Source of the DNA: Candidatus Dojkabacteria bacterium
GTDB lineage: Bacteria; Patescibacteriota; Dojkabacteria; JAHIVN01
Direction: 5' to 3'
Assembly (NCBI GenBank): GCA_016932045.1
Contig: JAFGDO010000005.1
Location: forward strand, 36,739-100,738
DNA: 64,000 bases
Part shown: in pieces, positions 1 through 64,000 of the stretch
How positions within the stretch are numbered: the stretch's first letter is position 1
Layout of the letters: each line of letters opens with the position of its first letter
Translations under genes and position numbers: made by a program
Notes under the pieces: generated by a model
What the model was told of the DNA's origin: nothing
The model's database searches: none
Seen by the model: only the letters and a program-made list of their open reading frames with translations

Positions 1-486
1 TTCTTTCTCATCAAATTCTTTAAGCACATAATCTTCACCGTGAATTTTCCTACCATTTCTATGTTCTATACCAATTCTTATTCGCGTGAAATGAACACTT
101 CCGAGATGATCTTCGACCGACTTCACTCCCCTGTGTTCACGAGGAGATTTTGCCTCTTGTATCTTGACTTTGCCTAAAGGAATATCTAAGTCATCATGTA
201 CAAGAATTAGCTCATTCTCAACATCTACCTTATACCATTTAACTACTTCGCGAACTGATAACCCGCTGTTATTCATAAAGGTCTGCGGTTTAACAAGTAT
301 TAAATCTTCTCCAACCTCATAAACAATAGAATTCTTCAATTTCTTCTCGTTTATTCCTTTTATTCTATATTTCTGCAGGAGGAAATTTATATACGCAAAC
401 CCAACATTATGCCTGGTTTTTTCATATTCCCTACCTGGATTCCCTAAACCGATAATAACTTGTCTTTTAGTTACCTTAGCTCTCAT
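1..486 (-). CDS. pth: Peptidyl-tRNA hydrolase. Partial: the start codon is at 486 and the C-terminus runs off the window edge.
   Basis: The minus-strand translation reads MRAKVTKRQVIIGLGNPGREYEKTRHNVGFAYINFLL..., matching the canonical Pth N-terminal GLGNPG...TRHN(V/A)GF signature. The frame stays open to the window edge. It is missing from the ORF track because no stop codon falls inside the window. Confidence 0.85.
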   Translation of the reverse strand, partial: MRAKVTKRQVIIGLGNPGREYEKTRHNVGFAYINFLLQKYRIKGINEKKLKNSIVYEVGEDLILVKPQTFMNNSGLSVREVVKWYKVDVENELILVHDDLDIPLGKVKIQEAKSPREHRGVKSVEDHLGSVHFTRIRIGIEHRNGRKIHGEDYVLKEFDEKE

Positions 487-529
487 ATTAGTAAACACTT
501 TAAATTATCTAACTATCCGACTATCTCCG

Positions 530-562
530 CCCGAGGCGCCTGTCTGCCGACAGGCAGAGGCA
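530..562. promoter_or_regulatory. GC-rich hairpin (GCCTGTC-TGCC-GACAGGC) between dtd and pth
   Basis: A perfect 7-bp inverted repeat with a 4-nt loop at 538-555, preceded by ccgcccgaggcg. It lies in the 106-nt dtd-pth spacer in an otherwise AT-rich region. Confidence 0.4.
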
Positions 563-592
563 AGTAGCTATGCGACTATTAAGTACCTATTT

Positions 593-1039
593 TCATCTAC
601 TATCTAATATTATCGTCACCGGTCCGTCATTATTTATCTCAACAAGCATCTTTGCTGCAAATTTTCCACTCTTTACCTTATCACTACTATAAACTTCTTT
701 CAACTTTGAAATGAATTCTTCATATAATGCTTCCGCCTGACCAGTCTCCTCAGCTTCGCCAAAAAAAGGCCTTCTTCCCTTTGAACAGTCTGCAAAAAGT
801 GTAAATTGCGAAACAACTAAGATCTCCCCGTCAACCTCAGCTAAGTCCTTATCGAACTTGTCAGACTCATTCTCAAATAATCTAAGAGCAACTACCTTCT
901 TGGTTAAAATGTCAATATCTTCTTGAGTATCTCCTGCAGCTACTCCTAGCATTAGCACATACCCAATACCAATATCCGCAATTCTTTTTCCACTCACACT
1001 AACCGATGCTGATTTTACTCTTTGTAATACAATTCTCAT
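593..1039 (-). CDS. dtd: D-aminoacyl-tRNA deacylase
   Basis: 148 aa with an MRIVLQRV start, an SQFTL motif and an NDGPVT C-terminal motif, all typical of Dtd. It sits in the gatC-gatA-dtd-pth gene string. Confidence 0.85.
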   Translation of the reverse strand: MRIVLQRVKSASVSVSGKRIADIGIGYVLMLGVAAGDTQEDIDILTKKVVALRLFENESDKFDKDLAEVDGEILVVSQFTLFADCSKGRRPFFGEAEETGQAEALYEEFISKLKEVYSSDKVKSGKFAAKMLVEINNDGPVTIILDSR

Positions 1040-1088
1040 AGCTTAAAAGTCATATCTTATAACTTAAAGCTCTTGGCTTCTTAGCTTT

Positions 1089-2576
1089 TTAGCTACTGCT
1101 TATCTGTTTAACTATCTCCGGTCTCTGCTCATGATAATCAGTTGCATTCTGGAAATGATATCCAAGTCTAAATAAAAGATCCTCACTAAACTGAGGACCA
1201 ATAATCTGCATGCCAATAGGTAATCCCGATTTACTAAATCCCGCAGGTATGGCAAGGCCCGGACATCCTGTCGGATTTAATGTGACAGTAAAGGCATCTT
1301 CAAGCCACATAGCTAAAGGATCATTTAAGTGTTCACCAACCTTAAATGCGGGTGTTGGTGCAACTGGTGCAAGTATAACATCGACTCGTTTGAATGCTTC
1401 TTCAAATTCTCTTTTTAGAATCGTCCTGACCTGCATTGCCTTCTTATAATAAGCATCATAGTAACCTGCAGAAAGCGCATAAGTACCTAGCATAATTCTT
1501 CGTTTTACTTCGTCCTCAAAGCCTTCTGCTCTTGTTTTCTCATAAAGGCCTTTTAAATCCTTAGCCTCTTTAGTCCTGTACCCAAATCTTATACCATCAT
1601 ATCTTGAAAGGTTTGCACTTACTTCACTAATAGCTGTCAGATAGTATGCTGCGATTGCATATTCGGTGTGGGGTAATGAAATTTCCTCTATATGGCACCC
1701 CATTTCATCAAATGTTTTTGCCGCCTCTCGGACGGTTGCCTCTACCTCTTTATCTATTCCTCCCTTTGGAAAGTACTCCTTTGGAATACCTATTTGAATA
1801 GAACCTATTGACTCTTTCATCCTTTCTGTATAAGAAGAGACATCAACAGGAACAGTAGTGGCATCATTTGTGTCTACACCTGCTGTTTCTTCAAGAATTA
1901 ATGCTATATCCTCCACCGATCTACCTATATGGCCAACAGTATCAAGACTCGAACCATAAGCAATTGAGCCAAACCTGCTTACTCTGCCATAAGTCACCTT
2001 AATCCCAGAAACATTACAAAAAGAGGATGGCTGACGGATCGAACCTCCAGTATCTTCTGCAATGCTAAATAGACCCATACCACAAGCCACTGCCGCAGCA
2101 CTTCCCCCACTTGATCCTCCAGGGACCCGTTTCAGATCATATGGATTTAAAGTAGTAAAGAAACCGCTATTCTCGGTAGAGCTTCCAAAACCAAAGGGAT
2201 CACAGTTTACTTTACCAACAAGAATCGCTCCTGCTTCTTTCATTCTTTTTATGACCGTGGCATCATAAGGAGGAACAAAATTTTCTAAGATTTTACTGCC
2301 TGCAGTTGTTCTTATTCCTTTTGTACAAAAAACATCCTTGGCAGAGTAGGGGATACCTTCTAAAGTCTTAAGCTCTATCTTTTTTGCTATTTTGCTGTCA
2401 ACTCTTCTTGCCTCATCCAATGCTTCATCTTCTGTTATAGTAATAAAAGCCCTAATCTTTGGATCAAGTTTCTCGATTCTTTCGAGAGAGTCCTTAACAA
2501 GCGCTGTTGCTGAAAATTCGTCTCTTTGCAGCTTATCATGTATTTCATGAATTGTAAGGTTATCTATTTGTAGCAT
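1089..2576 (-). CDS. gatA: Glutamyl-tRNA(Gln) amidotransferase subunit A
   Basis: 495 aa carrying the amidase-signature GGSSGGSAAAVA and the Ser-cisSer-Lys context. The length and N-terminal sequence match GatA. Confidence 0.9.
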   Translation of the reverse strand: MLQIDNLTIHEIHDKLQRDEFSATALVKDSLERIEKLDPKIRAFITITEDEALDEARRVDSKIAKKIELKTLEGIPYSAKDVFCTKGIRTTAGSKILENFVPPYDATVIKRMKEAGAILVGKVNCDPFGFGSSTENSGFFTTLNPYDLKRVPGGSSGGSAAAVACGMGLFSIAEDTGGSIRQPSSFCNVSGIKVTYGRVSRFGSIAYGSSLDTVGHIGRSVEDIALILEETAGVDTNDATTVPVDVSSYTERMKESIGSIQIGIPKEYFPKGGIDKEVEATVREAAKTFDEMGCHIEEISLPHTEYAIAAYYLTAISEVSANLSRYDGIRFGYRTKEAKDLKGLYEKTRAEGFEDEVKRRIMLGTYALSAGYYDAYYKKAMQVRTILKREFEEAFKRVDVILAPVAPTPAFKVGEHLNDPLAMWLEDAFTVTLNPTGCPGLAIPAGFSKSGLPIGMQIIGPQFSEDLLFRLGYHFQNATDYHEQRPEIVKQISSS

Positions 2577-2671
2577 TTCTGAAAAAACTCAATTAACTAA
2601 AAGGTCTACAGGAGCTATTAATTTATATTATTTGATCTATCTTCCATACTCGACTAGATCGATTAGGTCGT

Positions 2672-2977
2672 TTAACTTAGCGCCGCCCTTGTTTTAAAAT
2701 AGCCACCTGTTTTATCTGGGGCATTTTTAAGTGCATTCTCCTGAGTTAGGAAATCCCTTGCTTCATCCTTTCTAAATTTATTCACAAGACCTGTAACTTG
2801 ACTTGTCGGCTCTATGCCCTTTGTATCTACTTCATTTAACTTGTTGAAATACGAAACAATATCACACAATTGCTTTTGGAACTTTTTTACTTCTTCTCTT
2901 GAAAGCTTTATGCGTGCAAGTGAAGCAATATGTAAGACATCCTTTTCGGTAATGGTATTTTTACTCATTGAACTCAT
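2672..2977 (-). CDS. gatC: Aspartyl/glutamyl-tRNA amidotransferase subunit C
   Basis: 101 aa with LARIKLSREEVKKF...LNEVDTKGIEPT, matching the GatC consensus. It lies immediately upstream of gatA. Confidence 0.8.
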   Translation of the reverse strand: MSSMSKNTITEKDVLHIASLARIKLSREEVKKFQKQLCDIVSYFNKLNEVDTKGIEPTSQVTGLVNKFRKDEARDFLTQENALKNAPDKTGGYFKTRAALS

Positions 2978-3027
2978 TTACAAAAACTCAATATTTAGTT
3001 AAAAGATTATCCAATCAGCCGATTATT

Positions 3028-3055
3028 CGATTTAATCATTTAGATAATTAAATCG
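3028..3055. promoter_or_regulatory. 9-bp perfect inverted repeat (CGATTTAAT-N10-ATTAAATCG) between rpmA and gatC
   Basis: Read directly from the sequence. It lies downstream of rpmA and upstream of gatC on the minus strand, so it is a candidate terminator or operator. Confidence 0.35.
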
Positions 3056-3296
3056 TTTAGAACGTCTACGTCGGCTAAATCATATTTTAATTGAGAATTT
3101 AAAAGGAAGCAAATAGAATAAAAAGTAAAAGGCGGAAATTAGAAGGTAAAAGTTAAACAATCTGAGCATAAAAACATCCTGCTATCAACCAATGTACCAA
3201 TTTACAGTCAAGCGTCTTTCATCTAATATCTAGTATCTAGCCATACTACAATATATAGCAATAAAACATTATGACAATGAACACTTCTGAAAAAAA

Positions 3297-3563
3297 TTAC
3301 TGAGGAACTACATCTACAGCCTTCTTGCCACGCTTATTCCCAGTCATTGTTCTAAACTTAACAACACCATCTTCTATTGCATAGATAGTAAAATCTCGGC
3401 CCATTAATGTATTCTTACCGGGAAAATATTTTGTACCCTTTTGTCTTATGATTATATTTCCATTTCTTACAGACTCACCACCATGCTTCTTTAGGCCGTA
3501 TCTTTTTCCGGCTGTTTGTACACCTTGTTTTACCCCACCTGAAGCTGCCTTCTTATGTGCCAT
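3297..3563 (-). CDS. rpmA: 50S ribosomal protein L27
   Basis: 88 aa with MAHKKAASGG...RQKGTKYFPG...GRDFT, matching the L27 consensus (MAHKKG...RQRGTK.H.G.N.G.GRDHT). Confidence 0.9.
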   Translation of the reverse strand: MAHKKAASGGVKQGVQTAGKRYGLKKHGGESVRNGNIIIRQKGTKYFPGKNTLMGRDFTIYAIEDGVVKFRTMTGNKRGKKAVDVVPQ

Positions 3564-3627
3564 ATTTCAAAATAATTACTTAAATTAAAATCTCTTTAAT
3601 CGAACTAACTGTCTTGATCCAGATCAT

Positions 3628-3942
3628 TTAAATCTTTACTATCTCTATCCTTGTATACTGCTGTCTATGCCCCTTTGTCTTTCTGTATCTAGATTTTGCT
3701 TTATACTTGAAGGTTATGATCTTTTTCCCCTTAACTTGTTCAATGATTTTTACTTCAACATTTTCCCCCTTAATAGTTGGCGTACCAATGCTCACCTTCC
3801 CCTTTTTAGAAGTAAGTAAAACCTCATCAAATGTCAGTTTATCATTCTCCTTACCCTCGATTCTCTCAACTTCTAACTTATCGCTTTTACTAACCTTATA
3901 CTGACTTCCTTTAATTTTTACTATTGCATAATCTTTATCCAT
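3628..3942 (-). CDS. rplU: 50S ribosomal protein L21. The track ORF extends to 3990; the conserved N-terminus begins at the ATG at 3942.
   Basis: MDKDYAIVKIKGSQYKV...KGHRQQYTRIEI matches the L21 consensus MYAVF..GGKQ..V...GHRQ.FT.V. The rplU-rpmA gene order is preserved. Confidence 0.85.
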   Translation of the reverse strand: MDKDYAIVKIKGSQYKVSKSDKLEVERIEGKENDKLTFDEVLLTSKKGKVSIGTPTIKGENVEVKIIEQVKGKKIITFKYKAKSRYRKTKGHRQQYTRIEIVKI

Positions 3943-4000
3943 ATTTTTTATTATACTACAAAACATCAAACACTTGAAAGCCGCTAACAACTTCTACATT

Positions 4001-5443
4001 TCAGCTTTCAGATGTTATCACTAAGCTTTCCTGCATGTCAACTGTATCTTTATGCATATTTACAGCCTGTACTATACCAAGAGCAATCATAGTCACCATG
4101 ATTGAGCTGCCGCCATAACTTATGAGTGGCAAAGGAATACCTGTAATTGGGAGTATACCTATATTCATACCCATATTTATAAATACATGTATAAGTATCA
4201 TCACTGCAACCCCAAAACAAATTAGTGCTTCATAATTGCTTTGCGCAGCTTTTGCAGAAATTATAATTCTTGAAATAAGAAATGCATAAAGAACCAGCAA
4301 AAAAACTGCTCCAAGAAGCCCGAATTCTTCACAAAAAGTGGCGAAGATGAAGTCATTGTATGCTTCAGGCAGATATCTAAGTTTGCTTTGGGAACCTTGC
4401 AAAAACCCCTTCCCGAATATTCTTCCGGAACCTATTGCTATCTTAGATTGCCTTAGTTGCCACCCACTTCCAGTTGGGTCTTTCTCCGGGTTGAAGAATA
4501 TTACAATTCTCTGATTCTGTGAAAGATAATTATCCCAAGCAAATGCAATGAGATTAAATGATAAAAAGCTTAAAGCAATAATTAGAATCACAAAGGGAAA
4601 TTTCAGCCTTGATAGATAAGTAAGAATCACACCAATAATAATACTTAAGAATAATATGGCTATATCTATATTCTCTACAATAAGTGAAAAACCCACTTTA
4701 TCATAAATAAACTTTAAATTTATGAGTCCGGAAAACACATTTAAACCCATCAAAAATATGATGATAGTAGTAACTAATTTTTCTTGTTTTGGAAATGACA
4801 TAAGACAAAGAGACAAGAAAATCATCGCAGTAATAGTTGCGTTTCCTATTGCAGGTTCAACAAAAATTAAAACAACACAAATTCCACTCACTATCCCTGC
4901 AAGAGCGTAAGACAAAAATACGGGATTAAATGCAGTGAAGTTCTTAAAAAAAATAGTAATTTTCGACCTTAGATTTAATTGTTCTCCCGATCCCCAATCA
5001 ACTTCTTGAGTAAATTTTTTCTGCAGGATGTCAGCCAGTATAGAACTATTTAGGAGTATAAGAGCCACTTTTGTATACTCTGACGGCTGTATGCGGACAA
5101 ATCCCCATTCTATCCACCGTGTAGTTCCATGAATCGGATCACCCAAAAGCCAAACATACAAAAGAAGACCTACAGTAAAAACAAAAATTAATAGTTGTAT
5201 CGGTAAATACCTATAATAGATTGGATCGATATTTGAAAATGCAAAGTAAATAAAAAAACCTAAAATCACAAATACAAGCTGTCGATTAATTGTCCCAGCG
5301 CCCTCAATAGGAGTCTTTGCAGTAAAAGTTGCCGAGTAAATAACAACAAGACCAATAACGAGCAAAAAAGATATCGCCAGAGTTAAAAACCAATCATGAT
5401 TTTTAAAACCTGTTAATTTCATAGGAAGCTGTCTACTTAACAA
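4001..5443 (-). CDS. SEDS-family peptidoglycan glycosyltransferase (FtsW/RodA) with a roughly 100-aa internal insertion
   Basis: 480 aa and polytopic. It carries TRWIEWGFVRIQPSEYTK (SEDS RWI..G...QPSE motif) and a C-terminal PITGIPLPLISYGGSS block. Confidence 0.75.
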   Translation of the reverse strand: MLSRQLPMKLTGFKNHDWFLTLAISFLLVIGLVVIYSATFTAKTPIEGAGTINRQLVFVILGFFIYFAFSNIDPIYYRYLPIQLLIFVFTVGLLLYVWLLGDPIHGTTRWIEWGFVRIQPSEYTKVALILLNSSILADILQKKFTQEVDWGSGEQLNLRSKITIFFKNFTAFNPVFLSYALAGIVSGICVVLIFVEPAIGNATITAMIFLSLCLMSFPKQEKLVTTIIIFLMGLNVFSGLINLKFIYDKVGFSLIVENIDIAILFLSIIIGVILTYLSRLKFPFVILIIALSFLSFNLIAFAWDNYLSQNQRIVIFFNPEKDPTGSGWQLRQSKIAIGSGRIFGKGFLQGSQSKLRYLPEAYNDFIFATFCEEFGLLGAVFLLVLYAFLISRIIISAKAAQSNYEALICFGVAVMILIHVFINMGMNIGILPITGIPLPLISYGGSSIMVTMIALGIVQAVNMHKDTVDMQESLVITSES

Positions 5444-5502
5444 AATGTATCTATTATATTATCATCAAATAGTAATTATTTGTAGGTTACTTACAAAGGT
5501 AA

Positions 5503-6000
5503 ATGAAAAACATTGAAGTAGAAATCAGAAGCTTTATCTCAAACTTAGAATATCAAAAACTCAAAAAATTCTTTAAAGAAAACTCAAAATATATAGACAG
5601 CGACGATCAAGTAACCTATTATTATGACACAAAGCAAGATTTAAGAATCCAACTGAGTAAAAGACGTGCAAAAATATGGCTAAAGAAAGGCAACTTACAT
5701 GATGAAGCAAGAGAAGAACTTGAAGTAATAGTGAAAAGAAGTGATTTTAATAACCTAGAAAAGATATTTAGAGCAATAGGATTTAAGGTAAAGATCAAAT
5801 GGCTAAGAAGGCGACATATATTCAAATGGAAAGGAATAGACGTTTTCCTTGATCATACCAAAGGTTATGGGTACATAATTGAACTTGAAAAAATATGCTC
5901 TAAGAAAGAACAGAAAGAAACATTGATCTATCTGAAAGACAGACTAAAAGAATTAAAAATTCAATTAACACCCAAGAAAGTATTCGAAAAAAAAGTTTAA
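5503..6000 (+). CDS. CYTH-domain protein (CyaB/thiamine-triphosphatase-like triphosphate tunnel enzyme)
   Basis: 165 aa. It has an N-terminal NIEVEIRSF (ExExK/R) motif and later acidic ELEV / IIELE strands, a pattern typical of the CYTH fold. This is inferred from motifs only. Confidence 0.45.
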   Translation: MKNIEVEIRSFISNLEYQKLKKFFKENSKYIDSDDQVTYYYDTKQDLRIQLSKRRAKIWLKKGNLHDEAREELEVIVKRSDFNNLEKIFRAIGFKVKIKWLRRRHIFKWKGIDVFLDHTKGYGYIIELEKICSKKEQKETLIYLKDRLKELKIQLTPKKVFEKKV

Positions 6001-6148
6001 ATACTATGAGGAAAATTGGAGAAAAATTATTGAATGAAAATAATACTTAAAACAGACTGATCATTTTTAGCCATATACTAATAAGTCTTGCGGCCAGCCG
6101 TCAGGCACGGTAACTGAAAAACACTTAGATCATTCAAATCATCCTACA

Positions 6149-6790
6149 ATGACAAAAAAACGACGAGCAGCCCTTACACTAAAAAAGCTATACCAGAAAT
6201 ATTCAAAGTATCCTCAAACAGGACTCAAAAACTGGGAGACTCCATGGCAATTATTATTTTGTATCATTATGTCAGCACAAACAACAGATGACCAGGTAAA
6301 TGAAGTTACAAAAAAACTGTTTAAAAGATTTAGGACTCTTGAAGATTTTGCTAACTCCGATGCTGATAAAATAGGAACAGCCATAAGAAGCACGGGTTTT
6401 TACAATTCAAAAGCAAAATACTTACAGAAATCAGCTCAAATAATTTTGAAAGAATTTAAAGGTAATGTACCTAGATCAATAAAAGAATTGATAAAGCTCC
6501 CTGGGGTAGCACGCAAAACAGCAAACGTATACCAGCAGGTAATGTTTACAAGAAGCGAAGGAATTGCTGTAGATACACATGTTGCACGCATGTCGCAAAG
6601 ATTAAGGTTAACACAAGAAAAAACAGCAGTAAAAATTGAAAAGGATCTGATGAGATTATTTCCAAAAAATAGATATCATAGAATCAACCCAATATTATTT
6701 TGGCATGGAAGGACCATTTGTGTTGCCAGAAAGCCTCAATGTGAGAAGTGTGAGCTGAGTGACTTTTGCCCCAATGCGTTCAAGTACTAG
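6149..6790 (+). CDS. nth: Endonuclease III (DNA glycosylase/AP lyase)
   Basis: 213 aa with the HhH-GPD motif LPGVARKTANVY and a C-terminal 4Fe-4S Cx6Cx2Cx5C motif (CVARKPQCEKCELSDFC). Confidence 0.85.
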   Translation: MTKKRRAALTLKKLYQKYSKYPQTGLKNWETPWQLLFCIIMSAQTTDDQVNEVTKKLFKRFRTLEDFANSDADKIGTAIRSTGFYNSKAKYLQKSAQIILKEFKGNVPRSIKELIKLPGVARKTANVYQQVMFTRSEGIAVDTHVARMSQRLRLTQEKTAVKIEKDLMRLFPKNRYHRINPILFWHGRTICVARKPQCEKCELSDFCPNAFKY

Positions 6791-6825
6791 CTAATCGCTA
6801 GTCGCTGTTCGCTAATAGTTGTTTT

Positions 6826-7311
6826 TTAGAATGGCAAATCATCCGGATCTATCTTTTCCTCATCGTTATTATTTGATGATGAAGCTTTTGACTTTGATTT
6901 TTTTGAGGAAGTCTTTTGATCAGAAGGTTTAGGAGGGCCTCCCGAAGGTGAACCTTCTTCTACATATCCCTCTGTCTTTTCATATCTATCTATAAGGATT
7001 ATTCTATTTGCAACAACCTCTGTTCTGTATTGTTTTGAGCCATTCTGATCCTCCCAACTTCTTGTCTGAAGCCTCCCCTCGATATAAACTCTGGTTCCCT
7101 TTTTTGCTCTTTGCACAAATGATTCTGCCCGTTGACCCCACAAGACCACATTATGGAATTCTACCTCTTCCTTCCATTCGTCATTTTGCTGATACCGACG
7201 ATTCGTTGCAATGCTAAAATTACATACAGATGTTCCAGTACTTATGGTTCTAAGTTCAGGGTCACGGGTTAGATTACCCATAATTCTTGCATCATTTATG
7301 TCTCCAAACAT
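6826..7311 (-). CDS. ssb: Single-stranded DNA-binding protein
   Basis: 161 aa with an OB-fold N-terminus (IMGNLTRDPELR...NFSIATN...VEFHNVVLWG), a Gly/Pro/Ser-rich linker and the acidic C-terminal tail DPDDLPF. Confidence 0.85.
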   Translation of the reverse strand: MFGDINDARIMGNLTRDPELRTISTGTSVCNFSIATNRRYQQNDEWKEEVEFHNVVLWGQRAESFVQRAKKGTRVYIEGRLQTRSWEDQNGSKQYRTEVVANRIILIDRYEKTEGYVEEGSPSGGPPKPSDQKTSSKKSKSKASSSNNNDEEKIDPDDLPF

Positions 7312-7491
7312 TGATCTAATTTTAAAAATTAAAAGTCAATTTATGCAGCTTGATTTTACAGAAGTTCGACAAAAAGTAAAGTAATGAGTCATAAAGATGA
7401 AATGCCCCTAAAGCCTAGCTAAAGACTCTACAAAGATCTAGCAACACGACCATCCGGCCATCTAGCAATATAATAATATTGCACTCCGCTT

Positions 7492-8292
7492 CTAACTACT
7501 GGCACTCTCATATCGCTTGACCCCAAACTTCCAAACAATATGTGAAATAATTGTAAACCAAACAGTAGCTGCAATCGTGAATATAACAAATTTCAAATCC
7601 AATATGTTTAAAAGAGCTCTAGCGGGAATATTACATATAATTGTAGCAGGAAGAACAAATGTAAATAGAATAAGAAGAACTCCCCTTGAAAATATCTCAT
7701 ACGGGAATCGAGAAAGTCTATCTATAAAGTGAAAACTATATAGTACGGTACCTGCCTCAGTAAGCCAGAATATTAAAGTAGCGGCTATAAACTGGAAGCA
7801 GTAAACAATCCAGCATGAAACAAGTAGAAGAATAGTGAACAAAAGTATTTGTATAAAAGACAAAGAAATATTAATTTTGAATAAACAAACAATCAGTAAT
7901 GCAACCCCCTCTATGAAAATAGCAAGGCTAGTAATATCAATTTGAGATATTGATATATAAAACCTTGTATTTATTGGTAAGGCTAGAACCCTATCCAAGT
8001 CTCCACTTTTTATACTCCGAGCAAAAGAAATCAGTGACGGCCAAATAATAAGGAAAAACGCTCCTCCAGTCCAAATCTGATTGACGGCAATTAGAACTCC
8101 AATTTCATATAAATTCCATCCTGCAATTGAATTATATCTTTGAAGTAAAAATCCCATAAATAGTAGTTCTGCTGCTAACCAAGCAGAAGTAGCAATAAAG
8201 GAAAAAAGAAAGTTTAGTCTATACTGAAAATCAGTCATGAGCTCCAACCTTATCAACCTCGTAGCCACTCTTAAGTGTTTTCTAATCTTCAT
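7492..8292 (-). CDS. Polytopic membrane protein, ABC-2-type permease-like (paralogue of 8331-9170)
   Basis: 266 aa with at least 6 predicted TM helices. It ends in ...VWKFGVKRYESASS, shared with its upstream neighbour. This pattern resembles uncharacterised ABC-2 permease pairs. No ATPase gene is adjacent. Confidence 0.5.
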   Translation of the reverse strand: MKIRKHLRVATRLIRLELMTDFQYRLNFLFSFIATSAWLAAELLFMGFLLQRYNSIAGWNLYEIGVLIAVNQIWTGGAFFLIIWPSLISFARSIKSGDLDRVLALPINTRFYISISQIDITSLAIFIEGVALLIVCLFKINISLSFIQILLFTILLLVSCWIVYCFQFIAATLIFWLTEAGTVLYSFHFIDRLSRFPYEIFSRGVLLILFTFVLPATIICNIPARALLNILDLKFVIFTIAATVWFTIISHIVWKFGVKRYESASS

Positions 8293-8330
8293 AATATTAT
8301 TTAAACTTTTATAAATATATTGAACTCTAA

Positions 8331-9170
8331 CTAGATACCGACTGACTCATACCTTTTTAATCCTCTTTTCCATATCGCTACATTTGCCATTGTTAAAATT
8401 ACTATCCAGGAAACTACAATTAAGCACCCAATTATAAATTCTCTAAAAGAAACATCTCCCATTAATATTTTTGTTGGGAAAAAAATTATATAAGGAAAAG
8501 GTGTCAACATTATCACTTTGGAAAAGTAATCGGGAAGTAGATCAATCGGAATCAAAGCACCAGTAAAAAATTTTGCTGCATTTTTGATCACTGCCTGCAT
8601 TCCGCTTGATTCTTTAGTCCAAAAGGCAATAAGTCCGGCTAAAAGGAATACATTGAACCCGATAACACATGCAAGTACAAAAATAATTAGAGTGTAAAGT
8701 AAACTTTCAATTCTAAATGGTAAAAAATCCAATAGATCCGGCTTAACTATAAATATAGGAATAGCTAAAGCTACATACATAACTGTTTCCGAAAGAACCC
8801 TGGCTACATGCTGGCTGAAAAAGAAGGGTAGGGGACTAACCGGTTTAACCAGTTTATTTGAAAGTTCCCCTCGAATAACATCATCCCTTAAAGCTCTTGC
8901 TATTTGACTGCTGTAGAGCCCATCTAAAACTTGCGTAACTAGGTAATAGACTATTATTCCTGAAAGACCATAACCAATTATCTCACCGCCTTCTTCTTCA
9001 ATTCTCGTCCAGATGAAGATAAAAGCGACAACGATTGCAAGCTTAATCAAAAAACTTATTGCCAAATCCTCACGATATTCAAGGAAATTCTGAAAATTAA
9101 CTTTAAAAAACTGCCAGTATTTTTTCATAATAGATAGCCAGAGTAGGTGTAGATATGAGTTAGAGTTCAA
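8331..9170 (-). CDS. Polytopic membrane protein, ABC-2-type permease-like (paralogue of 7492-8292)
   Basis: 279 aa and multi-TM. Its C-terminus ...AIWKRGLKRYESVGI is paralogous to the downstream gene. It lies directly downstream of the giant surface-protein gene on the same strand. Confidence 0.5.
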   Translation of the reverse strand: MNSNSYLHLLWLSIMKKYWQFFKVNFQNFLEYREDLAISFLIKLAIVVAFIFIWTRIEEEGGEIIGYGLSGIIVYYLVTQVLDGLYSSQIARALRDDVIRGELSNKLVKPVSPLPFFFSQHVARVLSETVMYVALAIPIFIVKPDLLDFLPFRIESLLYTLIIFVLACVIGFNVFLLAGLIAFWTKESSGMQAVIKNAAKFFTGALIPIDLLPDYFSKVIMLTPFPYIIFFPTKILMGDVSFREFIIGCLIVVSWIVILTMANVAIWKRGLKRYESVGI

Positions 9171-9311
9171 CTATATGATAGATTTTAAAACTTTAACTAA
9201 AATGGGGCAAGGCTTGAGGCAGGAATTAAGAAGTATAAAGTTAAAGGTGCCCATCCAGCGTTCAAAATACATAGCTATCTAAATAAATAACTATGCAACA
9301 ATATCCAGCTC

Positions 9312-12300
9312 CTACCCCCCTAGCGGAGATTTAGGTGTAGATTCTCTTTTACTCGGAATGGATTTAAAAGGAGAAGTGTACATCCTTCCTTTAGATTCAG
9401 TAGTCAATGCTTCCCCAGTTGGATCAACAAACAAATCCTGACTTACTCCCTTCGCCCTTGTCACACTCATCTGTAAAAGATTCTTTTTAATTCTGCCTTT
9501 AAACTCATTCTTTTGAGCTTCTGACGGGAATATATAGCCTTGTCTACCAACAGATAGATCATATTCTCCCGGTTCTGCAATAAATCCAAACCTACCTTTT
9601 TTGTCGCTCACTTGTAAATCAACGGGTTCATGTGTTGCAAGGTCAAATAGTCGAACAAATGAGGAGGCTACAGGTTCCTTGGATTTAGAATCTAGTACGA
9701 TCCCCCAAGATCTAACTCTTAAAAACTTTGCAATAATATCACTTATAGGAATTAGCAGAGAAAACAACACAAAACCTAGATTTATAACACCTAGATTAAA
9801 AACCAGATTAAACACTGAAACACCAAAACCCATATAGAATAATATTTTAACGATACCTCTTGCACTTCTATTAAAGAACTTTTTAATTGTATGTATGGAT
9901 CTAGAAAAATCTCCCAGCTTCTTTGATTCAAGCTCAAAATCAAGCGTAATCCTTTGTACATGTTTGCCTTTTATCCCTAGCTTCTTGGTTACCTTCTTAT
10001 AGTCACTATGGACAACCTCAATGCTATAGTCACCCGGATCTAGAACTATGCCATATCTTCCAGAAAGATCACTAACACTTTGTGTAGCTAAAGATCCATT
10101 ACTTGTATATGCTCTAACAACAGCAAACGCTACTGGTTTTTTGCTAAATGAATCCAAAGTTACCCCCCAAGCTTTTCTTCTTACTACACCTAGAAGAATC
10201 CCAATCGTATTGAAAAATACTCCTGCATTAAAAATATTAGTACCGAGTGTAAGAAGAAGATAAAACAAACCTATCATCCCAGCAGTCACAAACGATCCAC
10301 CTGTAAAGCCCCGTAATATTATTTCATTTTCTTCAAAAAACTCCTTTACAATATCAAGAATTGATGGTGTTGAGCTACTATCCGTTGGGTCACTTTCTCC
10401 TTCGTCTAACTTACCATTGCCATTCATATCTTCTTCTCCATCTTTGTACCCATCATCATCACTATCAGGATCATTCGGATCGGTTTTTCTGCCCTCACCG
10501 TAAGCACCAAGTATCTCAGTATAGTCACTCAAGCCATCAGAGTCTGAGTCAGAACTTAACGGGTCTGTATGATAGATATTAACCTCATCACCATCGCTTA
10601 TACCATCTCCATCACTATCACTACTATAAGGATCTGTACCCAATTCTATCTCAGTTCTGTTATCTAATCCGTCCCCGTCCTCATCTCCTTCGCCAGTTAA
10701 AGGAATACGACCATCCTCTCCCGGATCATTCGGATTATTCGGGTCAGTGCCGTATTTCTTCACCTCATCCCCATCGGAAAGTCCGTCATCATCACTATCA
10801 CTGTCATTCGGGTCTGTTCCGTGTTCCTTCACTTCTTCTCCGTCATTTATCCCATCATCATCTGTATCACTATCACATGGATCTGTCCCGTTCTCATATT
10901 CCTCCTTGTTTGTCAGTCCGTCACTATCCGGATCACCTCCACTATCGGGGACTGTTGATGATACACAATCATATCTGTCCTCCCACTCATCCGGTATCCC
11001 ATCCCCATCTGTATCTTCTTTCCCATCTACAAGCGGTGTAGCCGGTGCATATGCACAATTCACTGCATAGTCACATATCCCTCCTCCATCACAACTACCC
11101 TGACAACTATAATCTCCTCCCACGTTATACCTATTGTCTCCACTCCCTGAACTTCCTCTCCATCCGCTACCACATAAACTCCCCCCACTACATGTTCCTT
11201 GTGAACATCCTGTTCCTACTCCACAGTTAACCTTCTCCTGTCCTACTATGAAACTACAATTACTTATATAATCACACCTATACTGATCTCTTATCCTTTC
11301 ACACAGTCCATTACACCTCCAGCTCCCACTCCCGCACAACGCTGTCCCTTCCTTCCCGCAATCATCGGTTAATGTGTATCCTACACTTGCATACACATTC
11401 TCACTTCCTGCTCCTGTGTTATCTGTTCTACAGCTTCCTGCACCTCCACACGCCCGGTAATACTTCTTCCCTGTGCATTTTCCACTCTCGCATGTCTCTA
11501 TATATTCACAATTATTACTGCTGCTTGGTGCCTCATATGGCATTGTTCCTCCTCCTATCTGATTCTTCCCTACATTCCCATCAGGTACATCTTTCCCCTC
11601 TTCTTCGTAATGGTCACTTGTATCGCTATCACATACTCCCGCTCCTTCACACTCTGCATACCTTTGTGTATATGTACATCCTCCTAGAGTAGAGTAGTAA
11701 TTAATTATTCCTTCACAACTTGTCCTTTCCATAGCATCTGCTTCTCCGCAGTCTCCTTTCAATACCTTTCCTGCAGTTGCAAATACGTCCTCTGTTGCTG
11801 CTCCTGTGTTGTCTGTTCTACAGCTTCCTCCTCCGCTGCAGGCTCGGTAGTATTTCGTCGCACTGCATCCTCCTGCTCCACAAGTCTCTATATACTGACA
11901 ATTATTACTGCTGCTTGGTACTTCATATGGCACACTCCCACCTCCTGTCTGACTCTTCGCTACATTTCCATCAGGCACATTCCCCACTTCCTCTGTATAA
12001 TAGTCACTCGCATCACTATCACAAGTCCCGGCTCCATCACACTCCGCATACCTTTGCGCATATGTACAACTACCTTGACTTGAGTAGTAGTTTGTTCCTC
12101 CGCTACAATTTGTTCCTACTGTCCCATCTGTCTCACTACAATCATTTGTTAATATCTTTCCTGCTCCTGCTGTCACCCCTTCACTTGCTGCTCCTGTGTT
12201 ATCTGTTCTGCAGCTACCTGTCCCTCCGCATGCCCGGTAATATTTTACCGCTCCGCAATCCCCGCTATCACAATCTTCTACATACTGACAGTTATTACTG

Positions 12301-15300
12301 CTGCTTGGTACCTCATATGGCGTACTACTACCTCCACTTTGACCCTTTGCTACATTTCCATTTGGTACATTTAAGCCCACTTCTTCATAATAGTCACTTG
12401 CATCACTATCACATGTTCCTGCTCCATCACACTCCGCATACCTTTGCGTATAAGTACAACTCCCTGCTGCTGAGTAATAATTCACTCCTGCACATGATAA
12501 TGCCGGACTCGATGCATCCACCTCACTTCCTCCACTACATACTTTCATCTGACTCACATTTGCTGTAGCGTCATTTGTGTCACATGCTCCAGCTCCGTCA
12601 CAGTTACCATCCGGTCCTCTTCTTACACATGAACTGTCACAGCTTGTCCACCCTGCCGTGCACTCATTATGCGGATCCTGATTATCTGCTATTAAGTCAC
12701 ATGCTAAATCTCCATCACTACATGAGTAGCATGTCCCACATGCCCCTTTTTCTCCTCCTCCATATATCCCACATGCTCCTGACCCATTGCATGTTCCTGT
12801 TCCACATTCTGTTGCTCCACATTCATTATCTATATCCTGTCCGTTCGGCACATTTGTACACGTTCCTACCGATCCTGTTACATCACAGGCTCTGCATGTA
12901 CTTGTACATGTGCTATTACAACATACTCCATCTACACAGTTCCCTGACGAACACTCACTCCCTGCACTACATCCTTGTCCATTTACCAACTTACATGTCC
13001 CTGTACTTTCACATTCATAATTTGCTGGACAACTGTTCTGCCCTGAGGTGTAACATACTTCTCCTATTGTATCGTAATTCCCAGCCGCTCCTCCTTCAGG
13101 ACATGCCTTCTTGCATCCTGCTGATCCGCATACTCCTCCTCCCGCCTGCCCATTCTCTATGTTTTGTGCTGCACATTCCTGTACCTGTGTTCTGCATGCA
13201 CTTGCTCCATCACACATCCCTGGCGTGGTTGCTGACTTTAGTCTGCATGATAGGGGATTGCCTGCTCCCCATCCGTATATGTATCCTGTACAGTTTCTTT
13301 CTACACACTCGTCCTCCGGATCTGTCCCTGCCGCATGTGCGGTACATATCCCTTCACTTCCGCCTATGTTACATGCTTCGCATGTAACGGCACATGTCGT
13401 ATTACAACAGTACCCGTCTATACAATTTCCTGATGTACAGTCGCTTCCTAGCTGAATAATAACCTTTCCGCTTTCTTCTGGATCTCCGGCGACACCACGG
13501 TCAGGATCCGTACCTACTCCCTGTTGAGTAGTACCACTTGCTCCAGTTGGGTGCACATAACCTGATCCAGCACCACCACCCCCTCCAGCAGCAATGCTAG
13601 TGCCACCACCACCTCCTCCACCATAGTAACCACCACCACCACCTCCTCCTCCACAAAATGTACCAGTCCCTCCTGCACCGCCAACCCCTATAGCACCTGG
13701 TAATCCATTTCCTCCACCAGCGCCACCTACTGACTGAGTGCCACCATCTCCACCAAGTGTTCCTCCTTCAGAATTCTGCCCGTCTCCCCCTGTTGTCCCT
13801 CCTCCAATTCCACCATCGCCTCCTTTTCTATCGTAGGCAGCAGTTCCATCTTCAGACCCGCCGCCGCCACCACCACCCGCAATAATTAAAGAAACTCCAC
13901 TCCTACTAATTTCAGACCTCCCACCCCCACCTCCACCATCACCACCAGCAGCACTGGGATCACCGCCTTCTCCTCCGCCTCCATACCCTCCACCTCCACC
14001 AGCATTCCCTGTTTTACCAGCTCCACCAACAACAATAACTAATGTATCACCAGGTGATACCGGAATAATTCCTTGTGAGAACCCAGCCTCTTCACCATAT
14101 CCAGGATTATGATCATAATATGAAAAACCAGTTCCTCCGCCTGCTCCCCACATCTTTACTTTAACACTTGTAACTCCAGATGGAATTACATAGTTCTGTC
14201 CAGCACCTGTATAATTAAAAGTTAACGTATCACAAACCATCCCATTTTGCATTGTGCATACACTCGGTTCACCTCCACAATCCCATCCTGTCTCGTTAGT
14301 ACAAGTAGAAGAACACCCATCTCCATTTAGAGTCCCACCATCATCACACTCCTCAGTTCCTACCACAATCCCGTCCCCGCAGATCTCGGTACAACTACTA
14401 GGTTCACTGCTACAGTTCCATCCACTTTCAATTGTACATACTGAAGAACATCCGTCTCCACCTCCTGTCCCTCCGTCATCACATTCTTCGTCAATCTGGA
14501 TAACACCATCTCCACAATTAAAAGTTGAGGTGCATGTACCTTCGCTTCCCGGAACATCACATGCTTCATTCACTCCGTTGCATAATGTATCACAGCAGTA
14601 TCCGTCAACACAGTAATCAGATGTGCATCTTGATTCAATAATTATTACTCTTCCATTTTGTTCTGGACTCCCAGCTGTCCCTCTATATGGATCAGTTCCA
14701 ACTCCTCTTATGATGGTACCATTTAATGTATAACTTGTATTTAAATAACTTGAACCGCCACCTCCTCCTGCTCCATAGTGATCGTGCCCACCCCCACCCC
14801 CTCCGTAATATCCGCCTCCACCGCCCCCTCCCGGACCCCATCCGGTAGAAGCTGCTCCAATTCCTCCAGTTAGATATCCTCCATTTCCTCCTCCCGTTGC
14901 TCCTCCAGTCCCACCAGCAGACTGAGTACCCCCGGTTCCACCATACGCAATATCAATAGCATCACAATTATCTTCACCATCTTCTCCAGTTGAACCTCCT
15001 CCATCTCCTCCATCACCTGCACATGAGTTCGGAGAGGACCCTCCTCCTCCTCCTGCTCCTATTATCAGTGGAGTTCCATCACTCTTCTCGAGTGCCGATC
15101 TTCCTCCTCCTCCTCCTGCTATCATTCCTTGACTTCCTGTACCTCCATTACCACCACCTCCCCATCCTCCAGTAGGCTTTGTACCAGCTCCCCCAGCTAT
15201 TATAGTAATCGTCTCTCCGGGCGTTACATTGACATCTGCATCAGAGAATCCGCCTCTGCCACCAGTACACGTTCCAGCAAGACATGTTCCTTTATGTCCA

Positions 15301-17249
15301 CCTGCTCCCCACAACTTTACATGTACCCGATTAACACCTGCAGGTACTGTATAATATTGTTCTGAACCTGTATATTCATATACATCATAGCTGCATGACA
15401 TACCATTTGGTAATGTACATATTGTAGGTTCTCCACTACAATCCCATCCACCTTCCAGTGTACAAGTAGATGAACATCCATCTCCATTACTCATATTCCC
15501 ATCATCACAGGCTTCAGTTCCCTGAACTAATCCATCTCCACAAGCTATGACAGAATAGACTAAACTTACACTGTCAAGCGTTGGAGTGCCTGAACCATCT
15601 GAAATCAGGATAATTCTGTAATAAAAGTTAGCACTAGTCCATCCAAGAGAAGAAATATCTATTGAATTACTACCAGAAGAAAGTGAATTAGTACCATCAA
15701 CAACACCACTTGAGTTATACCACGTAGAAGTATCCTGACTAAATTGTACAGTTGCAGAAGTACCAGCAGGTAGAGTAGTAAGATTATATTCAAAAGAATC
15801 AATTGAGGTTATATCTGTCTCCCCTGCAAGCAAGTTTACAGATTGAATAATTGGAGTTTTAGTATAGTAAACACCGGATGCACCATGCCCCTTGCCTCCA
15901 CCCCAATCACATCCACCCGTCATAAAAGCTCCGCTGTAATCCTTCGTACCAGAACCTCCATAAGCATTATAAGTAATAAATAATGTTCCACCTGCACCTC
16001 CTCCACCATCACCTGGACAGTCTTTTGTCCCAGTACAACCAGTACCTCCAGCTCCACTTTCTCCGGAAACATTTAATGCTCCATTATTTGTCAACTGGGG
16101 AGTAACAATATAGATAATCCCTCCTCCATCTCCACCATATCCACCTTGGTATATATCATCTCCTCCTCCTCCTCCTCCTCCTGAGCCAAGAAAAAGTTTA
16201 TAAAGACTCGCGTATGAACTTCCTCCTGTTCCACCAACGCGCACCGTTCCTCCAACTATACTTGTAGTTGACTCCCCTGTAGTCCCAGTTCCATTATATC
16301 CACCACCTCCACCTCCTGCTCCACCATGACAACCAACAGAAGATCCCCCCCCAGAAGGATCCCCCTCGCCAGCACCTCCTCCACCATCATTATTTGCAGT
16401 CGTCTGACTCGAGGAACCACCAAATGGCCCCAACCCTGTATATCCTAAGTTATCTCTAGGACCACGTGCTCCCCCAGGGAACCCCAACCCCGATACACTT
16501 ATCTCACCACCCGACTGAATATTCACATTTCCCGTTGCACGAAATACTAGTACTCCTCCTCGCCCTGTGCCATCATCATACAAAGGCGTTGTCATAACAC
16601 CCCCACTTTGAACTGTAACATTCGTATACTGAGGAACACGAATTACTTGGCATCTATTTGTTCCACTACCGGAATATGCATATGTCGTGCCTCCAGCCCA
16701 TAAAATGGTATTACCGGCAACAATAACATTCTTTTTAAACTCAGATTCTCCCGCATTAGTACCTTTCATCTGAATTATAAGAATTTCATCACCAGTTGAA
16801 AATCCAGTCGCATCACCTACTGTCATTGATGTTGTACCCACGGGATAATCAGAAGTTATATGTGTATAAAGATTTGTTTCCGGATAGGCTGTTGATATAG
16901 TTGTAGCGCCATCCGTACCATCGCCTTCATCCATATAGGTAATATCATTTATCCGTGCTTGCCCAGCAGCCAAAACATAGTTCCAAGAATTAGAGGCATC
17001 AATTTTTGAAGCGTCGGCATAATCATCTGAAACAGAGGCTACTGCAGCTTCCGTGACCTCGATCTCTTCGGTCACAGATCTAGTCATAACTATAGTCAAT
17101 CCAATGGCCCCAAGAATTAGAAAGGAGGCAAAAAAAAGTAACGGCACTCTTCTTTCCTTATCATTTGCCTTATTTAGCATATTTTTGAGCGTTTTCCTGA
17201 GAGAATTACTCATTACATGTGCGTCTAAATCCTGAGAATAATTATCCAT
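9312..17249 (-). CDS. Giant (2645 aa) membrane-anchored repetitive surface protein. Its architecture is: N-terminal TM anchor; Gly-rich beta-solenoid-like regions; Myxococcus-type Cys-rich repeats (CGDG..GEECDDGN..GDGCS..C); CxxGxCC Cys-knots; three 130-aa Cys-rich tandem repeats; thrombospondin-type-3 Asp-rich Ca-binding repeats; and a C-terminal pair of TM segments each followed by a CarboxypepD_reg/transthyretin-like beta-sandwich.
   Basis: A single uninterrupted 7.9 kb ORF. The domain calls come from motifs read in the translation: [27 protein letters not shown] (Myxococcus-type repeat), VKLWGAGG / VKMWGAGGG Gly-rich modules, DSDGDG..DGEE..GTDP (TSP3-type repeats) and WGVTLDS...[16 protein letters not shown] (CarboxypepD_reg-like). 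The plus-strand ORFs in this interval are His/Leu/Ser-rich antisense artefacts. Confidence 0.8.
10380..11030. repeat. Thrombospondin type-3-like Asp-rich calcium-binding repeats (coding, within the giant gene)
   Basis: Eight or more repeats of D.D.DG..D..E..GTDP..(S)DSD.DG in the translation. Confidence 0.65.
11400..12600. repeat. Three near-identical tandem repeats of about 390 nt (about 130 aa each, Cys-rich) inside the giant gene
   Basis: The string tgctcctgtgtt(a/g)tctgttct(a/g)cagct recurs at 11411, 11799 and 12188 (period about 388-389 nt). The flanking sequence is highly similar over hundreds of nt, and the protein repeats are [11 protein letters not shown]...SCRTDNTGA units. Confidence 0.8.
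13460..15420. repeat. Two divergent copies (about 780 nt each) of a Gly-rich module (Y.TG..Q.Y.VP.GV..V.VK.WGAGGG ... GVGTDP.RG.AG.PE..G.VII) within the giant gene
   Basis: Protein-level duplication: one copy starts [16 protein letters not shown] and the other starts [16 protein letters not shown], with the same motif order in each. Poly-Gly tracts of this kind are encoded by GGN runs, which appear antisense as 'ccacc' strings. Confidence 0.65.
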
Positions 17250-17628
17250 TTCCTCCCAAAAAATATTTATTAATTCTGCTCCTTATCTGCAATCATTGTA
17301 AGGAATTTAGACAATAAAATCAAAATTATTAAACTAATGTAAATCATTAAAAAGATACTAGAGCTCTTTCTCTCTGCTCCTAATGATAGTGAAAATTAGG
17401 GGAATGCTCTGATTTCTTTCTCTAATAATCACAAATAATTAGGCATCATACTAATATCTAATTCTTTACTGCTTAGATCTAGTGAAGAATTCCGCATTAG
17501 CTAATGGCAGATTGGGTTAGATTGTAATTTTATTTATAAGTTATTGTAGCCTGACTTCTAGATAAAGGCAAACTCCTTCCCGAAGATTTCTATTGAATTT
17601 TTACAAAAAGAATACTAAGATTCTCACT

Positions 17629-18477
17629 ATGATTAAAAGTCTTCAAATTAACAAAATTGAAAAGGACGCATTTGGAAGAATTTATGGTATCTTGGTATTA
17701 AATAAACCTCCCGGAATCACTTCACATGGCCTTGTCGATAGAGTAAGGAAAAAGTACAAAACAAGAAGAGTAGGGCACGCTGGAGCATTAGATCCCTTTG
17801 CAACAGGTATAATGGTTATCCTCATTGGAAAAGCAACAAAACTTTCACAGCACTTTCTAAACTTAGATAAAGAATACGATTTTTCTGTTCTTCTTGGCAT
17901 TTCAACCGACACTCAAGATCCAGAGGGAAAAGTAACGAAAATACAAAATGAGATCGCAGTTACAAAAGCCCAAATTAAAAAAGTACTTGAATCATTTAAA
18001 GAGAACTATGAACAGACAATGCCTATTTTTAGTTCGATAAAAATACATGGAACGCGTCTGCGTGAATTAGCTCATGCTTCAGACAGGATTGAAAAGAAGG
18101 AAAAAAAGCACAAAACTTATGCAAAGTTCCTGATTAATCCAAGTACAAAAATCTATAAGAAGCTTGAAAACCAAGATAAACTTAAAAATAAAGTCATAGA
18201 GGTGGAACTACCAACCAGGAAAACCAAGATCATTGATATTAAATTAGAAGATATAAGCGAAATAAAGGGTAAGAATTTATCTCTAAGAAATATAAAGATC
18301 GATCCCAGTTTGGAATTTAAATCCATTGGTATCAAAGCAAAGGTATCAAAAGGGACTTATATACGACAACTTGCAGAAGATATTGGAAAAAGACTAGGAG
18401 ATATACCTGCAATGTTGTACACACTAGATAGAACTAGGGTAGGAACAATTACGAAGAAAGATGTTAATGAGTTGTAG
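17629..18477 (+). CDS. truB: tRNA pseudouridine(55) synthase TruB, with a Lys-rich internal insertion
   Basis: GILVLNKPPGITSHGLVDRVRK...RVGHAGALDPFATGIMVILIGKATKL is the TruB catalytic-Asp motif. The track ORF begins at 17593; the ATG at 17629 gives a more typical N-terminus. Confidence 0.8.
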   Translation: MIKSLQINKIEKDAFGRIYGILVLNKPPGITSHGLVDRVRKKYKTRRVGHAGALDPFATGIMVILIGKATKLSQHFLNLDKEYDFSVLLGISTDTQDPEGKVTKIQNEIAVTKAQIKKVLESFKENYEQTMPIFSSIKIHGTRLRELAHASDRIEKKEKKHKTYAKFLINPSTKIYKKLENQDKLKNKVIEVELPTRKTKIIDIKLEDISEIKGKNLSLRNIKIDPSLEFKSIGIKAKVSKGTYIRQLAEDIGKRLGDIPAMLYTLDRTRVGTITKKDVNEL

Positions 18478-18478
18478 G

Positions 18479-20218
18479 TTATTTCACTTTGTCCGCTAAT
18501 GAGTACAGCTCTTTAGCGGAGTAACCCATAGCATAGAAAAGAGAAGACATCATTAATCTTATAAAAACTACTATGCTGCCACATAAAAGTAAAACACCAA
18601 CTACTCGTGAAAGAAACATTTCCTGACCAGTCACAGCCAGTACATCTCCATAGGATACAGGATCGTTTGATATTACAATGTCACTTGCATATCTTGGCAA
18701 GACTCTATAAGAATCTTCTCCATATTGAGAAACTATTCCTACAATACCCGCGTACTGTCCCTTTTTCTTTGACGGCGTTTCGATCCCTGTTGAAGATTTA
18801 ACTAATATTTTTATCTTACCCGATCCATCATCCACATAAAATGTACTTCCAGAAGTCTCTACTATTTCACCAGTTGTAAAAACTAAAATACCCTCTGTCT
18901 TTTCACCCACGTCTCCAGTCTTATAGTGTCCGGGCTTAACTGAATTATCTGACGAAACTTTTTTAATGGCATGATTATTATCTATGTACAAACGGCTCTC
19001 ACCTTTCACTTCTTTTACCTCTCCAATAACTTTCAGCTTATCGCCAACAATACTATCAGCCCAGAATTCTTCTTCCGATAAATATAGCTGTACACCCCCA
19101 CTTTCATCTTGAACATAGGAAATTTTTGATCCTAACTTTCCAAGTTCAACTGTTACTATACCTTCAATACAAACCGTTTCTTCTAAATCTTTTCTCCTCG
19201 CCTGTAAAACAGACAGCAACTCTGACCCATAAAACAAATCGTGAGGATCAACGTATTCATTTAACTTTCCCTTAGTAGGCTTTTGTGTTTGAAGAATTTC
19301 TGTTAAATAACATGTTCCATCCCATTCTCTCATATTGCTTAAACCTTTCGTGGTTTCTGAATATATAAAGATATCAACTTCTTCCTCATTCGGATCATAC
19401 AAAGTTAAAGTTTCTCCGCTGTTATTTAATGATAAAGATAAATTTTCTGACTCAAGTACTAAATAAGAACCTCCGTTGACGAAAACACCCTCAAGCGTTT
19501 GTTTCCCCGAGTTATCAGAGATTATCCAGTCTATTAAATTTACGTTTTGATCTCCACAGTTATATAATTCTAACCATTCATTATCAGAGGTATCAGACTG
19601 AGGAGAAGAGTATACTTCACTTAAGATTACCGAATGAATATAGACCTCCTCCGGCTTTTCCTCATTTTCTTGTCCCGGAGTTACTTTATAATCATTTCTC
19701 CAATTCCGATCCACATCAATTGAAAAAGATTGCCCACTAGGAGCTTCTTCCCAGAAAAAAGAATCTTCATAATCTCCACAAGTTAACTCGGCTGAATCTT
19801 CAGTATTTTTCATACCTATAGCCAACTCGATTACTTGGAAATCTTCATTTACATTATCTCCCCATTGTCCACTCCCATCTCCCCAGCGTTCCTCAAATGA
19901 ACAACCATCATTGTCTTTATCTAGAAGATCCTTAGTAACAACCATATAGCTTTCACCATCTATAAAAATATCCTTAGGAAATGGTATAGAGTCAACCTCA
20001 CATCCGAAAAGGTCGATAGTTTCTTCAAATTCATTGTATATTTCAATCCACTCATAATCAGTATCACTTCCTTCAGGGTTTGGCATAATCTCATTTAGCC
20101 GTAGAAACGAAAAATCTATTTCAAATTCACTTTCTTGCGCGGAAGTCTTCTCCAGAAGAAACGCAGGGGATAAGTATACGAAAACAAAGGTTATAATAAG
20201 GTAAAGACATTTCCTCAT
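18479..20218 (-). CDS. Secreted/anchored protein with two lamin-tail domains (LTD), an OB-fold-like domain and a C-terminal TM helix
   Basis: Signal peptide MRKCLYLIITFVFVYLSPAFLL. LTD motifs are LRLNEIMPNPEGSDTDYEWIEIYN and VILSEVYSSPQSDTSDNEWLELYNCG. The sequence ends in a hydrophobic helix (VVGVLLLCGSIVVFIRL). Confidence 0.65.
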   Translation of the reverse strand: MRKCLYLIITFVFVYLSPAFLLEKTSAQESEFEIDFSFLRLNEIMPNPEGSDTDYEWIEIYNEFEETIDLFGCEVDSIPFPKDIFIDGESYMVVTKDLLDKDNDGCSFEERWGDGSGQWGDNVNEDFQVIELAIGMKNTEDSAELTCGDYEDSFFWEEAPSGQSFSIDVDRNWRNDYKVTPGQENEEKPEEVYIHSVILSEVYSSPQSDTSDNEWLELYNCGDQNVNLIDWIISDNSGKQTLEGVFVNGGSYLVLESENLSLSLNNSGETLTLYDPNEEEVDIFIYSETTKGLSNMREWDGTCYLTEILQTQKPTKGKLNEYVDPHDLFYGSELLSVLQARRKDLEETVCIEGIVTVELGKLGSKISYVQDESGGVQLYLSEEEFWADSIVGDKLKVIGEVKEVKGESRLYIDNNHAIKKVSSDNSVKPGHYKTGDVGEKTEGILVFTTGEIVETSGSTFYVDDGSGKIKILVKSSTGIETPSKKKGQYAGIVGIVSQYGEDSYRVLPRYASDIVISNDPVSYGDVLAVTGQEMFLSRVVGVLLLCGSIVVFIRLMMSSLFYAMGYSAKELYSLADKVK

Positions 20219-20348
20219 TAATAATATTATTATATATAAAATAGAAATTGCTTCTATAATATATATAATTTAATCCTATGTCAAGCGTAAGGATTGAAAA
20301 TGCAACCAGGAAATATCTTAATTTGAAACAAATATTAAAGTCTCCTTT

Positions 20349-20594
20349 CTATCTTTCCTCACTTTGCAGCTTTTGCAATAACCACTCAAACTGCTCCCTA
20401 AATTTTCTCATCTCTTCTCTGATCAGATTAAAATCATTTTTTATTTCCTCAAGTTTTGAATACATCATATCAAGTCTCTGATTTCCATCGGGAAGTTCAT
20501 CTTTTTGACGTCTATCAAGAGACAAATCCTCCCGAAGTAATCTTTCCAAGTCATTTAATTTGTTCCTAAATTCCCTAACTTCATTTTGATCCAT
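20349..20594 (-). CDS. Small coiled-coil hypothetical protein
   Basis: 81-aa ORF rich in charged heptad-like sequence. It sits between prfB and the LTD gene on the same strand. There is no recognisable motif. Confidence 0.3.
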   Translation of the reverse strand: MDQNEVREFRNKLNDLERLLREDLSLDRRQKDELPDGNQRLDMMYSKLEEIKNDFNLIREEMRKFREQFEWLLQKLQSEER

Positions 20595-20677
20595 TACGGA
20601 AGTATAATAAGTAAAATAAAAGTATTACTTAAATCAAACAATTCTACTCTGTATGCAGTTTGTGATATGCTTCAACA

Positions 20678-21769
20678 TTACAGCTTCACTTCAGCCTGTA
20701 TAAATTCGTCTAAATCCCCATCAAGTACATTCTCGACATCACTTCTTTCTGCCTTAGTCCTTAGATCCTTTATCATTTTATAAGGATGAAGTACATAACT
20801 GCGTATCTGATTTCCCCAGCTGGCAATTTTGTGTTCTCCAACTTCCTTTGCTTTCTCTTCCTCTAGCTCTGTAACCTTACGTTGATACAGCTTTGCACGT
20901 AGCAAATTCATAGCATACTCGCGGTTCTGCTTTTGGCTTCTTTCTGTAGAACAATGAACAGAAATACCAGTTGGTTTATGTGCAAGTCTTACAGCGGTTG
21001 AAACTTTATTGACGAATTGGCCGCCAGCTCCACCCGCACGGAAAGCAGTAAATTCTATATCTTCAGGTTTTATATCAACTTCGATATCATCAGAAATGAC
21101 TGGGGCAACTTCAACTGCAGCAAAAGAAGTCTGTCTAAGTCCTTGTGCATTAAATGGAGAAATTCTTACTAAGCGATGAGTTCCATGTTCACCTTTCAGG
21201 TAGCCATATGCATACTTACCGGCAACTTGCATAGAAACAGTAGAAAGGCCTGCTTCTTCACCTTTTTGTTTATTAATAATTTCTACTTTCCATTTTTTTT
21301 TGTCAAAGTATCTCAGATACATTCGAAGCAGCATCTCAACCCAGTCACAAGCCTCTGTACCCCCCTGTCCAGCATGTATAGAAAATACAGCATCTCCTTT
21401 ATCAAACTTTCTGGATAAATAAGTTTCGATCTCCAGCTCCTTAAGTTCAGACAACAGTATATCACCCTCATCTTGCGCCTCGCCTAAATCTTTGTCTTGT
21501 ACTTTCTTGGATTCAGAGAGAATTTCAATAAGTGCTTCAAAGTCTTCTAACTTTTTTTCAAACCTCTCAACCTCTGCAATTTCATTTCGTAAATCACCAA
21601 TATCCTGCATAATTTTTTGTGCTTTCTCAGTATCAGCCCAAAAATCTTCATCCTTTGTTTTTTCTTCAAGACTCAAAATCTGTTTCTTTAGGCTCTTGAT
21701 ATCTTTTTTCTTTGAAATATCTTTGAATCCTTTTTTTAAACTTTCTAGCAGCTTATTAAGTTCATTCAT
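20678..21769 (-). CDS. prfB: Peptide chain release factor 2, encoded in one frame with no programmed +1 frameshift
   Basis: 363 aa containing the SPF tripeptide (RISPFNAQG) that recognises UGA/UAA, the GGQ motif (AGGQFVN), and collinearity with E. coli RF2 throughout. Confidence 0.9.
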
Positions 21770-22001
21770 GACAAGGCATTTTACCAGAAAAGATGAGCAA
21801 AAGGGAGAAGGGGAAAGGAAAGAAAATAGTATGATAGTTTGAAGTTAAAAAAGCTAATAGCAAATAGCTCATAGACATGAGTTTTTAGATTATAGATTGC
21901 AGATTGGAAATTGATGATCGGTTATTCCTCTTATTATGGGCTTGCAAATATTCATATTAATAAGATATAATCAGAGTAAATTTATTTTCTAATATCTAAA
22001 T

Positions 22002-22790
22002 ATGTTAGAAACTCATGAAATGACAAACGAATCTCCTACATCCGCAATTGCGGATCAACTACCAGTTACCCATCCCGAATTATCTCAGGACCAAGTCGGA
22101 CAAATTCTAGGACACTTCTTTTCAGAAGGCTATGGAACTGGTCTAGATGCTCAAGGAGTAATTGTCAAATTCGTTGAATACTTTGAATTAACACGAGAGA
22201 TGTATGCCGAGAATCCACAGAAAGCATTTAGTGAAGCTTTATATTTACTCGATGTAGATTACGGACAATTGATAGCTGGAGCACTTAGTAAGGCAAGTGA
22301 CCGAAGTTTGGTTTTTCATGCAATCGATTCAATCGCATCTTCACTATCAACAGGTGACAGGACAGATCTTAGAGGTCTAAGTTCAGCTGCAGTCTTCATC
22401 GGTTTAGTGAATAATTACACTCCATTGGTAGAAATAGTGCAAGAAAACCCAGAGTATTCTAAGCTATTTACTCCTATTATGGCATATAAAGAAAGCTATG
22501 GAATGGACATGACTGTACCAGCAGGTGTATCTTTGGAAATTGCAGTTGTCGATGTAAGTGTTTCCTTAGCAGAGCAATTAAGAAGAATCATTGAAGAAGC
22601 ACTTGCAAGACTCAGACAGTTGGATGAAGAACTTAAGAGACTATTTAGCGGATCCCTTCGAAATATACAAACACGACTATCAATGATATCTGATAAGTTG
22701 GGGAGGGGAATGCCTCTTGATGTTCTTGATAGAATAGTAATCGCTCAAACGTGCAGAGCACAGAGAATTCCTATACCAAGTGCACTATAA
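22002..22790 (+). CDS. Hypothetical protein
   Basis: 262-aa ORF with good coding periodicity. No motif recognised. Confidence 0.5.
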   Translation: MLETHEMTNESPTSAIADQLPVTHPELSQDQVGQILGHFFSEGYGTGLDAQGVIVKFVEYFELTREMYAENPQKAFSEALYLLDVDYGQLIAGALSKASDRSLVFHAIDSIASSLSTGDRTDLRGLSSAAVFIGLVNNYTPLVEIVQENPEYSKLFTPIMAYKESYGMDMTVPAGVSLEIAVVDVSVSLAEQLRRIIEEALARLRQLDEELKRLFSGSLRNIQTRLSMISDKLGRGMPLDVLDRIVIAQTCRAQRIPIPSAL

Positions 22791-22900
22791 GAGAGCAAAG
22801 TAAGCCGGAATCTTCTTCATATTGGCAAATTCACCTGATTGTGATATATTCCAATAGCAAATGTGTAATATTTATATGTATATTAAATAGTAAAATTTAA

Positions 22901-23206
22901 ATGGCAAACTTAAAATCTGCAAAAAAAGCTATAAGAAAAACCCAGACGAGAACTCTTAGAAACCTTCGGCAAAAAAGAGAAATGCTCTCGCTTATAAAAG
23001 AAGTTAGACTACTAGCATCAAAAGGAGAGAAAAAAGAGGCTGAGGAAAAATTCAAACTTGCTACTAAGAAAATCGACAAGGCTTCAAAAACTCACCTACT
23101 ACATAAGAATACAGCTGCAAGATACAAATCAAGACTTGCCAAAGATATTAATAAGGGTAAAACCAAGGAATCCACTTCAACCTCGAAAAAGGCAAAAAAG
23201 AAGTAA
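22901..23206 (+). CDS. rpsT: 30S ribosomal protein S20
   Basis: 101 aa with MANLKSAKKAIRK...HKNTAARYKSRLAK, matching the S20 consensus (MANIKSAKKR...HKN.AAR.K..L). Confidence 0.85.
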   Translation: MANLKSAKKAIRKTQTRTLRNLRQKREMLSLIKEVRLLASKGEKKEAEEKFKLATKKIDKASKTHLLHKNTAARYKSRLAKDINKGKTKESTSTSKKAKKK

Positions 23207-23407
23207 TGTTTCATCGATCCACTGCTATACTGTTATACTGTTATATTGCTATATTGTCATATTGCCTGATTGAATACTGTATGTTTATATATAACTACAT
23301 AGCCGAATATTCGGAATGATGAATAATTGCAGATAACAAGTAAAGGTTCTAGTCCTAGACCTCTAGTTATTGCTTGGCATTAATGGAAATTCTAGCTATA
23401 ATTAGTT

Positions 23408-23998
23408 TTGATAGTTAATGTATCTATGTCAAAATCACTCATCAAACTAATTGATTCGGCACTCTTGCCCGCAGCGGTTATGATTGTGGGTAAGGTCGTC
23501 GGACTCATAATAACGAACATAATTTTTAACCTGGACTGGGGGATAGCTACAGATCCCAATAATTTCTTTTCAGTAAGAATCGTATATCCAACTGTTGCCG
23601 ATCAAATTACAGCTACATCCTACTCAAATTTAATAATGTACCTATTTGTTTTTACGGGCTTTTTGTTTGTACTTGTTCAAGCCCTTTACTTCCATTCTTC
23701 ACACATAACACCTCATATGATAGCTAAATTAGCAACTAATAACCTTCTAAATTTAATTAGCGATTCGTTTGAAATTTATTATAAAGCGAGTGTATGGTTG
23801 GTCATCCTCTGGATATCTTTCTTTGCTCTTTTCATAAATGTTCTCATGGAACGAGCTTATGATTGGATCGGTGCTGTTTGCTTTATAAGTTCAATTCTAG
23901 CCACAGTTATGTTACTCAGAGATGTTTCATCAGAAATTCAGATAGCAAAAAGGAATCTACCAAAAGTTGCTTCGACAAGTTTCAAAGCATCTCCTTAA
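23408..23998 (+). CDS. Hypothetical membrane protein
   Basis: 196 aa with 4 predicted TM helices and no conserved motif. Confidence 0.45.
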   Translation: MIVNVSMSKSLIKLIDSALLPAAVMIVGKVVGLIITNIIFNLDWGIATDPNNFFSVRIVYPTVADQITATSYSNLIMYLFVFTGFLFVLVQALYFHSSHITPHMIAKLATNNLLNLISDSFEIYYKASVWLVILWISFFALFINVLMERAYDWIGAVCFISSILATVMLLRDVSSEIQIAKRNLPKVASTSFKASP

Positions 23999-24046
23999 AA
24001 TTATTAATTTAATTAAAAATAATTTTTAACAGGTAAGAAAAACCAA

Positions 24047-25123
24047 ATGAATAAAGTTTATAAAGTTGAAATAACACCTAAAACCATAATCTCGGTCTTT
24101 GTATTAATTGGTTTTGTTTGGCTTATCGCAAAACTATACAGCGTTATCTTTTTAATCTTCATCGCATTTGCAGTTTCTGCAATGTTAAGCCCTATTATAG
24201 AATTTTTAAATACGAAAAAAATTCCTCGTTCTGTATCTATTACTTTGATTTACTTATTATTCTTCGGATTTCTGCTATTTCTAGTCTTGGTAAGTTATAA
24301 GCCAATCGTTACCCAGCTTGAAGCATTTACAAAAGCACTGCCAGATATCTTTGTCAATGTCGTAAATACAATTGTCGAAAGAGTACCTTTCATCCGAGAT
24401 CGGTTTAACTGGGACTCTATCCTTGATAATTTAAAAGGATCATTTTGGCAAAATATAGAGATTTCAAATGTATCAAGTTATTTATTTTCAGGTTTAGGAA
24501 AGGCACTCGGCCTTGTTGGATCCTTTTTCAGCATCCTGATTAACTTCCTTACGGTAATTGTTTTGTCTGTATATTTTATACAGTTTAAGGAAGGTTCTAA
24601 ACAAAAGGTCTCAAAGCTGCTCCCAGAAAAATATCGTGGACAAATTATCAAATTTATAGATAAGATAGAAAATCAGCTCGGCGCCTGGTTACGTGCTCAG
24701 CTTCTACTCATGTTAATAGTTGGAGTTCTGGCTTGGATTGGCCTTGAAATTATTGGGATGGAATTTTCAATTCCTCTAGGGATTATAGCTGCCTTACTAG
24801 AAATTATACCCAACATCGGTCCAATGATAACATGGTTGTTAGCCATTACAGTTGCAACGGGGTCAGACCTACCTGCTTGGCAGACAATTTTCATAGCCAT
24901 CTGGTTTATACTTATACAACAAATTGAAAACTACTTAGTCGTACCAAAACTGATGCAAAAATTTGTTGGCCTCAATCCCGCTATTACGATAATCGCTGTT
25001 CTTGGAGCTTCTAAAATTTTCAACATCTGGGGGGCGTTGCTAGCAGTTCCAACTGTTGCAATAATCCAAATCACCATACGATACTACCTGCAATTTAGGA
25101 GAGAACAAAACAAGAACTCTTAA
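24047..25123 (+). CDS. AI-2E family transporter (PerM/YdiK-like, UPF0118)
   Basis: 358 aa with 7-8 TM helices. The conserved C-terminal block is LEIIPNIGPMI...IQQIENYLVVPKLMQKFVGLNPAITIIAVLG...GALLAVP. Confidence 0.75.
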   Translation: MNKVYKVEITPKTIISVFVLIGFVWLIAKLYSVIFLIFIAFAVSAMLSPIIEFLNTKKIPRSVSITLIYLLFFGFLLFLVLVSYKPIVTQLEAFTKALPDIFVNVVNTIVERVPFIRDRFNWDSILDNLKGSFWQNIEISNVSSYLFSGLGKALGLVGSFFSILINFLTVIVLSVYFIQFKEGSKQKVSKLLPEKYRGQIIKFIDKIENQLGAWLRAQLLLMLIVGVLAWIGLEIIGMEFSIPLGIIAALLEIIPNIGPMITWLLAITVATGSDLPAWQTIFIAIWFILIQQIENYLVVPKLMQKFVGLNPAITIIAVLGASKIFNIWGALLAVPTVAIIQITIRYYLQFRREQNKNS

Positions 25124-25178
25124 AGTCATCCATACAAACTAGATGGTTCCAGTATAATTCTTGTAGAATTGAAACAAA

Positions 25179-25212
25179 GAAGGGACCTCTGACTGCAGAT
25201 CAGTGTCCCTTC
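25179..25212. terminator. 8-bp stem hairpin (GAAGGGAC-N18-GTCCCTTC) in a convergent intergenic region
   Basis: It sits between the stop of the AI-2E transporter gene (25123, plus) and the stop of the LysM gene (25387, minus). It is GC-rich relative to the flanks. Confidence 0.4.
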
Positions 25213-25386
25213 CCTTGGGTACCCAAAGTCCTATAAGCCACGTGAAGCTTATAGAGACTTAGTGTGAACTTCTAACTCTTTCTGTTATAAGTTCATTTCA
25301 ATTGAGTTGTAAGAGTACCGTACGCTGACTCTCTTAAAAGACCCCAATTAATTTACACAAGTAGAAAGGTCGGCTGGGGGCTTATC

Positions 25387-26016
25387 TTAGGGAAGACTTA
25401 GCACCTGTCCTGGAAAGATAAGTGCTCTTGACCCATTTGGTAAAAAACCTATCTGGTCAAGGTTGGCATCCCTAATCTTACCCCACTGAAAGCCACTACC
25501 ATACCTGCCCTCAGCAATTTCCCAAAGAGTATCACCCCACACTACTGTATAGGTGTCTCCTGTGATATCGCCTGGCTTGTAGTCATTTGCTTTCCAGACA
25601 CTAGCAAGACCTCCTGCTCCCTCTTCCTCTGAATCTTCTTTGACATCTTCCTCTGAAGTTTCTTCCGCGTCCCCTTCATCGTTCTCCTCAGAAGCTGCCT
25701 CCTCTGTCACTTCACCTTCCTCTTGAGTTTCCTCTTGAGGTTCCTCTGCAACTTCATCTTGGGTTTCTTCCTCAGGTGTTGTAGTTTCTCCCTCTTCCGC
25801 TGTAGTTTCTACGGCTTCACCCCCTGCTTCCTCGTCCTTACTTGCTTCCTCTTCCTTACTTTCTTCCCTTGACTCCCTTATCTTTGATACTATTTTACTG
25901 ACTCCCCATATACCGCCACCTAAAAGAAGAAGTACAACAACAGCACCAACTAGACCCAAGACAACCGAGGGACCTAGAGCTTGCCTTTCTTCGCCATTAT
26001 TTTCTTTGGCTGACAT
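25387..26016 (-). CDS. LysM-domain peptidoglycan-binding protein with a TM anchor and an acidic linker
   Basis: N-terminal TM helix, then a Glu/Thr-rich low-complexity linker, then a C-terminal LysM (YTVVWGDTLWEIAEGRYG...IFPGQVLSLP). Confidence 0.7.
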   Translation of the reverse strand: MSAKENNGEERQALGPSVVLGLVGAVVVLLLLGGGIWGVSKIVSKIRESREESKEEEASKDEEAGGEAVETTAEEGETTTPEEETQDEVAEEPQEETQEEGEVTEEAASEENDEGDAEETSEEDVKEDSEEEGAGGLASVWKANDYKPGDITGDTYTVVWGDTLWEIAEGRYGSGFQWGKIRDANLDQIGFLPNGSRALIFPGQVLSLP

Positions 26017-26326
26017 AGCAGTAAAACTAATAAATAAAATTACTTTGGGCAGAATTTCTTTGGGGCAGACTCACTCCCGCTAAGCGGGAACACTTTTAAG
26101 AGAGGATCCTAAAATTATTATAAAGAGCTCTTATAAATAGAGCAAGTAAATAAGTATTATCGTTTACAACTTACTGATAGTACGTTTCTTGATATAATGA
26201 ACAAAATGGTTGTACCTGTTGCATAAAATTTTTAAGTTCAGTAAACTTATTAAGGCAAATCTTGAAAGCATAAAAATTACGCCCAAAACAACAATTGTAT
26301 GTATTTACCTTTGTTCTAAAAAAAAA

Positions 26327-27451
26327 GTGATCGAATTCAAAAATGTTTCTAAAATCTATACAGGAATAACGGCACTTGATCACATTAACCTTGAAATCAC
26401 AGAAGGTGAATTTGTATTTCTTGTTGGCCCCTCTGGAAGCGGTAAAACAACTATTATAAAACTTCTTATAAAAGAAGAAGAACCAACAGAAGGAAATGTA
26501 TTTTTTTACGAGACTGATATTACAAAGTTAACAGGAGCGAAAGTTTCGCAGCTTAGACAAGAGATTGGCGTGGTTTTTCAAGACTTCAAGTTACTACCAA
26601 ATAAGAACCTTTACGAGAATATTGCCTTTGCACTTGAAGTATCTGGGAAGAAACTTGCCGATATTGAAGAGACCGTACCCTATGTTCTTGAACTTGTAGA
26701 TTTGTCACACAGAGCTAATGCTTTCCCACATGAGATATCCGGTGGTGAGAAACAAAAGATAGCAATAGCCCGAGCAGTTTCAAATAATCCCAAAGTTTTA
26801 ATTGCTGATGAACCTACCGGGAATCTAGATCCTGATTCAAGCTGGGAGATTATAAATTTACTCTCCAAGATCAATGATTGGGGAACAACAGTTATAATGG
26901 CTACACACGGCAGTGAGATAGTAGATAGGCTTGGAAAACGAGTCATACAGCTCGACCATGGCAAAGTCATGTCGGATAATATAAGCGGCAGCTACCCCGC
27001 AAAGAAAACCAGTTCACGACCACAAAAAGAACCGGGAACTCATAAGTCAAAAGTAAAAAGTACAAAAGAAGATAAGATTCAACCTTTAGAAAAAGTTGTT
27101 AAAAAACCCAAACCTAGGCCCCACAAAGAAGCAATTGAGGAGAAAGAATTTGAAATAACATTTACAACAAAACCTAGTACTTTCCGCACCAAACCTAAAA
27201 CTAGAAAAAGTAAAACTGTTATAAAAAATACCAAAAAAAGGACGCCCACGAAAAGAAAAGGTAAAGATGTAGTTGATCTTCACAGCCTGGACATTCCATC
27301 TTCTATTCAAGAACAACTTATCAAGGCTGGCTACACTTCTATCAACGAACTTCAGAAGGACTCCCTACAAAAGCTCAAGAAAATAAAGAATTTAAAAAAC
27401 GATGAAGTGAAAAAAGTAAAAAAAGCACTGGAAAAAAAAGAAAAAAAATAG
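26327..27451 (+). CDS. ftsE: Cell-division ABC ATPase FtsE with a Lys-rich C-terminal extension ending in an HhH (RpoA-CTD-like) motif
   Basis: VIEFKNVSKIY...GPSGSGKTT (Walker A), LSGGEKQKIAIARA (ABC signature), LIADEPTGNLD (Walker B). After about residue 225 comes a KKPKPRPHK...-rich tail, then DLHSLDIPSSIQEQLIKAGYTSINELQK. The track ORF starts at TTG 26210; GTG 26327 gives the canonical N-terminus. Confidence 0.85.
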   Translation: MIEFKNVSKIYTGITALDHINLEITEGEFVFLVGPSGSGKTTIIKLLIKEEEPTEGNVFFYETDITKLTGAKVSQLRQEIGVVFQDFKLLPNKNLYENIAFALEVSGKKLADIEETVPYVLELVDLSHRANAFPHEISGGEKQKIAIARAVSNNPKVLIADEPTGNLDPDSSWEIINLLSKINDWGTTVIMATHGSEIVDRLGKRVIQLDHGKVMSDNISGSYPAKKTSSRPQKEPGTHKSKVKSTKEDKIQPLEKVVKKPKPRPHKEAIEEKEFEITFTTKPSTFRTKPKTRKSKTVIKNTKKRTPTKRKGKDVVDLHSLDIPSSIQEQLIKAGYTSINELQKDSLQKLKKIKNLKNDEVKKVKKALEKKEKK

Positions 27452-27520
27452 TATTATTACCCGTAAATAATTCCTAATTTTTTGTATTCTTGTATTACTT
27501 TATCAATAGTTGATCAATTC

Positions 27521-28441
27521 ATGCTTACCAAGCTAAAAAGAATAGTTAACACTACCAAAACAGACCTAAAAAGGAACAAGGCAATAACCCTAAGCTCAAC
27601 TGCTGTAATGACCCTCGTATTTTTAGTTTTTTCTTCGTTTACACTTTTTGCATTTGCATCAATAAAATTCTTGCATTATGTAGAAACACGAGAACATCTC
27701 GAAGTCTTTTTTAACACAGATGTAGAAGAAGCTGATATTCTTGAGATAAAAAACGAACTAGAAACTACCGGCAAAACTGCATACGTAGAATATACAACAC
27801 AAGAGCAGGCCGCAGAGTTTTTGAAACAAAGACACAGCGACAATCCTCTGATACTAGGAGCCATAAATCCAGAAGCACTTCCTGCAAGTCTAGCGATCAG
27901 AGCAAAGAAGATAGACTACGTTCCAGAATTAAATTCTATCCTCCTATCCAAGGACACCAAGGGAGATCTTATTTACAAAATCGGATACAATGAGGACACA
28001 ACAAATCTTATAAAAGACCTTCTCTTCTGGGTAAGGCTAATCGGAGCTGTCCTTTTCACATTTCTTGTTATTGTGATATTTCTTGTTTCTTTAATCACAG
28101 TTGAGATGAGCATTTCTGCTAGAGCTGAGGAAGTTTCTATCATGCAGCTTGTTGGAGGAGGAAAGTGGTATATCAGAGCACCGTTCATCCTTCAAGGAAC
28201 TTTCTACGGCATAGCTGGAGCCGTAATATCCACTTGTATACTCTTTGCTATTGGACTAGTATTTTACTTTGTAAAAGATCAATCTCCTACTTTATCATTC
28301 TTGTCACGTTTTTTCTCAGACCTTGACTGGCCAAAGATAACAGCTCCCCTTATAGCACTCATATTTGTGGGAGAGATGTTTGTAGGAGGCTTAGTTGGTA
28401 CCATAAACAGTCTAATTGCCGTCTTTCGAAAATTGAAGTAA
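27521..28441 (+). CDS. ftsX: Cell-division permease FtsX
   Basis: N-terminal TM, a periplasmic domain, and a C-terminal 3-TM bundle with the FtsX-like motif MQLVGGGKWYIRAPFILQG. It lies immediately downstream of ftsE. Confidence 0.8.
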   Translation: MLTKLKRIVNTTKTDLKRNKAITLSSTAVMTLVFLVFSSFTLFAFASIKFLHYVETREHLEVFFNTDVEEADILEIKNELETTGKTAYVEYTTQEQAAEFLKQRHSDNPLILGAINPEALPASLAIRAKKIDYVPELNSILLSKDTKGDLIYKIGYNEDTTNLIKDLLFWVRLIGAVLFTFLVIVIFLVSLITVEMSISARAEEVSIMQLVGGGKWYIRAPFILQGTFYGIAGAVISTCILFAIGLVFYFVKDQSPTLSFLSRFFSDLDWPKITAPLIALIFVGEMFVGGLVGTINSLIAVFRKLK

Positions 28442-28470
28442 AATATATATATTCATTAATAAAACTTTAA

Positions 28471-29769
28471 ATGGTTATCAGGATCAGAAAAAGTAAAATA
28501 AAGAGATTTTTGATAACTTTTATAGCAGTAACTCTGCTTATATCTACACCTCTTTTCGGCTTTGTCCTATCGAAAAATAATCCCGTCAAAGCAGACCTTT
28601 ATGATGACCTTGCAAAATTGGAGGAAGAACTTACCCGAATCCGTCAGGAGAAACAAGATCTAGATACAAAAATAGATAGTGAACAGAACCTACAAAATTC
28701 TCTATCTGCTCAAATTTATCAAATATCAAATACTATTGCTCAACTTGAACTCGATATCCAAGTAAAAGAATTAGAAGTTGAAAAGAAGGAAACAGAAATT
28801 AAAATTCTTGAAGAAGAAATAACAGAAGCCCGGCAGTTGATTGATGGCTTAAGTGATGATGTTGAAATTCTTGAAACAACTGCAAATGATATTATTACAA
28901 CTATCTATATAGAATCGAAAACTAATTCGATGATAGATATGTTGCTTTCTTCTAACGAGAGCACAAGCTTCATGAGCCAGCTTCAATATCATACTGCTCT
29001 GGGTGCACACGATCAAAATACTCTTGCTGAACTAGAAAAAGAGAAAGCAAACCTAGAAAATGAAAAGAGCGACATGGAAGATGATAAACTTGAAGTAGAG
29101 AAATTAGCCGAGCAGGTCAACAAGGAGAAAGAACTGCTTGAAAAGGATCGAGAACAGCTTGCCGCGCAAAAGGCTCAAAAGAGCCGCTTGCTTCAGAACT
29201 CTCAGATAGCAGCTGCTTATTACGGTTCGATATATGACAACCTGACAGATGAGGAAATGAAGAAGGAAGCAGAGATGGATTTTATACTGCAACAAATTGT
29301 CAAGAGCGGATCCAAGCCAAAAGGATACGTTGTGCAAGGACAAATTATTGCAACAGAGGGGAATAACGGTTGTTCAACAGGACCTCATACCCACTTCGGT
29401 CTAGCAAAGGATGTGGGAGGATACATAGATGACTACGACTGGGTTGATCCCTGTGGATATCTGCCATATAGATCATTTTGGTATGGTATTTGCAGCGGAA
29501 ACGGAACTTTAAGATATCCATATAATGACCCATTTTACTCATCCCGTGGTTACACATGGTATCACAAGGCACTAGATCTCGTTGCCGGAAGTAACAAATA
29601 TGTTTATGCTTCTCATAATGGTTACTACTTTGAAGAAACTCCTTCGTGCAGCAACAGCTGGTGTAGTGTCGGTTGCAAAGGACCAATTAATCCTTGCATC
29701 AAAGTCTGCGAATCAGTAGATTGTTCAACAGGATTTGTATCAATTTATTGCCACGTGAACTTCCTGTAA
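28471..29769 (+). CDS. EnvC-like coiled-coil protein with a degenerate/rearranged M23 (LytM) domain and a Cys-rich C-terminal tail
   Basis: N-terminal TM helix, about 250 aa of heptad coiled coil, then the M23 C-terminal motif GNNGCSTGPHTHFGL...VDPCGYL. An HxxxD-like segment (YHKALDLVAG...YASHNGYY) follows further downstream. The ftsE-ftsX-envC synteny supports the call. Confidence 0.6.
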   Translation: MVIRIRKSKIKRFLITFIAVTLLISTPLFGFVLSKNNPVKADLYDDLAKLEEELTRIRQEKQDLDTKIDSEQNLQNSLSAQIYQISNTIAQLELDIQVKELEVEKKETEIKILEEEITEARQLIDGLSDDVEILETTANDIITTIYIESKTNSMIDMLLSSNESTSFMSQLQYHTALGAHDQNTLAELEKEKANLENEKSDMEDDKLEVEKLAEQVNKEKELLEKDREQLAAQKAQKSRLLQNSQIAAAYYGSIYDNLTDEEMKKEAEMDFILQQIVKSGSKPKGYVVQGQIIATEGNNGCSTGPHTHFGLAKDVGGYIDDYDWVDPCGYLPYRSFWYGICSGNGTLRYPYNDPFYSSRGYTWYHKALDLVAGSNKYVYASHNGYYFEETPSCSNSWCSVGCKGPINPCIKVCESVDCSTGFVSIYCHVNFL

Positions 29770-29877
29770 TTTATTACCTCAAAGTTATCAAGAATACCTC
29801 ATATTTTTATCAGCCCGTGTTAGCAATTTTGTCAATTATATTGTAATATCCTATCAGTTATGTATGAATAAATTCAT

Positions 29878-31104
29878 ATGGAAAAAAAAGTATTAATTAT
29901 CGGTGGTGGCGCAGCTGGTATGATGTCAGCAATATCTGCAGCTCGAAACAATCACGAAGTAATACTTTTTGAAAAGAATGAAGAGCTTGGAAAAAAAATA
30001 TTGATTACAGGTAACGGCCGTTGCAACTTAACAAACAAAAACCTAACCTGGGAAAATTATCACGGATCATTCCCTAAATTTGCCTCTTCAGTTATCTCAC
30101 AATTTGACAACGAAAAAACCATACAATTCTTCGAAGAGCTGGGGCTTGTCTTAGTTGAAGAGGATCAAGGACGCCTGTTTCCAAGAAGTCAACAGGCCCA
30201 ATCTGTTGTAGATGTACTTAAACAGGAACTTGAACAACTAGGTATTCAAATCCTTACTCGGAAAAAAATCAGAAGAGTTGAAAAGATTGAACAGCAATTC
30301 TGCATAACTACATACCAGAAGAAAAAACACTTTGGCGACGCGCTAATAATTGCAACAGGAGGACGGACTTATCCCAAGACAGGCTCGACTGGAGATGGGT
30401 ACCGATTTGCAGAAAGCTTGGGGCATAAGATTATAAAACCCTTTCCAGTTTCAACACCATTTAGAATAAAGAGTGTGGTTTGTAATAAACTTCAAGGCAT
30501 AAAGATAATCGCACGTTTAAAAGTGTACCAAGGCGAGAAGATAATATCAGATAACACAGATGAACTGCTTTTTACACATATAGGTTTATCTGCTCCTGTA
30601 GTCTTGAAGTCAAGCAGGGAGGTATCGAAGGTGTTATGCTTAAATCCAGAAGCAGAACTCAAGTGTTCCATTAATTTCTTTCCTGAGTATTCTCAGGAAG
30701 ATTTATATAAGCTTCTTAAGAAGCGCCTTGTGAATAATCCAGATAGAAACATCGGGAATCAATTCTTAGGTATGCTTCCTAAGAAAGTTGCTCCAGCAAT
30801 CCTTAGATACTCACGCATCAATCCGGAAATAAAAAGCAAACAGCTGGCAAATAGGACCCTCGATAGAATTATAAAAATAATTATGAATTATGAACTACCA
30901 ATTGATGATGTTCTCGGTTGGGACATGGCACAATTCACAGCAGGTGGAGTGGATGTGAGGGAGATTGATTCTAAAACTATGGAGTCAAAACTTGTACCTA
31001 ATCTCCATTTTTGCGGAGAAGTGGTGGATATAGACGGCGACAGCGGAGGATATAATCTGCAATGGGCCTGGAGCTCGGGCTTCGTCGCTGGAAGTAGTAT
31101 CTAA
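29878..31104 (+). CDS. HI0933/BaiN-like NAD(P)/FAD-dependent flavoprotein
   Basis: VLIIGGGAAGMMSAISAA (dinucleotide-binding motif) and KKILITGNGRCNLTN, with collinearity to the HI0933 family over the full length. Confidence 0.75.
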   Translation: MEKKVLIIGGGAAGMMSAISAARNNHEVILFEKNEELGKKILITGNGRCNLTNKNLTWENYHGSFPKFASSVISQFDNEKTIQFFEELGLVLVEEDQGRLFPRSQQAQSVVDVLKQELEQLGIQILTRKKIRRVEKIEQQFCITTYQKKKHFGDALIIATGGRTYPKTGSTGDGYRFAESLGHKIIKPFPVSTPFRIKSVVCNKLQGIKIIARLKVYQGEKIISDNTDELLFTHIGLSAPVVLKSSREVSKVLCLNPEAELKCSINFFPEYSQEDLYKLLKKRLVNNPDRNIGNQFLGMLPKKVAPAILRYSRINPEIKSKQLANRTLDRIIKIIMNYELPIDDVLGWDMAQFTAGGVDVREIDSKTMESKLVPNLHFCGEVVDIDGDSGGYNLQWAWSSGFVAGSSI

Positions 31105-31184
31105 TCCATACAACTATGCAGTAACTTAATAGTTATTCGCTACTCACGTCTCGTTAACATTTGCAATTAATAAAGCTTAAGCAT

Positions 31185-31706
31185 CTACAATATTCCTAAT
31201 TTACTCACTTCTTCGACAAGATAACTATGGCTGTCACCTTCAACCGGAAGTACTTCTGCATTACTTTTAATATATTTCTCAAAAAGTATTTTAATCTTAT
31301 CAAAAGAGCCGTAAGGGTCTTCCTTCTCCTGCACTACAAACAATTTAATATCGTTCAGATTTCTTAGGTTTTTGTACTTCTCAGAGAATTCTTGAAGATC
31401 CGAGTCTCCAAGAGGAACACCAAGAAAAATCACTTTTTTTAGCTTTTTTAGATCGATATTGTTTAATGCATAAGAAAAGATCACTGTTCCGACCGACTTT
31501 GCTACTACCGTTATGTCTTTCTTCGGCCCTTCAAACATACCTGCTATTCTTTCAATTTCCTCATGTATATTAATTACACTGTCATTTTTCCAATGCCCCC
31601 AGGGCACTGTGATTACATCATATTTATCTTGATAATATTTTTCATAAGTATCAAGCAGTTCCTGATTCCTAGCAGAGTTACCCGGAAGAATTACTAATGG
31701 CTGCAT
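31185..31706 (-). CDS. Alpha/beta-fold serine hydrolase (YdeN/RBBP9-like)
   Basis: 173 aa with a nucleophile-elbow-like VVAKSVGT and His/Asp candidates near the C-terminus (EGDSHSY). The family assignment is tentative. Confidence 0.4.
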   Translation of the reverse strand: MQPLVILPGNSARNQELLDTYEKYYQDKYDVITVPWGHWKNDSVINIHEEIERIAGMFEGPKKDITVVAKSVGTVIFSYALNNIDLKKLKKVIFLGVPLGDSDLQEFSEKYKNLRNLNDIKLFVVQEKEDPYGSFDKIKILFEKYIKSNAEVLPVEGDSHSYLVEEVSKLGIL

Positions 31707-31853
31707 AAGTGAAATTATACTTAATTAATATCTCATAAGTATAATTTCTGAAGAGTATCACGTCAACAACTCAAAGTTTTAAATGTTATTTGAATACATT
31801 CTATAATAACTGTAAAATATAGAATTCGTATCTTTAGATTTTATTAAAAAAAA

Positions 31854-32069
31854 ATGGCAACCTCCCAAAAAAGACCGAAAATGCTTTACCGATCTGAATC
31901 AAACCGTATAATAGCAGGAATATGCGGGGGAATCGGTGAGTATTTTGAATTAGATCCAACAATTATAAGAGTCCTTTGGATTATATTGTCGCTTGCTGGA
32001 GGACCCGGAATCTTTGCTTATCTCATCCTTTGGCTTGTAGTACCGACTGAATCTCAAGTAAAGAGATAG
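31854..32069 (+). CDS. PspC-domain membrane protein
   Basis: LYRSESNRIIAGICGGIGEYFELDPTIIRVLWIILSLAGGPGIFAYLILWLVVP matches the PspC domain consensus. Confidence 0.7.
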   Translation: MATSQKRPKMLYRSESNRIIAGICGGIGEYFELDPTIIRVLWIILSLAGGPGIFAYLILWLVVPTESQVKR

Positions 32070-32092
32070 AAAACTGACTTAATTCATAGTAA

Positions 32093-32818
32093 TTGATGAA
32101 TTTTACATATACCATAATATCTACAATAATCATAAGTTTGTCCTCTTTTGTAGGAGCATTAACACTGGCCATCAAGAAACAATATCTTTCAAAAATATTG
32201 TTAATACTAGTTTCTCTTTCAGCAGGAACAATGTTAGGAGGTGCTTTCATTCATTTACTACCCGAAGCTTTAGAAAATCTCGACCCGGAGATTGTCTTTA
32301 TTCTTGTTCTAGTCTCTTTTTGTATATTCTTTGTTATTGAAAATTTCTTGTACTGGCGACATTGCCACAAACAAGAATGTAAACAGCATCCGTTCGGCAT
32401 CATGAATCTTATCGGGAATGCAATTCACAATTTCACTGATGGTTTAATAATTTCCTCAGCATTTCTTCTAGATATAAACCTTGGCATAACAACTGCTATA
32501 GCAATAGCACTACACGAAATACCACAGGAAATAAGTGACTTCGGGGTTCTAATACACTCAGGATTTGAGAAGAAAAAAGCTTTAATTCTCAATTTTCTTG
32601 TTGCCTCTACTGTTATCCTTGGGGGACTATCTGGTTTCTTTTTATCTTCCAAAATTCACGATCTCACAGATTATATGGTCCCATTTGCGGCTGGGGGATT
32701 TATCTATATCTCTGCTTCAGATCTCATACCCGAAATACGAACTGAAAGGGAACTAAAGAAAATCCTGTGGAATTTCTGCGTTTTTCTACTGGGGTTATTA
32801 CTCATGTACTTCCTTTAG
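32093..32818 (+). CDS. ZIP-family divalent metal transporter (ZupT-like)
   Basis: HNFTDGLIISSAF and HEIPQEISDFGVL are the two ZIP signature His motifs; 8 TM helices. Confidence 0.8.
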   Translation: MMNFTYTIISTIIISLSSFVGALTLAIKKQYLSKILLILVSLSAGTMLGGAFIHLLPEALENLDPEIVFILVLVSFCIFFVIENFLYWRHCHKQECKQHPFGIMNLIGNAIHNFTDGLIISSAFLLDINLGITTAIAIALHEIPQEISDFGVLIHSGFEKKKALILNFLVASTVILGGLSGFFLSSKIHDLTDYMVPFAAGGFIYISASDLIPEIRTERELKKILWNFCVFLLGLLLMYFL

Positions 32819-32826
32819 CCAAAACA

Positions 32827-33054
32827 TTAAGAAAAGTCAACATCTCCAATAGTATCAGATAAATCCGTTGAATCTGTATACTCTTCATCTGGAATGCCAT
32901 TTAGCTGCGATATAAAGTTAGGGTCGAAACCCCTAGCTTGAGCTAAGTTAATAATTTCATCTTTACTAATAGGATAGTCAAGTTCGTTTAAAAAATTGTC
33001 TACATCTTGTGCACTATTAAGAATCTTTTTCTCAGTCGTTGTTCTATCATCCAT
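32827..33054 (-). CDS. DUF2795-family small protein
   Basis: 75 aa with VDNFLNELDYPISKDEIINLAQARGFDPNFISQLNGIPDEEYTD, matching the DUF2795 pattern (L.G..YPA.K.EL...A...GA......L..LPD..Y). Confidence 0.55.
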   Translation of the reverse strand: MDDRTTTEKKILNSAQDVDNFLNELDYPISKDEIINLAQARGFDPNFISQLNGIPDEEYTDSTDLSDTIGDVDFS

Positions 33055-33296
33055 TTTTGGTATTGCTGATAATCTTAAATTATTAATATACTACATTATC
33101 CGTTTCCTTTGGTCAAAGCCATACACTGTAACAGACAGAGATTACTATTCGTTATACTTAATAGTAATATGTGCTGTGGCAAGTATAAGCAAGACCAAGG
33201 CCTTTTACTATAGACTTAAGATACACTCAGTCTATAGACATCTATAACAAAAACATGCTACAGTATATAGAATAAGTAAATAGAAATTGTAACTAT

Positions 33297-35105
33297 ATGC
33301 TTCTTTCACTCTTTCCTTCAAAGAACAAAATTAAGGCAGAATTACAAAAAAGAAGGGTAGTAGGGTCCTCCTGGTCTAAGCTTATTGACATATCTGTCAT
33401 TATTCCTATCCGCAGAGAATATAGTAATGGTAATCTTCTAGGGCTCCTTCATTCATTTTCTAAAATCCAGATGGAAACCAACCGTAATTTTTATCTGATA
33501 TTTATAATTTATAATCAAGAGAACATATCATCTGACATCAAGGAGGAAAATGCCATCTCATATTCAATTATAAATTATCTTGTAACTTCAAATAAGTCAA
33601 AGCTAGAAAAGCATAAAGTCCTATTTAAACAAAAGGGAATTAGTGAGAATATAATCCAGAAAATTGAGAACATAAAACGAACAGGAATTAAAGTAGCAGC
33701 CATAGATATGTTTAGTGAAGGTATAAAAGCAGAGGAGCTTTCATTAGTAGCAAAAATTGGTTTGCTGTATGCACATAAGCATTTTGATTCTTGCAATAAA
33801 CCAAATGGACTCATTACCTTTTTGCATGCTGAAGATAGACCAGTACTGGAATACATTGAAGAAATAATAGCAAGTAGCAAGAATTTGAAGTTTTTTCAAG
33901 CACTTTTATTACCGCGGAGTTACAAGCTTGAATCAGAACCTGAAGCAAGAAAATATCCAAATGAAGCTTCAAGATTACTTGAATTCTCTGCTAATTATCA
34001 TTTCGAATATAAATTCAATTTTTATAGACAGACTTTCTTTAATTTTTTTATCAATGAAAAACCTCTGCTTGCATTTAAAGAACCATATGCTGTTTTGCGC
34101 TCCTCGTTGGTTCCGGAAATTTTAAAAAGTAGTGCAGCCCCTTATGAAACCGAGAAAGATATGGTTGATGAAAGCTGCTTAATTAGTGAGACTCTTTTGA
34201 ACCTCGGAAAGATATTGTATATGAAATTTCCTTTGACGAAGAGATATGAGCGCTCTTATCAAAAACCTCTTAACGCAAGACAAATATTAGAAAAAATCAT
34301 TAGTAGAGAAGAAAAAATCCTTCAAAAACATGGAAAGTTTGAAAGATTTGATTGCGCTATACTCCGACGTCTAATTACAAATAACGTTCAAGATAATCTA
34401 GTTAAAATTACACGCATAGAAAAATTTTTCGATTACTGTGGCATTATCATAGACACAAAACTATTCACTGAAATAGCTAGCAACCTTGCTGCAACTTCAC
34501 TAGGTAGACGCCTGCAGACTACATCACTAAACAACACTCCTTTAGAGCCACATAAGGTCTTTGAATTATTGAGGCAATACTTCACGATAAAAAAGGAAGC
34601 TTTTTTGGTTGACGAACTTGATTTTACCTATACTCTTCAAGATTTTTTCTTAAACGTTATGGAAGATGACAATGTATCTACCAAATTTTTAAGGAGTACA
34701 GTTGCCGAATCTGAAATAAAGGAAAACAAAGCCATAGAATCGAACAACTTTCATCTGCCAGATCTATATCAGGCACTTGCTTCGGATCAAAATACTGATC
34801 TTCTTCGATGGGAGTTTTTAAAAACAGTTTACACAAAAAGTATGTCTCTCAACATTTTTAAGCAAGAAGTCAGCAAAGCTTATCCGCAGTATTTTGTAAA
34901 GAACCCCCATATTCGAGGAATTTCAAATTCTAAACTCCGAATGAGAAGAGCAGCATATAGAATGTGTGGACTCCTTCATTGGATAAGTGAAATCGTTGCA
35001 CAAAACAAAACCCTTCCAATAGGCGCATTAGCATTTCTTGAAACACTGAAGGATATGAATCCAGTTTCGGTAGAAGAATATAGAAAGATTCATCCAGCTG
35101 AGTGA
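33297..35105 (+). CDS. Large hypothetical protein (602 aa) with a GT-A/GT2-like N-terminal motif
   Basis: Long, very AT-rich ORF. The N-terminus has IDISVIIPIRREYSNGNLLGLLHSF, reminiscent of the GT2 (V)SVIIP.YN motif. The remainder has no recognisable motifs. Confidence 0.5.
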   Translation: MLLSLFPSKNKIKAELQKRRVVGSSWSKLIDISVIIPIRREYSNGNLLGLLHSFSKIQMETNRNFYLIFIIYNQENISSDIKEENAISYSIINYLVTSNKSKLEKHKVLFKQKGISENIIQKIENIKRTGIKVAAIDMFSEGIKAEELSLVAKIGLLYAHKHFDSCNKPNGLITFLHAEDRPVLEYIEEIIASSKNLKFFQALLLPRSYKLESEPEARKYPNEASRLLEFSANYHFEYKFNFYRQTFFNFFINEKPLLAFKEPYAVLRSSLVPEILKSSAAPYETEKDMVDESCLISETLLNLGKILYMKFPLTKRYERSYQKPLNARQILEKIISREEKILQKHGKFERFDCAILRRLITNNVQDNLVKITRIEKFFDYCGIIIDTKLFTEIASNLAATSLGRRLQTTSLNNTPLEPHKVFELLRQYFTIKKEAFLVDELDFTYTLQDFFLNVMEDDNVSTKFLRSTVAESEIKENKAIESNNFHLPDLYQALASDQNTDLLRWEFLKTVYTKSMSLNIFKQEVSKAYPQYFVKNPHIRGISNSKLRMRRAAYRMCGLLHWISEIVAQNKTLPIGALAFLETLKDMNPVSVEEYRKIHPAE

Positions 35106-35275
35106 TAAGGAAGACAGAAGGTATAAATGATGGATTTAATCCACGAATAAATCATAAATCTGCACTACATACTCTCATCTTTTAACAACTTTCATTTTTA
35201 CTTTTATTTCTTCTTGGCTAAATAATCATTCCCTGCTAAAATTCATCCAGAAATCTAGATATAAATTCTTTCCAA

Positions 35276-36652
35276 ATGGTCCAAGTTTTTATAAAAGACA
35301 TACCTAAGTTACAGAGCCTAGATGAAGAGGTTATCATTAAAGGTTGGTTATTTAATAAACGGTCATCAGGTAAAATTCATTTCCTTCAAGTAAGGGACGG
35401 CACAGGTTTCATACAGGTGATTGTTGAAAAAGGTAATGTAAAAGATAATGTATTCCAATCCTGTAACGAACTGACTCTTGAATCCTCAATAATCATAGAG
35501 GGAAAAGCAAAGAAAGACGATCGTGCTCCATCAGGCTTTGAAATGGATTTAACCGACTTAAAAGTTATTCAGCTGGCTCATGAATATCCGATTCAAAAAA
35601 AAGAACATGGTATAGAATTTCTGCTTGACAATAGACATCTGTGGCTTCGAAGTCCAAAGCAATGGGCCATACAAAGGATCCGGAATACAATCATAAACTC
35701 GATTTTTGAATACTTAAACTCACAAGGTTTTATTAAAATAGATTCTCCGATTCTCACACCTACCGCCTGTGAAGGCACTACCACACTTTTCCCCGTACCT
35801 TACATACCTTCATGGAAGGACGAAGGGAAAGGTGATGCAATTAAAGTTTTTGTTCCTAACTCAAAAACGGAATCAAATGACAAACCTTTTGCCTTTCTAA
35901 CTCAATCCGGACAACTTTATCTTGAAGCAGCAATATTTGCACACAGAAGAGTTTTCGATTTCGGTCCGACATTTAGAGCAGAGAAAAGTAAAACACGCAG
36001 GCACTTAACAGAATTCTGGATGATGGATGCTGAAGCAGCATTTGTTGAGCATAGAGAGAATATGAAAATTCAAGAAGAATTAACCGTTGCGATTGTCAAG
36101 AATGTTTTAGATAAGAATACAAAGGAACTAGAAATGCTAAAGAGGAACATTAAAAGTCTTGAGAACTCCGCACAAGGCAAATATACAATAATCACACATA
36201 AAGAGGCAATAAAAATCACAAACAAACTCGGATCAAAGGTAAGTGAAAGAGATGACTTTGGAGCAGAAGATGAAACAATTCTTCCAAAAGAATTTGATCG
36301 TCCAATATTTATCGAAAAATATCCAAAAGAGGTTAAGGCTTTCTACATGAAAGAAGATGCTAATGATAAATCACGAGTTCTTAACGATGATATGTTAGCA
36401 CCAGAAGGTTACGGAGAAATAATTGGAGGAAGTCAAAGAGAAGATGATTATGACAAATTGTTAAAAAGGATAAAGGAAGAAAAACTCCCTGTAAAAGACT
36501 TCGAATGGTACTTGGATCTGAGAAAGTATGGGAGTGTTCCTCACAGTGGTTTCGGCATTGGACTTGAAAGGTATGTCACATGGATCTGCGGTCTTAAGCA
36601 TATCCGAACAACCATACCTTTTCCAAGAATGATAAATAGGTTAAGACCGTAA
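35276..36652 (+). CDS. asnS: Asparagine--tRNA ligase
   Basis: N-terminal OB fold (IKGWLFNKRSSGKIHFLQVRDGTG). Class II motifs are FGPTFRAEKSKTRRHLTEFWMMDAE, GGSQRE and YGSVPHSGFGIGLER...IPFPR. Confidence 0.85.
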   Translation: MVQVFIKDIPKLQSLDEEVIIKGWLFNKRSSGKIHFLQVRDGTGFIQVIVEKGNVKDNVFQSCNELTLESSIIIEGKAKKDDRAPSGFEMDLTDLKVIQLAHEYPIQKKEHGIEFLLDNRHLWLRSPKQWAIQRIRNTIINSIFEYLNSQGFIKIDSPILTPTACEGTTTLFPVPYIPSWKDEGKGDAIKVFVPNSKTESNDKPFAFLTQSGQLYLEAAIFAHRRVFDFGPTFRAEKSKTRRHLTEFWMMDAEAAFVEHRENMKIQEELTVAIVKNVLDKNTKELEMLKRNIKSLENSAQGKYTIITHKEAIKITNKLGSKVSERDDFGAEDETILPKEFDRPIFIEKYPKEVKAFYMKEDANDKSRVLNDDMLAPEGYGEIIGGSQREDDYDKLLKRIKEEKLPVKDFEWYLDLRKYGSVPHSGFGIGLERYVTWICGLKHIRTTIPFPRMINRLRP

Positions 36653-36819
36653 TAGCAGGTTAATGTCAAATCTAATATAGATTACCCAATGATCGTCCCT
36701 CTACCATTGGTATAATATTCAATTACCAATAACCAATAATCAAACAAGAATTTTTCTTTTAGGAATGTACAAATACCGACAAAATTGGTAATACAGAATT
36801 GTCTTTCGTAACCAATATA

Positions 36820-37176
36820 ATGGGTAAACGTTACCACAATTTTGATCTAGAGGAGAGAACTTATAACTTTGCTAGGTCGGTGAGTTTTCTATGCAAGAGG
36901 ATTCCTCTAAACGTAATTAATTCTCCTTATATTTCTCAAGTCATTAGATCGAGCAATTCCTGTGCAGCTAACTACATTGAAGCAAATGAGTCGTGCAGTA
37001 AAAAGGACTTTATCTATAGATTGAGAATTTCCCGAAAAGAAACTAAAGAGACAATACTACACTTAAGACTAATACAGGCTAATAATAAGAGTTTTCAGGA
37101 TAGGATATCCCCATTAATCAATGAAGCTACTGAATTGATAAAGATATTCTCAACTATAATAAATAAATCCCTGTAA
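36820..37176 (+). CDS. Four-helix-bundle protein (23S rRNA IVS-protein / Avd-like family)
   Basis: About 118 aa with YHNFDLEERTYNFARSVSFLCKRIP...SQVIRSSNSCAANYIEANESCSKKDFIYRLRISRKETKET, matching the TIGR02436-type pattern (F...Y......FP..E...L.SQ..RAA.SI..NIAEG..R.S.K.F..FL.IA.GS). Confidence 0.6.
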   Translation: MGKRYHNFDLEERTYNFARSVSFLCKRIPLNVINSPYISQVIRSSNSCAANYIEANESCSKKDFIYRLRISRKETKETILHLRLIQANNKSFQDRISPLINEATELIKIFSTIINKSL

Positions 37177-37239
37177 CATGATCCATATTGATGCTCGAGG
37201 TTTGATTATTGAAGTTTGATTCTTGATTATTGATCATTG

Positions 37240-37281
37240 GACATTGGTTATTGATTATTGGACATTGGTTATTGATTATTG
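37240..37281. repeat. Perfect 2 x 21-nt tandem repeat (gacattggttattgattattg), preceded by degenerate copies from about 37205
   Basis: Direct reading of the sequence: ...ttgattattgatcattg GACATTGGTTATTGATTATTG GACATTGGTTATTGATTATTG attattag. It sits in the 130-nt gap between the four-helix-bundle gene and the GH3 gene. Confidence 0.85.
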
Positions 37282-37312
37282 ATTATTAGTCACTTCCTCA
37301 GTACAATTGCTT

Positions 37313-38521
37313 ATGCAGAGAATTCTTCTATTAATCAAAAAATTAGTGAAAGTAAAACCTCTAAAGAATCCATTAATTGTACTTCTCATTCTTCTCTTAT
37401 TCCTGAATGTAATCCTCACTGCTCTAATAATTCTTACTCACGTACATACAAATGGAATCTTTACGTCCTTGTCTGAAATTGATAAAGGAAAAGTAAGCTA
37501 TAATTATCAGATCTACCGCATAGAAACTCTTGTAAACAATACTTTTTTGCAAATGACACCCGAAGAAAAGGTGGGTCAATTATTTATGGTTTCAATTAAC
37601 GGTGGATACATAAACGACTCCATAAGATCACTCATTGAAGAATATCACATAGGTGGAGTAGTAATAATGTCGGGAAACATCACCGGACAAGAACAGCTGA
37701 AACAACTCATAAATGATATGCGAAATACTTCTGATACACCTCTTCTGATAGCAACTGATCAAGAGGGAGGAGTTGTTGCACGAATTCCATGGGACAATGC
37801 TCGTTACATATCACAACCACATATTGGCATAGTAAATAGAGAAGACTTTGCATATGAAACCGGAGTCGAACATGCACTAGCTCTTAAGAACTTTGGAATC
37901 GATATGAATTTGGCACCAGTTCTAGATGTTTCATTCATAACTGGAAGTGCAATGTCATCAAGAACACTAGGAGCTTCACCTAAAAAAGTTTCAGAATTAG
38001 GAATACAAATTATAAAAGCACATGAAGATAATGGTATCATCGCTACAGCAAAACATTTCCCAGGTATTGGAAGGACTACTACCGATTCCCATTACGCTCT
38101 TCCAGTTTTAGATATTTCAAAGGAGCAACTCGGAAGCGAAGAATTAATTCCTTTTAAAACCGCAATTGAAAACGATATAGATGTTATCATGACCGGACAT
38201 GCATTCTTCCCTCAAATTGATGGTGAGTATCCTTCCAGTTTATCTACGGTATTTCTCACCGATATCCTGAGAGGTGAACTAGGCTTCGATGGAGTAATAA
38301 TATCAGATGACCTCAATATGTCGGCACTTCGTGATTATCCAAATAAAGCAGTGGACGCTATTCATGCTGGAACAGATATCATCCTTATTGTTGATTCTTA
38401 TGAGAATCAGGTTACTTATATCGATCAAGTTAAGAAAGCAGTAGATGAGGGAACTATAAGTGAAAAGCAAATAACGAATAGCGTAAAGAGGATATTAAGA
38501 TTAAAGTATAAAAAAATATAA
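37313..38521 (+). CDS. nagZ: Glycoside hydrolase family 3 beta-N-acetylhexosaminidase (NagZ-like) with an N-terminal TM anchor
   Basis: DQEGGVVARIPW, KHFPGIGRTTTDSHYALPV (the KHFPGHG...DSH motif) and DVIMTGHAFFP. The N-terminal hydrophobic stretch is LIVLLILLLFLNVILTALIIL. Confidence 0.75.
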   Translation: MQRILLLIKKLVKVKPLKNPLIVLLILLLFLNVILTALIILTHVHTNGIFTSLSEIDKGKVSYNYQIYRIETLVNNTFLQMTPEEKVGQLFMVSINGGYINDSIRSLIEEYHIGGVVIMSGNITGQEQLKQLINDMRNTSDTPLLIATDQEGGVVARIPWDNARYISQPHIGIVNREDFAYETGVEHALALKNFGIDMNLAPVLDVSFITGSAMSSRTLGASPKKVSELGIQIIKAHEDNGIIATAKHFPGIGRTTTDSHYALPVLDISKEQLGSEELIPFKTAIENDIDVIMTGHAFFPQIDGEYPSSLSTVFLTDILRGELGFDGVIISDDLNMSALRDYPNKAVDAIHAGTDIILIVDSYENQVTYIDQVKKAVDEGTISEKQITNSVKRILRLKYKKI

Positions 38522-38690
38522 ATTAAGTTATAAACACCACTTTTCTTATAAATATCTAACTTAATTGTATCGTGAAGAATTTCAATGATCCAATATCGTT
38601 TGTCTCAAATTTAATTATTGAAATTCCTGAACGACAAGATAAATAAGTGCATACTAATCATCCTGCATCTCCTCTATACTTTTTAATAAA

Positions 38691-39095
38691 TCATATAGCA
38701 ATCTCACCAACTTTCCGCCAGATCTGATAATGCGGTTGTTCAGGAGGAACTCTTGGGACAGACTGATAAAAACCAGCAAGATCCCTTGGATATGCTCCGG
38801 CAGTCATGACAAAGCCTAAATCAGGGTTCTCTAATCTCTCACCAAGTAACACATTTAAAGGGCAACTCCAATGACAATTGGCACTGATACTAAGATGCAA
38901 TAAGTATACAGCCATTCCATCAGTCGCACATATTCCTTTATTACAAAAACCCATGCGGATAATTGCAGGACATAGCTCGTCCCGACTCACCCTAAACCCT
39001 GCAAGTCTTACTTCTGTCCATTCAGACTTAGGGAATATAATTGTGCCCTCTACGCTTAATGCCGTCGCTGCAACCGGCTCTACTTCTAATGTCAT
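38691..39095 (-). CDS. Hypothetical Cys/His-containing protein (locally higher GC)
   Basis: 134-aa ORF with a CPAIIRMGFCNKGICATDG ... ANCHWSCP cluster that could bind metal. No family recognised. Confidence 0.4.
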   Translation of the reverse strand: MTLEVEPVAATALSVEGTIIFPKSEWTEVRLAGFRVSRDELCPAIIRMGFCNKGICATDGMAVYLLHLSISANCHWSCPLNVLLGERLENPDLGFVMTAGAYPRDLAGFYQSVPRVPPEQPHYQIWRKVGEIAI

Positions 39096-39244
39096 ATGAA
39101 AATTGTAATGATTTAAGTATAGGATAATTATATTACAATCCCATAATAAACTCTATAACTGACACAATCATATAAAAACTAGGAAAAAATGAAAATATCT
39201 AGATATGTATTCTAAGGATAAGTCTTCTATTCTCTAGAAATTCG

Positions 39245-40429
39245 TTATCTTTTTATATCTAGAATTACTTGAGCAGGAGCTTGTGTATAGTAAAGCTTAT
39301 AATCCTTTGCAGAAGTTAGCTTTATGTAATATGTTGAAACATTCGCTGCAAAACTACCTCTCATACCTATGACTCCCCCTACACTGTTATACGTTTCATC
39401 ATAATTTCCCGAAGCAGCAAAATCAGATTTCATATTTGAAATTACAACCTTTACTGCTTTTCCTCCATCATAATCAACTAACTCAGCTAAAACTGCTGGG
39501 ATATTACCAGTACCTACTGACTTGATCCTGTAAGTTATTCGAAAAACCCCCTCACCTGATAAATCCTGGTGACTTATGCCATCCATGACTATGGCATTTC
39601 CTTCTGCATCACCTGTTATATTTTGCTTATCTTTTGAAAACGAAAATTCTTGATCATCACCATTTGTGACCTCCTGCTCTTTTATATCAAGAATAATTCG
39701 ATCAGGACTTGACACAGAATGTAGATAAAAGGAGGTATCTTCTTTAATGCCGATGGAATAATAAGAAGTATTCGCCTCACTTGTTACATTATGAATAATT
39801 GTCGATACAACTGAACCTGAAACTTTTGCTTCACTGCCTACACCTATTCCTGATTTATCATCAGATAGACCAGCGATCTTTAGCTTAATCATATTTGCAC
39901 CTGATTCTAAAGTTGCACTTGTTAAAGGGACTCCTCCTTCTGAATCGAGATTAAAGGTTATTCTCATAAACCCCTCATAACCTTTTTGCTCCATCTTACC
40001 CAAAACTGCTTCAGTAACTGCTTCATCACCAACACTTTGAGCATCCGTTGAAAAATCCGAATCAGTAGGAGCATTTTCGGCAGAAGAATCTATTGACTTT
40101 TCACTTACATCAACTTCTTCAATTTCTTCTACTGCTTCACTCTCCAGAATCTCTTCTTCTTCAACGTACTCTTGCTGTTCTTCCGTTTCCTTATCCGGTT
40201 CCTCCCGTCCTTTATTCATATTGCTTATCCAGAGAACTCCAAGTATGATAATTACAACAATTCCGCCTACAACGATTGGCACAACTGGTAGTGATTTTTT
40301 ATTAAAAGAGACATCTGTTCCCAGTCGTTCATTTCTGGCCTGTGCTATAGCTGTATAGCGCTGCTTCCTTTGAGATAAACTAACATTTTCCATAACCGTA
40401 TTATAAGAAGTTACCTTTTTATAATACAA
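39245..40429 (-). CDS. Membrane-anchored protein with two AMIN-like domains
   Basis: A basic cytoplasmic N-terminus, one TM helix, an acidic linker, then two repeats of the pattern F(R/M)ITF...YY(S/I)....P.R(I/V)ILDIK, similar to the AMIN domain that targets septal peptidoglycan. Confidence 0.5.
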   Translation of the reverse strand: MYYKKVTSYNTVMENVSLSQRKQRYTAIAQARNERLGTDVSFNKKSLPVVPIVVGGIVVIIILGVLWISNMNKGREEPDKETEEQQEYVEEEEILESEAVEEIEEVDVSEKSIDSSAENAPTDSDFSTDAQSVGDEAVTEAVLGKMEQKGYEGFMRITFNLDSEGGVPLTSATLESGANMIKLKIAGLSDDKSGIGVGSEAKVSGSVVSTIIHNVTSEANTSYYSIGIKEDTSFYLHSVSSPDRIILDIKEQEVTNGDDQEFSFSKDKQNITGDAEGNAIVMDGISHQDLSGEGVFRITYRIKSVGTGNIPAVLAELVDYDGGKAVKVVISNMKSDFAASGNYDETYNSVGGVIGMRGSFAANVSTYYIKLTSAKDYKLYYTQAPAQVILDIKR

Positions 40430-40683
40430 TTAATAGAAAATCCATGCAAGAACCAGACTTAAGGTAAAAAGATTAAAGGCAATAAGTAAGAAATATGATG
40501 CAACAGCCCAGCCATCTAGCCATTTATCAATCTACTACCATCTACTAATAATGAAACTAGATAGCTATGTAGCTATATAAGTTTTCTGGTATAATACTCT
40601 TTAGCCCTTTTTTAATAAAAAAGAAAGGGTTGAACAATTTCTATATATATGTATAATGTTTTTGTTTTTGTTCTACCCAGAAG

Positions 40684-43668
40684 ATGAAAAACAATAAACA
40701 AATCAACAAACTTATTATCAAAGGTGCCCGAGAGCACAATCTGCAAAATATAAGCATCGAAATTCCAAAAGATAAATTGGTTGTAATTACAGGTATCTCC
40801 GGATCAGGCAAGTCCTCACTTGCTTTTGACACTATCTATGCAGAGGGACAACGCAGGTACGTTGAGTCTTTGTCAGCCTATGCCAGACAATTCCTCGGCA
40901 TGATGAAAAAACCTGATGTTGATTATATAGAAGGACTCTCCCCTGCTATTTCAATCGACCAAAAAACTGCAAGTCATAACCCAAGATCTACAGTCGGTAC
41001 TATTACTGAAATTTACGACTATTTAAGACTTCTTTTTGCAAGGGCAGGACATCCTCATTGTCCAGAATGCGGAAGGCGTGTCAGTTCACAAAGTGTACAA
41101 GATATAGTTGATTCGATTTTACGATTTAGAGGGAAGATCCTTATACTAGCCCCTGTTGTTAAAAAGCGAAAAGGGACTTATGAAGAATTGTTTCAGCGAT
41201 TATTTTCGAAAGGATATGTAAGAGTCCGTGTTGATGAAGAAGTACACAATTTAGAAGAAGACATAAAACTAGAACGTTACAAACTTCATAACATTGAAGT
41301 AGTCATAGACAGATTAATAATTGATAATGACTCGAGAAAAGACAAAGAATTGCTAAAGCGTTTAACTGATTCTGTAGAATCCGCACTGAATCTTGGTGAA
41401 GGAGAAATTATTGTGAATCAACTACCTGGAAAAAGCAATAAGCGAACAGAAAAAAGCGATATCCTTTATTCAGAGAACTTTTCGTGTCCAGCATGTGACA
41501 TATCATTTGAAGAGATAGAACCTCACACATTTTCTTTCAACTCGCCATATGGTGCATGTCCATCCTGTGACGGCTTGGGTACAATTAAGAAGGTTGATCC
41601 AGAACTTATTTATAATCCTAACCTTTCTATAACTGAGGGGGGGATCTTTCCATGGAGCAGAATGGCAGACAATATGAGTTCATGGACGATGAGCTTGGTG
41701 AGAGCAGTTGCAGAAAAGTATAAATTTTCAATTCGAATCCCGATTCGAGAAATGAAAAACGAAGACCTAAATAAAATTCTCTATGGATCCGGTAATGAAA
41801 GATTTACTGTCACACACTCGGGATCGAACAGCGGTTTTGAGGGAACTTTCCAGGCACGTTTTGAAGGAGTTATTCCTAACCTTGAAAGAAGATATAAGCA
41901 GACAGATTCAGAGTATATCCGCCGTGAAATAGAACAATATATGAGAGAGCTTCCATGCTCGAAATGCGAAGGTAAAAAATTAAGACCCGAAGCTCTTGCA
42001 GTTACCATCAGAAAAAAGAATGTTTATGATGTTACAACTTTTTCCATAAAAGAAGCTTTAAAATGGATTTCTTCACTTAAGAAAAGAGAGCAAGTTGATG
42101 ATGACCTTTCAGATCAGGAAAGGCTAATAGCTAAACAAGTATTAAAAGAAATTATTACACGGTTAAACTTTTTAGTTTCGGTTGGACTTGACTATCTTAC
42201 TCTTTATCGAACAGCTAGAACATTATCCGGAGGAGAAGCACAGAGAATACGCTTAGCAAGCCAAATTGGTACTGGTCTTTCAGGTGTTCTGTATGTTTTG
42301 GATGAACCTTCAATCGGACTTCACCAGAAAGATAATCAGAAACTTATTGATACATTAAAAAACTTACGCGATATAGGCAATACTGTAATTGTCGTAGAGC
42401 ATGATGAAGCAACCATACGTCAATCTGACCATATAATAGATATTGGACCTGGGGCTGGAGTACATGGAGGGAAGGTCATAGTAGAAGGACAGGTTAGTGA
42501 TATTGAAAAGTCGAAAAAGTCACTGACCGGAAACTATTTATCCGGAAGACGAAAGATTACCAAAGAGTTAATACTTAAAGAAGCAGAAAAAGTTGCAGCA
42601 AAGAATGGATTCCACCAAGTCATGAATAAAAGACCATTTGACAAGAAATTAAAAAACCATCCAACAATCCAGCCATCAGGCCAACTAACCATCAAGAACG
42701 TCTCACACCATAACTTGAAGGGCATAGATGTTACTTTTCCACTTAGCAAATTCATCTGTATCACTGGTGTGTCCGGAAGTGGAAAGTCGTCGCTTTTAAA
42801 TGAAACTGTTTACCCGGCCCTTGCACACGAAATATACAACTCCAAATTAAAGCCGGGAAAATTTGAATCAATTGAAGGACTTGAGAATTTAGATAAGGTT
42901 GTGAGTATAGATCAATCACCAATAGGAAGAACACCAAGATCAAATCCAGCCACATATACTGGCGTCTTCACACCAATAAGAGAATTGTTTTCAAAAACAC
43001 GTGAAGCAAAAGCAAGGGGTTATAAGCCCGGTAGGTTCAGCTTTAACGTAAAAAGAGGAAGATGTGAAAGCTGTCAGGGGGACGGACTGATTAAGATCGA
43101 AATGCAGTTCCTTCCTGATGTTTATGTACCTTGCGAAGTCTGCAAGGGAGAGAGGTATAACCGAGAGACCTTGCAGATAGACTACAAAGGAAAAAATATC
43201 GCAGAAGTGCTGGATATGACTGTTGAGCAAGCTTTGGAATTCTTTCGGAATATTCCCTCAATTAAGAATAAGCTACAGACACTAAATGATGTCGGACTTG
43301 CTTACATCAAACTCGGCCAAAGTGCCCTTACACTTTCAGGTGGAGAAGCGCAACGTGTAAAATTAGCAACCGAATTATCCAAAAGATCAACAGGCAGTAC
43401 GATTTATATACTTGATGAACCAACTACAGGCTTACACTTTTTTGATATAGAAAAACTTCTAGTAGTATTACACTCACTTGTAGCTAAGGGGAATACGGTT
43501 ATGGTAATTGAGCATAATCTAGATGTAATAAAAACAGCTGACTGGATAATCGACCTCGGTCCTGAAGGGGGAGAGAAGGGGGGAGAAATAATTGCTGAAG
43601 GAACTCCGGAAGATATTACTAAGATTGAAAGAAGCTATACAGGACAGTGGTTAAAAAAAGTAGTTTAG
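40684..43668 (+). CDS. uvrA: Excinuclease ABC subunit A
   Basis: 994 aa with two ABC ATPase modules ([46 protein letters not shown]), zinc-finger Cys pairs and two LSGGE signature motifs. It is collinear with UvrA throughout. Confidence 0.95.
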
Positions 43669-43690
43669 GAATTGACTTCATACCTCGAAA

Positions 43691-43972
43691 TTATTTTTTT
43701 AGTTGCTCAATAATTTCTCTAGTTCTCCTAGACATTACAATTCCCAATCCAAATAACAAAGTACCACTGATAATAATCCCGATGTTTCCGGTTAAACTTG
43801 GTAAACTCTCAGCTTGAAAAGACACACGACTCAATAATTCAGGTGAATTCTTTACAACTTCACTTATTACTCCTGTACCAGCCATCACAACTCCAACTAC
43901 CTTAACCAGAGCACTACCAATCCTATAGCTTTGAGTCCCTGCATTTTCAACCAAAGAATCAATTTGTTCCAT
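43691..43972 (-). CDS. Small hypothetical membrane protein
   Basis: 93 aa with two hydrophobic helices and no motif. Confidence 0.35.
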   Translation of the reverse strand: MEQIDSLVENAGTQSYRIGSALVKVVGVVMAGTGVISEVVKNSPELLSRVSFQAESLPSLTGNIGIIISGTLLFGLGIVMSRRTREIIEQLKK

Positions 43973-44079
43973 TAAGAAATTATAAATAATGTAAACTAAT
44001 AAATTCTTTCTTCACATATTATTCACTTTATTTCGCAACGTACTTTTCCATATAAGCGGTCTTTAATCAAAATGAAAGA

Positions 44080-44598
44080 CTAGTCTTCACTTTTTACCAT
44101 CTGTATCCTTTCAAAAGAAGCTATTTTTAACCATGTAAGAGCTCCATAGTTAAGCAAATTGGTAGAAAGAGCTAATAACGCTATTTTCATAAAGTAATTA
44201 CGAATATTCATATCAGGATACTTAAGGGTATCTATTAAAACTGCTGAAGCAGATGGAATTGTAAGAATTAATCCGACAACAGCCATATATCCTGATCTCT
44301 TTATAGCGTGAGCTAGATTATATTCCGCGTTAGAATCAAAATTAACCTCATTTATACCCTTTTTGAAGTTCACTCCCATTTCAGCGTACCCCTGAGCTTC
44401 TTTAAGAATGCCCGACCTCCCGAGAACAAATGAAGGCACAACCATCAAAGCAGCAACAGTCTTTTGGATGAAACCGGGGCCATCAGCATTTTCTGTACCG
44501 GTATCACTATTTGTACCGTAAAACATATTTAAAGCTTTTGCTTCAACTCCCCATAAATCAATTCCTATTGATTGCTGTCGAGTGGTTTGTTCTTCCAT
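44080..44598 (-). CDS. Hypothetical membrane protein
   Basis: 172 aa with 3 predicted TM helices and no motif. Confidence 0.4.
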   Translation of the reverse strand: MEEQTTRQQSIGIDLWGVEAKALNMFYGTNSDTGTENADGPGFIQKTVAALMVVPSFVLGRSGILKEAQGYAEMGVNFKKGINEVNFDSNAEYNLAHAIKRSGYMAVVGLILTIPSASAVLIDTLKYPDMNIRNYFMKIALLALSTNLLNYGALTWLKIASFERIQMVKSED

Positions 44599-44800
44599 TT
44601 ATAGAATGAATTAAGAATAAAATCAGGATCATACGAATTATATTACAAAACACTAAGCATATCAACACTATGGGCCCAACACCTATTCTACATCTACACC
44701 ACTGTGTATTTGATTATTAAATATCGGTAATTGTTGATTGTAGATCGATATATTACCTTTTGCTATTTGCCTTAAGCCTTTCCCTTGCTATAATACCTTC

Positions 44801-45352
44801 ATGCAGATAAAAATCTTCAACGAGACAAAATACAGGATTCCTGACAAATTAATCAAACGAATAGAAATGGTATTTCAAGACCCATCTTCACCTGATAATT
44901 TAGTCATAAAATCCTTAGATCGTTTCATCATTTCTTCATCTCAAGTATCAATCAATTTAGTTGCCCAAACCCCCAAATCAATTACCAAACTCAATAGAGA
45001 GCTTTTTAACAGAAACGGATCAACTGATGTAATAGCAGTAAATCAACAATCAGCTATCAGCCGCCAGCTACAAGCTAAGCCCAAAATCACCAAATCAACT
45101 AAATCTACCAAATTACCTGGATCAATCAGTCCATCTAGATCGCTCCTTGGCGACCTATACATCTGTCCATCAGTAATTGCTGCAAACGCCCGAAAGTACA
45201 AGGTAAGCTACAGCGAAGAACTTGCAAGGATTATCATACATGGTATATTACACCTACTTGGGGTCGATCATAAGAAAAGTTTTGGAGAGTCGAGGGAGAA
45301 GATGTTTAGAATGCAGGAGATGCTAGTTGATAGCTTAAAGTTATACATCTAG
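44801..45352 (+). CDS. ybeY: rRNA maturation endoribonuclease YbeY, with an internal insertion
   Basis: C-terminal zinc motif IIIHGILHLLGVDH (H.x.H.....H). A roughly 60-aa Ser/Lys-rich insertion lies in the middle. Confidence 0.7.
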   Translation: MQIKIFNETKYRIPDKLIKRIEMVFQDPSSPDNLVIKSLDRFIISSSQVSINLVAQTPKSITKLNRELFNRNGSTDVIAVNQQSAISRQLQAKPKITKSTKSTKLPGSISPSRSLLGDLYICPSVIAANARKYKVSYSEELARIIIHGILHLLGVDHKKSFGESREKMFRMQEMLVDSLKLYI

Positions 45353-45424
45353 TCCATTTAAAACTTTCAACTTATATTGCAAAATTCATAACTGATAACT
45401 TATATCTTTAATGTTCATCCAAAG

Positions 45425-47464
45425 ATGAAACAATTCTTAAAAAATCACTGGGACGAAGTTACTATCCTAGCAATCACAGCATTAATATCAGCAGTAATCT
45501 TTATTCCATTTTTTGTAAACAATTCCTTAGACAAATTCGACACACCAGGTCTTTTGTCACTCAGCTGGTTTATACGAGAATACACCTTTCCGGACTTTCA
45601 AGGCTGGAATCCTTACTTCTTTGCAGGATTTCCGCAGGGAATTCTGTATCCGCCACTTTTTCACTGGCTTGTAGCCTTGCTTGGAAAAGTTTTTCATCTA
45701 TCCGTTGCATACAAACTAATCATAACAGCTGCAGCAGCTTTTATCCCGTTTTCTATTTATGAGTTCAGTTTGAGAATTTTCAGACAAAAAACTTGGTCAA
45801 TATTAAATACTATAGCTTTACTTATAACTCTTACAGTACTACCGGGTTATCTTGGATTTAATTTCGATGGGGTTTTTGATTACGGCCTAGGACCAAGTTT
45901 TGTAACCATCCCCTTGTTCTTTGGCTACCTTGCGTTACTTTTAGAGAGGAAAAAGAATATAAAGTTTATGTCTTGTCTTTTCAGTTTAATGCTCCTTACA
46001 AATCTCGTTGCACCCTTTGTCGCTGGTATAATTACAATAGTATATTTCTTGTTGAAATTAAATAGAGCAAAGCAATTATTTATGAAGCTTGCCAAATTTG
46101 GACTTTTGAGTCTGCTTCTTACTCTATTTTGGATAATTCCCTATCTTGTGTTTAGGCAGTATACAGCCTCAGGTTTTCCCCCAATGAGATCAAATCTTAT
46201 TATTTCAGGAATTGCTCTTTTCGGATCAATAGGCAGTCTAGCTTTTATCATCTGGAAGGGTGAAGAATCGAAAAGAAAATCTTTTTTGGCATTATTAATA
46301 CCTGCTATTCTTATATCTGCTTTAAATGTAATCGACTCAAGGATTAGTATCTCTATACCTCCTATCCACCCGTTCAGGCTTCAAATATTCTCATTCATTC
46401 CTGTCGCATCTGCTGTTATATATGTGATTCAAATACTTCACCCATCTTTCTTAAAACTAGGGATGAGGTTAAAGATCATGAAGTTTTTACAGCGCAATGT
46501 ACATATAAGTTTCAATCTTTTCTTTGTTTGTTTTTGTCTAATCTTTCTTCTCATAATCCGGCTTAATCCCAGTGGGGTAGATGAGGTAGAACTTGCAAAC
46601 GAATTAGATTGGGAGGGAAGGATTATGCGTGCTTATAAAGTTACCGAAGTTCTAGACCAGTCAAGATCAGTAATAGATAGATCGGTAATGAAAAAAGAGT
46701 ACAAATTTGCAGTAGACGGATTACTAAAAGAATCAAGCTATCTTGCACCATACTACCAATCATTGTCGAAAAGTCTAAACCCGGAAAACTTCACTTGGGA
46801 AAAACTTGATCAGAAATATATCGAAAACAAGCAGGTCCCAGAAGAAAGAACGAAGTATCTTATGAACTTGCTTTGGGTCAAAAGTCTGTTCGTGATTGAT
46901 GAGAATTTTCCTAATTGCGAGAATTTCAAAAAAATATCTCAATTCAAATCAAACTCAAAAAACGAGGGCATACGTGATATAGAAATGTACATCTGCTCCT
47001 ATCCTTACTCTTTAAATAGTAACCTTGTTGAGATGGTTACGGAAAAGCCAAAAGTAGTAGAGAACAATTGGAATAACGCAGTAGATGAGTGGTGGATAAG
47101 TGATAACCAAGAACTATTTACAGACAAAGAAGTTGTTACAAATACAAATATTCCGGTTAATTTTATTCCGGATGTAGAATTTAGTGATGATTACCAGAAA
47201 GTATATATAAGCACAGGAGTCAACGAGGAAATTCCATTCCTTGTAAAAATGAGCTACTTCCCAAAATGGAAAGCATATGACAAAGATGGAAATAGGGTAG
47301 AGATATATAGAACGTCCCCAAATCTTATGATTGTACCTGTAAATGATAAAGTTACTTTAAAATATGAGACAACAATTATTGAGTGGGTTACCTTTGTGAT
47401 TTCAGTAATCAGCTGGAGCAGTCTAGTAGTAATATCAGTTGCCAGAAAGATTAAAGGAATATAA
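45425..47464 (+). CDS. Large polytopic membrane protein with YfhO/GT-C-like architecture (putative membrane glycosyltransferase)
   Basis: 679 aa with about 12 N-terminal TM helices, a roughly 250-aa soluble domain and a terminal TM helix. Only the architecture fits YfhO-type proteins; no diagnostic motif was read. Confidence 0.45.
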   Translation: MKQFLKNHWDEVTILAITALISAVIFIPFFVNNSLDKFDTPGLLSLSWFIREYTFPDFQGWNPYFFAGFPQGILYPPLFHWLVALLGKVFHLSVAYKLIITAAAAFIPFSIYEFSLRIFRQKTWSILNTIALLITLTVLPGYLGFNFDGVFDYGLGPSFVTIPLFFGYLALLLERKKNIKFMSCLFSLMLLTNLVAPFVAGIITIVYFLLKLNRAKQLFMKLAKFGLLSLLLTLFWIIPYLVFRQYTASGFPPMRSNLIISGIALFGSIGSLAFIIWKGEESKRKSFLALLIPAILISALNVIDSRISISIPPIHPFRLQIFSFIPVASAVIYVIQILHPSFLKLGMRLKIMKFLQRNVHISFNLFFVCFCLIFLLIIRLNPSGVDEVELANELDWEGRIMRAYKVTEVLDQSRSVIDRSVMKKEYKFAVDGLLKESSYLAPYYQSLSKSLNPENFTWEKLDQKYIENKQVPEERTKYLMNLLWVKSLFVIDENFPNCENFKKISQFKSNSKNEGIRDIEMYICSYPYSLNSNLVEMVTEKPKVVENNWNNAVDEWWISDNQELFTDKEVVTNTNIPVNFIPDVEFSDDYQKVYISTGVNEEIPFLVKMSYFPKWKAYDKDGNRVEIYRTSPNLMIVPVNDKVTLKYETTIIEWVTFVISVISWSSLVVISVARKIKGI

Positions 47465-47502
47465 CAAAGGGTCTTTCAATTTCTAAGATCGTATATAAAA
47501 AC

Positions 47503-47769
47503 TCATTTAACAGAAATTGATATCTGACAGCTAAACCCGATCATGCGTCCACCAATTCCATCATACACTCCTGAACTTTCAGTCTTCGCCCCAGCTTGTT
47601 CTGCGACTACTATAACAGCACTAGAAGCCTGTTCAACGATATCTTTATGCATACCACTAACTACCACATTTCCTCCTTGAAATATATCCACCTTAACATC
47701 AAAAGGTTTACCTGCTTCAGCTGCTTCGTGAATAATAGCCTGTAATGTCTCAGCTTGCTCGACCATCAT
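47503..47769 (-). CDS. Small hypothetical protein
   Basis: 88-aa ORF with an alternating hydrophobic beta-strand pattern (DVKVDIFQGGNVVVSG...AVIVVAEQAG). A SpoVS-like assignment was considered but is not supported. Confidence 0.35.
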   Translation of the reverse strand: MMVEQAETLQAIIHEAAEAGKPFDVKVDIFQGGNVVVSGMHKDIVEQASSAVIVVAEQAGAKTESSGVYDGIGGRMIGFSCQISISVK

Positions 47770-47928
47770 AGGTCGTCTCTTTATGAAATATAAAACATTG
47801 GCTTCATTATATCCTTGTTAGTGATATAAAGACAATCGCTACGTTATATACATAATATATTTGCGCGGCCTTTCAACTATACTTTTTCTATTGCAACAAC
47901 ACAAGGTAAGTATCTAAAAACACTGAAT

Positions 47929-48714
47929 ATGAAAATTATCCTTTTAGCTGATAAAAATAGCTTAAGAAAAATACCCTCAAGCAATCAAATGTTTCTTGAG
48001 GGCTGCATCAAAATGTTCAGCGATTATAACAGGAGAAAAGAAGTCGAGATTCAATGTCCAGAGAATATCAAAAAAAAGATAAAAAAATTATTCCCTAAAT
48101 TCCCTGTTTTTACTGAACCCATACAAAAAGGAACTGCTCCAGCAATAGGACTTGCTATGACGCGAGTATATTTATCAAACCCCAACGAAACTGTAGTAAT
48201 TGTCTATACTGACCACCCTGTAAGTTATAAAAGTAAACTTTTAACTGCTTTTAAAACAGGAGAAACTTTTTGCAAAGGTTTAAAAAGATCCATTCTCTTA
48301 GGAGTAAATCCCACATTCCCTGCAACCAAATATGGTTACCTCAAAATAGGAAAAGTACTTCAAACAATGAATGGTTCAATAGTATTTGAAATGATTGATT
48401 TTTGTGAAAAACCAAGTAAGCAGAAGGCAGAAGAATTTTTAAAATCCTGGCGTTACCTTTGGAATACAGGATATTTAATTGCAAAACCAAAAGATATTCT
48501 TAAGATTTATCAAGTTGCATTACCAAAAATTTACAAGGGATTGATGACTATAAGAGAGTCAACCGGAACGAACATTGAAAAAAAGATTGCCTATACAGTA
48601 TTTAAGAATTTTACTTCTACTTCAATCGACAAAGGCATTTATGAGAAGATGAAGAAGAACAAGGTGGGAATAATCCCAATCGATTTGGGTATTCGAGATT
48701 TCGAAGATTTCTAA
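47929..48714 (+). CDS. ManC-like sugar-phosphate nucleotidyltransferase with a degenerate N-terminal Gly-rich loop
   Basis: FTEPIQKGTAPAIGLA...VVIVYTDHPV...ILLGVNPTFPATKYGYLKIG aligns with the mannose-1-phosphate guanylyltransferase segment EPAGRNTAPAIALAA...LVLAADHVI...VTFGIVPDLPETGYGYI. The GGxGxRLWP motif is replaced by LLADKNSLRKIP. Confidence 0.55.
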   Translation: MKIILLADKNSLRKIPSSNQMFLEGCIKMFSDYNRRKEVEIQCPENIKKKIKKLFPKFPVFTEPIQKGTAPAIGLAMTRVYLSNPNETVVIVYTDHPVSYKSKLLTAFKTGETFCKGLKRSILLGVNPTFPATKYGYLKIGKVLQTMNGSIVFEMIDFCEKPSKQKAEEFLKSWRYLWNTGYLIAKPKDILKIYQVALPKIYKGLMTIRESTGTNIEKKIAYTVFKNFTSTSIDKGIYEKMKKNKVGIIPIDLGIRDFEDF

Positions 48715-48742
48715 AATTAATTTTAATTTTTACTTTTGTGCC

Positions 48743-49747
48743 ATGAAAAAAATCATAACAGCTTCAGCTCCTGGAAGAATAGACCTTTCCGGTGGAGCAA
48801 CAGATTGGTGTGGAATGCATACAATGTCAATAGCCATAAACCTTCGAACATATGCAAAAGTAACAAGATTAAAAGATTCTAAAAAGGTTCAAATCAAAAT
48901 AGGGGAGCTTGAGGAGGAATATTCAAGACCAAGATATGGTACAAAGCTTGATTTATTTAAAGCAGTAATTGAACTGTCAAAACTAAAAGGTTTTAGAGTT
49001 GAGTATCAAACTGATATTCCCAGGGGCTCGGGTTTAGGAGGGTCTGCACCCTTGACAGTCTCAACACTTTTTGCTCTAAATGAACTATATGACCAAAAGT
49101 GGAACAAGTATTACATTGCAGAACTAGCTCAAAGGGCCGAAACATTAAAACTCGAAACTGTAAACGGATACCAGGATCAGTATACTGCAACATTTGGTGG
49201 TCTCATATTCATGGATTTTGAAGGCAAGGAGTGTCAAAAAGGTAAATACAGTAAACCAATTAACGAAGAACCCTATACTGTAGTTGAGAATCTAACAGAG
49301 TATCTCCCCGACTTCCATATAATTGTAGCGGTTCCTGAAATCACAAGAAAAAGTTCTAATGAAACAAACAGCTCTGTTAGTGCAAGGTTCTTAAACGGCG
49401 AAAAAGAAATTGTTGATAAGATGACACTTAAAGCACAGTTAACTCAAGAAGCGAAAAAAGCACTAATTGACGGGCGAATGAATGATCTATACAAGCTGAT
49501 CAATCAGAATAATGACATCATGAGAAGCTTTGGATTTGTATCCGATGATAATGAAAAAATAATTGAGGTAGCAAGTATAAACGGAGCACTGGCATGTAAA
49601 ACCTGTGGAGCGGGTAGGGGAGCAGTCGCAATTTTTGCAAAGGACAAAAAACACCAAGTAAAAATATTCGAAGCCTTAAAGCCTACTGTCGAGCATATCT
49701 TCAAAATAAAAATTGCCAAGGGGGTAAGAATTGAAAAGAAAAAATAG
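48743..49747 (+). CDS. GHMP-family sugar kinase (HddA/fucokinase-like)
   Basis: PGRIDLSGGATDW (motif 1), IPRGSGLGGSAPLTVSTLFAL (ATP-binding motif 2) and KTCGAGRGAVAIF (motif 3). Confidence 0.75.
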   Translation: MKKIITASAPGRIDLSGGATDWCGMHTMSIAINLRTYAKVTRLKDSKKVQIKIGELEEEYSRPRYGTKLDLFKAVIELSKLKGFRVEYQTDIPRGSGLGGSAPLTVSTLFALNELYDQKWNKYYIAELAQRAETLKLETVNGYQDQYTATFGGLIFMDFEGKECQKGKYSKPINEEPYTVVENLTEYLPDFHIIVAVPEITRKSSNETNSSVSARFLNGEKEIVDKMTLKAQLTQEAKKALIDGRMNDLYKLINQNNDIMRSFGFVSDDNEKIIEVASINGALACKTCGAGRGAVAIFAKDKKHQVKIFEALKPTVEHIFKIKIAKGVRIEKKK

Positions 49748-49763
49748 GAAATACAAGCTAATA

Positions 49764-50510
49764 ATGTTCGATATTGATGGCGTTTTAAATAAGCACGGTG
49801 ACAACATCCAAAATACAAGCAAAGAGGCGATCAGAATTTTGCGTCGTCAAGGGATAATGGTCTGTTTTGCTTCCGGAAAACATGCTTGGTACATACAAGG
49901 TGGTTTAATCTGGAGCGGATTACTAAGACAGGATACATTAATTGTAGCTGAAAACGGTGGAGTAATATATAAGCCTTCTACAAGAAAGACTATCCTTGAG
50001 GATAAGTATATTCAAGATGTACAGCTACTAAGGAGTATTTTTTATAATCTCTATTCAAAAGACGAAGGATTTTTAAACTTTGCTGGTCTTACTGTCTGGG
50101 AGGAACCGAAAGAAACTTTGTTCTGCCTATACCCAAAAGATGCTAAAGATGTTCAAAGACTTGCTGAAATTCTTGAAGAAATTGTAAAGGTTAATCGACT
50201 AAACCTATACTTAGTTGAGAATCCCGACTCAGTTGATGTCCTACAAAAAGGAATAAATAAATCAACAGGCCTCAAACATATCTGTGACTGGCTGGGGGTT
50301 GATTTTGATGAGATAATAGCTGTTGGTGATAGTTACAATGATATTGAAATGCTAAAGGATGTCGGTTTTGGTATTACTCTTGAGAATGGAAAACCCGAAG
50401 TAAAGAAAGTTGTTAAATTCAAAAGAGGGAGGGGATTGATCACGAAGAATTCATATGGTGAGGGAGTTCTAGAGGCAGTTAAATGCCTGATAAATAAAAG
50501 AATTATCTAA
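49764..50510 (+). CDS. HAD-superfamily phosphatase, Cof-like (subfamily IIB)
   Basis: MFDIDGVLN (motif I DxDG), FASGK, and GDSYNDIEML (motif IV). The track ORF starts at TTG 49731, overlapping the kinase gene; ATG 49764 is preferred. Confidence 0.7.
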   Translation: MFDIDGVLNKHGDNIQNTSKEAIRILRRQGIMVCFASGKHAWYIQGGLIWSGLLRQDTLIVAENGGVIYKPSTRKTILEDKYIQDVQLLRSIFYNLYSKDEGFLNFAGLTVWEEPKETLFCLYPKDAKDVQRLAEILEEIVKVNRLNLYLVENPDSVDVLQKGINKSTGLKHICDWLGVDFDEIIAVGDSYNDIEMLKDVGFGITLENGKPEVKKVVKFKRGRGLITKNSYGEGVLEAVKCLINKRII

Positions 50511-50638
50511 AAATTAAAAGTCAATTTAATACTTGACCTCTACTAAAATTTCTTCTATGATATATAGTTGAAATGCCCCAGAAATAAAATATTCATTCTC
50601 TATAGCAAAGTAATATTTATTTTCTACACTATTTACTA

Positions 50639-51562
50639 TTGATGTTAAAAGTCACTAACCTAACAAAAAATTACGGTCAGACAAAGGCTCTTGATAAAGT
50701 TACATTTTCAGTAGAGAAAGGCAAAATTACAGCTTTTTTGGGACCTAATGGTGCAGGGAAAACAACAACAATGCGCATTCTTACAGGCTTTTTACTTCCA
50801 GAGTCCGGTAAAATCACTTTTGATGAAAGGTCTTTAAAACTAAAACTTTCCGAAATTATCAATGAAATAGGATATTTGCCCGAGAATAACCCGATGTATT
50901 CAAACCTTCGTGTTGATGAATTCTTAAAATGGATAGCACAGATGAAAGGAGCTCACCATTCAGAGAATCTTTTAGAAATCGCGGAGAAATGCGGCATAGA
51001 TAAGGTACTTGATAAGGAGATTGATACTTTGTCAAAAGGATACAAGCAGAGAGTAGGGCTTGCAAAAGCATTAATAGGAGAACCTAATTATCTTATTCTT
51101 GATGAGCCGACTGAGGGACTGGATCCAAATCAAAAACAGGAAATTCTTAAGCTGATAAAGGAAGTCTCAAAGGAGAAAACTATTCTTTTTAGCTCACATG
51201 TCTTATCTGAAGTAACACAAGTAGCTCACAATGTAATCATTATAAACAAAGGGAAAGTAGTAGCCGAAGGAAACAAGGAAGCATTGCTGAAAGAACATCT
51301 AAAGAACGCAACAATTAAGATTGCAACTGATGCACCTACAACTAAACTGAGACAAACCTTGCAGAAAATAAAAACTATAGAAGCCATAGCAAAAACCACA
51401 AATAGACGAACTGGGTTTAATGAGTATACAATAGGCTGTAAGGATCCCGAAGAAACAGCTTTGAAAATATTTGAAAATATTGTGCGGAATAAATGGAAAT
51501 TAACGGAATTACACACTGAGTCCTTAGGTCTTGAAGAACTATTTACAGAATTGACAAAGTAA
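50639..51562 (+). CDS. ABC transporter ATP-binding protein (ABC-2 / GldA-like)
   Basis: GPNGAGKTTTMRIL (Walker A), LSKGYKQRVGLAKAL (signature) and ILDEPTEGLD (Walker B). Confidence 0.85.
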   Translation: MMLKVTNLTKNYGQTKALDKVTFSVEKGKITAFLGPNGAGKTTTMRILTGFLLPESGKITFDERSLKLKLSEIINEIGYLPENNPMYSNLRVDEFLKWIAQMKGAHHSENLLEIAEKCGIDKVLDKEIDTLSKGYKQRVGLAKALIGEPNYLILDEPTEGLDPNQKQEILKLIKEVSKEKTILFSSHVLSEVTQVAHNVIIINKGKVVAEGNKEALLKEHLKNATIKIATDAPTTKLRQTLQKIKTIEAIAKTTNRRTGFNEYTIGCKDPEETALKIFENIVRNKWKLTELHTESLGLEELFTELTK

Positions 51563-51668
51563 ATGGGAATTAGGTTCTATATTCTTGTTCCGGGCTCCAG
51601 CCTGGAAAACTGTTGAATAAATTTAAACATATAAGTTTCAAGCTTGAGCTTGGAACTAGAGTTAATAA

Positions 51669-52415
51669 ATGAAAAACATACTACTCGTCATCAAAAAAGA
51701 ACTGAAAGACTACTACATATCACCTATTGCATATGTTGTGATTTCCGCATTTGTAGTCCTGATTACTTTAAAGTTTATAACAAGTGTTTTTGTAGATAAT
51801 GTTGCAGATATGCGCAATATTTTTTATGAGTGGGAGTTTCCGGATCTTCCCCCAATGCCGATTCTTTTAATTCTTGTAATTCCTGCATTAACCATGCGAA
51901 GCTGGGCAGAAGAAAGAAGAGAGGGAACACTAGAAGTAATCTCGACTCTCCCCATATCAAACATTGGACTTATTGTAGCCAAGTTTATATCGTGCTTTCT
52001 TTTTACGACATTTATGCTACTTTTAACCCTACCCATACCAATTACATTAAATATTCTTGGCAACCCTGATAACGGAGTTATAATAGCTGGCTATTTGGGA
52101 CTGATTCTTCTATCAGCTAGTTACATTTCAATCGGTCAGTTTGTCTCTATAAATACTCGGAATCAAATTATTTCATTTATTCTTTCATTCGTACTCATCA
52201 CGATGCTTTATATATTTGGAGAAATACAGTTCCTGCAGTATGTCCCATCTTCTCTCAGATTCTTATTTGGATCTCTCGGACTTGGCTCTCATCTAAGAAG
52301 CATAGCTAAGGGAGTTCTCGACTCGAGAGATATTCTTTACTATATATCGATAATAGCTTTGTTATTTTACTTTACTTATAGAAGTTTTCAGAGAATTAAA
52401 AGGACGGGCGAATAG
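51669..52415 (+). CDS. ABC-2 family permease (GldF-like)
   Basis: 248 aa with 6 TM helices, directly downstream of the ATPase. Confidence 0.65.
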   Translation: MKNILLVIKKELKDYYISPIAYVVISAFVVLITLKFITSVFVDNVADMRNIFYEWEFPDLPPMPILLILVIPALTMRSWAEERREGTLEVISTLPISNIGLIVAKFISCFLFTTFMLLLTLPIPITLNILGNPDNGVIIAGYLGLILLSASYISIGQFVSINTRNQIISFILSFVLITMLYIFGEIQFLQYVPSSLRFLFGSLGLGSHLRSIAKGVLDSRDILYYISIIALLFYFTYRSFQRIKRTGE

Positions 52416-52481
52416 TCCACGTTAGAGTTTAGATCAGTTTGAGCTATAGGCTTATCAGCCGAGGCTGAAGATCGCTCAGAA

Positions 52482-54113
52482 ATGGAAATAACACTAAAAA
52501 AACCAAAAGTAAATTCTCAGAGTTTCTTTAAGTTCCTAATCTACATCGGGTCAAGTACTCTGTCGCAGATGCTTGTCTTATTTGTGGTGCTTATCGGGAT
52601 CAATATATTGTCACAAAGTTTCTTTGTGCGCTTTGATCTTACTGAAACTAAGACTTATACATTATCGGATGGAACAAAAAGTATAATCAGTTCTCTGGAG
52701 GATCCGGTAACAATCACAACATACTTCTCAAAGAATTTGCCACCTGATATCCTGCCTGTTACAAAGGACATAAAGGATATTCTCGAAGAATATGTCCGTT
52801 TTTCCAATGGTAAAATAATTTTAGAGAATAAAAATCCCGACGATGAAGATTTTAAAAACAAGGCAAAAGCAGCAGGGGTCCCTGAAATAAGATTTAGCGA
52901 ATTTTCTTCTGATAAGTTTGAGGTTGCAACAGGATTTTTAGGGATCGGCATAAAGTATAAAGAGCAGACAGAAGCAATAGAATTAATAACAGAAGTTACG
53001 AACCTGGAATATGAAACGACTTCAAAGATCTATAAGTTATCAATTAATGAAAAACCTACGGTCGGATTCTTAACAGGACATGGTGAAAAAAGTTCTTTTG
53101 CAGACTATAGCGGTGTAACAGATCTTATTGAAGATCAGTTTAAAGTAGAATCAGTAAGCTTATCAGAAGGGGAACCGATTGATCCTGATAAAATAAATAT
53201 CCTAGTGATAGCATCACCCACCTCACCACTGTCACAAAGAGATTTGTTTGAAATAGACCAATATATTATGAGAGGCGGAAAACTGGTTGTCCTTGCAGAC
53301 CTTTATAGCCTTGATTTTCAAAACCCGCTCCTCACAAAGACGGATAACAATATTAACGAGCTTACCAAAAAATATGGCGCAGAATTTCTAGAATCAATCC
53401 TTTTAGATGAATCATACCTGCCCATACAATCAGGATTCTATCAAATAGCCTATCCGTTCTGGATCCTTACACAGAATGAGAACCTTGATACAGATAATCC
53501 AGTTGTGAATAAGCTTGAATCCATTGTTTTCTTCTGGGCAAATCCTTTAAAAGACATTACTTCCGAAGGGCAGTCATTTAAACCTCTTGTAAAAACAACC
53601 GATGACGCATGGGTATCAATTGGTGAAAGCATTTCCATAGAACCCGTGAAATTCTCGCCCGGAGAACAGAACCAATATGTCGTTGCTGCAGTTGTAGAAG
53701 GAAAACAGACAAGTGCCTTTAAGGACCAGGGTGTACCATCTCTAGATGCTATTGAGATTGAGGACACCGAAGAAACAAGAGAAGACAAAAGAACAGATGA
53801 AACACCGAGAGTCGATGAGATAGAAAATACAAGAATTGTACTCATAGGTGACAGTGAATTTATCTCAAATGATTTTGCTGGAGGCTCTGAGCAAAACTCA
53901 GTATTCTTTACAAATCTGCTTGAATGGCTTTCAGGTTCTGAGGACTTGATGTCCATAAGATCAAAGTTTATTGAGAGGCGACCTCTTGATGTTATAGATG
54001 ACACTGCAAAGGTGTTTACAAAAATAGCCAATGTAGTATCAGTTCCGATCCTCCTTATCACTCTCGGGGTAGCTTATAACATACTAAGGAAGAAACAGAG
54101 AAGTTTGTTATAA
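52482..54113 (+). CDS. GldG-family ABC-transporter auxiliary protein
   Basis: N-terminal TM then FVRFDLTETKTYTLSDGTKSIISSLEDPVTITTYFS, the hallmark N-terminal region of GldG/ABC_transp_aux proteins. A C-terminal TM helix follows. Confidence 0.7.
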   Translation: MEITLKKPKVNSQSFFKFLIYIGSSTLSQMLVLFVVLIGINILSQSFFVRFDLTETKTYTLSDGTKSIISSLEDPVTITTYFSKNLPPDILPVTKDIKDILEEYVRFSNGKIILENKNPDDEDFKNKAKAAGVPEIRFSEFSSDKFEVATGFLGIGIKYKEQTEAIELITEVTNLEYETTSKIYKLSINEKPTVGFLTGHGEKSSFADYSGVTDLIEDQFKVESVSLSEGEPIDPDKINILVIASPTSPLSQRDLFEIDQYIMRGGKLVVLADLYSLDFQNPLLTKTDNNINELTKKYGAEFLESILLDESYLPIQSGFYQIAYPFWILTQNENLDTDNPVVNKLESIVFFWANPLKDITSEGQSFKPLVKTTDDAWVSIGESISIEPVKFSPGEQNQYVVAAVVEGKQTSAFKDQGVPSLDAIEIEDTEETREDKRTDETPRVDEIENTRIVLIGDSEFISNDFAGGSEQNSVFFTNLLEWLSGSEDLMSIRSKFIERRPLDVIDDTAKVFTKIANVVSVPILLITLGVAYNILRKKQRSLL

Positions 54114-54147
54114 TTTCCCACCCGAAAACAATTATCCTTTTTACATA

Positions 54148-54173
54148 CTCATCAAACACACAATTTTGATGAG
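54148..54173. terminator. 9-bp perfect inverted repeat (CTCATCAAA-N8-TTTGATGAG) downstream of the GldG-like gene
   Basis: Read directly from the sequence, 35 nt after the stop at 54113. There is no T-tract, so it may be a Rho-independent-like terminator or a regulatory site for the downstream miaB-like gene. Confidence 0.35.
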
Positions 54174-54351
54174 GCACAGTTTAAGTTCCTGGAATTTATA
54201 ATACTGAACTTGTAAGCGACAGATATTGAGCGGATTGCTAACAGATGATGGACTATTGAATCAGAAAGAATTTTTATTGAAATAAGTTTTCTGTCCGCAG
54301 TTTACCCATATTTTGTTATCCAGCATTCGCCTTTCCTGATATAATACCGCC

Positions 54352-55803
54352 ATGAAAGCAAGAGCTAAACTAAAAACATATCTACTAAAAACCTACGGCT
54401 GTCAGATGAATTATTCAGATAGTGAAAGGATAGAGTCTGTTCTTCAAAATGCTGCTCTTAAACCCGCAAATAGTGTGGAAAAAGCAGATATCATAGTTTT
54501 TAATACATGTTCAGTCCGCCAGTCAGCCGAAGACAGGATTCTTGGCCTCAAGAAAAATATTCAAATATTAAAGAGGGCAAAGAATCAAAAGCTACGAGAC
54601 ACAAAATACGAACTACCAATTACGGTCCTGACAGGATGCATGGCTCAAAGATGTTGGAACGTAGAAAGTAAAAGGCAAGAAACAGAGGGTAAAAGGTATT
54701 TGGCTAAACTTAGGAGAAGGGCACCTTGGATAGATTTAATCATTCCCATTAAAGAGATTGTAAATATTCGAAGACTGCTAACCAACCAGCCATCCGACCA
54801 CCCAGGCATCAGGCTACCTGACTACCTAGCAATTCGTCCAAGTTTAAAATCGAATCACTCAGCTTACATCCCAATTTCTACTGGATGCAATGAATTTTGT
54901 TCCTACTGTATCGTTCCTTACGCAAGAGGAAAACTTATTAACCGACCAGCAAGTGAAATTCTTTCAGATATTCAGGAATTAGTAAGTAGAGGATATAAAG
55001 ACATTATGATATTAGGCCAGAACGTTAACGCATGGAAGAATCCAGAAAACAAACCTCCAAAAGATTTTACAGATCTCTTAAAAGAAGTTGATAAAATAAA
55101 TGGAGACTTTTGGCTCTCATTCTTATCTTCACACCCCAACAATTTCACCACTTCACTACTTAACTACTTTACTAAATCAGCTAATAAAGGAACAGAGAAT
55201 CAGAAAAGAGGCAAAAAACTAACAGTAGGAAATCACATCCGTCCATATCTCAATCTTGCTCTTCAATCAGGAAGTAATAGAATTTTGAAAAAGATGAATA
55301 GGAAATATTCAGTCGAGAAGTTTATCGATATATGCTCTGAGCTAAAAGAGAAATACAAAAACCTAAATCTATCAACTGATATCATCATAGGTTTTCCTGG
55401 AGAAACTAATAGGGACTTCAATAAGACGGCTGACGTTATGAAGAGACTAGAGTTTGACATGGCCTACATAAACAAATATAGTCCGAGGAATTTTACAATA
55501 GCTGAGAAATTTGGAGACAATATTCCATGGAAAGTTAAGAAGGAAAGAGAAGTGGAGCTAACAAGGATACTTAGAAAGAGTGCATTCAAGAATAATAAAA
55601 GATACGTTGGGAAAAAGAGTAGAGTTTTAATTGATAAAATTGACAAAAAGAAAGGTATTGCTTTTGGGAAAACCTTCGGTTTCAAAGATGTCCGCTTATC
55701 TTTTACTAATGATCACACTCCAAGAGCAGGAAAATTTGTTGAAGTAAAGATTACAAAATCCAATACTTGGAGTCTAGAAGGTATTTTATATCCACAAGAT
55801 TAA
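54352..55803 (+). CDS. miaB: Radical-SAM methylthiotransferase (MiaB/MtaB family) with internal insertions
   Basis: TYGCQMNYSDSE (MTTase N-domain), STGCNEFCSYCIVPYARG (radical-SAM CxxxCxxC) and a C-terminal TRAM-like region. Confidence 0.8.
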   Translation: MKARAKLKTYLLKTYGCQMNYSDSERIESVLQNAALKPANSVEKADIIVFNTCSVRQSAEDRILGLKKNIQILKRAKNQKLRDTKYELPITVLTGCMAQRCWNVESKRQETEGKRYLAKLRRRAPWIDLIIPIKEIVNIRRLLTNQPSDHPGIRLPDYLAIRPSLKSNHSAYIPISTGCNEFCSYCIVPYARGKLINRPASEILSDIQELVSRGYKDIMILGQNVNAWKNPENKPPKDFTDLLKEVDKINGDFWLSFLSSHPNNFTTSLLNYFTKSANKGTENQKRGKKLTVGNHIRPYLNLALQSGSNRILKKMNRKYSVEKFIDICSELKEKYKNLNLSTDIIIGFPGETNRDFNKTADVMKRLEFDMAYINKYSPRNFTIAEKFGDNIPWKVKKEREVELTRILRKSAFKNNKRYVGKKSRVLIDKIDKKKGIAFGKTFGFKDVRLSFTNDHTPRAGKFVEVKITKSNTWSLEGILYPQD

Positions 55804-55820
55804 TATCAAAAAAAATCTCC

Positions 55821-56351
55821 CTATTTGATCAATTCTTCGAAGTCAGGAATCAACTTTTTTAAAGCATTCGAAAAAGAACCTGTATTCCCAGATAAATCTC
55901 CTGCATCAATACCCGCACAATGGTAAACACTTGCTTCAAATGTACCTCCATCTTCTTTAATGTAACTAATACTCTCAGACGTTCCTCCAGTACACCCGTC
56001 ATTATCACTAGATAGCTTTTTCTTATCAATCTTATTCTTAGCTAAAGAATCGACTATTTCTTGAAATTCTTTCTCATTAATATCATATTCTTCTTCAACT
56101 AAAATATCACCGTAACTATCTACCTTTATACTTATTGAATCGGGTGTAACTTCAATTGTGTAGCTGCGGTGGTACTCAGGAGGAACTGAAGCATCTGTAA
56201 ATCTATATTCAATTTCGACAATATCCGAATAAACTTTATCGTGATCATCATCTCCTTTTCTATTTTTTAGAAACCAGAGTAATAAACCTGCCGAGCTTAT
56301 ACATAAAATTAACACTGAAATAATAACAACTATTAAGATTGATTTCTTCAT
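55821..56351 (-). CDS. Hypothetical membrane-anchored protein
   Basis: 176 aa with an N-terminal TM helix and an acidic extracytoplasmic domain. No motif. Confidence 0.4.
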   Translation of the reverse strand: MKKSILIVVIISVLILCISSAGLLLWFLKNRKGDDDHDKVYSDIVEIEYRFTDASVPPEYHRSYTIEVTPDSISIKVDSYGDILVEEEYDINEKEFQEIVDSLAKNKIDKKKLSSDNDGCTGGTSESISYIKEDGGTFEASVYHCAGIDAGDLSGNTGSFSNALKKLIPDFEELIK

Positions 56352-56628
56352 ACATAAGGTATAAAAGGTATGGATTTACACAATAACATACAACATCTCA
56401 TAAATTTATAAAAGCAAACCTATTGCAACCTCTCTCTTCATATTTAGGAAATACTTAACTACTTTGCATAAACTCTCCATTTGTTCTATCCTAACATAAG
56501 TACTATTGTAACTCATAACTTATATCTTACTCAACTATCCAACTTTCTTGCTATCCAACCATATAACAATATAGCAATATAGCAATATAACAATACAACA
56601 TTAATTTTAACTTTTAACCGCAATAAAA

Positions 56629-57480
56629 ATGAAGCTAACAGACAAAACAATGCTCATTACCGGCGCATCCAGCGGAATTGGCGAAGCAGTTGCACTTCGA
56701 GCTAGTAAAGACAAGTGTACTGTAATTCTTTCGGCAAGAGATGAAGAAAAACTAAACAAGGTGAAGGAAGAAGTAGAGAAGAATGGCTCTAAAGCAATAG
56801 TTATACCAGCTGATGTGACAAAGCATGAAGACATTAAGAATCTTTTTCTTGAAGCTACGAGAGAGAATAGAGTGCTTGATGTTGTTTTCAATAACGCTGG
56901 ACTTGGATTTATAGGTAATATTTGGGAATTAACTGCTGAGGAGATTCAGACTATGGTGAACGTAAATGCACTTGGAATGATACTTGTCACAAAATACGCC
57001 TCTGAAGTGATGGTTCGGCAGAAGCACGGGCATATTATTATGACCTCTTCGCTTGCTGGTCTCATCTCTTTACCCCAATGGGCTGTTTATGCTGCAACTA
57101 AATGGGCTATCACTGGTTTTGCAGATTCTATACACTTTGAATTGAAACCCCATAATATTAACGTGACTACATTGCATCCTGGAGCTGTAAAGACTGATTT
57201 CTTTGCAAAAGACAAGGCAAATATAGACGTAAAAGATATGGGTGATGCAGTTGACGCAGAAGAAGTGGCTGATGCTGTATATCAGGCAATCTTTACAAAT
57301 ACACAAAAAATTCTGATACCTAAAATGGCAAAGAATTATGCTCTCATTTACAGATTTCTACCTAAGGTAGTACAAAAGCTAATCGAAAAACAAGCTAAAG
57401 ACATCGAATATCATACAAATGTTGAGGAAGATGAGCCAGAATTTTCATACATAAAATGTGTAAAATGTGACAGTAATTAA
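56629..57480 (+). CDS. Short-chain dehydrogenase/reductase (SDR) family oxidoreductase
   Basis: ITGASSGIGEAVA (TGxxxGxG), NNAG and the catalytic YAATKWA (YxxxK). Confidence 0.8.
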   Translation: MKLTDKTMLITGASSGIGEAVALRASKDKCTVILSARDEEKLNKVKEEVEKNGSKAIVIPADVTKHEDIKNLFLEATRENRVLDVVFNNAGLGFIGNIWELTAEEIQTMVNVNALGMILVTKYASEVMVRQKHGHIIMTSSLAGLISLPQWAVYAATKWAITGFADSIHFELKPHNINVTTLHPGAVKTDFFAKDKANIDVKDMGDAVDAEEVADAVYQAIFTNTQKILIPKMAKNYALIYRFLPKVVQKLIEKQAKDIEYHTNVEEDEPEFSYIKCVKCDSN

Positions 57481-57743
57481 AGGCTAAAGGCAGAAGGGGA
57501 AATGTACAAAGCCAATCTTCAATTTTCAATCTTAAATTTACAATTATTAATTTGTAATAAGCTAGAAAAAACGGCTATCTAGAAATCAAACTATCTGGCT
57601 ATCTAGCTATTTTGCTATTCGCTTTATTACCATAGATCATCTTAATCGTCAATCAACAAATAGCAAATTAGAACATATTGAATTTAAAATATTTAAATGT
57701 TAGCATATAAATATCTGATAGTATTACATTTTGTTCTCTTGAC

Positions 57744-58751
57744 ATGAAATTTATCAAACCCAAAAGATTAAAGCCTGGAGAGTCGATAATTGGTTTGATT
57801 GCCCCATCCGGAATAGTAAAGAAGGAAGAGCTAAAGACCGGTATAGCTCTTCTGAATCAGTGGGGATTCTCAGTGAAATTAGGAAAGCATATTAATGCAA
57901 AACATGGTGACTATAGCGCTGGAAGCGCAGAACAAAGAATAGAGGACTTTCAGGATATGATCTTTGATAAGCAGATTAGTGCCATTGGATGCCTTGAAGG
58001 AGGGTTTGCCATTGGCGGAATGCTGAAATTGCTGAAACCAGAAATCTTCGAACATCTAGGGAAAAATCCGAAAATACTTTTCGGTTATAGTGATTTCTCC
58101 CTCATATTAAATGCGTTGTTTTCAAGAGGGATTACCTCTTTGCACGCACCAAACGTCACAGGCCTTTATAGGCGCAGCTTAACCACGTTGAAGAGCTTGA
58201 AACTTTCATTAATTGGCGAATTACCGTCAGAAATTGGGCCACTAGCAAATTGGGAGGCTATTCATCAAGGATTTGTACAAGGACACTTACTTGTTTCCAA
58301 TCTTGAAGGAATAACAGACCTCCTAGGCTCACCTTTCGATCCATTGCAGAGCGGTTCAGATAACTTAATTCTAGCTGTAGAAGAAGTCGGAGAAGATAAA
58401 AGTACTATTAACCGCTGGTTAGAGAAGCTGCTAAACCACTCTCAAGTTGAAAAAATAAAGGGCATAATAATCGGAAGGTTTATAAAAATCGGCGAGAAAT
58501 TTTACCCACAGTGGGGACGAGAAATAAGCGTTGATAGTCTGTTTGCGAAAGTCTTTTCTCATCTAAATATACCAATAGCCTCACTTCCTGAGTTCGGTCA
58601 TACTGAAGAAGAAAAAGGTATTTTAAAAGCAATCAAGAGAAAGAGCCGCGAAAGAATTGACTTCTGGACTTTGCCTAGTGGTGTAGAAGTAATGTTTAAG
58701 GTTAAATCAGAATCCTGCAGATTGAAGTTCCTCGAGAAACCAATTATTTAA
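57744..58751 (+). CDS. LD-carboxypeptidase (peptidase S66, LdcA-like)
   Basis: ILFGYSDFSLILNAL (Ser nucleophile context GYSD), LEGGFAIGG and EFGHTEE (His). The length and order fit S66. Confidence 0.7.
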   Translation: MKFIKPKRLKPGESIIGLIAPSGIVKKEELKTGIALLNQWGFSVKLGKHINAKHGDYSAGSAEQRIEDFQDMIFDKQISAIGCLEGGFAIGGMLKLLKPEIFEHLGKNPKILFGYSDFSLILNALFSRGITSLHAPNVTGLYRRSLTTLKSLKLSLIGELPSEIGPLANWEAIHQGFVQGHLLVSNLEGITDLLGSPFDPLQSGSDNLILAVEEVGEDKSTINRWLEKLLNHSQVEKIKGIIIGRFIKIGEKFYPQWGREISVDSLFAKVFSHLNIPIASLPEFGHTEEEKGILKAIKRKSRERIDFWTLPSGVEVMFKVKSESCRLKFLEKPII

Positions 58752-59036
58752 TAAATACCTCCTGACTATATCTATCATCTAGCTTGCTTAGTCAGTATTA
58801 ATTCTAGGCTTATCGAATAACTCGCTTTAGCTTACAGCTCTTAGCTATCTGGCTATCCAACTATCTAACTATATAAATATATAACTATTTAGTTATTGGC
58901 TATTGGCTACTCGCTTTTCACTTCGATCTCCCAGATCATCTTAATCTTAAATCGTTTTAATCACCTTAATCACTACTAGAGTGTAATTTTTCCTTTGCTA
59001 TTCAGTTATCAATATATAACGTTTATCTATATAACT

Positions 59037-59591
59037 ATGATTGTCGCAACAGAAGCAGGATTACATGTAGAACAAATCCCCTTGACAGATCTATCCGAGA
59101 GGCAACCACCTCATGATTTTGTAGCAGGTGGACATTTACATGATCCTTTTACATTTATTGGAGAAGCTATAGATTTTTATCCAGAAGGACAAGCATGGAT
59201 TTTAACACCCCCACAAGTAAGCTCTTTTGAACACTTTCGTCAAATTGCAACTATACTTGCAACTATGCATAAGCCTGGACTACTAGAGAATGGTGTGGGA
59301 ATTGTCCTAAGATTTGATAAAAATGGTATAGATATTGGAGAAATCGATCACAAAGATGGTTGGACTAGATATATAAATGTAGAGTATCCTAGAAGATTTG
59401 AGAATTTATATGCAAATAGACCTATCCTTCTGAGTTTTGTTCCAGCAGCTTTTAACAGTGAGGGCATTGAAGAACTCGAAATTCAAATGATGAACGGTGA
59501 CACTTTGCATAAACTCACTTTACAAAATCGGGTGGAAGATAGAGTTGTAGTAGGACTCCTTCAAAGTACAACAATTACAAGAGCCGCTTAG
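59037..59591 (+). CDS. Hypothetical protein (locally elevated GC)
   Basis: ORF with good periodicity. The track start is TTG 58995; ATG 59037 is preferred. No motif. Confidence 0.45.
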   Translation: MIVATEAGLHVEQIPLTDLSERQPPHDFVAGGHLHDPFTFIGEAIDFYPEGQAWILTPPQVSSFEHFRQIATILATMHKPGLLENGVGIVLRFDKNGIDIGEIDHKDGWTRYINVEYPRRFENLYANRPILLSFVPAAFNSEGIEELEIQMMNGDTLHKLTLQNRVEDRVVVGLLQSTTITRAA

Positions 59592-59674
59592 GAACCTGGC
59601 TTAATTCTTTATTCTTAATTGATAATCGAAGATTGCAGATTAATATCACTATTAACTATATGCTTTCTTCTCTT

Positions 59675-59977
59675 TTATTTCTTACCTTCAATCATCTCCT
59701 CAACTTCTTTATAACCTTCCTCATATTTTTCGAATTCCTCTGGTTCGAGTTGTTTCAGAAGTCTGAGAAATTCTCCCGCATGAACCACTTCTTCTTCAGC
59801 GATATCAAGAAGAACTTCCTGTGCAAGCTCATCATCTATAGACTCTGCTAACTGTTGGTATAATTGTACTGCTTCGTATTCTGCAGCTACCATTTGTCGA
59901 ACTGCTCTAACAAGTTCCTCCTTTGTAAGTTTCCTATCAGATTTTTTCACAGAAAAGGGATCTCCAAAATGTGCCAT
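59675..59977 (-). CDS. Small ferritin-like/rubrerythrin-like helical protein
   Basis: 100 aa, acidic, with AAEYEAVQLY and DIAEEEVVHAGEF (an E...ExxH half-site of the diiron ferritin-like fold). Confidence 0.45.
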   Translation of the reverse strand: MAHFGDPFSVKKSDRKLTKEELVRAVRQMVAAEYEAVQLYQQLAESIDDELAQEVLLDIAEEEVVHAGEFLRLLKQLEPEEFEKYEEGYKEVEEMIEGKK

Positions 59978-60193
59978 AAATGAAGAATAAAAAATATAAT
60001 ATTGAAAGTATAATACAAAAACATATTTCTATCAAAACATTTCGAGTATCGGACGAAGTCCGACCTATGATTATGTATTGATACTTACTTTGAATTTCCC
60101 ATAACGACTAAAAATCCGATATCTTTATTAATAAGAGATTTAGTTTATCTTACTACTCTAGTAAATAGATCAATAATGTACTAGAATAATATT

Positions 60194-62083
60194 ATGATTG
60201 AATCTGCTCCGTCTTGGTCAAAAAGAAATAAACGTATACTTTTATTTTGCTGTTCTTGTATTCTCATCCTTTTAGTGTGCATTGTAGTTGTAACAACCGG
60301 GTATTGGGTCTACTATACATATTTCAAATCCAGAGGAGGGCCACTTATATACGAACTTACCCTTGAAGGATATAACTTAGAAGAATCAGATTCCATCGAC
60401 TTTAACGGCGGCGTAATCAAAGTTAATGATACATCAAGTCCTCTTTATGGTGCTAAAGTCGAAATAGCCGAAGGATCGCTAACTGAGAGTGAATCTGTTG
60501 AAATCGGATATAGTGAAATACAAATTGTAAATATTCCTGAAGATATGGAAATATTAGGAGAAATGGTTGTGCTAGAAAAAACAAAAAAGGACGAACTCTT
60601 TAACTATCCTGTTGCAGTAACTCTTCCTTTCGATAAATCAAGAGTTAAAAATGGTGAATTAGTAGGAGTATATGAATATGATGAAGACACTGGATACTTG
60701 CAATCAACAACGCTTGCAGATTATGATGAAGAGAATGGAACAATAACCATCCTAATCACCCACTTTTCTAAACTTGTACGGATAAAAGTATCGATTGAGG
60801 GTAAACTTAAAAAAGCAATAAGCAATGGTTACGATACTGGTTTTAGAGTAAATGAAGATGGTTTTTTCATAAGCAACTGGGGTAGTTTTGAGACATATGG
60901 TAATTGTTTGGGAATGTCTTCAATGGCAAAGTTTCAATATGTCTACAAAAAAAGACCGCAAAAGACATTCTATGAAAGATATAGAGTAGGCCTTAAGGAT
61001 GAGGAGTTTGATGACGAAGCGGCTCAAGAATTGGTAGGTAGAATTGATGTTAAGCTTGAACCTAGATTTCTAAGAATGCAAGAAGATATGTTTCGTTTTG
61101 GGAAAGGTTATTACTCTCTCAATAAATATTATCCAATGTATGTTCTGCAAAATATGGTAGTTACTGGACAGCCTGAACTATTGTATCTTAGAAAAGCAAA
61201 TTATGTTACTGATCCAAACGGATATGTGAGAGCTGAATTTGTACTTGGAAATAATCATGCAGTATTAGCCTATAAATATGAAGATGGGTACATGCATATA
61301 TATGACCCCAATTTCCCCTATAGGCGAGGAGCGGATGAGAATAGAAATGATAGAAAGATTAAATTTTCCTATGATCGTGGATTCGATACATATTATTCAG
61401 GATTAACTTCAGAAGGATCAAAGTATACATTTGATGTATTCATTCCTTTTGCCAGCAACTTTGTGATCGGCAACAGAGAAATGCGTGATCTATTAACACT
61501 ATCCTTAGAAGGATTTTCGGATGGTTATTATCCTGACATTACAATCGACTATCCAAAACCTGAAAATATAGTTATCTCGGATTCTGTAACTATACGAGGT
61601 AATATTTTTAGTGAAAAGTATAAAGCAGCAAGCAATGATTATAAATATATCCACGCATATTATAAAAGTAGTACAAGCGACAAAGATCATAGGGTGCAAA
61701 AGATTTCAAGTGACGGGAGTTTTTCCATAAACGTTCCATTATTAAGTGGTGAGAATGTAATTCATCTTGTAGCAGGAGGACAGGCTGAAAACACAGGATG
61801 GGCTGCATACAAAAAAGTTATAGTAAATCTTGAAAGTTTTGCTAAAGAAGGAAGTCCTCCTCCTCAATACGATCCAATTGATACTTGTGAAGAATTGTGG
61901 GAGAGAGGAAAAGTAGAATATGAAGTTGATTTTTATGCAGAAGATCCAAAGGGAGGATGGGTACATTGCTATGATTATAATGAAGATTTGGATATATTTT
62001 GCAAGGACGGTCATCTTGATTCAATTGAATGGAATGAGATTGAGGAAGATTATGCTAAGTGTATAAAGTATTTAAATCAATAA
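60194..62083 (+). CDS. Large membrane-anchored hypothetical protein with a possible papain-like Cys/His core
   Basis: 629 aa with an N-terminal TM helix (LLFCCSCILILLVCIVVV). GNCLGMSSMAKFQY (candidate nucleophile Cys) and NNHAVLAYKYEDGYMHIYDPN (candidate His/Asp) lie in papain/transglutaminase-like order. This is speculative. Confidence 0.5.
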   Translation: MIESAPSWSKRNKRILLFCCSCILILLVCIVVVTTGYWVYYTYFKSRGGPLIYELTLEGYNLEESDSIDFNGGVIKVNDTSSPLYGAKVEIAEGSLTESESVEIGYSEIQIVNIPEDMEILGEMVVLEKTKKDELFNYPVAVTLPFDKSRVKNGELVGVYEYDEDTGYLQSTTLADYDEENGTITILITHFSKLVRIKVSIEGKLKKAISNGYDTGFRVNEDGFFISNWGSFETYGNCLGMSSMAKFQYVYKKRPQKTFYERYRVGLKDEEFDDEAAQELVGRIDVKLEPRFLRMQEDMFRFGKGYYSLNKYYPMYVLQNMVVTGQPELLYLRKANYVTDPNGYVRAEFVLGNNHAVLAYKYEDGYMHIYDPNFPYRRGADENRNDRKIKFSYDRGFDTYYSGLTSEGSKYTFDVFIPFASNFVIGNREMRDLLTLSLEGFSDGYYPDITIDYPKPENIVISDSVTIRGNIFSEKYKAASNDYKYIHAYYKSSTSDKDHRVQKISSDGSFSINVPLLSGENVIHLVAGGQAENTGWAAYKKVIVNLESFAKEGSPPPQYDPIDTCEELWERGKVEYEVDFYAEDPKGGWVHCYDYNEDLDIFCKDGHLDSIEWNEIEEDYAKCIKYLNQ

Positions 62084-62559
62084 TTTAGTGGATAATTTCC
62101 AAAATCTATAAGTTCATCAAGTATATTCATCAACTCTAGTTCTACTACTTAAGTATCCAATCTTTTATGCAAATTGTAAAGACTATTAATGATACTTCTT
62201 AGTTCCTTGTGCTAGTCTTATCCTTTACGTTAAATTCTAGATCCCTTTTGAATGGTAAATAATGGATGAGAAAACTGATAGTTAAACGGATTTTCAAGGG
62301 CTGGCCTGCCTTCCACGTATTACGCGGCTTGTCAGCAAACAGGGATTCCTCAAGTCAATCTAGAAAATTCAAACGCAGTGCAGATTTTTTGTAGAGTGAC
62401 TTAGTCCCAATGGACTTGCTAAATCAGGAGAACTAATACCCTTATTCGGGGGCTTGCCTGCCTGTCGTCAGACAGGGACTCCCTCCTCCATTACATTACA
62501 GAGGACTAATTCGACTAACAAGTTTTACTTCACTTCGTTTGTAAAACTTGAGTCTTATT

Positions 62560-62672
62560 GAGCGAACCAAGATTGGCGGCTTCCCTGTCCGCCTCGGGCG
62601 GAAAAGGCCTATGTCCTACCCGCCTGCAACGCTATGCATAGCATTACAGGCAGACCATTAGACGACCCCTTT
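62560..62672 (-). pseudogene. Degenerate tRNA-Gln-like sequence carrying a 35-nt palindromic insertion in the D-loop
   Basis: The minus-strand reading shares GGGUCGUCUAAUGG, UAGGACA.AGGCCUUU and CUUGGUUCG blocks with the adjacent tRNA-Gln. It is interrupted by UCUGCCUGUAAUGCUAUGCAUAGCGUUGCAGGCGGG, which contains the perfect palindrome GCUAUGCAUAGC. It lacks a complementary acceptor stem, a T-stem partner and a usable anticodon stem. Confidence 0.35.
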
Positions 62673-62805
62673 TAAAATATGCTTTTCCAAAACCAGTCTT
62701 TAACTATTTTTCTCTTAAAATCGCCAACTCTTTTGAGATACAAGCTTCACATAATGATTGTAAAACATAAGTGTAACAGAATCTCATATTCTCGTTTGAA
62801 GGCAA

Positions 62806-62876
62806 TTGCCGGGCTTGGATTCGAACCAAGATCGAAGGCTTCAAAGGCCTTTGTCCTACCATTAGACGACCCGGCA
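62806..62876 (-). tRNA. tRNA-Gln (anticodon UUG)
   Basis: Minus-strand reading: UGCCGGG-UC-GUCU-AAUGGUA-GGAC-A-AAGGC-CUUUGAA-GCCUU-CGAU-CUUGG-UUCGAAU-CCAAG-CCCGGCA-A. The acceptor stem is a perfect 7 bp, the D-stem 4 bp, the anticodon stem 5 bp with a CU-UUG-AA loop, the T-stem 5 bp with a canonical UUCGAAU loop, and the discriminator is A. CCA is not encoded. Confidence 0.85.
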
Positions 62877-63072
62877 TTTACGAAGCATAGCTCGCATTGC
62901 ATTATACTAAAATAAGTGTGACTAAGACAATCTGAAAGAGCCCCTTTTCAGCATTTTTAGAAAAGTTAGTAAAACCCCGACAACTACCCTATAGTAGATT
63001 TTTCTTTTCTTTTTTGATATAATGCCTTTGATTAAATTCTACAAGTTTATACTAATATTATAAGACAAAAAA

Positions 63073-64000
63073 ATGCCTTTTGAAGTTGTAGGTAAAGAAC
63101 AAGCGGAACAGCAAAGACAAACACGTCAGACTGATATGTTTAAAGCTGTAGAGGGTCAACTCCTAAGGCTGGCCGGTGACCCAGCTTTTCATATGGCTGA
63201 TTTATACTTTCGTTTTGGACCTATAGAGAATCTAGTATGGATATTACAAAACAACCCAGGTATAGAGTATGAGGCTCTTCTATCAATAGAGAGACGAAAT
63301 GCACTACTTGAGATTGATGAAGAAACCCAGCCAACTTTACTTGAACACGTGGTGCCATTACCAAATGGCTGTACATTATATACTTTCCAGTTGCAAAGAA
63401 ATCATACATTAGTTGTATATGAGGAACAAAACGGTCTTTGTACATGTTTTTACCACTCTCTTCAAGATAATACTCGCAGGACTTTTTCTGCACAGATTAC
63501 AGAAAGAGATTGGAGTCAGGCTCCAGCCAAAATTACATACATTCAAGATGTTTCTATATCTCAAGAACAGACACAAGCATGGAATTCAGGCATAAAAGAA
63601 ATACTCGCTCGTGCCATCGAAATACAAGGAGAAACGGGAGTGCTTGCAAGGGTTATAACCTATCTCATTCGAACAGCAAATATTGATGCGTCTACAGCTA
63701 GTCAGCCTGGTAGTCCTATTACTATCGATCACTCTACTTACAGTGTGAATCAAGGTACTGTAGCATTCGAGGCTATTTTAGAGGAGGCCAAAGCAGATAA
63801 TCAACCTAGAACAGCAGGTGTTGGGAATAGACTACTCCGTCTTCTTGAGAGAGCAGCTAATGCTTTAATGCCTAAAGGAGCACGAAAAGAAGTACCTGAA
63901 ACCGGTCCTGCAGTTATCAAATATGAACCAGGTAGAGGATTTTCACTTGAAACACTAGCAATTAGAACTCAAGGATTAGGTATTACAATCATTTCAGCAC
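63073..64000 (+). CDS. Hypothetical protein, 3'-partial (runs off the window)
   Basis: Manual translation from ATG 63073 (MPFEVVGKEQAEQQRQTRQ...) stays open for 309 codons to the window end. It shows coding periodicity and higher GC than its surroundings. It is absent from the ORF track because no stop occurs in the window. No motif recognised. Confidence 0.55.
   Translation, partial: MPFEVVGKEQAEQQRQTRQTDMFKAVEGQLLRLAGDPAFHMADLYFRFGPIENLVWILQNNPGIEYEALLSIERRNALLEIDEETQPTLLEHVVPLPNGCTLYTFQLQRNHTLVVYEEQNGLCTCFYHSLQDNTRRTFSAQITERDWSQAPAKITYIQDVSISQEQTQAWNSGIKEILARAIEIQGETGVLARVITYLIRTANIDASTASQPGSPITIDHSTYSVNQGTVAFEAILEEAKADNQPRTAGVGNRLLRLLERAANALMPKGARKEVPETGPAVIKYEPGRGFSLETLAIRTQGLGITIISA

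Follow-up and report, generated by a model that had tools for sequence, protein, structure and literature searches.

A conserved trio of kinase, phosphatase and ManC-like genes in Candidatus Dojkabacteria as a possible sugar-1-phosphate module

A compact unit of three genes, which encode a ManC-like protein of nucleotidyltransferase fold (hereafter the NT-like protein), a GHMP-superfamily sugar kinase and a HAD-IIB phosphatase, is conserved among the Dojkabacteria, tiny bacteria of the candidate phyla radiation (CPR), and was analyzed in a stretch of 64,000 nucleotides (the window) from a Candidatus Dojkabacteria MAG. The initial annotation regarded the trio as sufficient for the production of an NDP-sugar, a claim that probably does not survive the loss of the basic catalytic elements from the NT-like protein. 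The trio is here tentatively interpreted as a self-contained sugar-1-phosphate module, incomplete as a sugar-activation cassette, in which the ManC-derived partner would be non-catalytic, and the unit probably makes a sugar-1-phosphate rather than a nucleotide sugar.

Layout and genomic contexts of the trio

The genes and the adjoining features are located in the window as follows.

45425..47464, + strand: polytopic membrane protein of 679 aa with a predicted GT-C fold, upstream of the trio and outside the conserved module
47503..47769, - strand: hypothetical 88-aa gene JW766_01965 (NCBI annotation), outside the module, separating the trio from the GT-C gene
47770..47928, no strand: intergenic region of 159 nt on the 5' side of the trio
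47929..48714, + strand: NT-like gene, 261 aa, ManC-derived nucleotidyltransferase-fold protein (Pfam NTP_transferase)
48743..49747, + strand: GHMP-superfamily sugar kinase gene, 334 aa (Pfam GHMP_kinases_N/C and GalKase_gal_bdg)
49731..50510, + strand: HAD-IIB (Cof-like) phosphatase gene, 259 aa from the TTG at 49731 (Pfam Hydrolase_3/S6PP)

The three open reading frames are indeed co-directional and tightly packed, as had been described, with a gap of 28 nt between the NT-like and kinase genes and an overlap of 17 nt between the kinase and HAD-IIB genes; some orthologues use an alternative ATG start of the latter, at 49764. The trio presumably has its own promoter within the intergenic region, where the promoter-like matches are all weak (e.g., 9 of 12 positions at 47829-47856 on the + strand) and where no match to an Rfam RNA family better than E = 0.27 was obtained.

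The order NT-like gene, GHMP kinase gene, HAD-IIB gene was found in about 12 different genomic contexts within the Dojkabacteria, the flanks of which vary and are unrelated, and the stop and start codons of the trio genes often overlap across these contexts. Such recurrence places the arrangement far beyond chance, and the three genes constitute a conserved functional unit, in agreement with the earlier proposal. PGI/PMI and/or PGM/PMM genes lie beside the trio in eight of the 12 contexts; PGM/PMM-family genes, several of them unusual forms of 705-740 aa, flank it directly in five (L002, L004, L006, L120 and L122), and in L122 and L004 the trio is embedded among the genes for PGI, PPDK, enolase and iPGM. 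A loop-intact ManC-like gene of 362 aa adjoins the trio in two of the roughly 12 contexts (L002/L091 and the P0006 contig), and most trio loci have no canonical ManC within 10 kb. The 64-kb window contains none of PGI, PGM and ManC, and PGM is likewise missing from the vicinity of the trio in L001, L121 and L010 and from the archaeal clusters described below. A GmhA-type gene occurs at no trio locus, the isomerases there being PGI/PMI of the SIS+bact-PGI_C type. In all 36 genome pairs compared, the NT-like protein is the least conserved member of the trio, with a mean identity of 45%; the kinase averages 59% and the phosphatase 63%.

The neighboring membrane protein had been described as YfhO/GT-C-like, and the trio had been placed upstream of its gene. 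The order is in fact reversed, the membrane-protein gene being situated 464 nt upstream of the trio, with the opposite-strand JW766_01965 in the interval; a second assembly contains a close relative of this small gene, which lacks a Pfam match and is absent from the other trio loci. No Pfam, NCBIfam or PDB sequence match was found for the membrane protein, the homologues of which are confined to CPR bacteria, and its relatives display weak matches to PTPS_related, DUF6541 and GT-C_AftD. Its AF2 model (pLDDT 87.6) retrieves AftD, AftA, ArnT and AglB as the top Foldseek matches (E = 7.5e-6 to 5.7e-4, probability 1.00), and the GT-C part of the description is thereby upheld as a predicted fold, while the YfhO part was rejected, since neither this protein nor any of 21 relatives matches YfhO. 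The suggested link of the trio to the GT-C gene and to the glycosylation of giant proteins is not conserved, given that no other trio locus has a GT-C homologue and that an opposite-strand gene intervenes.

Lost and retained features of the ManC-like protein

The NT-like protein is a paralogue derived from ManC. The full-length ManC closest to the family, P0112 (231 bits versus at most 183 for others), already possesses the R->G and D->N replacements, and a P0112-like gene is located directly upstream of the kinase and HAD genes in L097. The NT-like protein of the window falls short of the curated ManC family score (TIGR01479, 92.8 bits, cut-off 372.95), and its match to Pfam PF00483 is restricted to profile positions 65-193. 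The predicted structure (AF2 pLDDT 92) superimposes on 2x65_A in Foldseek with a TM of 0.85, an rmsd of 2.3 and E = 1.2e-20, so that the nucleotide-diphospho-sugar transferase (ManC/GMP) fold is predicted to be retained.

The degenerate Gly loop reported previously is real. Alignment of 11 orthologues with three canonical ManCs, accompanied by a motif table of 26 sequences, restored no loop, and GGxGxR(L/F)WP is replaced by (I/V)(I/L)AD..SL in all of the approximately 20 orthologues. In the window protein, which begins with MKIILLADKNSLRKIPSS, the site of the Gly loop is occupied by LLADKNSLRKIPS, the signature with its catalytic Arg is absent, and the acidic D8 stands in place of the first Gly; the orthologues vary at the site of the loop Arg, the window protein having an Arg at the aligned position (LLADKNSLRKIP). 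An N-terminal extension that would restore the loop is impossible, because 47929 is the first possible start codon downstream of an in-frame stop. Two additional differences, overlooked in the initial annotation, are common to all ~20 orthologues, namely a 14-residue deletion that takes out the 'SRxxxPKQF' segment with the PK Lys, and the absence of the C-terminal beta-helix domain (~100 aa, PF22640), the window protein ending at residue 261 with no match to PF22640.

The window protein keeps the motifs EPxxKGTAPA, TDH, YGY, FCEKP, WNTG and SIDK as well as D252, and the main branch to which it belongs strictly conserves the Mg-binding Asp (TDH/SDH), F.EKP, YGY, WNTG, SIDK and the second Asp. 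A sub-branch consisting of L090/P0012, L122, P0109, P0111 and P0113 has changed SDH to ANQ, F.EKP to F(R/Q)R.. and SID to S(F/M)A, and the Mg-binding Asp is also lost in L120 (SVH). F(V)EKP is a mannose-1-P motif reportedly essential to the activity of GDP-mannose pyrophosphorylase (PMC3671423); the sub-branch that lost this motif and the Mg-binding Asp has retained the trio. Because both basic catalytic elements are gone and sub-lineages have lost these further residues, the NT-like protein is most likely non-catalytic, a pseudo-enzyme rather than a transferase of merely atypical activity or substrate, as was first supposed. Its gene keeps an intact frame of 249-263 aa in ~20 lineages at 36-67% identity, with 37 invariant columns among 12 sequences and a dN/dS of ~0.19 in the closest pair, a pattern that indicates purifying selection. 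A search for orthologues gave identities of 41-58% and lengths of 249-261 aa. A ligand-binding subunit or partner is the probable role.

The kinase, the phosphatase and their archaeal counterparts

Motif I of the kinase, SAPGRIDLSGGATDW, contains an Arg and neither Lys nor GEHAVV, and the motifs GGxTD and NGYQDQY are present. None of 18 sequences departs from R12 or D145, which correspond to R13 and D163, the catalytic residues of WcbL (PMC4691232). In the PDB, the HddA-like 4n3o ranks first, with a full-length alignment, and the HddA model NF049969 also aligns full length with 93.8 bits, below its cut-off of 600. The NCBIfam mevalonate-kinase models, matched by 18 of 18 family members, score at best slightly above the HddA model, mainly over the N-terminal half of the kinase, and likewise remain far under their cut-offs (PRK03926, 100.3 versus 403; TIGR00549, 82.6 versus 163). 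Profile scores alone do not separate HddA from mevalonate kinase for this family. A mevalonate kinase identity was rejected on motif I, which reads PGRIDLSGGATDW versus PGK/PAK..LFGEH in the mevalonate-kinase-like P0096 and P0097, and on the two sub-cut-off scores. The R12/D145 pair, NGYQDQY, the Arg of motif I and the sugar-metabolism contexts support the assignment to the HddA/WcbL/fucokinase-type anomeric sugar kinases, as opposed to mevalonate or homoserine kinases, and bear out what had been suggested at the outset.

All four catalytic motifs of the HAD phosphatase (FDIDG, SGK, NK and GDSYND) are intact and conserved in a set of 18 sequences from Dojkabacteria and archaea, and the family-specific SGKHxWY and WEEPKET are shared with the archaeal partners. 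The protein matches Hydrolase_3 with 115 bits and S6PP with 53 bits; TIGR01484 HAD-SF-IIB, with 69.5, exceeds its cut-off of 41.8, and the Cof-subfamily model, with 114, stays below 137. GmhB, a capless HAD-IIIA enzyme of ~180 aa, was considered and rejected, for the present phosphatase has 259 aa and a IIB cap, and HAD-SF-IIIA scores 29.9 against a cut-off of 44.6 and covers residues 9-51 alone. In Dojkabacteria and archaea alike, no partner of the kinase is more strongly conserved or more closely coupled to it than the phosphatase, its dedicated partner.

The closest relatives of the kinase are archaeal, from MAGs of Methanofastidiosia, Theionarchaea, Thorarchaeota and other Euryarchaeota (35-41% identity), and in the kinase tree the Dojkabacteria clade is sister to this uncharacterized archaeal family (no bootstrap support). 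Several of these relatives are labeled 'mevalonate kinase' by JGI. At most archaeal loci the kinase is immediately followed by an orthologous HAD-IIB gene, adjacent or overlapping, and in some cases the two lie within a glycan cluster. The pair is accompanied in L106/L108 and L007/L099 by a canonical NTP-transferase, an epimerase/dehydratase, AglB/STT3, GT2 and PMT_2, where it fills the slot expected for a phosphomannomutase. Some archaeal clusters additionally hold an NT-fold protein that lacks both the loop Arg and the PK Lys, alongside a canonical NT; however, this degenerate partner is RmlA-like with a C-terminal cupin-like extension, whereas that of the Dojkabacteria is ManC-like, and it is missing from several loci and differs in its position relative to the pair. 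The linked isomerase is a cupin in archaea and PGI/PMI in Dojkabacteria.

Proposed role, alternatives and comparison with known systems

In the tentatively preferred sugar-1-phosphate module, the kinase would phosphorylate the anomeric C1-hydroxyl to give a 1,6-bisphosphate, by analogy with HddA/WcbL, its substrate being most likely a manno- or gluco-configured hexose-6-phosphate according to genomic context and analogy. Subsequently, the HAD-IIB enzyme would strip the distal phosphate in the manner of GmhB, and the net reaction would be sugar-6-P + ATP to sugar-1-P without a phosphomutase. A standalone kinase and phosphatase avoid a futile cycle only if they act on different positions, as HddA and GmhB do (PMC10680097). 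Having lost the PK lysine segment, the C-terminal domain and the Gly loop that binds the triphosphate, together with the Arg of that loop, the NT-like protein would be incapable of nucleotidyl transfer; with a mannose-1-P/Mg2+ pocket kept in most lineages, it would probably act as a non-catalytic ligand-binding sensor or scaffold for the kinase and phosphatase, much as GMPPA does beside GMPPB. Any nucleotide activation would be performed by a separate loop-intact enzyme, such as is encoded beside the trio in some relatives. Several observations sit uneasily with this scheme, namely that the profile scores do not tell HddA from mevalonate kinase, that the window is devoid of PGI, PGM and ManC, that the PGM/PMM genes beside the trio in five contexts make a phosphomutase bypass look redundant and fit a salvage or cofactor role equally well, and that the strictly conserved sugar-1-P and Mg2+ residues of the main branch leave room for a new catalytic activity.

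A more far-reaching version, regarded as distinctly unlikely, is that kinase and HAD-IIB, in several archaeal lineages and in Dojkabacteria, use ATP to convert hexose-6-phosphate to hexose-1-phosphate without a phosphomutase, by a route not previously described that needs a dead NT-fold subunit. If true, this subunit would have been recruited independently, from ManC in Dojkabacteria and from an RmlA-like protein with a cupin in archaea, and would serve as a product/GDP-sugar sensor or as a scaffold for substrate channeling.

Among the rival explanations, the salvage of free sugars fares best, although it is considered unlikely. The kinase would then act at C1 of free mannose, glucose or galactose taken up from the host or environment, PGM/PMM and PGI/PMI would route the sugar-1-P to glycolysis or ManC, and the HAD and dead ManC proteins would be regulators or overflow valves. 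The five contexts with flanking PGM/PMM, the glycolytic surroundings in L122 and L004, the use of free sugars by fucokinase and galactokinase of the same superfamily, and the binding of free mannose in the WcbL pocket (PMC4691232) are all in line with it. However, it leaves the phosphatase, the most conserved and coupled partner of the kinase, without a role, and the archaeal clusters have no PGM beside the pair.

It is improbable that the trio is a complete kinase/phosphatase/nucleotidyltransferase cassette whose ManC-like protein is active with an unusual loop or substrate. The strict retention of the Mg Asp and the other main-branch motifs, the aligned Arg and predicted intact fold of the window protein, and the scarcity of canonical ManC within 10 kb would suit such an enzyme. 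On the other hand, the loop Arg is unconserved, the PK segment is deleted throughout, the first Gly has given way to D8, and evolution of the NT-like gene is faster than that of the kinase and HAD genes; at least two lineages lack the Mg-binding Asp, one of them F(V)EKP as well, yet keep gene and trio, and both L002/L091 and the P0006 contig have a loop-intact ManC-like gene next to the trio.

A supply of cofactor is also quite improbable. Here the kinase, with the same chemistry as in the preferred reading, would make hexose-1,6-bisphosphate, the activator of alpha-phosphohexomutases, at a level set by the HAD-IIB enzyme and a ManC-like sensor. In mammals, the HAD-IIB enzyme PMM1 acts as a glucose-1,6-bisphosphatase, and the immediate proximity of PGM/PMM-family genes in five contexts fits this role; the absence of nearby PGM in the archaeal clusters, the window, L001, L121 and L010 does not, and a three-gene operon for a cofactor needed in catalytic amounts would be wasteful for a reduced genome.

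A mevalonate-pathway or other non-sugar GHMP kinase in a trio unrelated to glycans is very improbable, as the nominally best scores and JGI labels that favor it are countered by the distance of those scores from their cut-offs, by the Arg and GGxTD motifs in place of Lys and GEHAVV, by the full-length 4n3o match, and by informative contexts that all concern sugar metabolism. That the NT-like gene is a decaying, functionless remnant is scarcely credible, its stepwise loss of catalytic motifs and fast evolution notwithstanding, in view of the constant length, invariant columns, low dN/dS and high-confidence predicted fold.

The sugar-1-phosphate module shares with HddA/WcbL-type systems the GHMP kinase subtype (R/D dyad, GGxTD, QDQY), a HAD phosphatase and an NTP-transferase-fold protein. 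In those systems the kinase phosphorylates C1 of a sugar phosphate and the HAD phosphatase removes the distal phosphate (PMC10680097, PMC4691232). Membership in the GDP-heptose pathway (HddA/HddC/GmhB), which had been entertained, is not borne out: the trio falls outside it because its phosphatase is HAD-IIB instead of the HAD-IIIA GmhB type and GmhA is unlinked, and its NT is of ManC type with lost catalytic loops, in contrast to the RmlA-type HddC, besides the sub-cut-off NF049969 score. The likeness to Fkp lies in the order of an NT-fold module followed by a GHMP anomeric sugar kinase, N- to C-terminal or 5' to 3'; the trio genes are nevertheless separate, with a ManC-type, inactive-looking NT and an extra phosphatase, and the supposed kinship with Fkp-like salvage does not extend beyond the GHMP superfamily (PRK13412, 42.5 bits versus a cut-off of 721, the kinase part alone being covered).

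Compared with ManC (T. maritima GMP, PDB 2x5s/2x65), the NT-like protein has in common the predicted fold, EPxxKxTAPA, xDH, GYGY, F(V)EKP, WNxG, SID and the second Asp, but comprises 261 aa versus ~335-360 aa, without the Gly loop, the PKQ segment and the beta-helix domain. GMPPA, itself without catalytic activity, binds GDP-mannose and regulates its paralogue GMPPB (PMC11228364). The NT-like protein resembles it, and likewise the plant KONJAC proteins with VTC1, in the conserved NT fold, the disabled catalytic loop, the apparent purifying selection and a putative ligand-binding or regulatory role in the GDP-mannose pathway, and 7d72 and 8yre are among its Foldseek fold matches. In contrast with GMPPA, it arose separately, out of bacterial ManC and not the GMPPB/RmlA-like lineage; it is truncated instead of insertion-bearing, and its gene accompanies those of a kinase and a phosphatase, whereas GMPPA pairs with its catalytic paralogue.

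Gene order and surroundings of the three-gene module

ORF calling on the window returned three co-directional ORFs at exactly the coordinates proposed in the initial annotation, which had read them as a complete NDP-sugar cassette. They are listed here with the two genes preceding them.

Features at the trio in the window
45425-47464, + strand: GT-C-fold membrane protein, 679 aa (AF2 fold match)
47503-47769, - strand: hypothetical gene JW766_01965, 88 aa, between the GT-C gene and the trio (NCBI annotation)
47929-48714, + strand: ORF 1, ManC-derived nucleotidyltransferase-like (NT-like) protein, 261 aa; Pfam NTP_transferase, profile positions 65-193 of 245 only
48743-49747, + strand: ORF 2, kinase, 334 aa; Pfam GHMP_kinases_N/C and GalKase_gal_bdg
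49731-50510, + strand: ORF 3, phosphatase, 259 aa; Pfam Hydrolase_3/S6PP

ORFs 1 and 2 are separated by 28 nt and ORFs 2 and 3 overlap by 17 nt, and exact NCBI counterparts of the window proteins were found in JW766_01970 and JW766_01975 (Candidatus Dojkabacteria, CPR, MAG). No riboswitch, other RNA element or clear terminator around the trio gave a signal over noise, while tblastn of the 64-kb window for a canonical ManC, PGM/PMM, PGI, IMPase or archaeal-type nucleotidyltransferase returned the short NT-like gene only.

The order NT-like, kinase and HAD phosphatase recurs in about 12 distinct Dojkabacteria contexts with different flanks, namely the window, the loci L001/L121, L002/L003/L091/L013, L004/L005/L011/L094/L095, L006, L010, L090, L092, L120 and L122, the contig of the homologous protein P0006, and L097, which carries a full-length ManC paralogue. 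The module is thus conserved. PGM/PMM-family genes abut it in five contexts, several of them encoding 705-740 aa, PGI/PMI genes (SIS plus bact-PGI_C) lie nearby in five, and in two a ManC-like gene of 362 aa, its Gly loop intact, does so; in L122 and L004 the trio is found amid PGI, PPDK, enolase, iPGM and IMPase-family genes.

Long PGM/PMM-family proteins beside the trio
L002 7863-9977; L004 4294-6513; L122 4454-6673
L006 5744-7882; L120 5590-7710, - strand

In some of these long proteins (704-739 aa), divergence is such that Pfam domains I-III scarcely register, and in L004 a normal 450-aa PGM/PMM adjoins the unusually long form. The same locus harbors three tandem inositol-monophosphatase-family genes after the trio (10582-13099, + strand), followed by a Y1 transposase gene and then PGI/PMI and PPDK. 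In L002, the 362-aa ManC-like gene follows closely on the trio (12599-13687, + strand, equivalent to L091 2146-3234). It retains GGAGTRFWP and PKQ, with WTYRP for F.EKP and DG for DH, a loss pattern that complements the one seen in the short NT-like protein.

In the window, the neighbours of the trio are housekeeping genes, namely UvrA (by sequence inspection), YbeY, an ABC-2 transporter with a GldG-like protein, and a MiaB-like enzyme. The transporter genes (50639-54113, + strand), which lie directly downstream and encode an ABC ATPase, an ABC-2 permease and a GldG-like ABC_transp_aux/DUF7088 protein, are not conserved beside the trio at other loci. The upstream membrane protein found no match in Pfam, NCBIfam or PDB sequences, and its homologues are confined to CPR bacteria. 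Its AF2 model (pLDDT 87.6) gave exclusively GT-C proteins as top structural matches (AftD, AftA, ArnT, AglB, ALG9 and DPY19), its relatives match PTPS_related, DUF6541 and GT-C_AftD weakly, and D36 and D39 of the first loop are invariant. Of the earlier YfhO/GT-C-like assignment, the GT-C part is accordingly upheld at the level of fold, while neither the window protein nor 21 relatives gave a YfhO hit. The suggested linkage of this gene with the trio did not hold, as the opposite-strand gene JW766_01965 intervenes and the other trio loci all lack a homologue; the 88-aa product of JW766_01965 matches no family, and one other assembly contains a close relative. A conserved association of the trio with giant proteins was also rejected: the 2645-aa ORF of the window (9312-17249, - strand; 20% glycine) bears no relation to the ORFs of 2017 and 2137 aa right after the trio in L001 and L121. 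This ORF coincides with the sole GC-rich stretch of the window (0.44-0.50 versus ~0.35), which is also strongly C-skewed.

Decay and constraint in the ManC-like protein

The NT-like protein opens with MKIILLADKNSLRKIPSS. Since 47929 is the earliest start codon following an in-frame stop, the missing Gly loop is no annotation artefact, and the orthologues all open with MK(I/V); an upstream alternative start that would restore the loop was rejected, none being present between the stop and 47929. Among NCBIfam models, TIGR01479 (the GMP/PMI equivalog) scored best, with 92.8 bits (cut-off 373), and the closest solved structure was the T. maritima GDP-mannose pyrophosphorylase 2x5s, with an alignment from residue 47 onward only. 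Eleven orthologues (41-58% identity, 249-261 aa) were identified, all on Dojkabacteria-type contigs, and their alignment with canonical ManCs bore out the degenerate Gly loop first noticed in the initial annotation: in every orthologue GGxGxR(L/F)WP has become (I/V)(I/L)AD..SL, the SRxxxPKQF segment is gone via a 14-residue deletion, and the protein stops before the C-terminal beta-helix domain. The column of the loop arginine holds R in the window protein only, K in a few orthologues, and V, N, T, I, A or D in the others.

An exhaustive profile search over 1.84 billion representatives returned only about seven short-family clusters, followed by the single full-length 359-aa protein P0112 (231 bits) and then by ordinary ManCs of 355-365 aa (at most 183 bits), and a scan of GTDB species representatives found the short form in four records only. 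Two records from GTDB and NCBI with a Dojkabacteria-type short gene bear organism labels that look doubtful, namely L011 (CAZVJU010000008.1, 'uncultured Gammaproteobacteria', 54% identity) and L012 (CAYSKC010000127.1, 'uncultured Candidatus Saccharibacteria', 48% identity).

The window protein falls in the main branch, which retains EPxxKGTA, SDH/TDH, YGY, F.EKP, WNTG, SIDK and the second Asp, with SVH in place of SDH in the L120 protein. A monophyletic sub-branch, comprising P0012 (locus L090), P0109, P0111, P0113 and the L122 gene, has decayed further: SDH is replaced by ANQ, F.EKP by FQRDL, FRRHI, FERNP or FERTP, WNTG by WDTG, and SID by S(F/M/V)A. The F(V)EKP motif is reported to be essential to GDP-mannose pyrophosphorylase activity, with contacts to mannose and phosphate made by its Glu and Lys (PMC3671423). 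These further-decayed genes remain within the same trio arrangement.

The fold is intact in the AF2 model (pLDDT 92, pTM 0.89), which superposes on 2x65 with a TM-score of 0.85 and an rmsd of 2.3 Å. The protein keeps a constant length, 12 sequences share 37 invariant columns, and dN/dS is about 0.19, a rough value from L001/L121, the only usable pair, as synonymous sites are saturated in most gene pairs. Across nine genomes, the NT-like protein evolves faster than its trio neighbours: its mean identity is 45%, the kinase averaging 59% and the phosphatase 63%, and in 36 of 36 genome pairs it ranks lowest of the three in conservation. It is therefore probably a pseudo-enzyme rather than an odd enzyme, having lost catalytic residues while still under constraint. 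That it might be an active but atypical transferase, a reading with which the intact fold and the motifs kept in the main branch would agree, is improbable in view of the lost loop and the ANQ sub-branch, and the protein is likely not a nucleotidyltransferase. The label 'mannose-1-phosphate guanylyltransferase' or 'sugar phosphate nucleotidyltransferase' given to the gene in public records is probably wrong.

In a neighbour-joining tree, the full-length P0112 is sister to the short family; its loop reads GGTGSGLYP (Arg to Gly) and it carries YTNH (Asp to Asn). In L097, a P0112-like gene (65% identity over the C-terminal 155 aa) immediately precedes a Dojkabacteria-type kinase and HAD gene. The likely history starts from a full-length ManC paralogue within the operon, in which the catalytic residues were lost first and the two ends trimmed later. 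The family also displays a stepwise decay from enzyme to pseudoenzyme, with a full-length intermediate of the P0112 type persisting in the same operon position.

The kinase-phosphatase pair in Dojkabacteria and archaea

The kinase scored 100 bits against the mevalonate-kinase model PRK03926 (best stretch 5-158, the N-terminal half) and 94 bits over its full length against the HddA model NF049969, both far under cut-off, and both models match all 18 family members below cut-off. Because these scores are ambiguous, the class was judged by motifs, the catalytic dyad, the ranking of PDB profile matches and genomic context. Motif I (SAPGRIDLSGGATDW) shares Arg and GGxTD with HddA and fucokinase-type enzymes, whereas mevalonate-kinase-like sequences in the same alignment hold Lys and GEHxVV, and NGYQDQY is present. 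R12 and D145 are invariant and correspond to R13 and D163, the catalytic residues of the heptokinase WcbL (PMC4691232); the enzyme thus carries sugar-kinase catalytic residues. When the family profile was compared with structures, the HddA-like 4n3o ranked first (137 bits, a single full-length stretch), ahead of the M. mazei mevalonate kinase (127 bits, two stretches). By these features, the protein is probably an anomeric sugar or sugar-phosphate kinase.

The phosphatase belongs to HAD-IIB, with TIGR01484 above cut-off and the Cof-subfamily model just under its own, and a GmhB-type HAD-IIIA identity was rejected by the NCBIfam profile scores. Its catalytic motifs (DxD, Ser, Lys and GDxxND) are all conserved.

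The nearest kinase relatives outside Dojkabacteria (35-41% identity) form an archaeal family from MAGs of Methanofastidiosia, Theionarchaea, Thorarchaeota and other Euryarchaeota, and the HAD gene follows immediately in most loci that reach far enough downstream. The family-specific SGKHxWY and WEEPKET are common to the trio phosphatase and this archaeal HAD, so that kinase and phosphatase form one orthologous pair across Dojkabacteria and archaea, a linkage that spans two domains of life. In the archaeal loci L007/L099 and L106/L108, the pair is accompanied by a canonical NTP-transferase and an epimerase/dehydratase, and in L106 additionally by AglB/STT3, GT2, PMT_2 and a radical-SAM gene.

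Second NT-fold proteins with a C-terminal cupin-like extension in archaeal clusters
L106 4962-6032; L108 4956-6032; L007 8710-9711; L099 7701-8711

These four proteins adjoin the pair, with a loop of AGEKNGYNP or GGYGAALKP and the PK lysine replaced. On the basis of four sequences (two pairs), the archaeal pair thus also has a loop-degenerate NT-fold protein alongside it.

Proposed function and comparison with known systems

The joint retention of kinase and phosphatase argues that they act on different positions, as a futile cycle would otherwise result. HddA and GmhB convert heptose-7-P to heptose-1-P via the 1,7-bisphosphate (PMC10680097), and by analogy the pair may convert a hexose-6-P to its 1-phosphate. 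Mannose-6-P would be the most likely substrate because PGI/PMI and ManC genes occur as neighbours and ORF 1 is of ManC descent, and in the archaeal clusters the pair appears to occupy the slot where a phosphomannomutase is expected. The ManC-derived protein is a putative non-catalytic partner binding the sugar-1-P or GDP-sugar, for which GMPPA, a non-catalytic, GDP-mannose-binding regulator of GMPPB, provides a precedent (PMC11228364). The combined reading, a pair making sugar-1-P together with such a binding partner, is offered tentatively, at somewhat below even odds.

Two rival explanations, both less probable, tie the trio to PGM, in line with the PGM/PMM-family genes at some loci: it might salvage free sugars and feed PGM, or supply PGM with its bisphosphate cofactor. 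Against both, the archaeal clusters carry no PGM beside the pair, and against cofactor supply, the tblastn search of the window recovered no PGM/PMM either.

CPR genomes are very small, so a three-gene unit kept across many lineages is likely to matter for obtaining or building cell-surface sugars. If the pair indeed yields sugar-1-phosphates without a phosphomutase, standard pathway reconstruction would miss the route, and an inability, or an ability, to make GDP-mannose would be assigned wrongly to MAGs from this group and from several archaea.

Nothing relevant turned up in literature searches on mannose metabolism in Dojkabacteria or on characterised GHMP kinase/HAD pairs from archaea. The literature found apparently contains no description of this particular pairing of kinase and HAD-IIB phosphatase, of its occurrence in both archaea and Dojkabacteria, or of the conserved, stepwise-decayed ManC paralogue. 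All three proteins come from known superfamilies, and the logic of the trio is similar to that of the HddA/GmhB pathway.

Follow-up and report, generated by a model that had tools for sequence, protein, structure and literature searches.

The tRNA-Gln locus and its surroundings

The window, by which we mean the whole 64,000-nucleotide stretch of Candidatus Dojkabacteria (CPR) DNA that was analysed, contains a single tRNA gene according to both ARAGORN and Rfam (RF00005, 67.6 bits). This gene, an intact tRNA-Gln(UUG), is located on the minus strand at positions 62806-62876. A promoter-like site, TTGTCT-18-TATAAT, lies 25 nt upstream of the gene on the same strand (62901-62930). The consensus scan from which this site is predicted found no promoter-like or terminator-like site between tRNA-Gln and the partial tRNA copy that follows it, and degenerate repeats of the promoter-like box (ACACTTAT...TACAAT/TACAAA) occur at 62778-62757 and 62555-62540. 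Of the two flanking proteins, the left one has best relatives that are only 32% identical and are encoded in unrelated contexts, with synteny not kept, and no relatives were found for the right one; close relatives of the host are likewise absent from the data examined. The NCBI locus tags run from JW766_02030 to JW766_02045, implying that two annotated features lie between the flanking genes. The tRNA gene explains one of them, and an exact look-up of the small ORFs in the window for the extra tag returned no match.

The region downstream of the tRNA gene is rich in GC for an AT-rich genome, as had been recognized in an earlier, sequence-only reading of this DNA. GC content reaches 0.43-0.44 in windows of 400 nt and up to 0.67 in windows of 60 nt, compared with 0.369 overall. 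Positions 62290-62680 are identical in an independent Logan assembly contig, indicating that the region is not the product of one assembler.

A partial tRNA-Gln copy interrupted by palindromic inserts

Starting 133 nt downstream of the intact gene and on the same strand is a second, incomplete copy of it (hereafter copy 2) that corresponds to tRNA positions 5-55 and is identical at 47 of 51 of them. The chained alignment of this copy to the tRNA scores 82, compared with 39 ± 4 (maximum 54) for shuffled sequence. Copy 2 is divided into three blocks, all on the minus strand. Block 1 (62654-62668) covers tRNA positions 5-19, that is, the acceptor 5' strand and the D-arm, and is identical throughout (15/15). 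Block 2 (62603-62617) covers the D-stem 3' strand and the 5' side of the anticodon stem and loop (17/18, including the GGT at 62618-62620). Block 3 (62563-62583) covers the 3' side of the anticodon, the variable region, the T-stem 5' strand and TTCG (18/21), and it is here that the copy ends. The T-loop 3' half, the T-stem 3' strand and the acceptor 3' strand are not in place, leaving the copy without its 3' third. The earlier reading had reported both a tRNA-Gln-like copy beside tRNA-Gln and the lack of a matching acceptor stem, and on both points it was correct. Direct inspection shows that, of the four base changes in copy 2, three disrupt the two outer anticodon-stem pairs with no compensation. 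The tRNA-like blocks are nevertheless 92% identical to their counterparts, compared with ~70% for the flanking spacers, a difference that could reflect either gene conversion or selection on the blocks.

The blocks are separated by two GC-rich hairpins. Insert 1 (62618-62653, minus strand) is a 36-nt hairpin in the D-loop, consisting of outer arms CTGCCTG/CAGGCGG around the palindrome AATGCTATGCATAGCGTT, and its boundary is ambiguous by a 3-nt GGT repeat. This insert had been described previously as a perfect palindrome of 35 nt. Its presence is clear, but in addition to being one nucleotide longer it pairs imperfectly, forming a 16-bp hairpin with 88% complementarity in which only the 12-nt palindrome GCTATGCATAGC at the tip is perfect; helix 30-38/43-51 is predicted with P = 0.97. 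Insert 2 (62584-62602, minus strand) is the 19-nt sequence TCCGCCCGAGGCGGACAGG, which splits the anticodon loop exactly between CTTT and GAAG. The palindrome TCCGCC-TCGG-GCGGA, listed in the earlier reading, lies inside this second insert, which that reading had left undescribed. Altogether the region contains at least five palindromic inserts, and target-site ambiguity at the inserts in the window does not exceed 3 nt (GGT or AAG).

The DNA on either side of copy 2 is informative as to how the arrangement arose. Spacer S1 (62673-62805, minus strand) extends from tRNA-Gln to copy 2, and part of it is repeated after copy 2, with the stretch at 62774-62756 reappearing at 62555-62537 (15/19 identical). 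A longer spacer alignment (U2 against U3) gives z = 4.3. Because spacer S2 (62505-62562, minus strand) is homologous to the start of S1, the 3' boundary of copy 2 is a deletion junction and not an insertion, and because the sequence after copy 2 resembles the spacer after the intact tRNA, the arrangement indicates tandem duplication followed by decay. S2 also contains a perfect 10-bp AU-rich hairpin (62519-62528/62541-62550).

Possible downstream remnants and a second insert locus

Beyond S2 on the same strand are a further hairpin, CCTCTGTAATGTAATGGAGG (62485-62504), whose 5' half resembles insert 1 (12/15), and two related units. Unit A (62445-62483) consists of GGGAGTC, a 20-nt module and CAAGCCCCCGAA. 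The module, CCTGTCTG-ACGA-CAGGCAGG (62457-62476), is predicted to form a hairpin with P = 0.99 and includes the palindrome CCTGTC-GTCA-GACAGG, noted earlier and located at 62461-62476. When the module is taken out, unit A reads GTCCAAGCCC and resembles a tRNA 3' end, matching the T-stem 3' strand followed by the acceptor 3' strand, which we treat as weak evidence. Unit B (62293-62350), a diverged duplicate of unit A with repeat segments that are 78% and 84% identical, consists of GGAATC, a degenerate module (62305-62343) and CCAGCCCTTGAA. Nested within its module is a 15-nt hairpin, CCGCGTAATACGTGG (62313-62327), with an AAG repeat on its flanks. Neither unit resembles the tRNA 3' end at a statistically significant level (z = 0.7-1.9); the likeness is based on a 9-mer and on a call by ARAGORN, which at a relaxed threshold reports tRNA-Gln when copy 2 is joined in silico to unit A.

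A second insert locus is found near the opposite end of the window, at 526-558 on the plus strand, in the intergenic gap 3' of dtd (593-1039, minus strand). Here TCCGCCCGAGGCG is followed directly by CCTGTCTGCCGACAGGCAGA. The former, at 526-538, repeats the first 13 nt of insert 2 exactly (13/13), and the latter, at 539-558, is a copy of the module that matches 62458-62476 at 18 of 19 positions.

The 20-nt module across bacterial phyla

The module in the window differs by one loop base from a form that is present in many phyla, CCTGTCTGCCGACAGGCAGG. A scan of genome contigs returned at least 120 matches to the module pattern, compared with ~17 expected by chance. These are spread over many phyla, which among the matches listed include Bacteroidota, CPR, Nitrospirota, Planctomycetota and Cyanobacteria as well as others. 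The exact 20-mer is also found on viral contigs (23 stretches), and neither PLSDB plasmids nor GenBank phages carry it. Of the 124 distinct instances listed, 121 have C as the free loop base and 118 have G at position 20. Their flanks are random apart from weak preferences for A at -3, A at -1 and C at +1 (A-N-A^C). Approximately 85% of 160 instances listed are intergenic, and orientation bias is not strong. No match to the 36-nt, 19-nt or 15-nt inserts of the window was found in 1.1 Mb of retrieved loci or in viral contigs.

The module is strongly enriched within partial tRNA-gene duplicates. Its flanks match a neighbouring tRNA gene in 15 of 30 instances, compared with 3 of 287 control positions, and the inferred insertion points cluster after tRNA nucleotides 22-24 and 56-57. 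At one locus (L183), two exact 20-nt inserts interrupt a tRNA-Leu fragment that otherwise matches the intact gene beside it at 63 of 64 positions, and at another (L216) an exact 20-nt insert lies within the D-loop. In both cases an uninterrupted copy permits comparison, and no target-site duplication is seen. Within 2.5 kb of 143 module loci the only protein partner to recur is GIY-YIG. Small ORFs of this type adjoin the module in tRNA fragments at seven loci, at a median distance of 27 nt, and loci from Flavobacteriia combine tRNA-Leu fragments containing the module with neighbouring GIY-YIG ORFs.

Other accounts of the module were considered and rejected. An adapter or assembly artefact is incompatible with its occurrence in cultured isolates, in long-read chromosomes and in many independent projects, each time with unique flanks. 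General targeting of hairpin loops is not seen either, given that a predicted loop is present at 27% of sites and 30% of controls. Residence in coding genes, with the module bypassed or spliced, has as its one clear case an IS110-family transposase gene (L174). The remaining apparent coding-gene cases are spurious ORFs or 5' leaders.

We found no published description of the cross-phylum 20-mer. The occurrence of an identical 20-mer with unrelated flanks in many phyla and on viral contigs is not readily accounted for by descent, all the more so as it is concentrated in tRNA fragments. Tentatively, CCTGTCTGCCGACAGGCAGG, together with related 19-20-nt hairpins on CCTGCCTG/CAGGCAGG arms, may represent undescribed ultra-small elements, common to many phyla and viruses, that are copied precisely without target-site duplication and prefer tRNA-gene-like DNA near the D-loop 3' edge or the T-loop, and that are for this reason visible only in redundant tRNA fragments.

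Comparison with known palindromic elements

The inserts resemble REP/BIME elements, short (20-40 nt) imperfect palindromes that are mostly intergenic, occur in both orientations, are sometimes clustered or nested and give stable RNA hairpins. The inserts described here are likewise short, repeated and extragenic, being 19-36 nt in length and present at two loci in 64 kb, with the module largely intergenic in the wider sample. REP/BIME elements are mobilised by RAYT Y1 transposases; no RAYT gene is present among the window ORFs scanned, and none recurs within 2.5 kb of the 143 module loci. In addition, REPs are usually species-specific, whereas the module 20-mer is common to several phyla, and to our knowledge REPs have not been described as strongly associated with fragments of tRNA genes. 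Finally, REP elements carry a GTAG or CGTC head (PMC3733652), and neither tetranucleotide is found at the end of CCTGTCTGCCGACAGGCAGG.

Rickettsia palindromic elements, Neisseria Correia elements and other MITEs resemble the inserts in being non-autonomous palindromic insertions in AT-rich reduced genomes, within RNA and protein genes. However, these elements measure 100-150 nt, end in inverted repeats and duplicate their target sites, whereas the module and inserts span 19-36 nt, and the combination of terminal inverted repeats with a target-site duplication was not found at the module, for which the insertions are of exactly 20 nt and duplicate nothing. The GC clusters and double-hairpin elements of fungal mitochondria are also GC-rich palindromes of tens of nucleotides that are embedded in AT-rich DNA, nest in one another and generate GC spikes, but unlike the module they are organellar and lineage-restricted. 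Yeast GC clusters duplicate a short target, and we know of no link between fungal GC clusters and tRNA fragments.

Alternative explanations for the region

Rfam was searched with the whole window at gathering cut-offs and with 901 nt and 421 nt at E<=10. Beyond the intact tRNA, the searches at E<=10 returned only chance-level matches to eukaryotic lncRNA and snoRNA models, and ARAGORN, run with introns of 0-400 nt, at thresholds of 80-90% and in tmRNA mode, reported nothing new. The intact tRNA-Gln is thus the only gene called by these programs; the earlier reading had not matched tmRNA, RNase P or SRP consensus motifs either. Copy 2 itself does not qualify as a functional tRNA, as it lacks the 3' half of the T-loop and the acceptor 3' strand and has two disrupted anticodon-stem pairs. 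No homologue emerged when metagenomes were scanned for a D-arm interrupted by 20-50 nt. The scan did find truncated tRNA fragments beside full tRNAs, three near-identical contigs with a chance-like match and, on CPR-like contigs, arrays of 5' and 3' fragments around a tRNA of the same type. The bare D-arm 18-mer, with many matches on viral contigs, is too common to serve as an anchor.

An RNA gene that Rfam does not represent is suggested by the predicted fold of the region. The native minus strand folds far better than the plus strand (z = -5.8 and -2.2, respectively), with helices at P > 0.9, and a structured noncoding RNA with a tRNA-like domain was among the explanations first proposed for the locus. 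Such an RNA would be lineage-specific, ~380 nt long and co-transcribed with tRNA-Gln, an exapted tRNA-Gln duplicate supplying the tRNA-like 5' domain that hairpins then expanded. Its role might be that of a decoy, scaffold or processing signal or, less ambitiously, of a hairpin cluster that terminates or insulates convergent units. Consistent with this are GC enrichment in an AT-rich genome, as is typical of RNA genes, the shared orientation with the tRNA, a promoter-like site only upstream of the tRNA with no terminator-like site between, better conservation of the tRNA-like blocks than of the spacers, and a module orientation that gives a transcript with a G-U-containing 8-bp stem. However, when the five inserts are deleted in silico the fold signal drops to z = -1.4, and 17 of 200 shuffled sequences fold as well, indicating that the apparent structure is produced by the inserts. 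Because the inserts share CCTGYCTG/CAGRCAGG arms, arms belonging to different copies can pair with one another, generating both a very stable, closed-looking fold and the GC excess. The predicted long-range helices H2 and H5 are pairings of precisely this kind. In favour of an RNA, the 3' part alone still folds better than shuffled sequence (z = -3.2), although three of the inserts lie within it. Furthermore, the inserts recur elsewhere in unrelated contexts, the cloverleaf is degraded with no compensation, there are no Rfam family matches, and no similarly split D-arm emerged from the metagenome scan. We consider a functional RNA unlikely.

Alternatively, the partial copies could be scars of a lost mobile cassette or integrative element at tRNA-Gln, with the hairpins belonging to the element or arriving after it. 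A partial tRNA copy beside an intact gene is a feature shared with the tRNA sites of islands, prophages and homing cassettes, and elsewhere the module does occur in tRNA fragments beside small GIY-YIG ORFs and CPR-like contigs do carry fragment arrays around a tRNA of the same type. At the present locus, however, there is no GIY-YIG, integrase or transposase ORF or remnant within 62084-63072 or among the small ORFs of the window, which is without an integrase or nuclease gene, and no other mobile-element ORF is nearby. The copy also has the wrong part of the tRNA for an attachment-site scar, since it comprises positions 5-55, the 5' two-thirds, and lies downstream of the intact gene, whereas classical integration involves the 3' end. 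Moreover, the spacer is repeated together with the tRNA, as tandem duplication predicts. A cassette scar is accordingly also an improbable origin for the copies.

An intron-containing or permuted tRNA had been put forward as well, in which a group I intron or several small hairpin introns would be spliced to give a second working tRNA-Gln. Group I introns are common in the tRNA genes of Patescibacteria (PMC13011429), the phylum of the present host, where the interrupted genes are invisible to standard tools and, like copy 2, broken in the anticodon loop near position 35/36. Additionally, the inserts of the locus are located in D-, anticodon- and T-loop regions, and their removal, followed by joining to unit A or B, yields a tRNA-Gln call by ARAGORN at the 80% threshold. 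But the Patescibacteria introns are ribozymes of 200-300 nt (PMC13011429), which hairpins of 19-36 nt cannot be; there is no contiguous 3' exon in place, no RF00028 signal and no match to Intron_gpI at E<=10, and once the inserts are removed the remaining sequence shows no significant structure. The native sequence is empty in ARAGORN intron mode (0-400 nt) and at relaxed thresholds, and the repaired tRNA fails at default settings, having three of five anticodon-stem pairs, four to five acceptor pairs and G instead of A58, with the stem breaks uncompensated. Deletion of the module restored a tRNA in only 1 of 159 instances listed, at the very edge of the gene, and at the present locus an intact tRNA-Gln(UUG) adjoins the copy. 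A spliced tRNA is therefore very improbable.

A highly diverged RNase P, tmRNA, SRP or 6S RNA missed by the Rfam models would suit the length of ~380 nt and the predicted pairing of 5' and 3' ends, and CPR RNase P RNAs may fall below Rfam thresholds (PMC8172020), but we give this explanation almost no weight, as cmscan found no match at gathering cut-offs or at E<=10 (421-nt search), ARAGORN -m was negative for tmRNA at default and 80% settings, inspection revealed neither a P4-type GAGGAAAGUCC/ACAGAA...GGCUUA pair in the right topology nor a T-arm preceding the terminal helix's 3' strand, and the terminal helices consist of palindromic-insert arms. When the sequence was threaded by hand onto RNase P, tmRNA and group I layouts, the topology did not fit.

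A probable decayed tandem duplication colonised by palindromes

The segment is probably non-functional debris, composed of tandem tRNA-Gln duplicates that decayed and were colonised by REP-like palindromes, and not an RNA gene. According to this reconstruction, the tRNA-Gln(UUG) gene and its downstream spacer were duplicated in tandem on the minus strand, and the best-kept copy (62668-62563) then lost ~45 nt, comprising the tRNA 3' third and the start of the spacer. Units A and B, resembling the tRNA 3' end, would be weaker remnants farther downstream. Short GC-rich palindromic inserts probably accumulated later in this dispensable DNA, namely the 36-nt insert of the D-loop, the 19-nt insert of the anticodon loop, the 20-nt module of unit A, the degenerate module of unit B with its nested 15-nt hairpin, and another 20-nt hairpin. 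Decay of a tRNA paralogue after invasion by a miniature palindromic element was one of the possibilities originally raised. The analysis supports it and extends it: there are at least five inserts, one of them has a second copy in the window and belongs to a cross-phylum family, and copy 2 is part of a decayed tandem duplication of tRNA and spacer.

The inserts were presumably mobilised in trans, as REP or MITE elements are, and would be retained only at sites where they do no harm. Neither the surroundings of the module loci nor the window ORFs scanned yielded a mobilising enzyme, and mobility of the inserts is therefore inferred from their distribution only. The region itself probably has no function of its own, except perhaps in blocking read-through toward the convergent gene at 60194-62083.

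For the study of CPR genomes, the analysis removes a false candidate for a novel noncoding RNA from this window and exposes a general trap, in that nested, related palindromic inserts in AT-rich genomes produce strong fold z-scores and GC spikes that mimic RNA genes. The window would itself be a Dojkabacteria (CPR) case of a module family that is over-represented in redundant tRNA fragments beside an intact copy. The cross-phylum 20-mer points to templated or trans-mobilised insertion or to a very widely exchanged element, seemingly undescribed. If confirmed, it would be a new and extremely small member of bacterial mobile DNA, and the 20-mer would serve to mark selfish cassettes that target tRNA genes, such as the GIY-YIG ORFs found beside tRNA-Leu.

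A split copy of tRNA-Gln and its probable origin

ARAGORN and Rfam detect one tRNA in the whole 64 kb, a tRNA-Gln(UUG) on the minus strand at 62806-62876. A second sequence (copy 2) lies 133 nt downstream of it on that strand, and within it three blocks repeat the tRNA: 62668-62654 (15/15 identical), 62620-62603 (17/18) and 62583-62563 (18/21). Chained together, the blocks align with tRNA positions 5-55 at a score of 82, compared with 39 +/- 4 for shuffles, and the likeness ends after the TTCG of the T-loop. Copy 2 is interrupted by two minus-strand inserts. The one in the D-loop is a hairpin of 36 nt (62653-62618, tip GCTATGCATAGC); the other, 19 nt in the anticodon loop (62602-62584, TCCGCCCGAGGCGGACAGG), sits exactly between CTTT and GAAG. 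Given the three-block alignment and the insert mapping, the sequence-only reading was correct in describing a tRNA-Gln-like copy split by a palindromic insert, except that it gave the insert as 35 nt and missed the second one. Three of the four substitutions in copy 2 fall in the two outer anticodon-stem pairs, both of which are broken. An assembly artefact had been raised as a concern, but an independent Logan contig carries the stretch unchanged, and it is hence not an assembler-specific product. The Logan assembly (SRR13394437) does break inside tRNA-Gln, where one contig ends at ~62859 and the next starts at ~62840 (62840-62859; loci L001 and L284), as is to be expected wherever a sample contains the tRNA sequence in more than one context.

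A dot plot reveals that the sequence after copy 2 (62555-62537, AGACTCAAGTTTTACAAAC) repeats the spacer after the intact tRNA (62774-62756, ACACTTATGTTTTACAATC). Both spacer repeats resemble a promoter-like box upstream of tRNA-Gln (62923-62908), and over a longer stretch the two spacers align significantly (z = 4.3). The simplest history would be a tandem duplication of tRNA-Gln plus spacer, after which a deletion of ~45 nt may have taken away the 3' end of copy 2. Further along the minus strand are unit A (62483-62445) and unit B (62350-62293), each composed of a short flank, a 20-nt GC-rich hairpin (the module) and a second flank, which is CAAGCCCCCGAA or CCAGCCCTTGAA; the two units are 78-84% alike. 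Without its module, unit A reads GTCCAAGCCC, resembling the T-stem 3' strand and the start of the acceptor 3' strand of the tRNA, and insert-stripped copy 2 joined to either unit is called as tRNA-Gln(UUG) by ARAGORN at the 80% threshold and not at default. Because the alignments themselves are not significant, this likeness is only suggestive of units A and B being tRNA 3'-end remnants.

The fold signal resides in the inserts

The predicted minus-strand fold reaches -144 kcal/mol (z = -5.8, versus -2.2 for the plus strand), with well-defined helices. Two of the predicted long-range helices involve the inserts: H2 joins the 5' arm of the D-loop insert to the 3' half of the degenerate unit B module, whose 5' half is paired with the anticodon-loop insert in H5. 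When the five hairpin inserts are removed in silico, the remaining 257 nt fold no better than 17 of 200 shuffles (z = -1.4). Given this drop, and given that H2 and H5 join inserts, the large structured RNA is only apparent, a by-product of clustered related palindromes. The earlier suggestion of a structured ncRNA with a tRNA-like domain is thus not sustained, and it is unlikely that the region acts as a lineage-specific functional RNA or as a terminator or insulator.

A 20-nt hairpin shared across phyla

Scanning the window for GC-rich hairpins located a second insert locus on the plus strand at 526-558, just 3' of dtd (593-1039, minus), with the next minus-strand gene starting near 485. The locus consists of TCCGCCCGAGGCG (13/13) with CCTGTCTGCCGACAGGCAGA immediately after it (18/19 against the copy at 62458-62476). 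It lies within a 65%-GC spike, and the surrounding 121-nt stretch has no significant structure (z = -0.14). Genome contigs contain at least 120 matches to the pattern CCTGTCTGNCGACAGGCAG, against ~17 expected by chance. Hosts among the matches listed are Flavobacteriia isolates, Saprospiraceae, Chitinophagales, Bacteroidales, Saccharibacteria, Falkowbacteria, Nitrospirota, Planctomycetota, Desulfobacterota, Bacillota and Actinomycetota MAGs and a cyanobacterial isolate, part of these phylum assignments depending on MAG binning. In the 124 distinct instances listed, C fills the unspecified loop position in 121 and G the twentieth position in 118; flanks are essentially random at every position, with A weakly preferred at -3 and -1 and C at +1, and there is no pairing between the two sides. 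Likeness of the matched loci to the window stops by ~24-28 nt. About 85% of the instances listed are intergenic, with little orientation bias, and the one clear coding target among them is a transposase gene (L174, ~5391), which we take to be IS110-family from recognisable sequence motifs and in which deleting the module in silico restores a 444-aa ORF.

The exact 20-mer occurs on 23 viral contig stretches, at up to four copies per kb, whereas 7.3 Gb of plasmids and 2.3 Gb of GenBank phages contain no copy. A sister hairpin, CCTGCCTGCGGTAGGCAGG, is exact on seven viral contig stretches (L277-L283); near 6430 of L173, one of two tandem tRNA-Leu fragments carries it and the other lacks it, so that a single genome is polymorphic for its presence. 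Rfam has no family for the 20-mer, and exact sequence strings and keywords retrieved no published description from open-access text.

Module-bearing tRNA fragments elsewhere

In L183, from a Winogradskyella MAG, a 3' fragment lies after an intact tRNA-Leu(CAA) and is 63/64 identical to it once two exact 20-nt hairpin inserts are set aside; these sit at the D-loop/D-stem edge and the T-stem/T-loop edge. Similarly, a tRNA-Leu 5' fragment in L216 equals its intact neighbour over 23 nt save for an exact 20-mer in the D-loop. Comparing interrupted with intact copies reveals no target-site duplication at either locus. Among listed loci holding a tRNA gene, module-deleted flanks match the local tRNA gene in 15 of 30 instances, versus 3 of 287 control positions. 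The tRNA genes so matched are tRNA-Leu, Val, Arg, Thr, Ile and Met, and the inferred insertion points cluster after tRNA nt 22-24 and nt 56-57. Deleting the module restores a tRNA call just once among the instances listed, at the extreme 5' edge of the gene, and the module is therefore seen only in redundant fragments. A preference for predicted hairpin loops in general was tested and not upheld. In five metagenome contigs (L126, L127, L128, L129 and L133), a full tRNA likewise has truncated tRNA 5' fragments upstream, at a distance of 20-45 nt; they comprise the acceptor 5' strand and D-arm (~20-25 nt), the D-arm being the same as in the window tRNA-Gln, L127 and L133 have additional 3'-half fragments downstream, and none of the tRNA fragments in the five contigs carries a hairpin insert.

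The sole recurrent protein family near the module, among the loci listed, is a small GIY-YIG nuclease (7 loci, median 27 nt, adjoining tRNA fragments). The arrangement of tRNA-Leu 5' fragment, module and GIY-YIG gene, found in four genera, has probably been spread as a single cassette. Cassettes that combine a tRNA 5' fragment with the 20-nt hairpin and a small GIY-YIG ORF (L183 4641-5211; also L173, L186, L226, L214 and L147) lie upstream of intact tRNA-Leu, tRNA-Arg or tRNA-Thr, some in tandem (five 116-nt units in L214), and look like selfish nuclease cassettes targeting tRNA genes, with the fragment as leader. The window region could likewise be the scar of a lost tRNA-targeting cassette instead of a plain tandem duplication; however, no integrase, nuclease or protein-coding remnant was found in 62084-63072, which makes this unlikely.

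That interval lies in chromosomal DNA of a Candidatus Dojkabacteria bacterium (CPR/Patescibacteria), from a poorly sampled lineage (window GC 36.9%). The left flanking ORF (60194-62083; NCBI protein JW766_02030, on a 120-kb contig) has its closest relative at 32% identity in another gene context, and the right one (start 63073; JW766_02045) has zero relatives among 5.8 billion clusters. In a distant Dojkabacteria relative, a heliorhodopsin gene (L002 7963-8730) lies near a homologue of the 629-aa protein. The flanking tags imply two annotated GenBank features within 62084-63072; tRNA-Gln accounts for one and, as none of the eight small ORFs is in the protein collection, the second may be an RNA or pseudogene call. 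Other window genes are ordinary housekeeping ones (UvrA, class II aminoacyl-tRNA synthetase, amidase, SSB, YbeY, Dtd). A 2645-aa ORF (9312-17249, minus), with bacterial TSP3 repeats, DUF4215 and an ALK/LTK-type glycine-rich domain, is far GC-richer than the rest of the window, with many 60-nt windows of at least 58% GC at 11298-16521.

Known RNA classes

No known ncRNA covers the region: cmscan with Rfam 15 at gathering cut-offs finds only tRNA-Gln, and at E<=10 the 901-nt and 421-nt stretches return chance-level matches only (eukaryotic lncRNA/snoRNA models). Group I introns occur in Patescibacteria tRNAs (PMC13011429), and an intron-containing or permuted tRNA had been proposed here. ARAGORN allowing introns of up to 400 nt, at 80-90% thresholds and in tmRNA mode, makes no further call, and the layout is unfit for a group I intron tRNA, with no 3' exon and inserts far too small for ribozymes; an intron-containing tRNA is very improbable. 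Diverged RNase P RNAs are a pitfall in CPR genomes (PMC8172020), but the layout is unfit, with no P4-type motif pair and no T-arm before the terminal helix, and alongside the chance-level Rfam matches a diverged housekeeping RNA is very improbable.

A recurrent pattern and probable decay

The remaining proposal, a decayed tRNA paralogue with a palindromic element, is supported by the partial copy and the repeated hairpin inserts, and we consider it likely that the region is decaying, non-functional DNA. The 20-mer may be mobilised in trans as a REP-like palindrome, its inserts surviving, we infer, only in dispensable DNA. Unlike REP elements, which are defined by a GTAG/CGTC head and linked to RAYT, the module has neither such a head nor a RAYT gene in sight, and its range is far wider than is usual for REPs. 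The window region is a Dojkabacteria case of a recurrent pattern, in which redundant tRNA fragments beside an intact tRNA gather short palindromic inserts.
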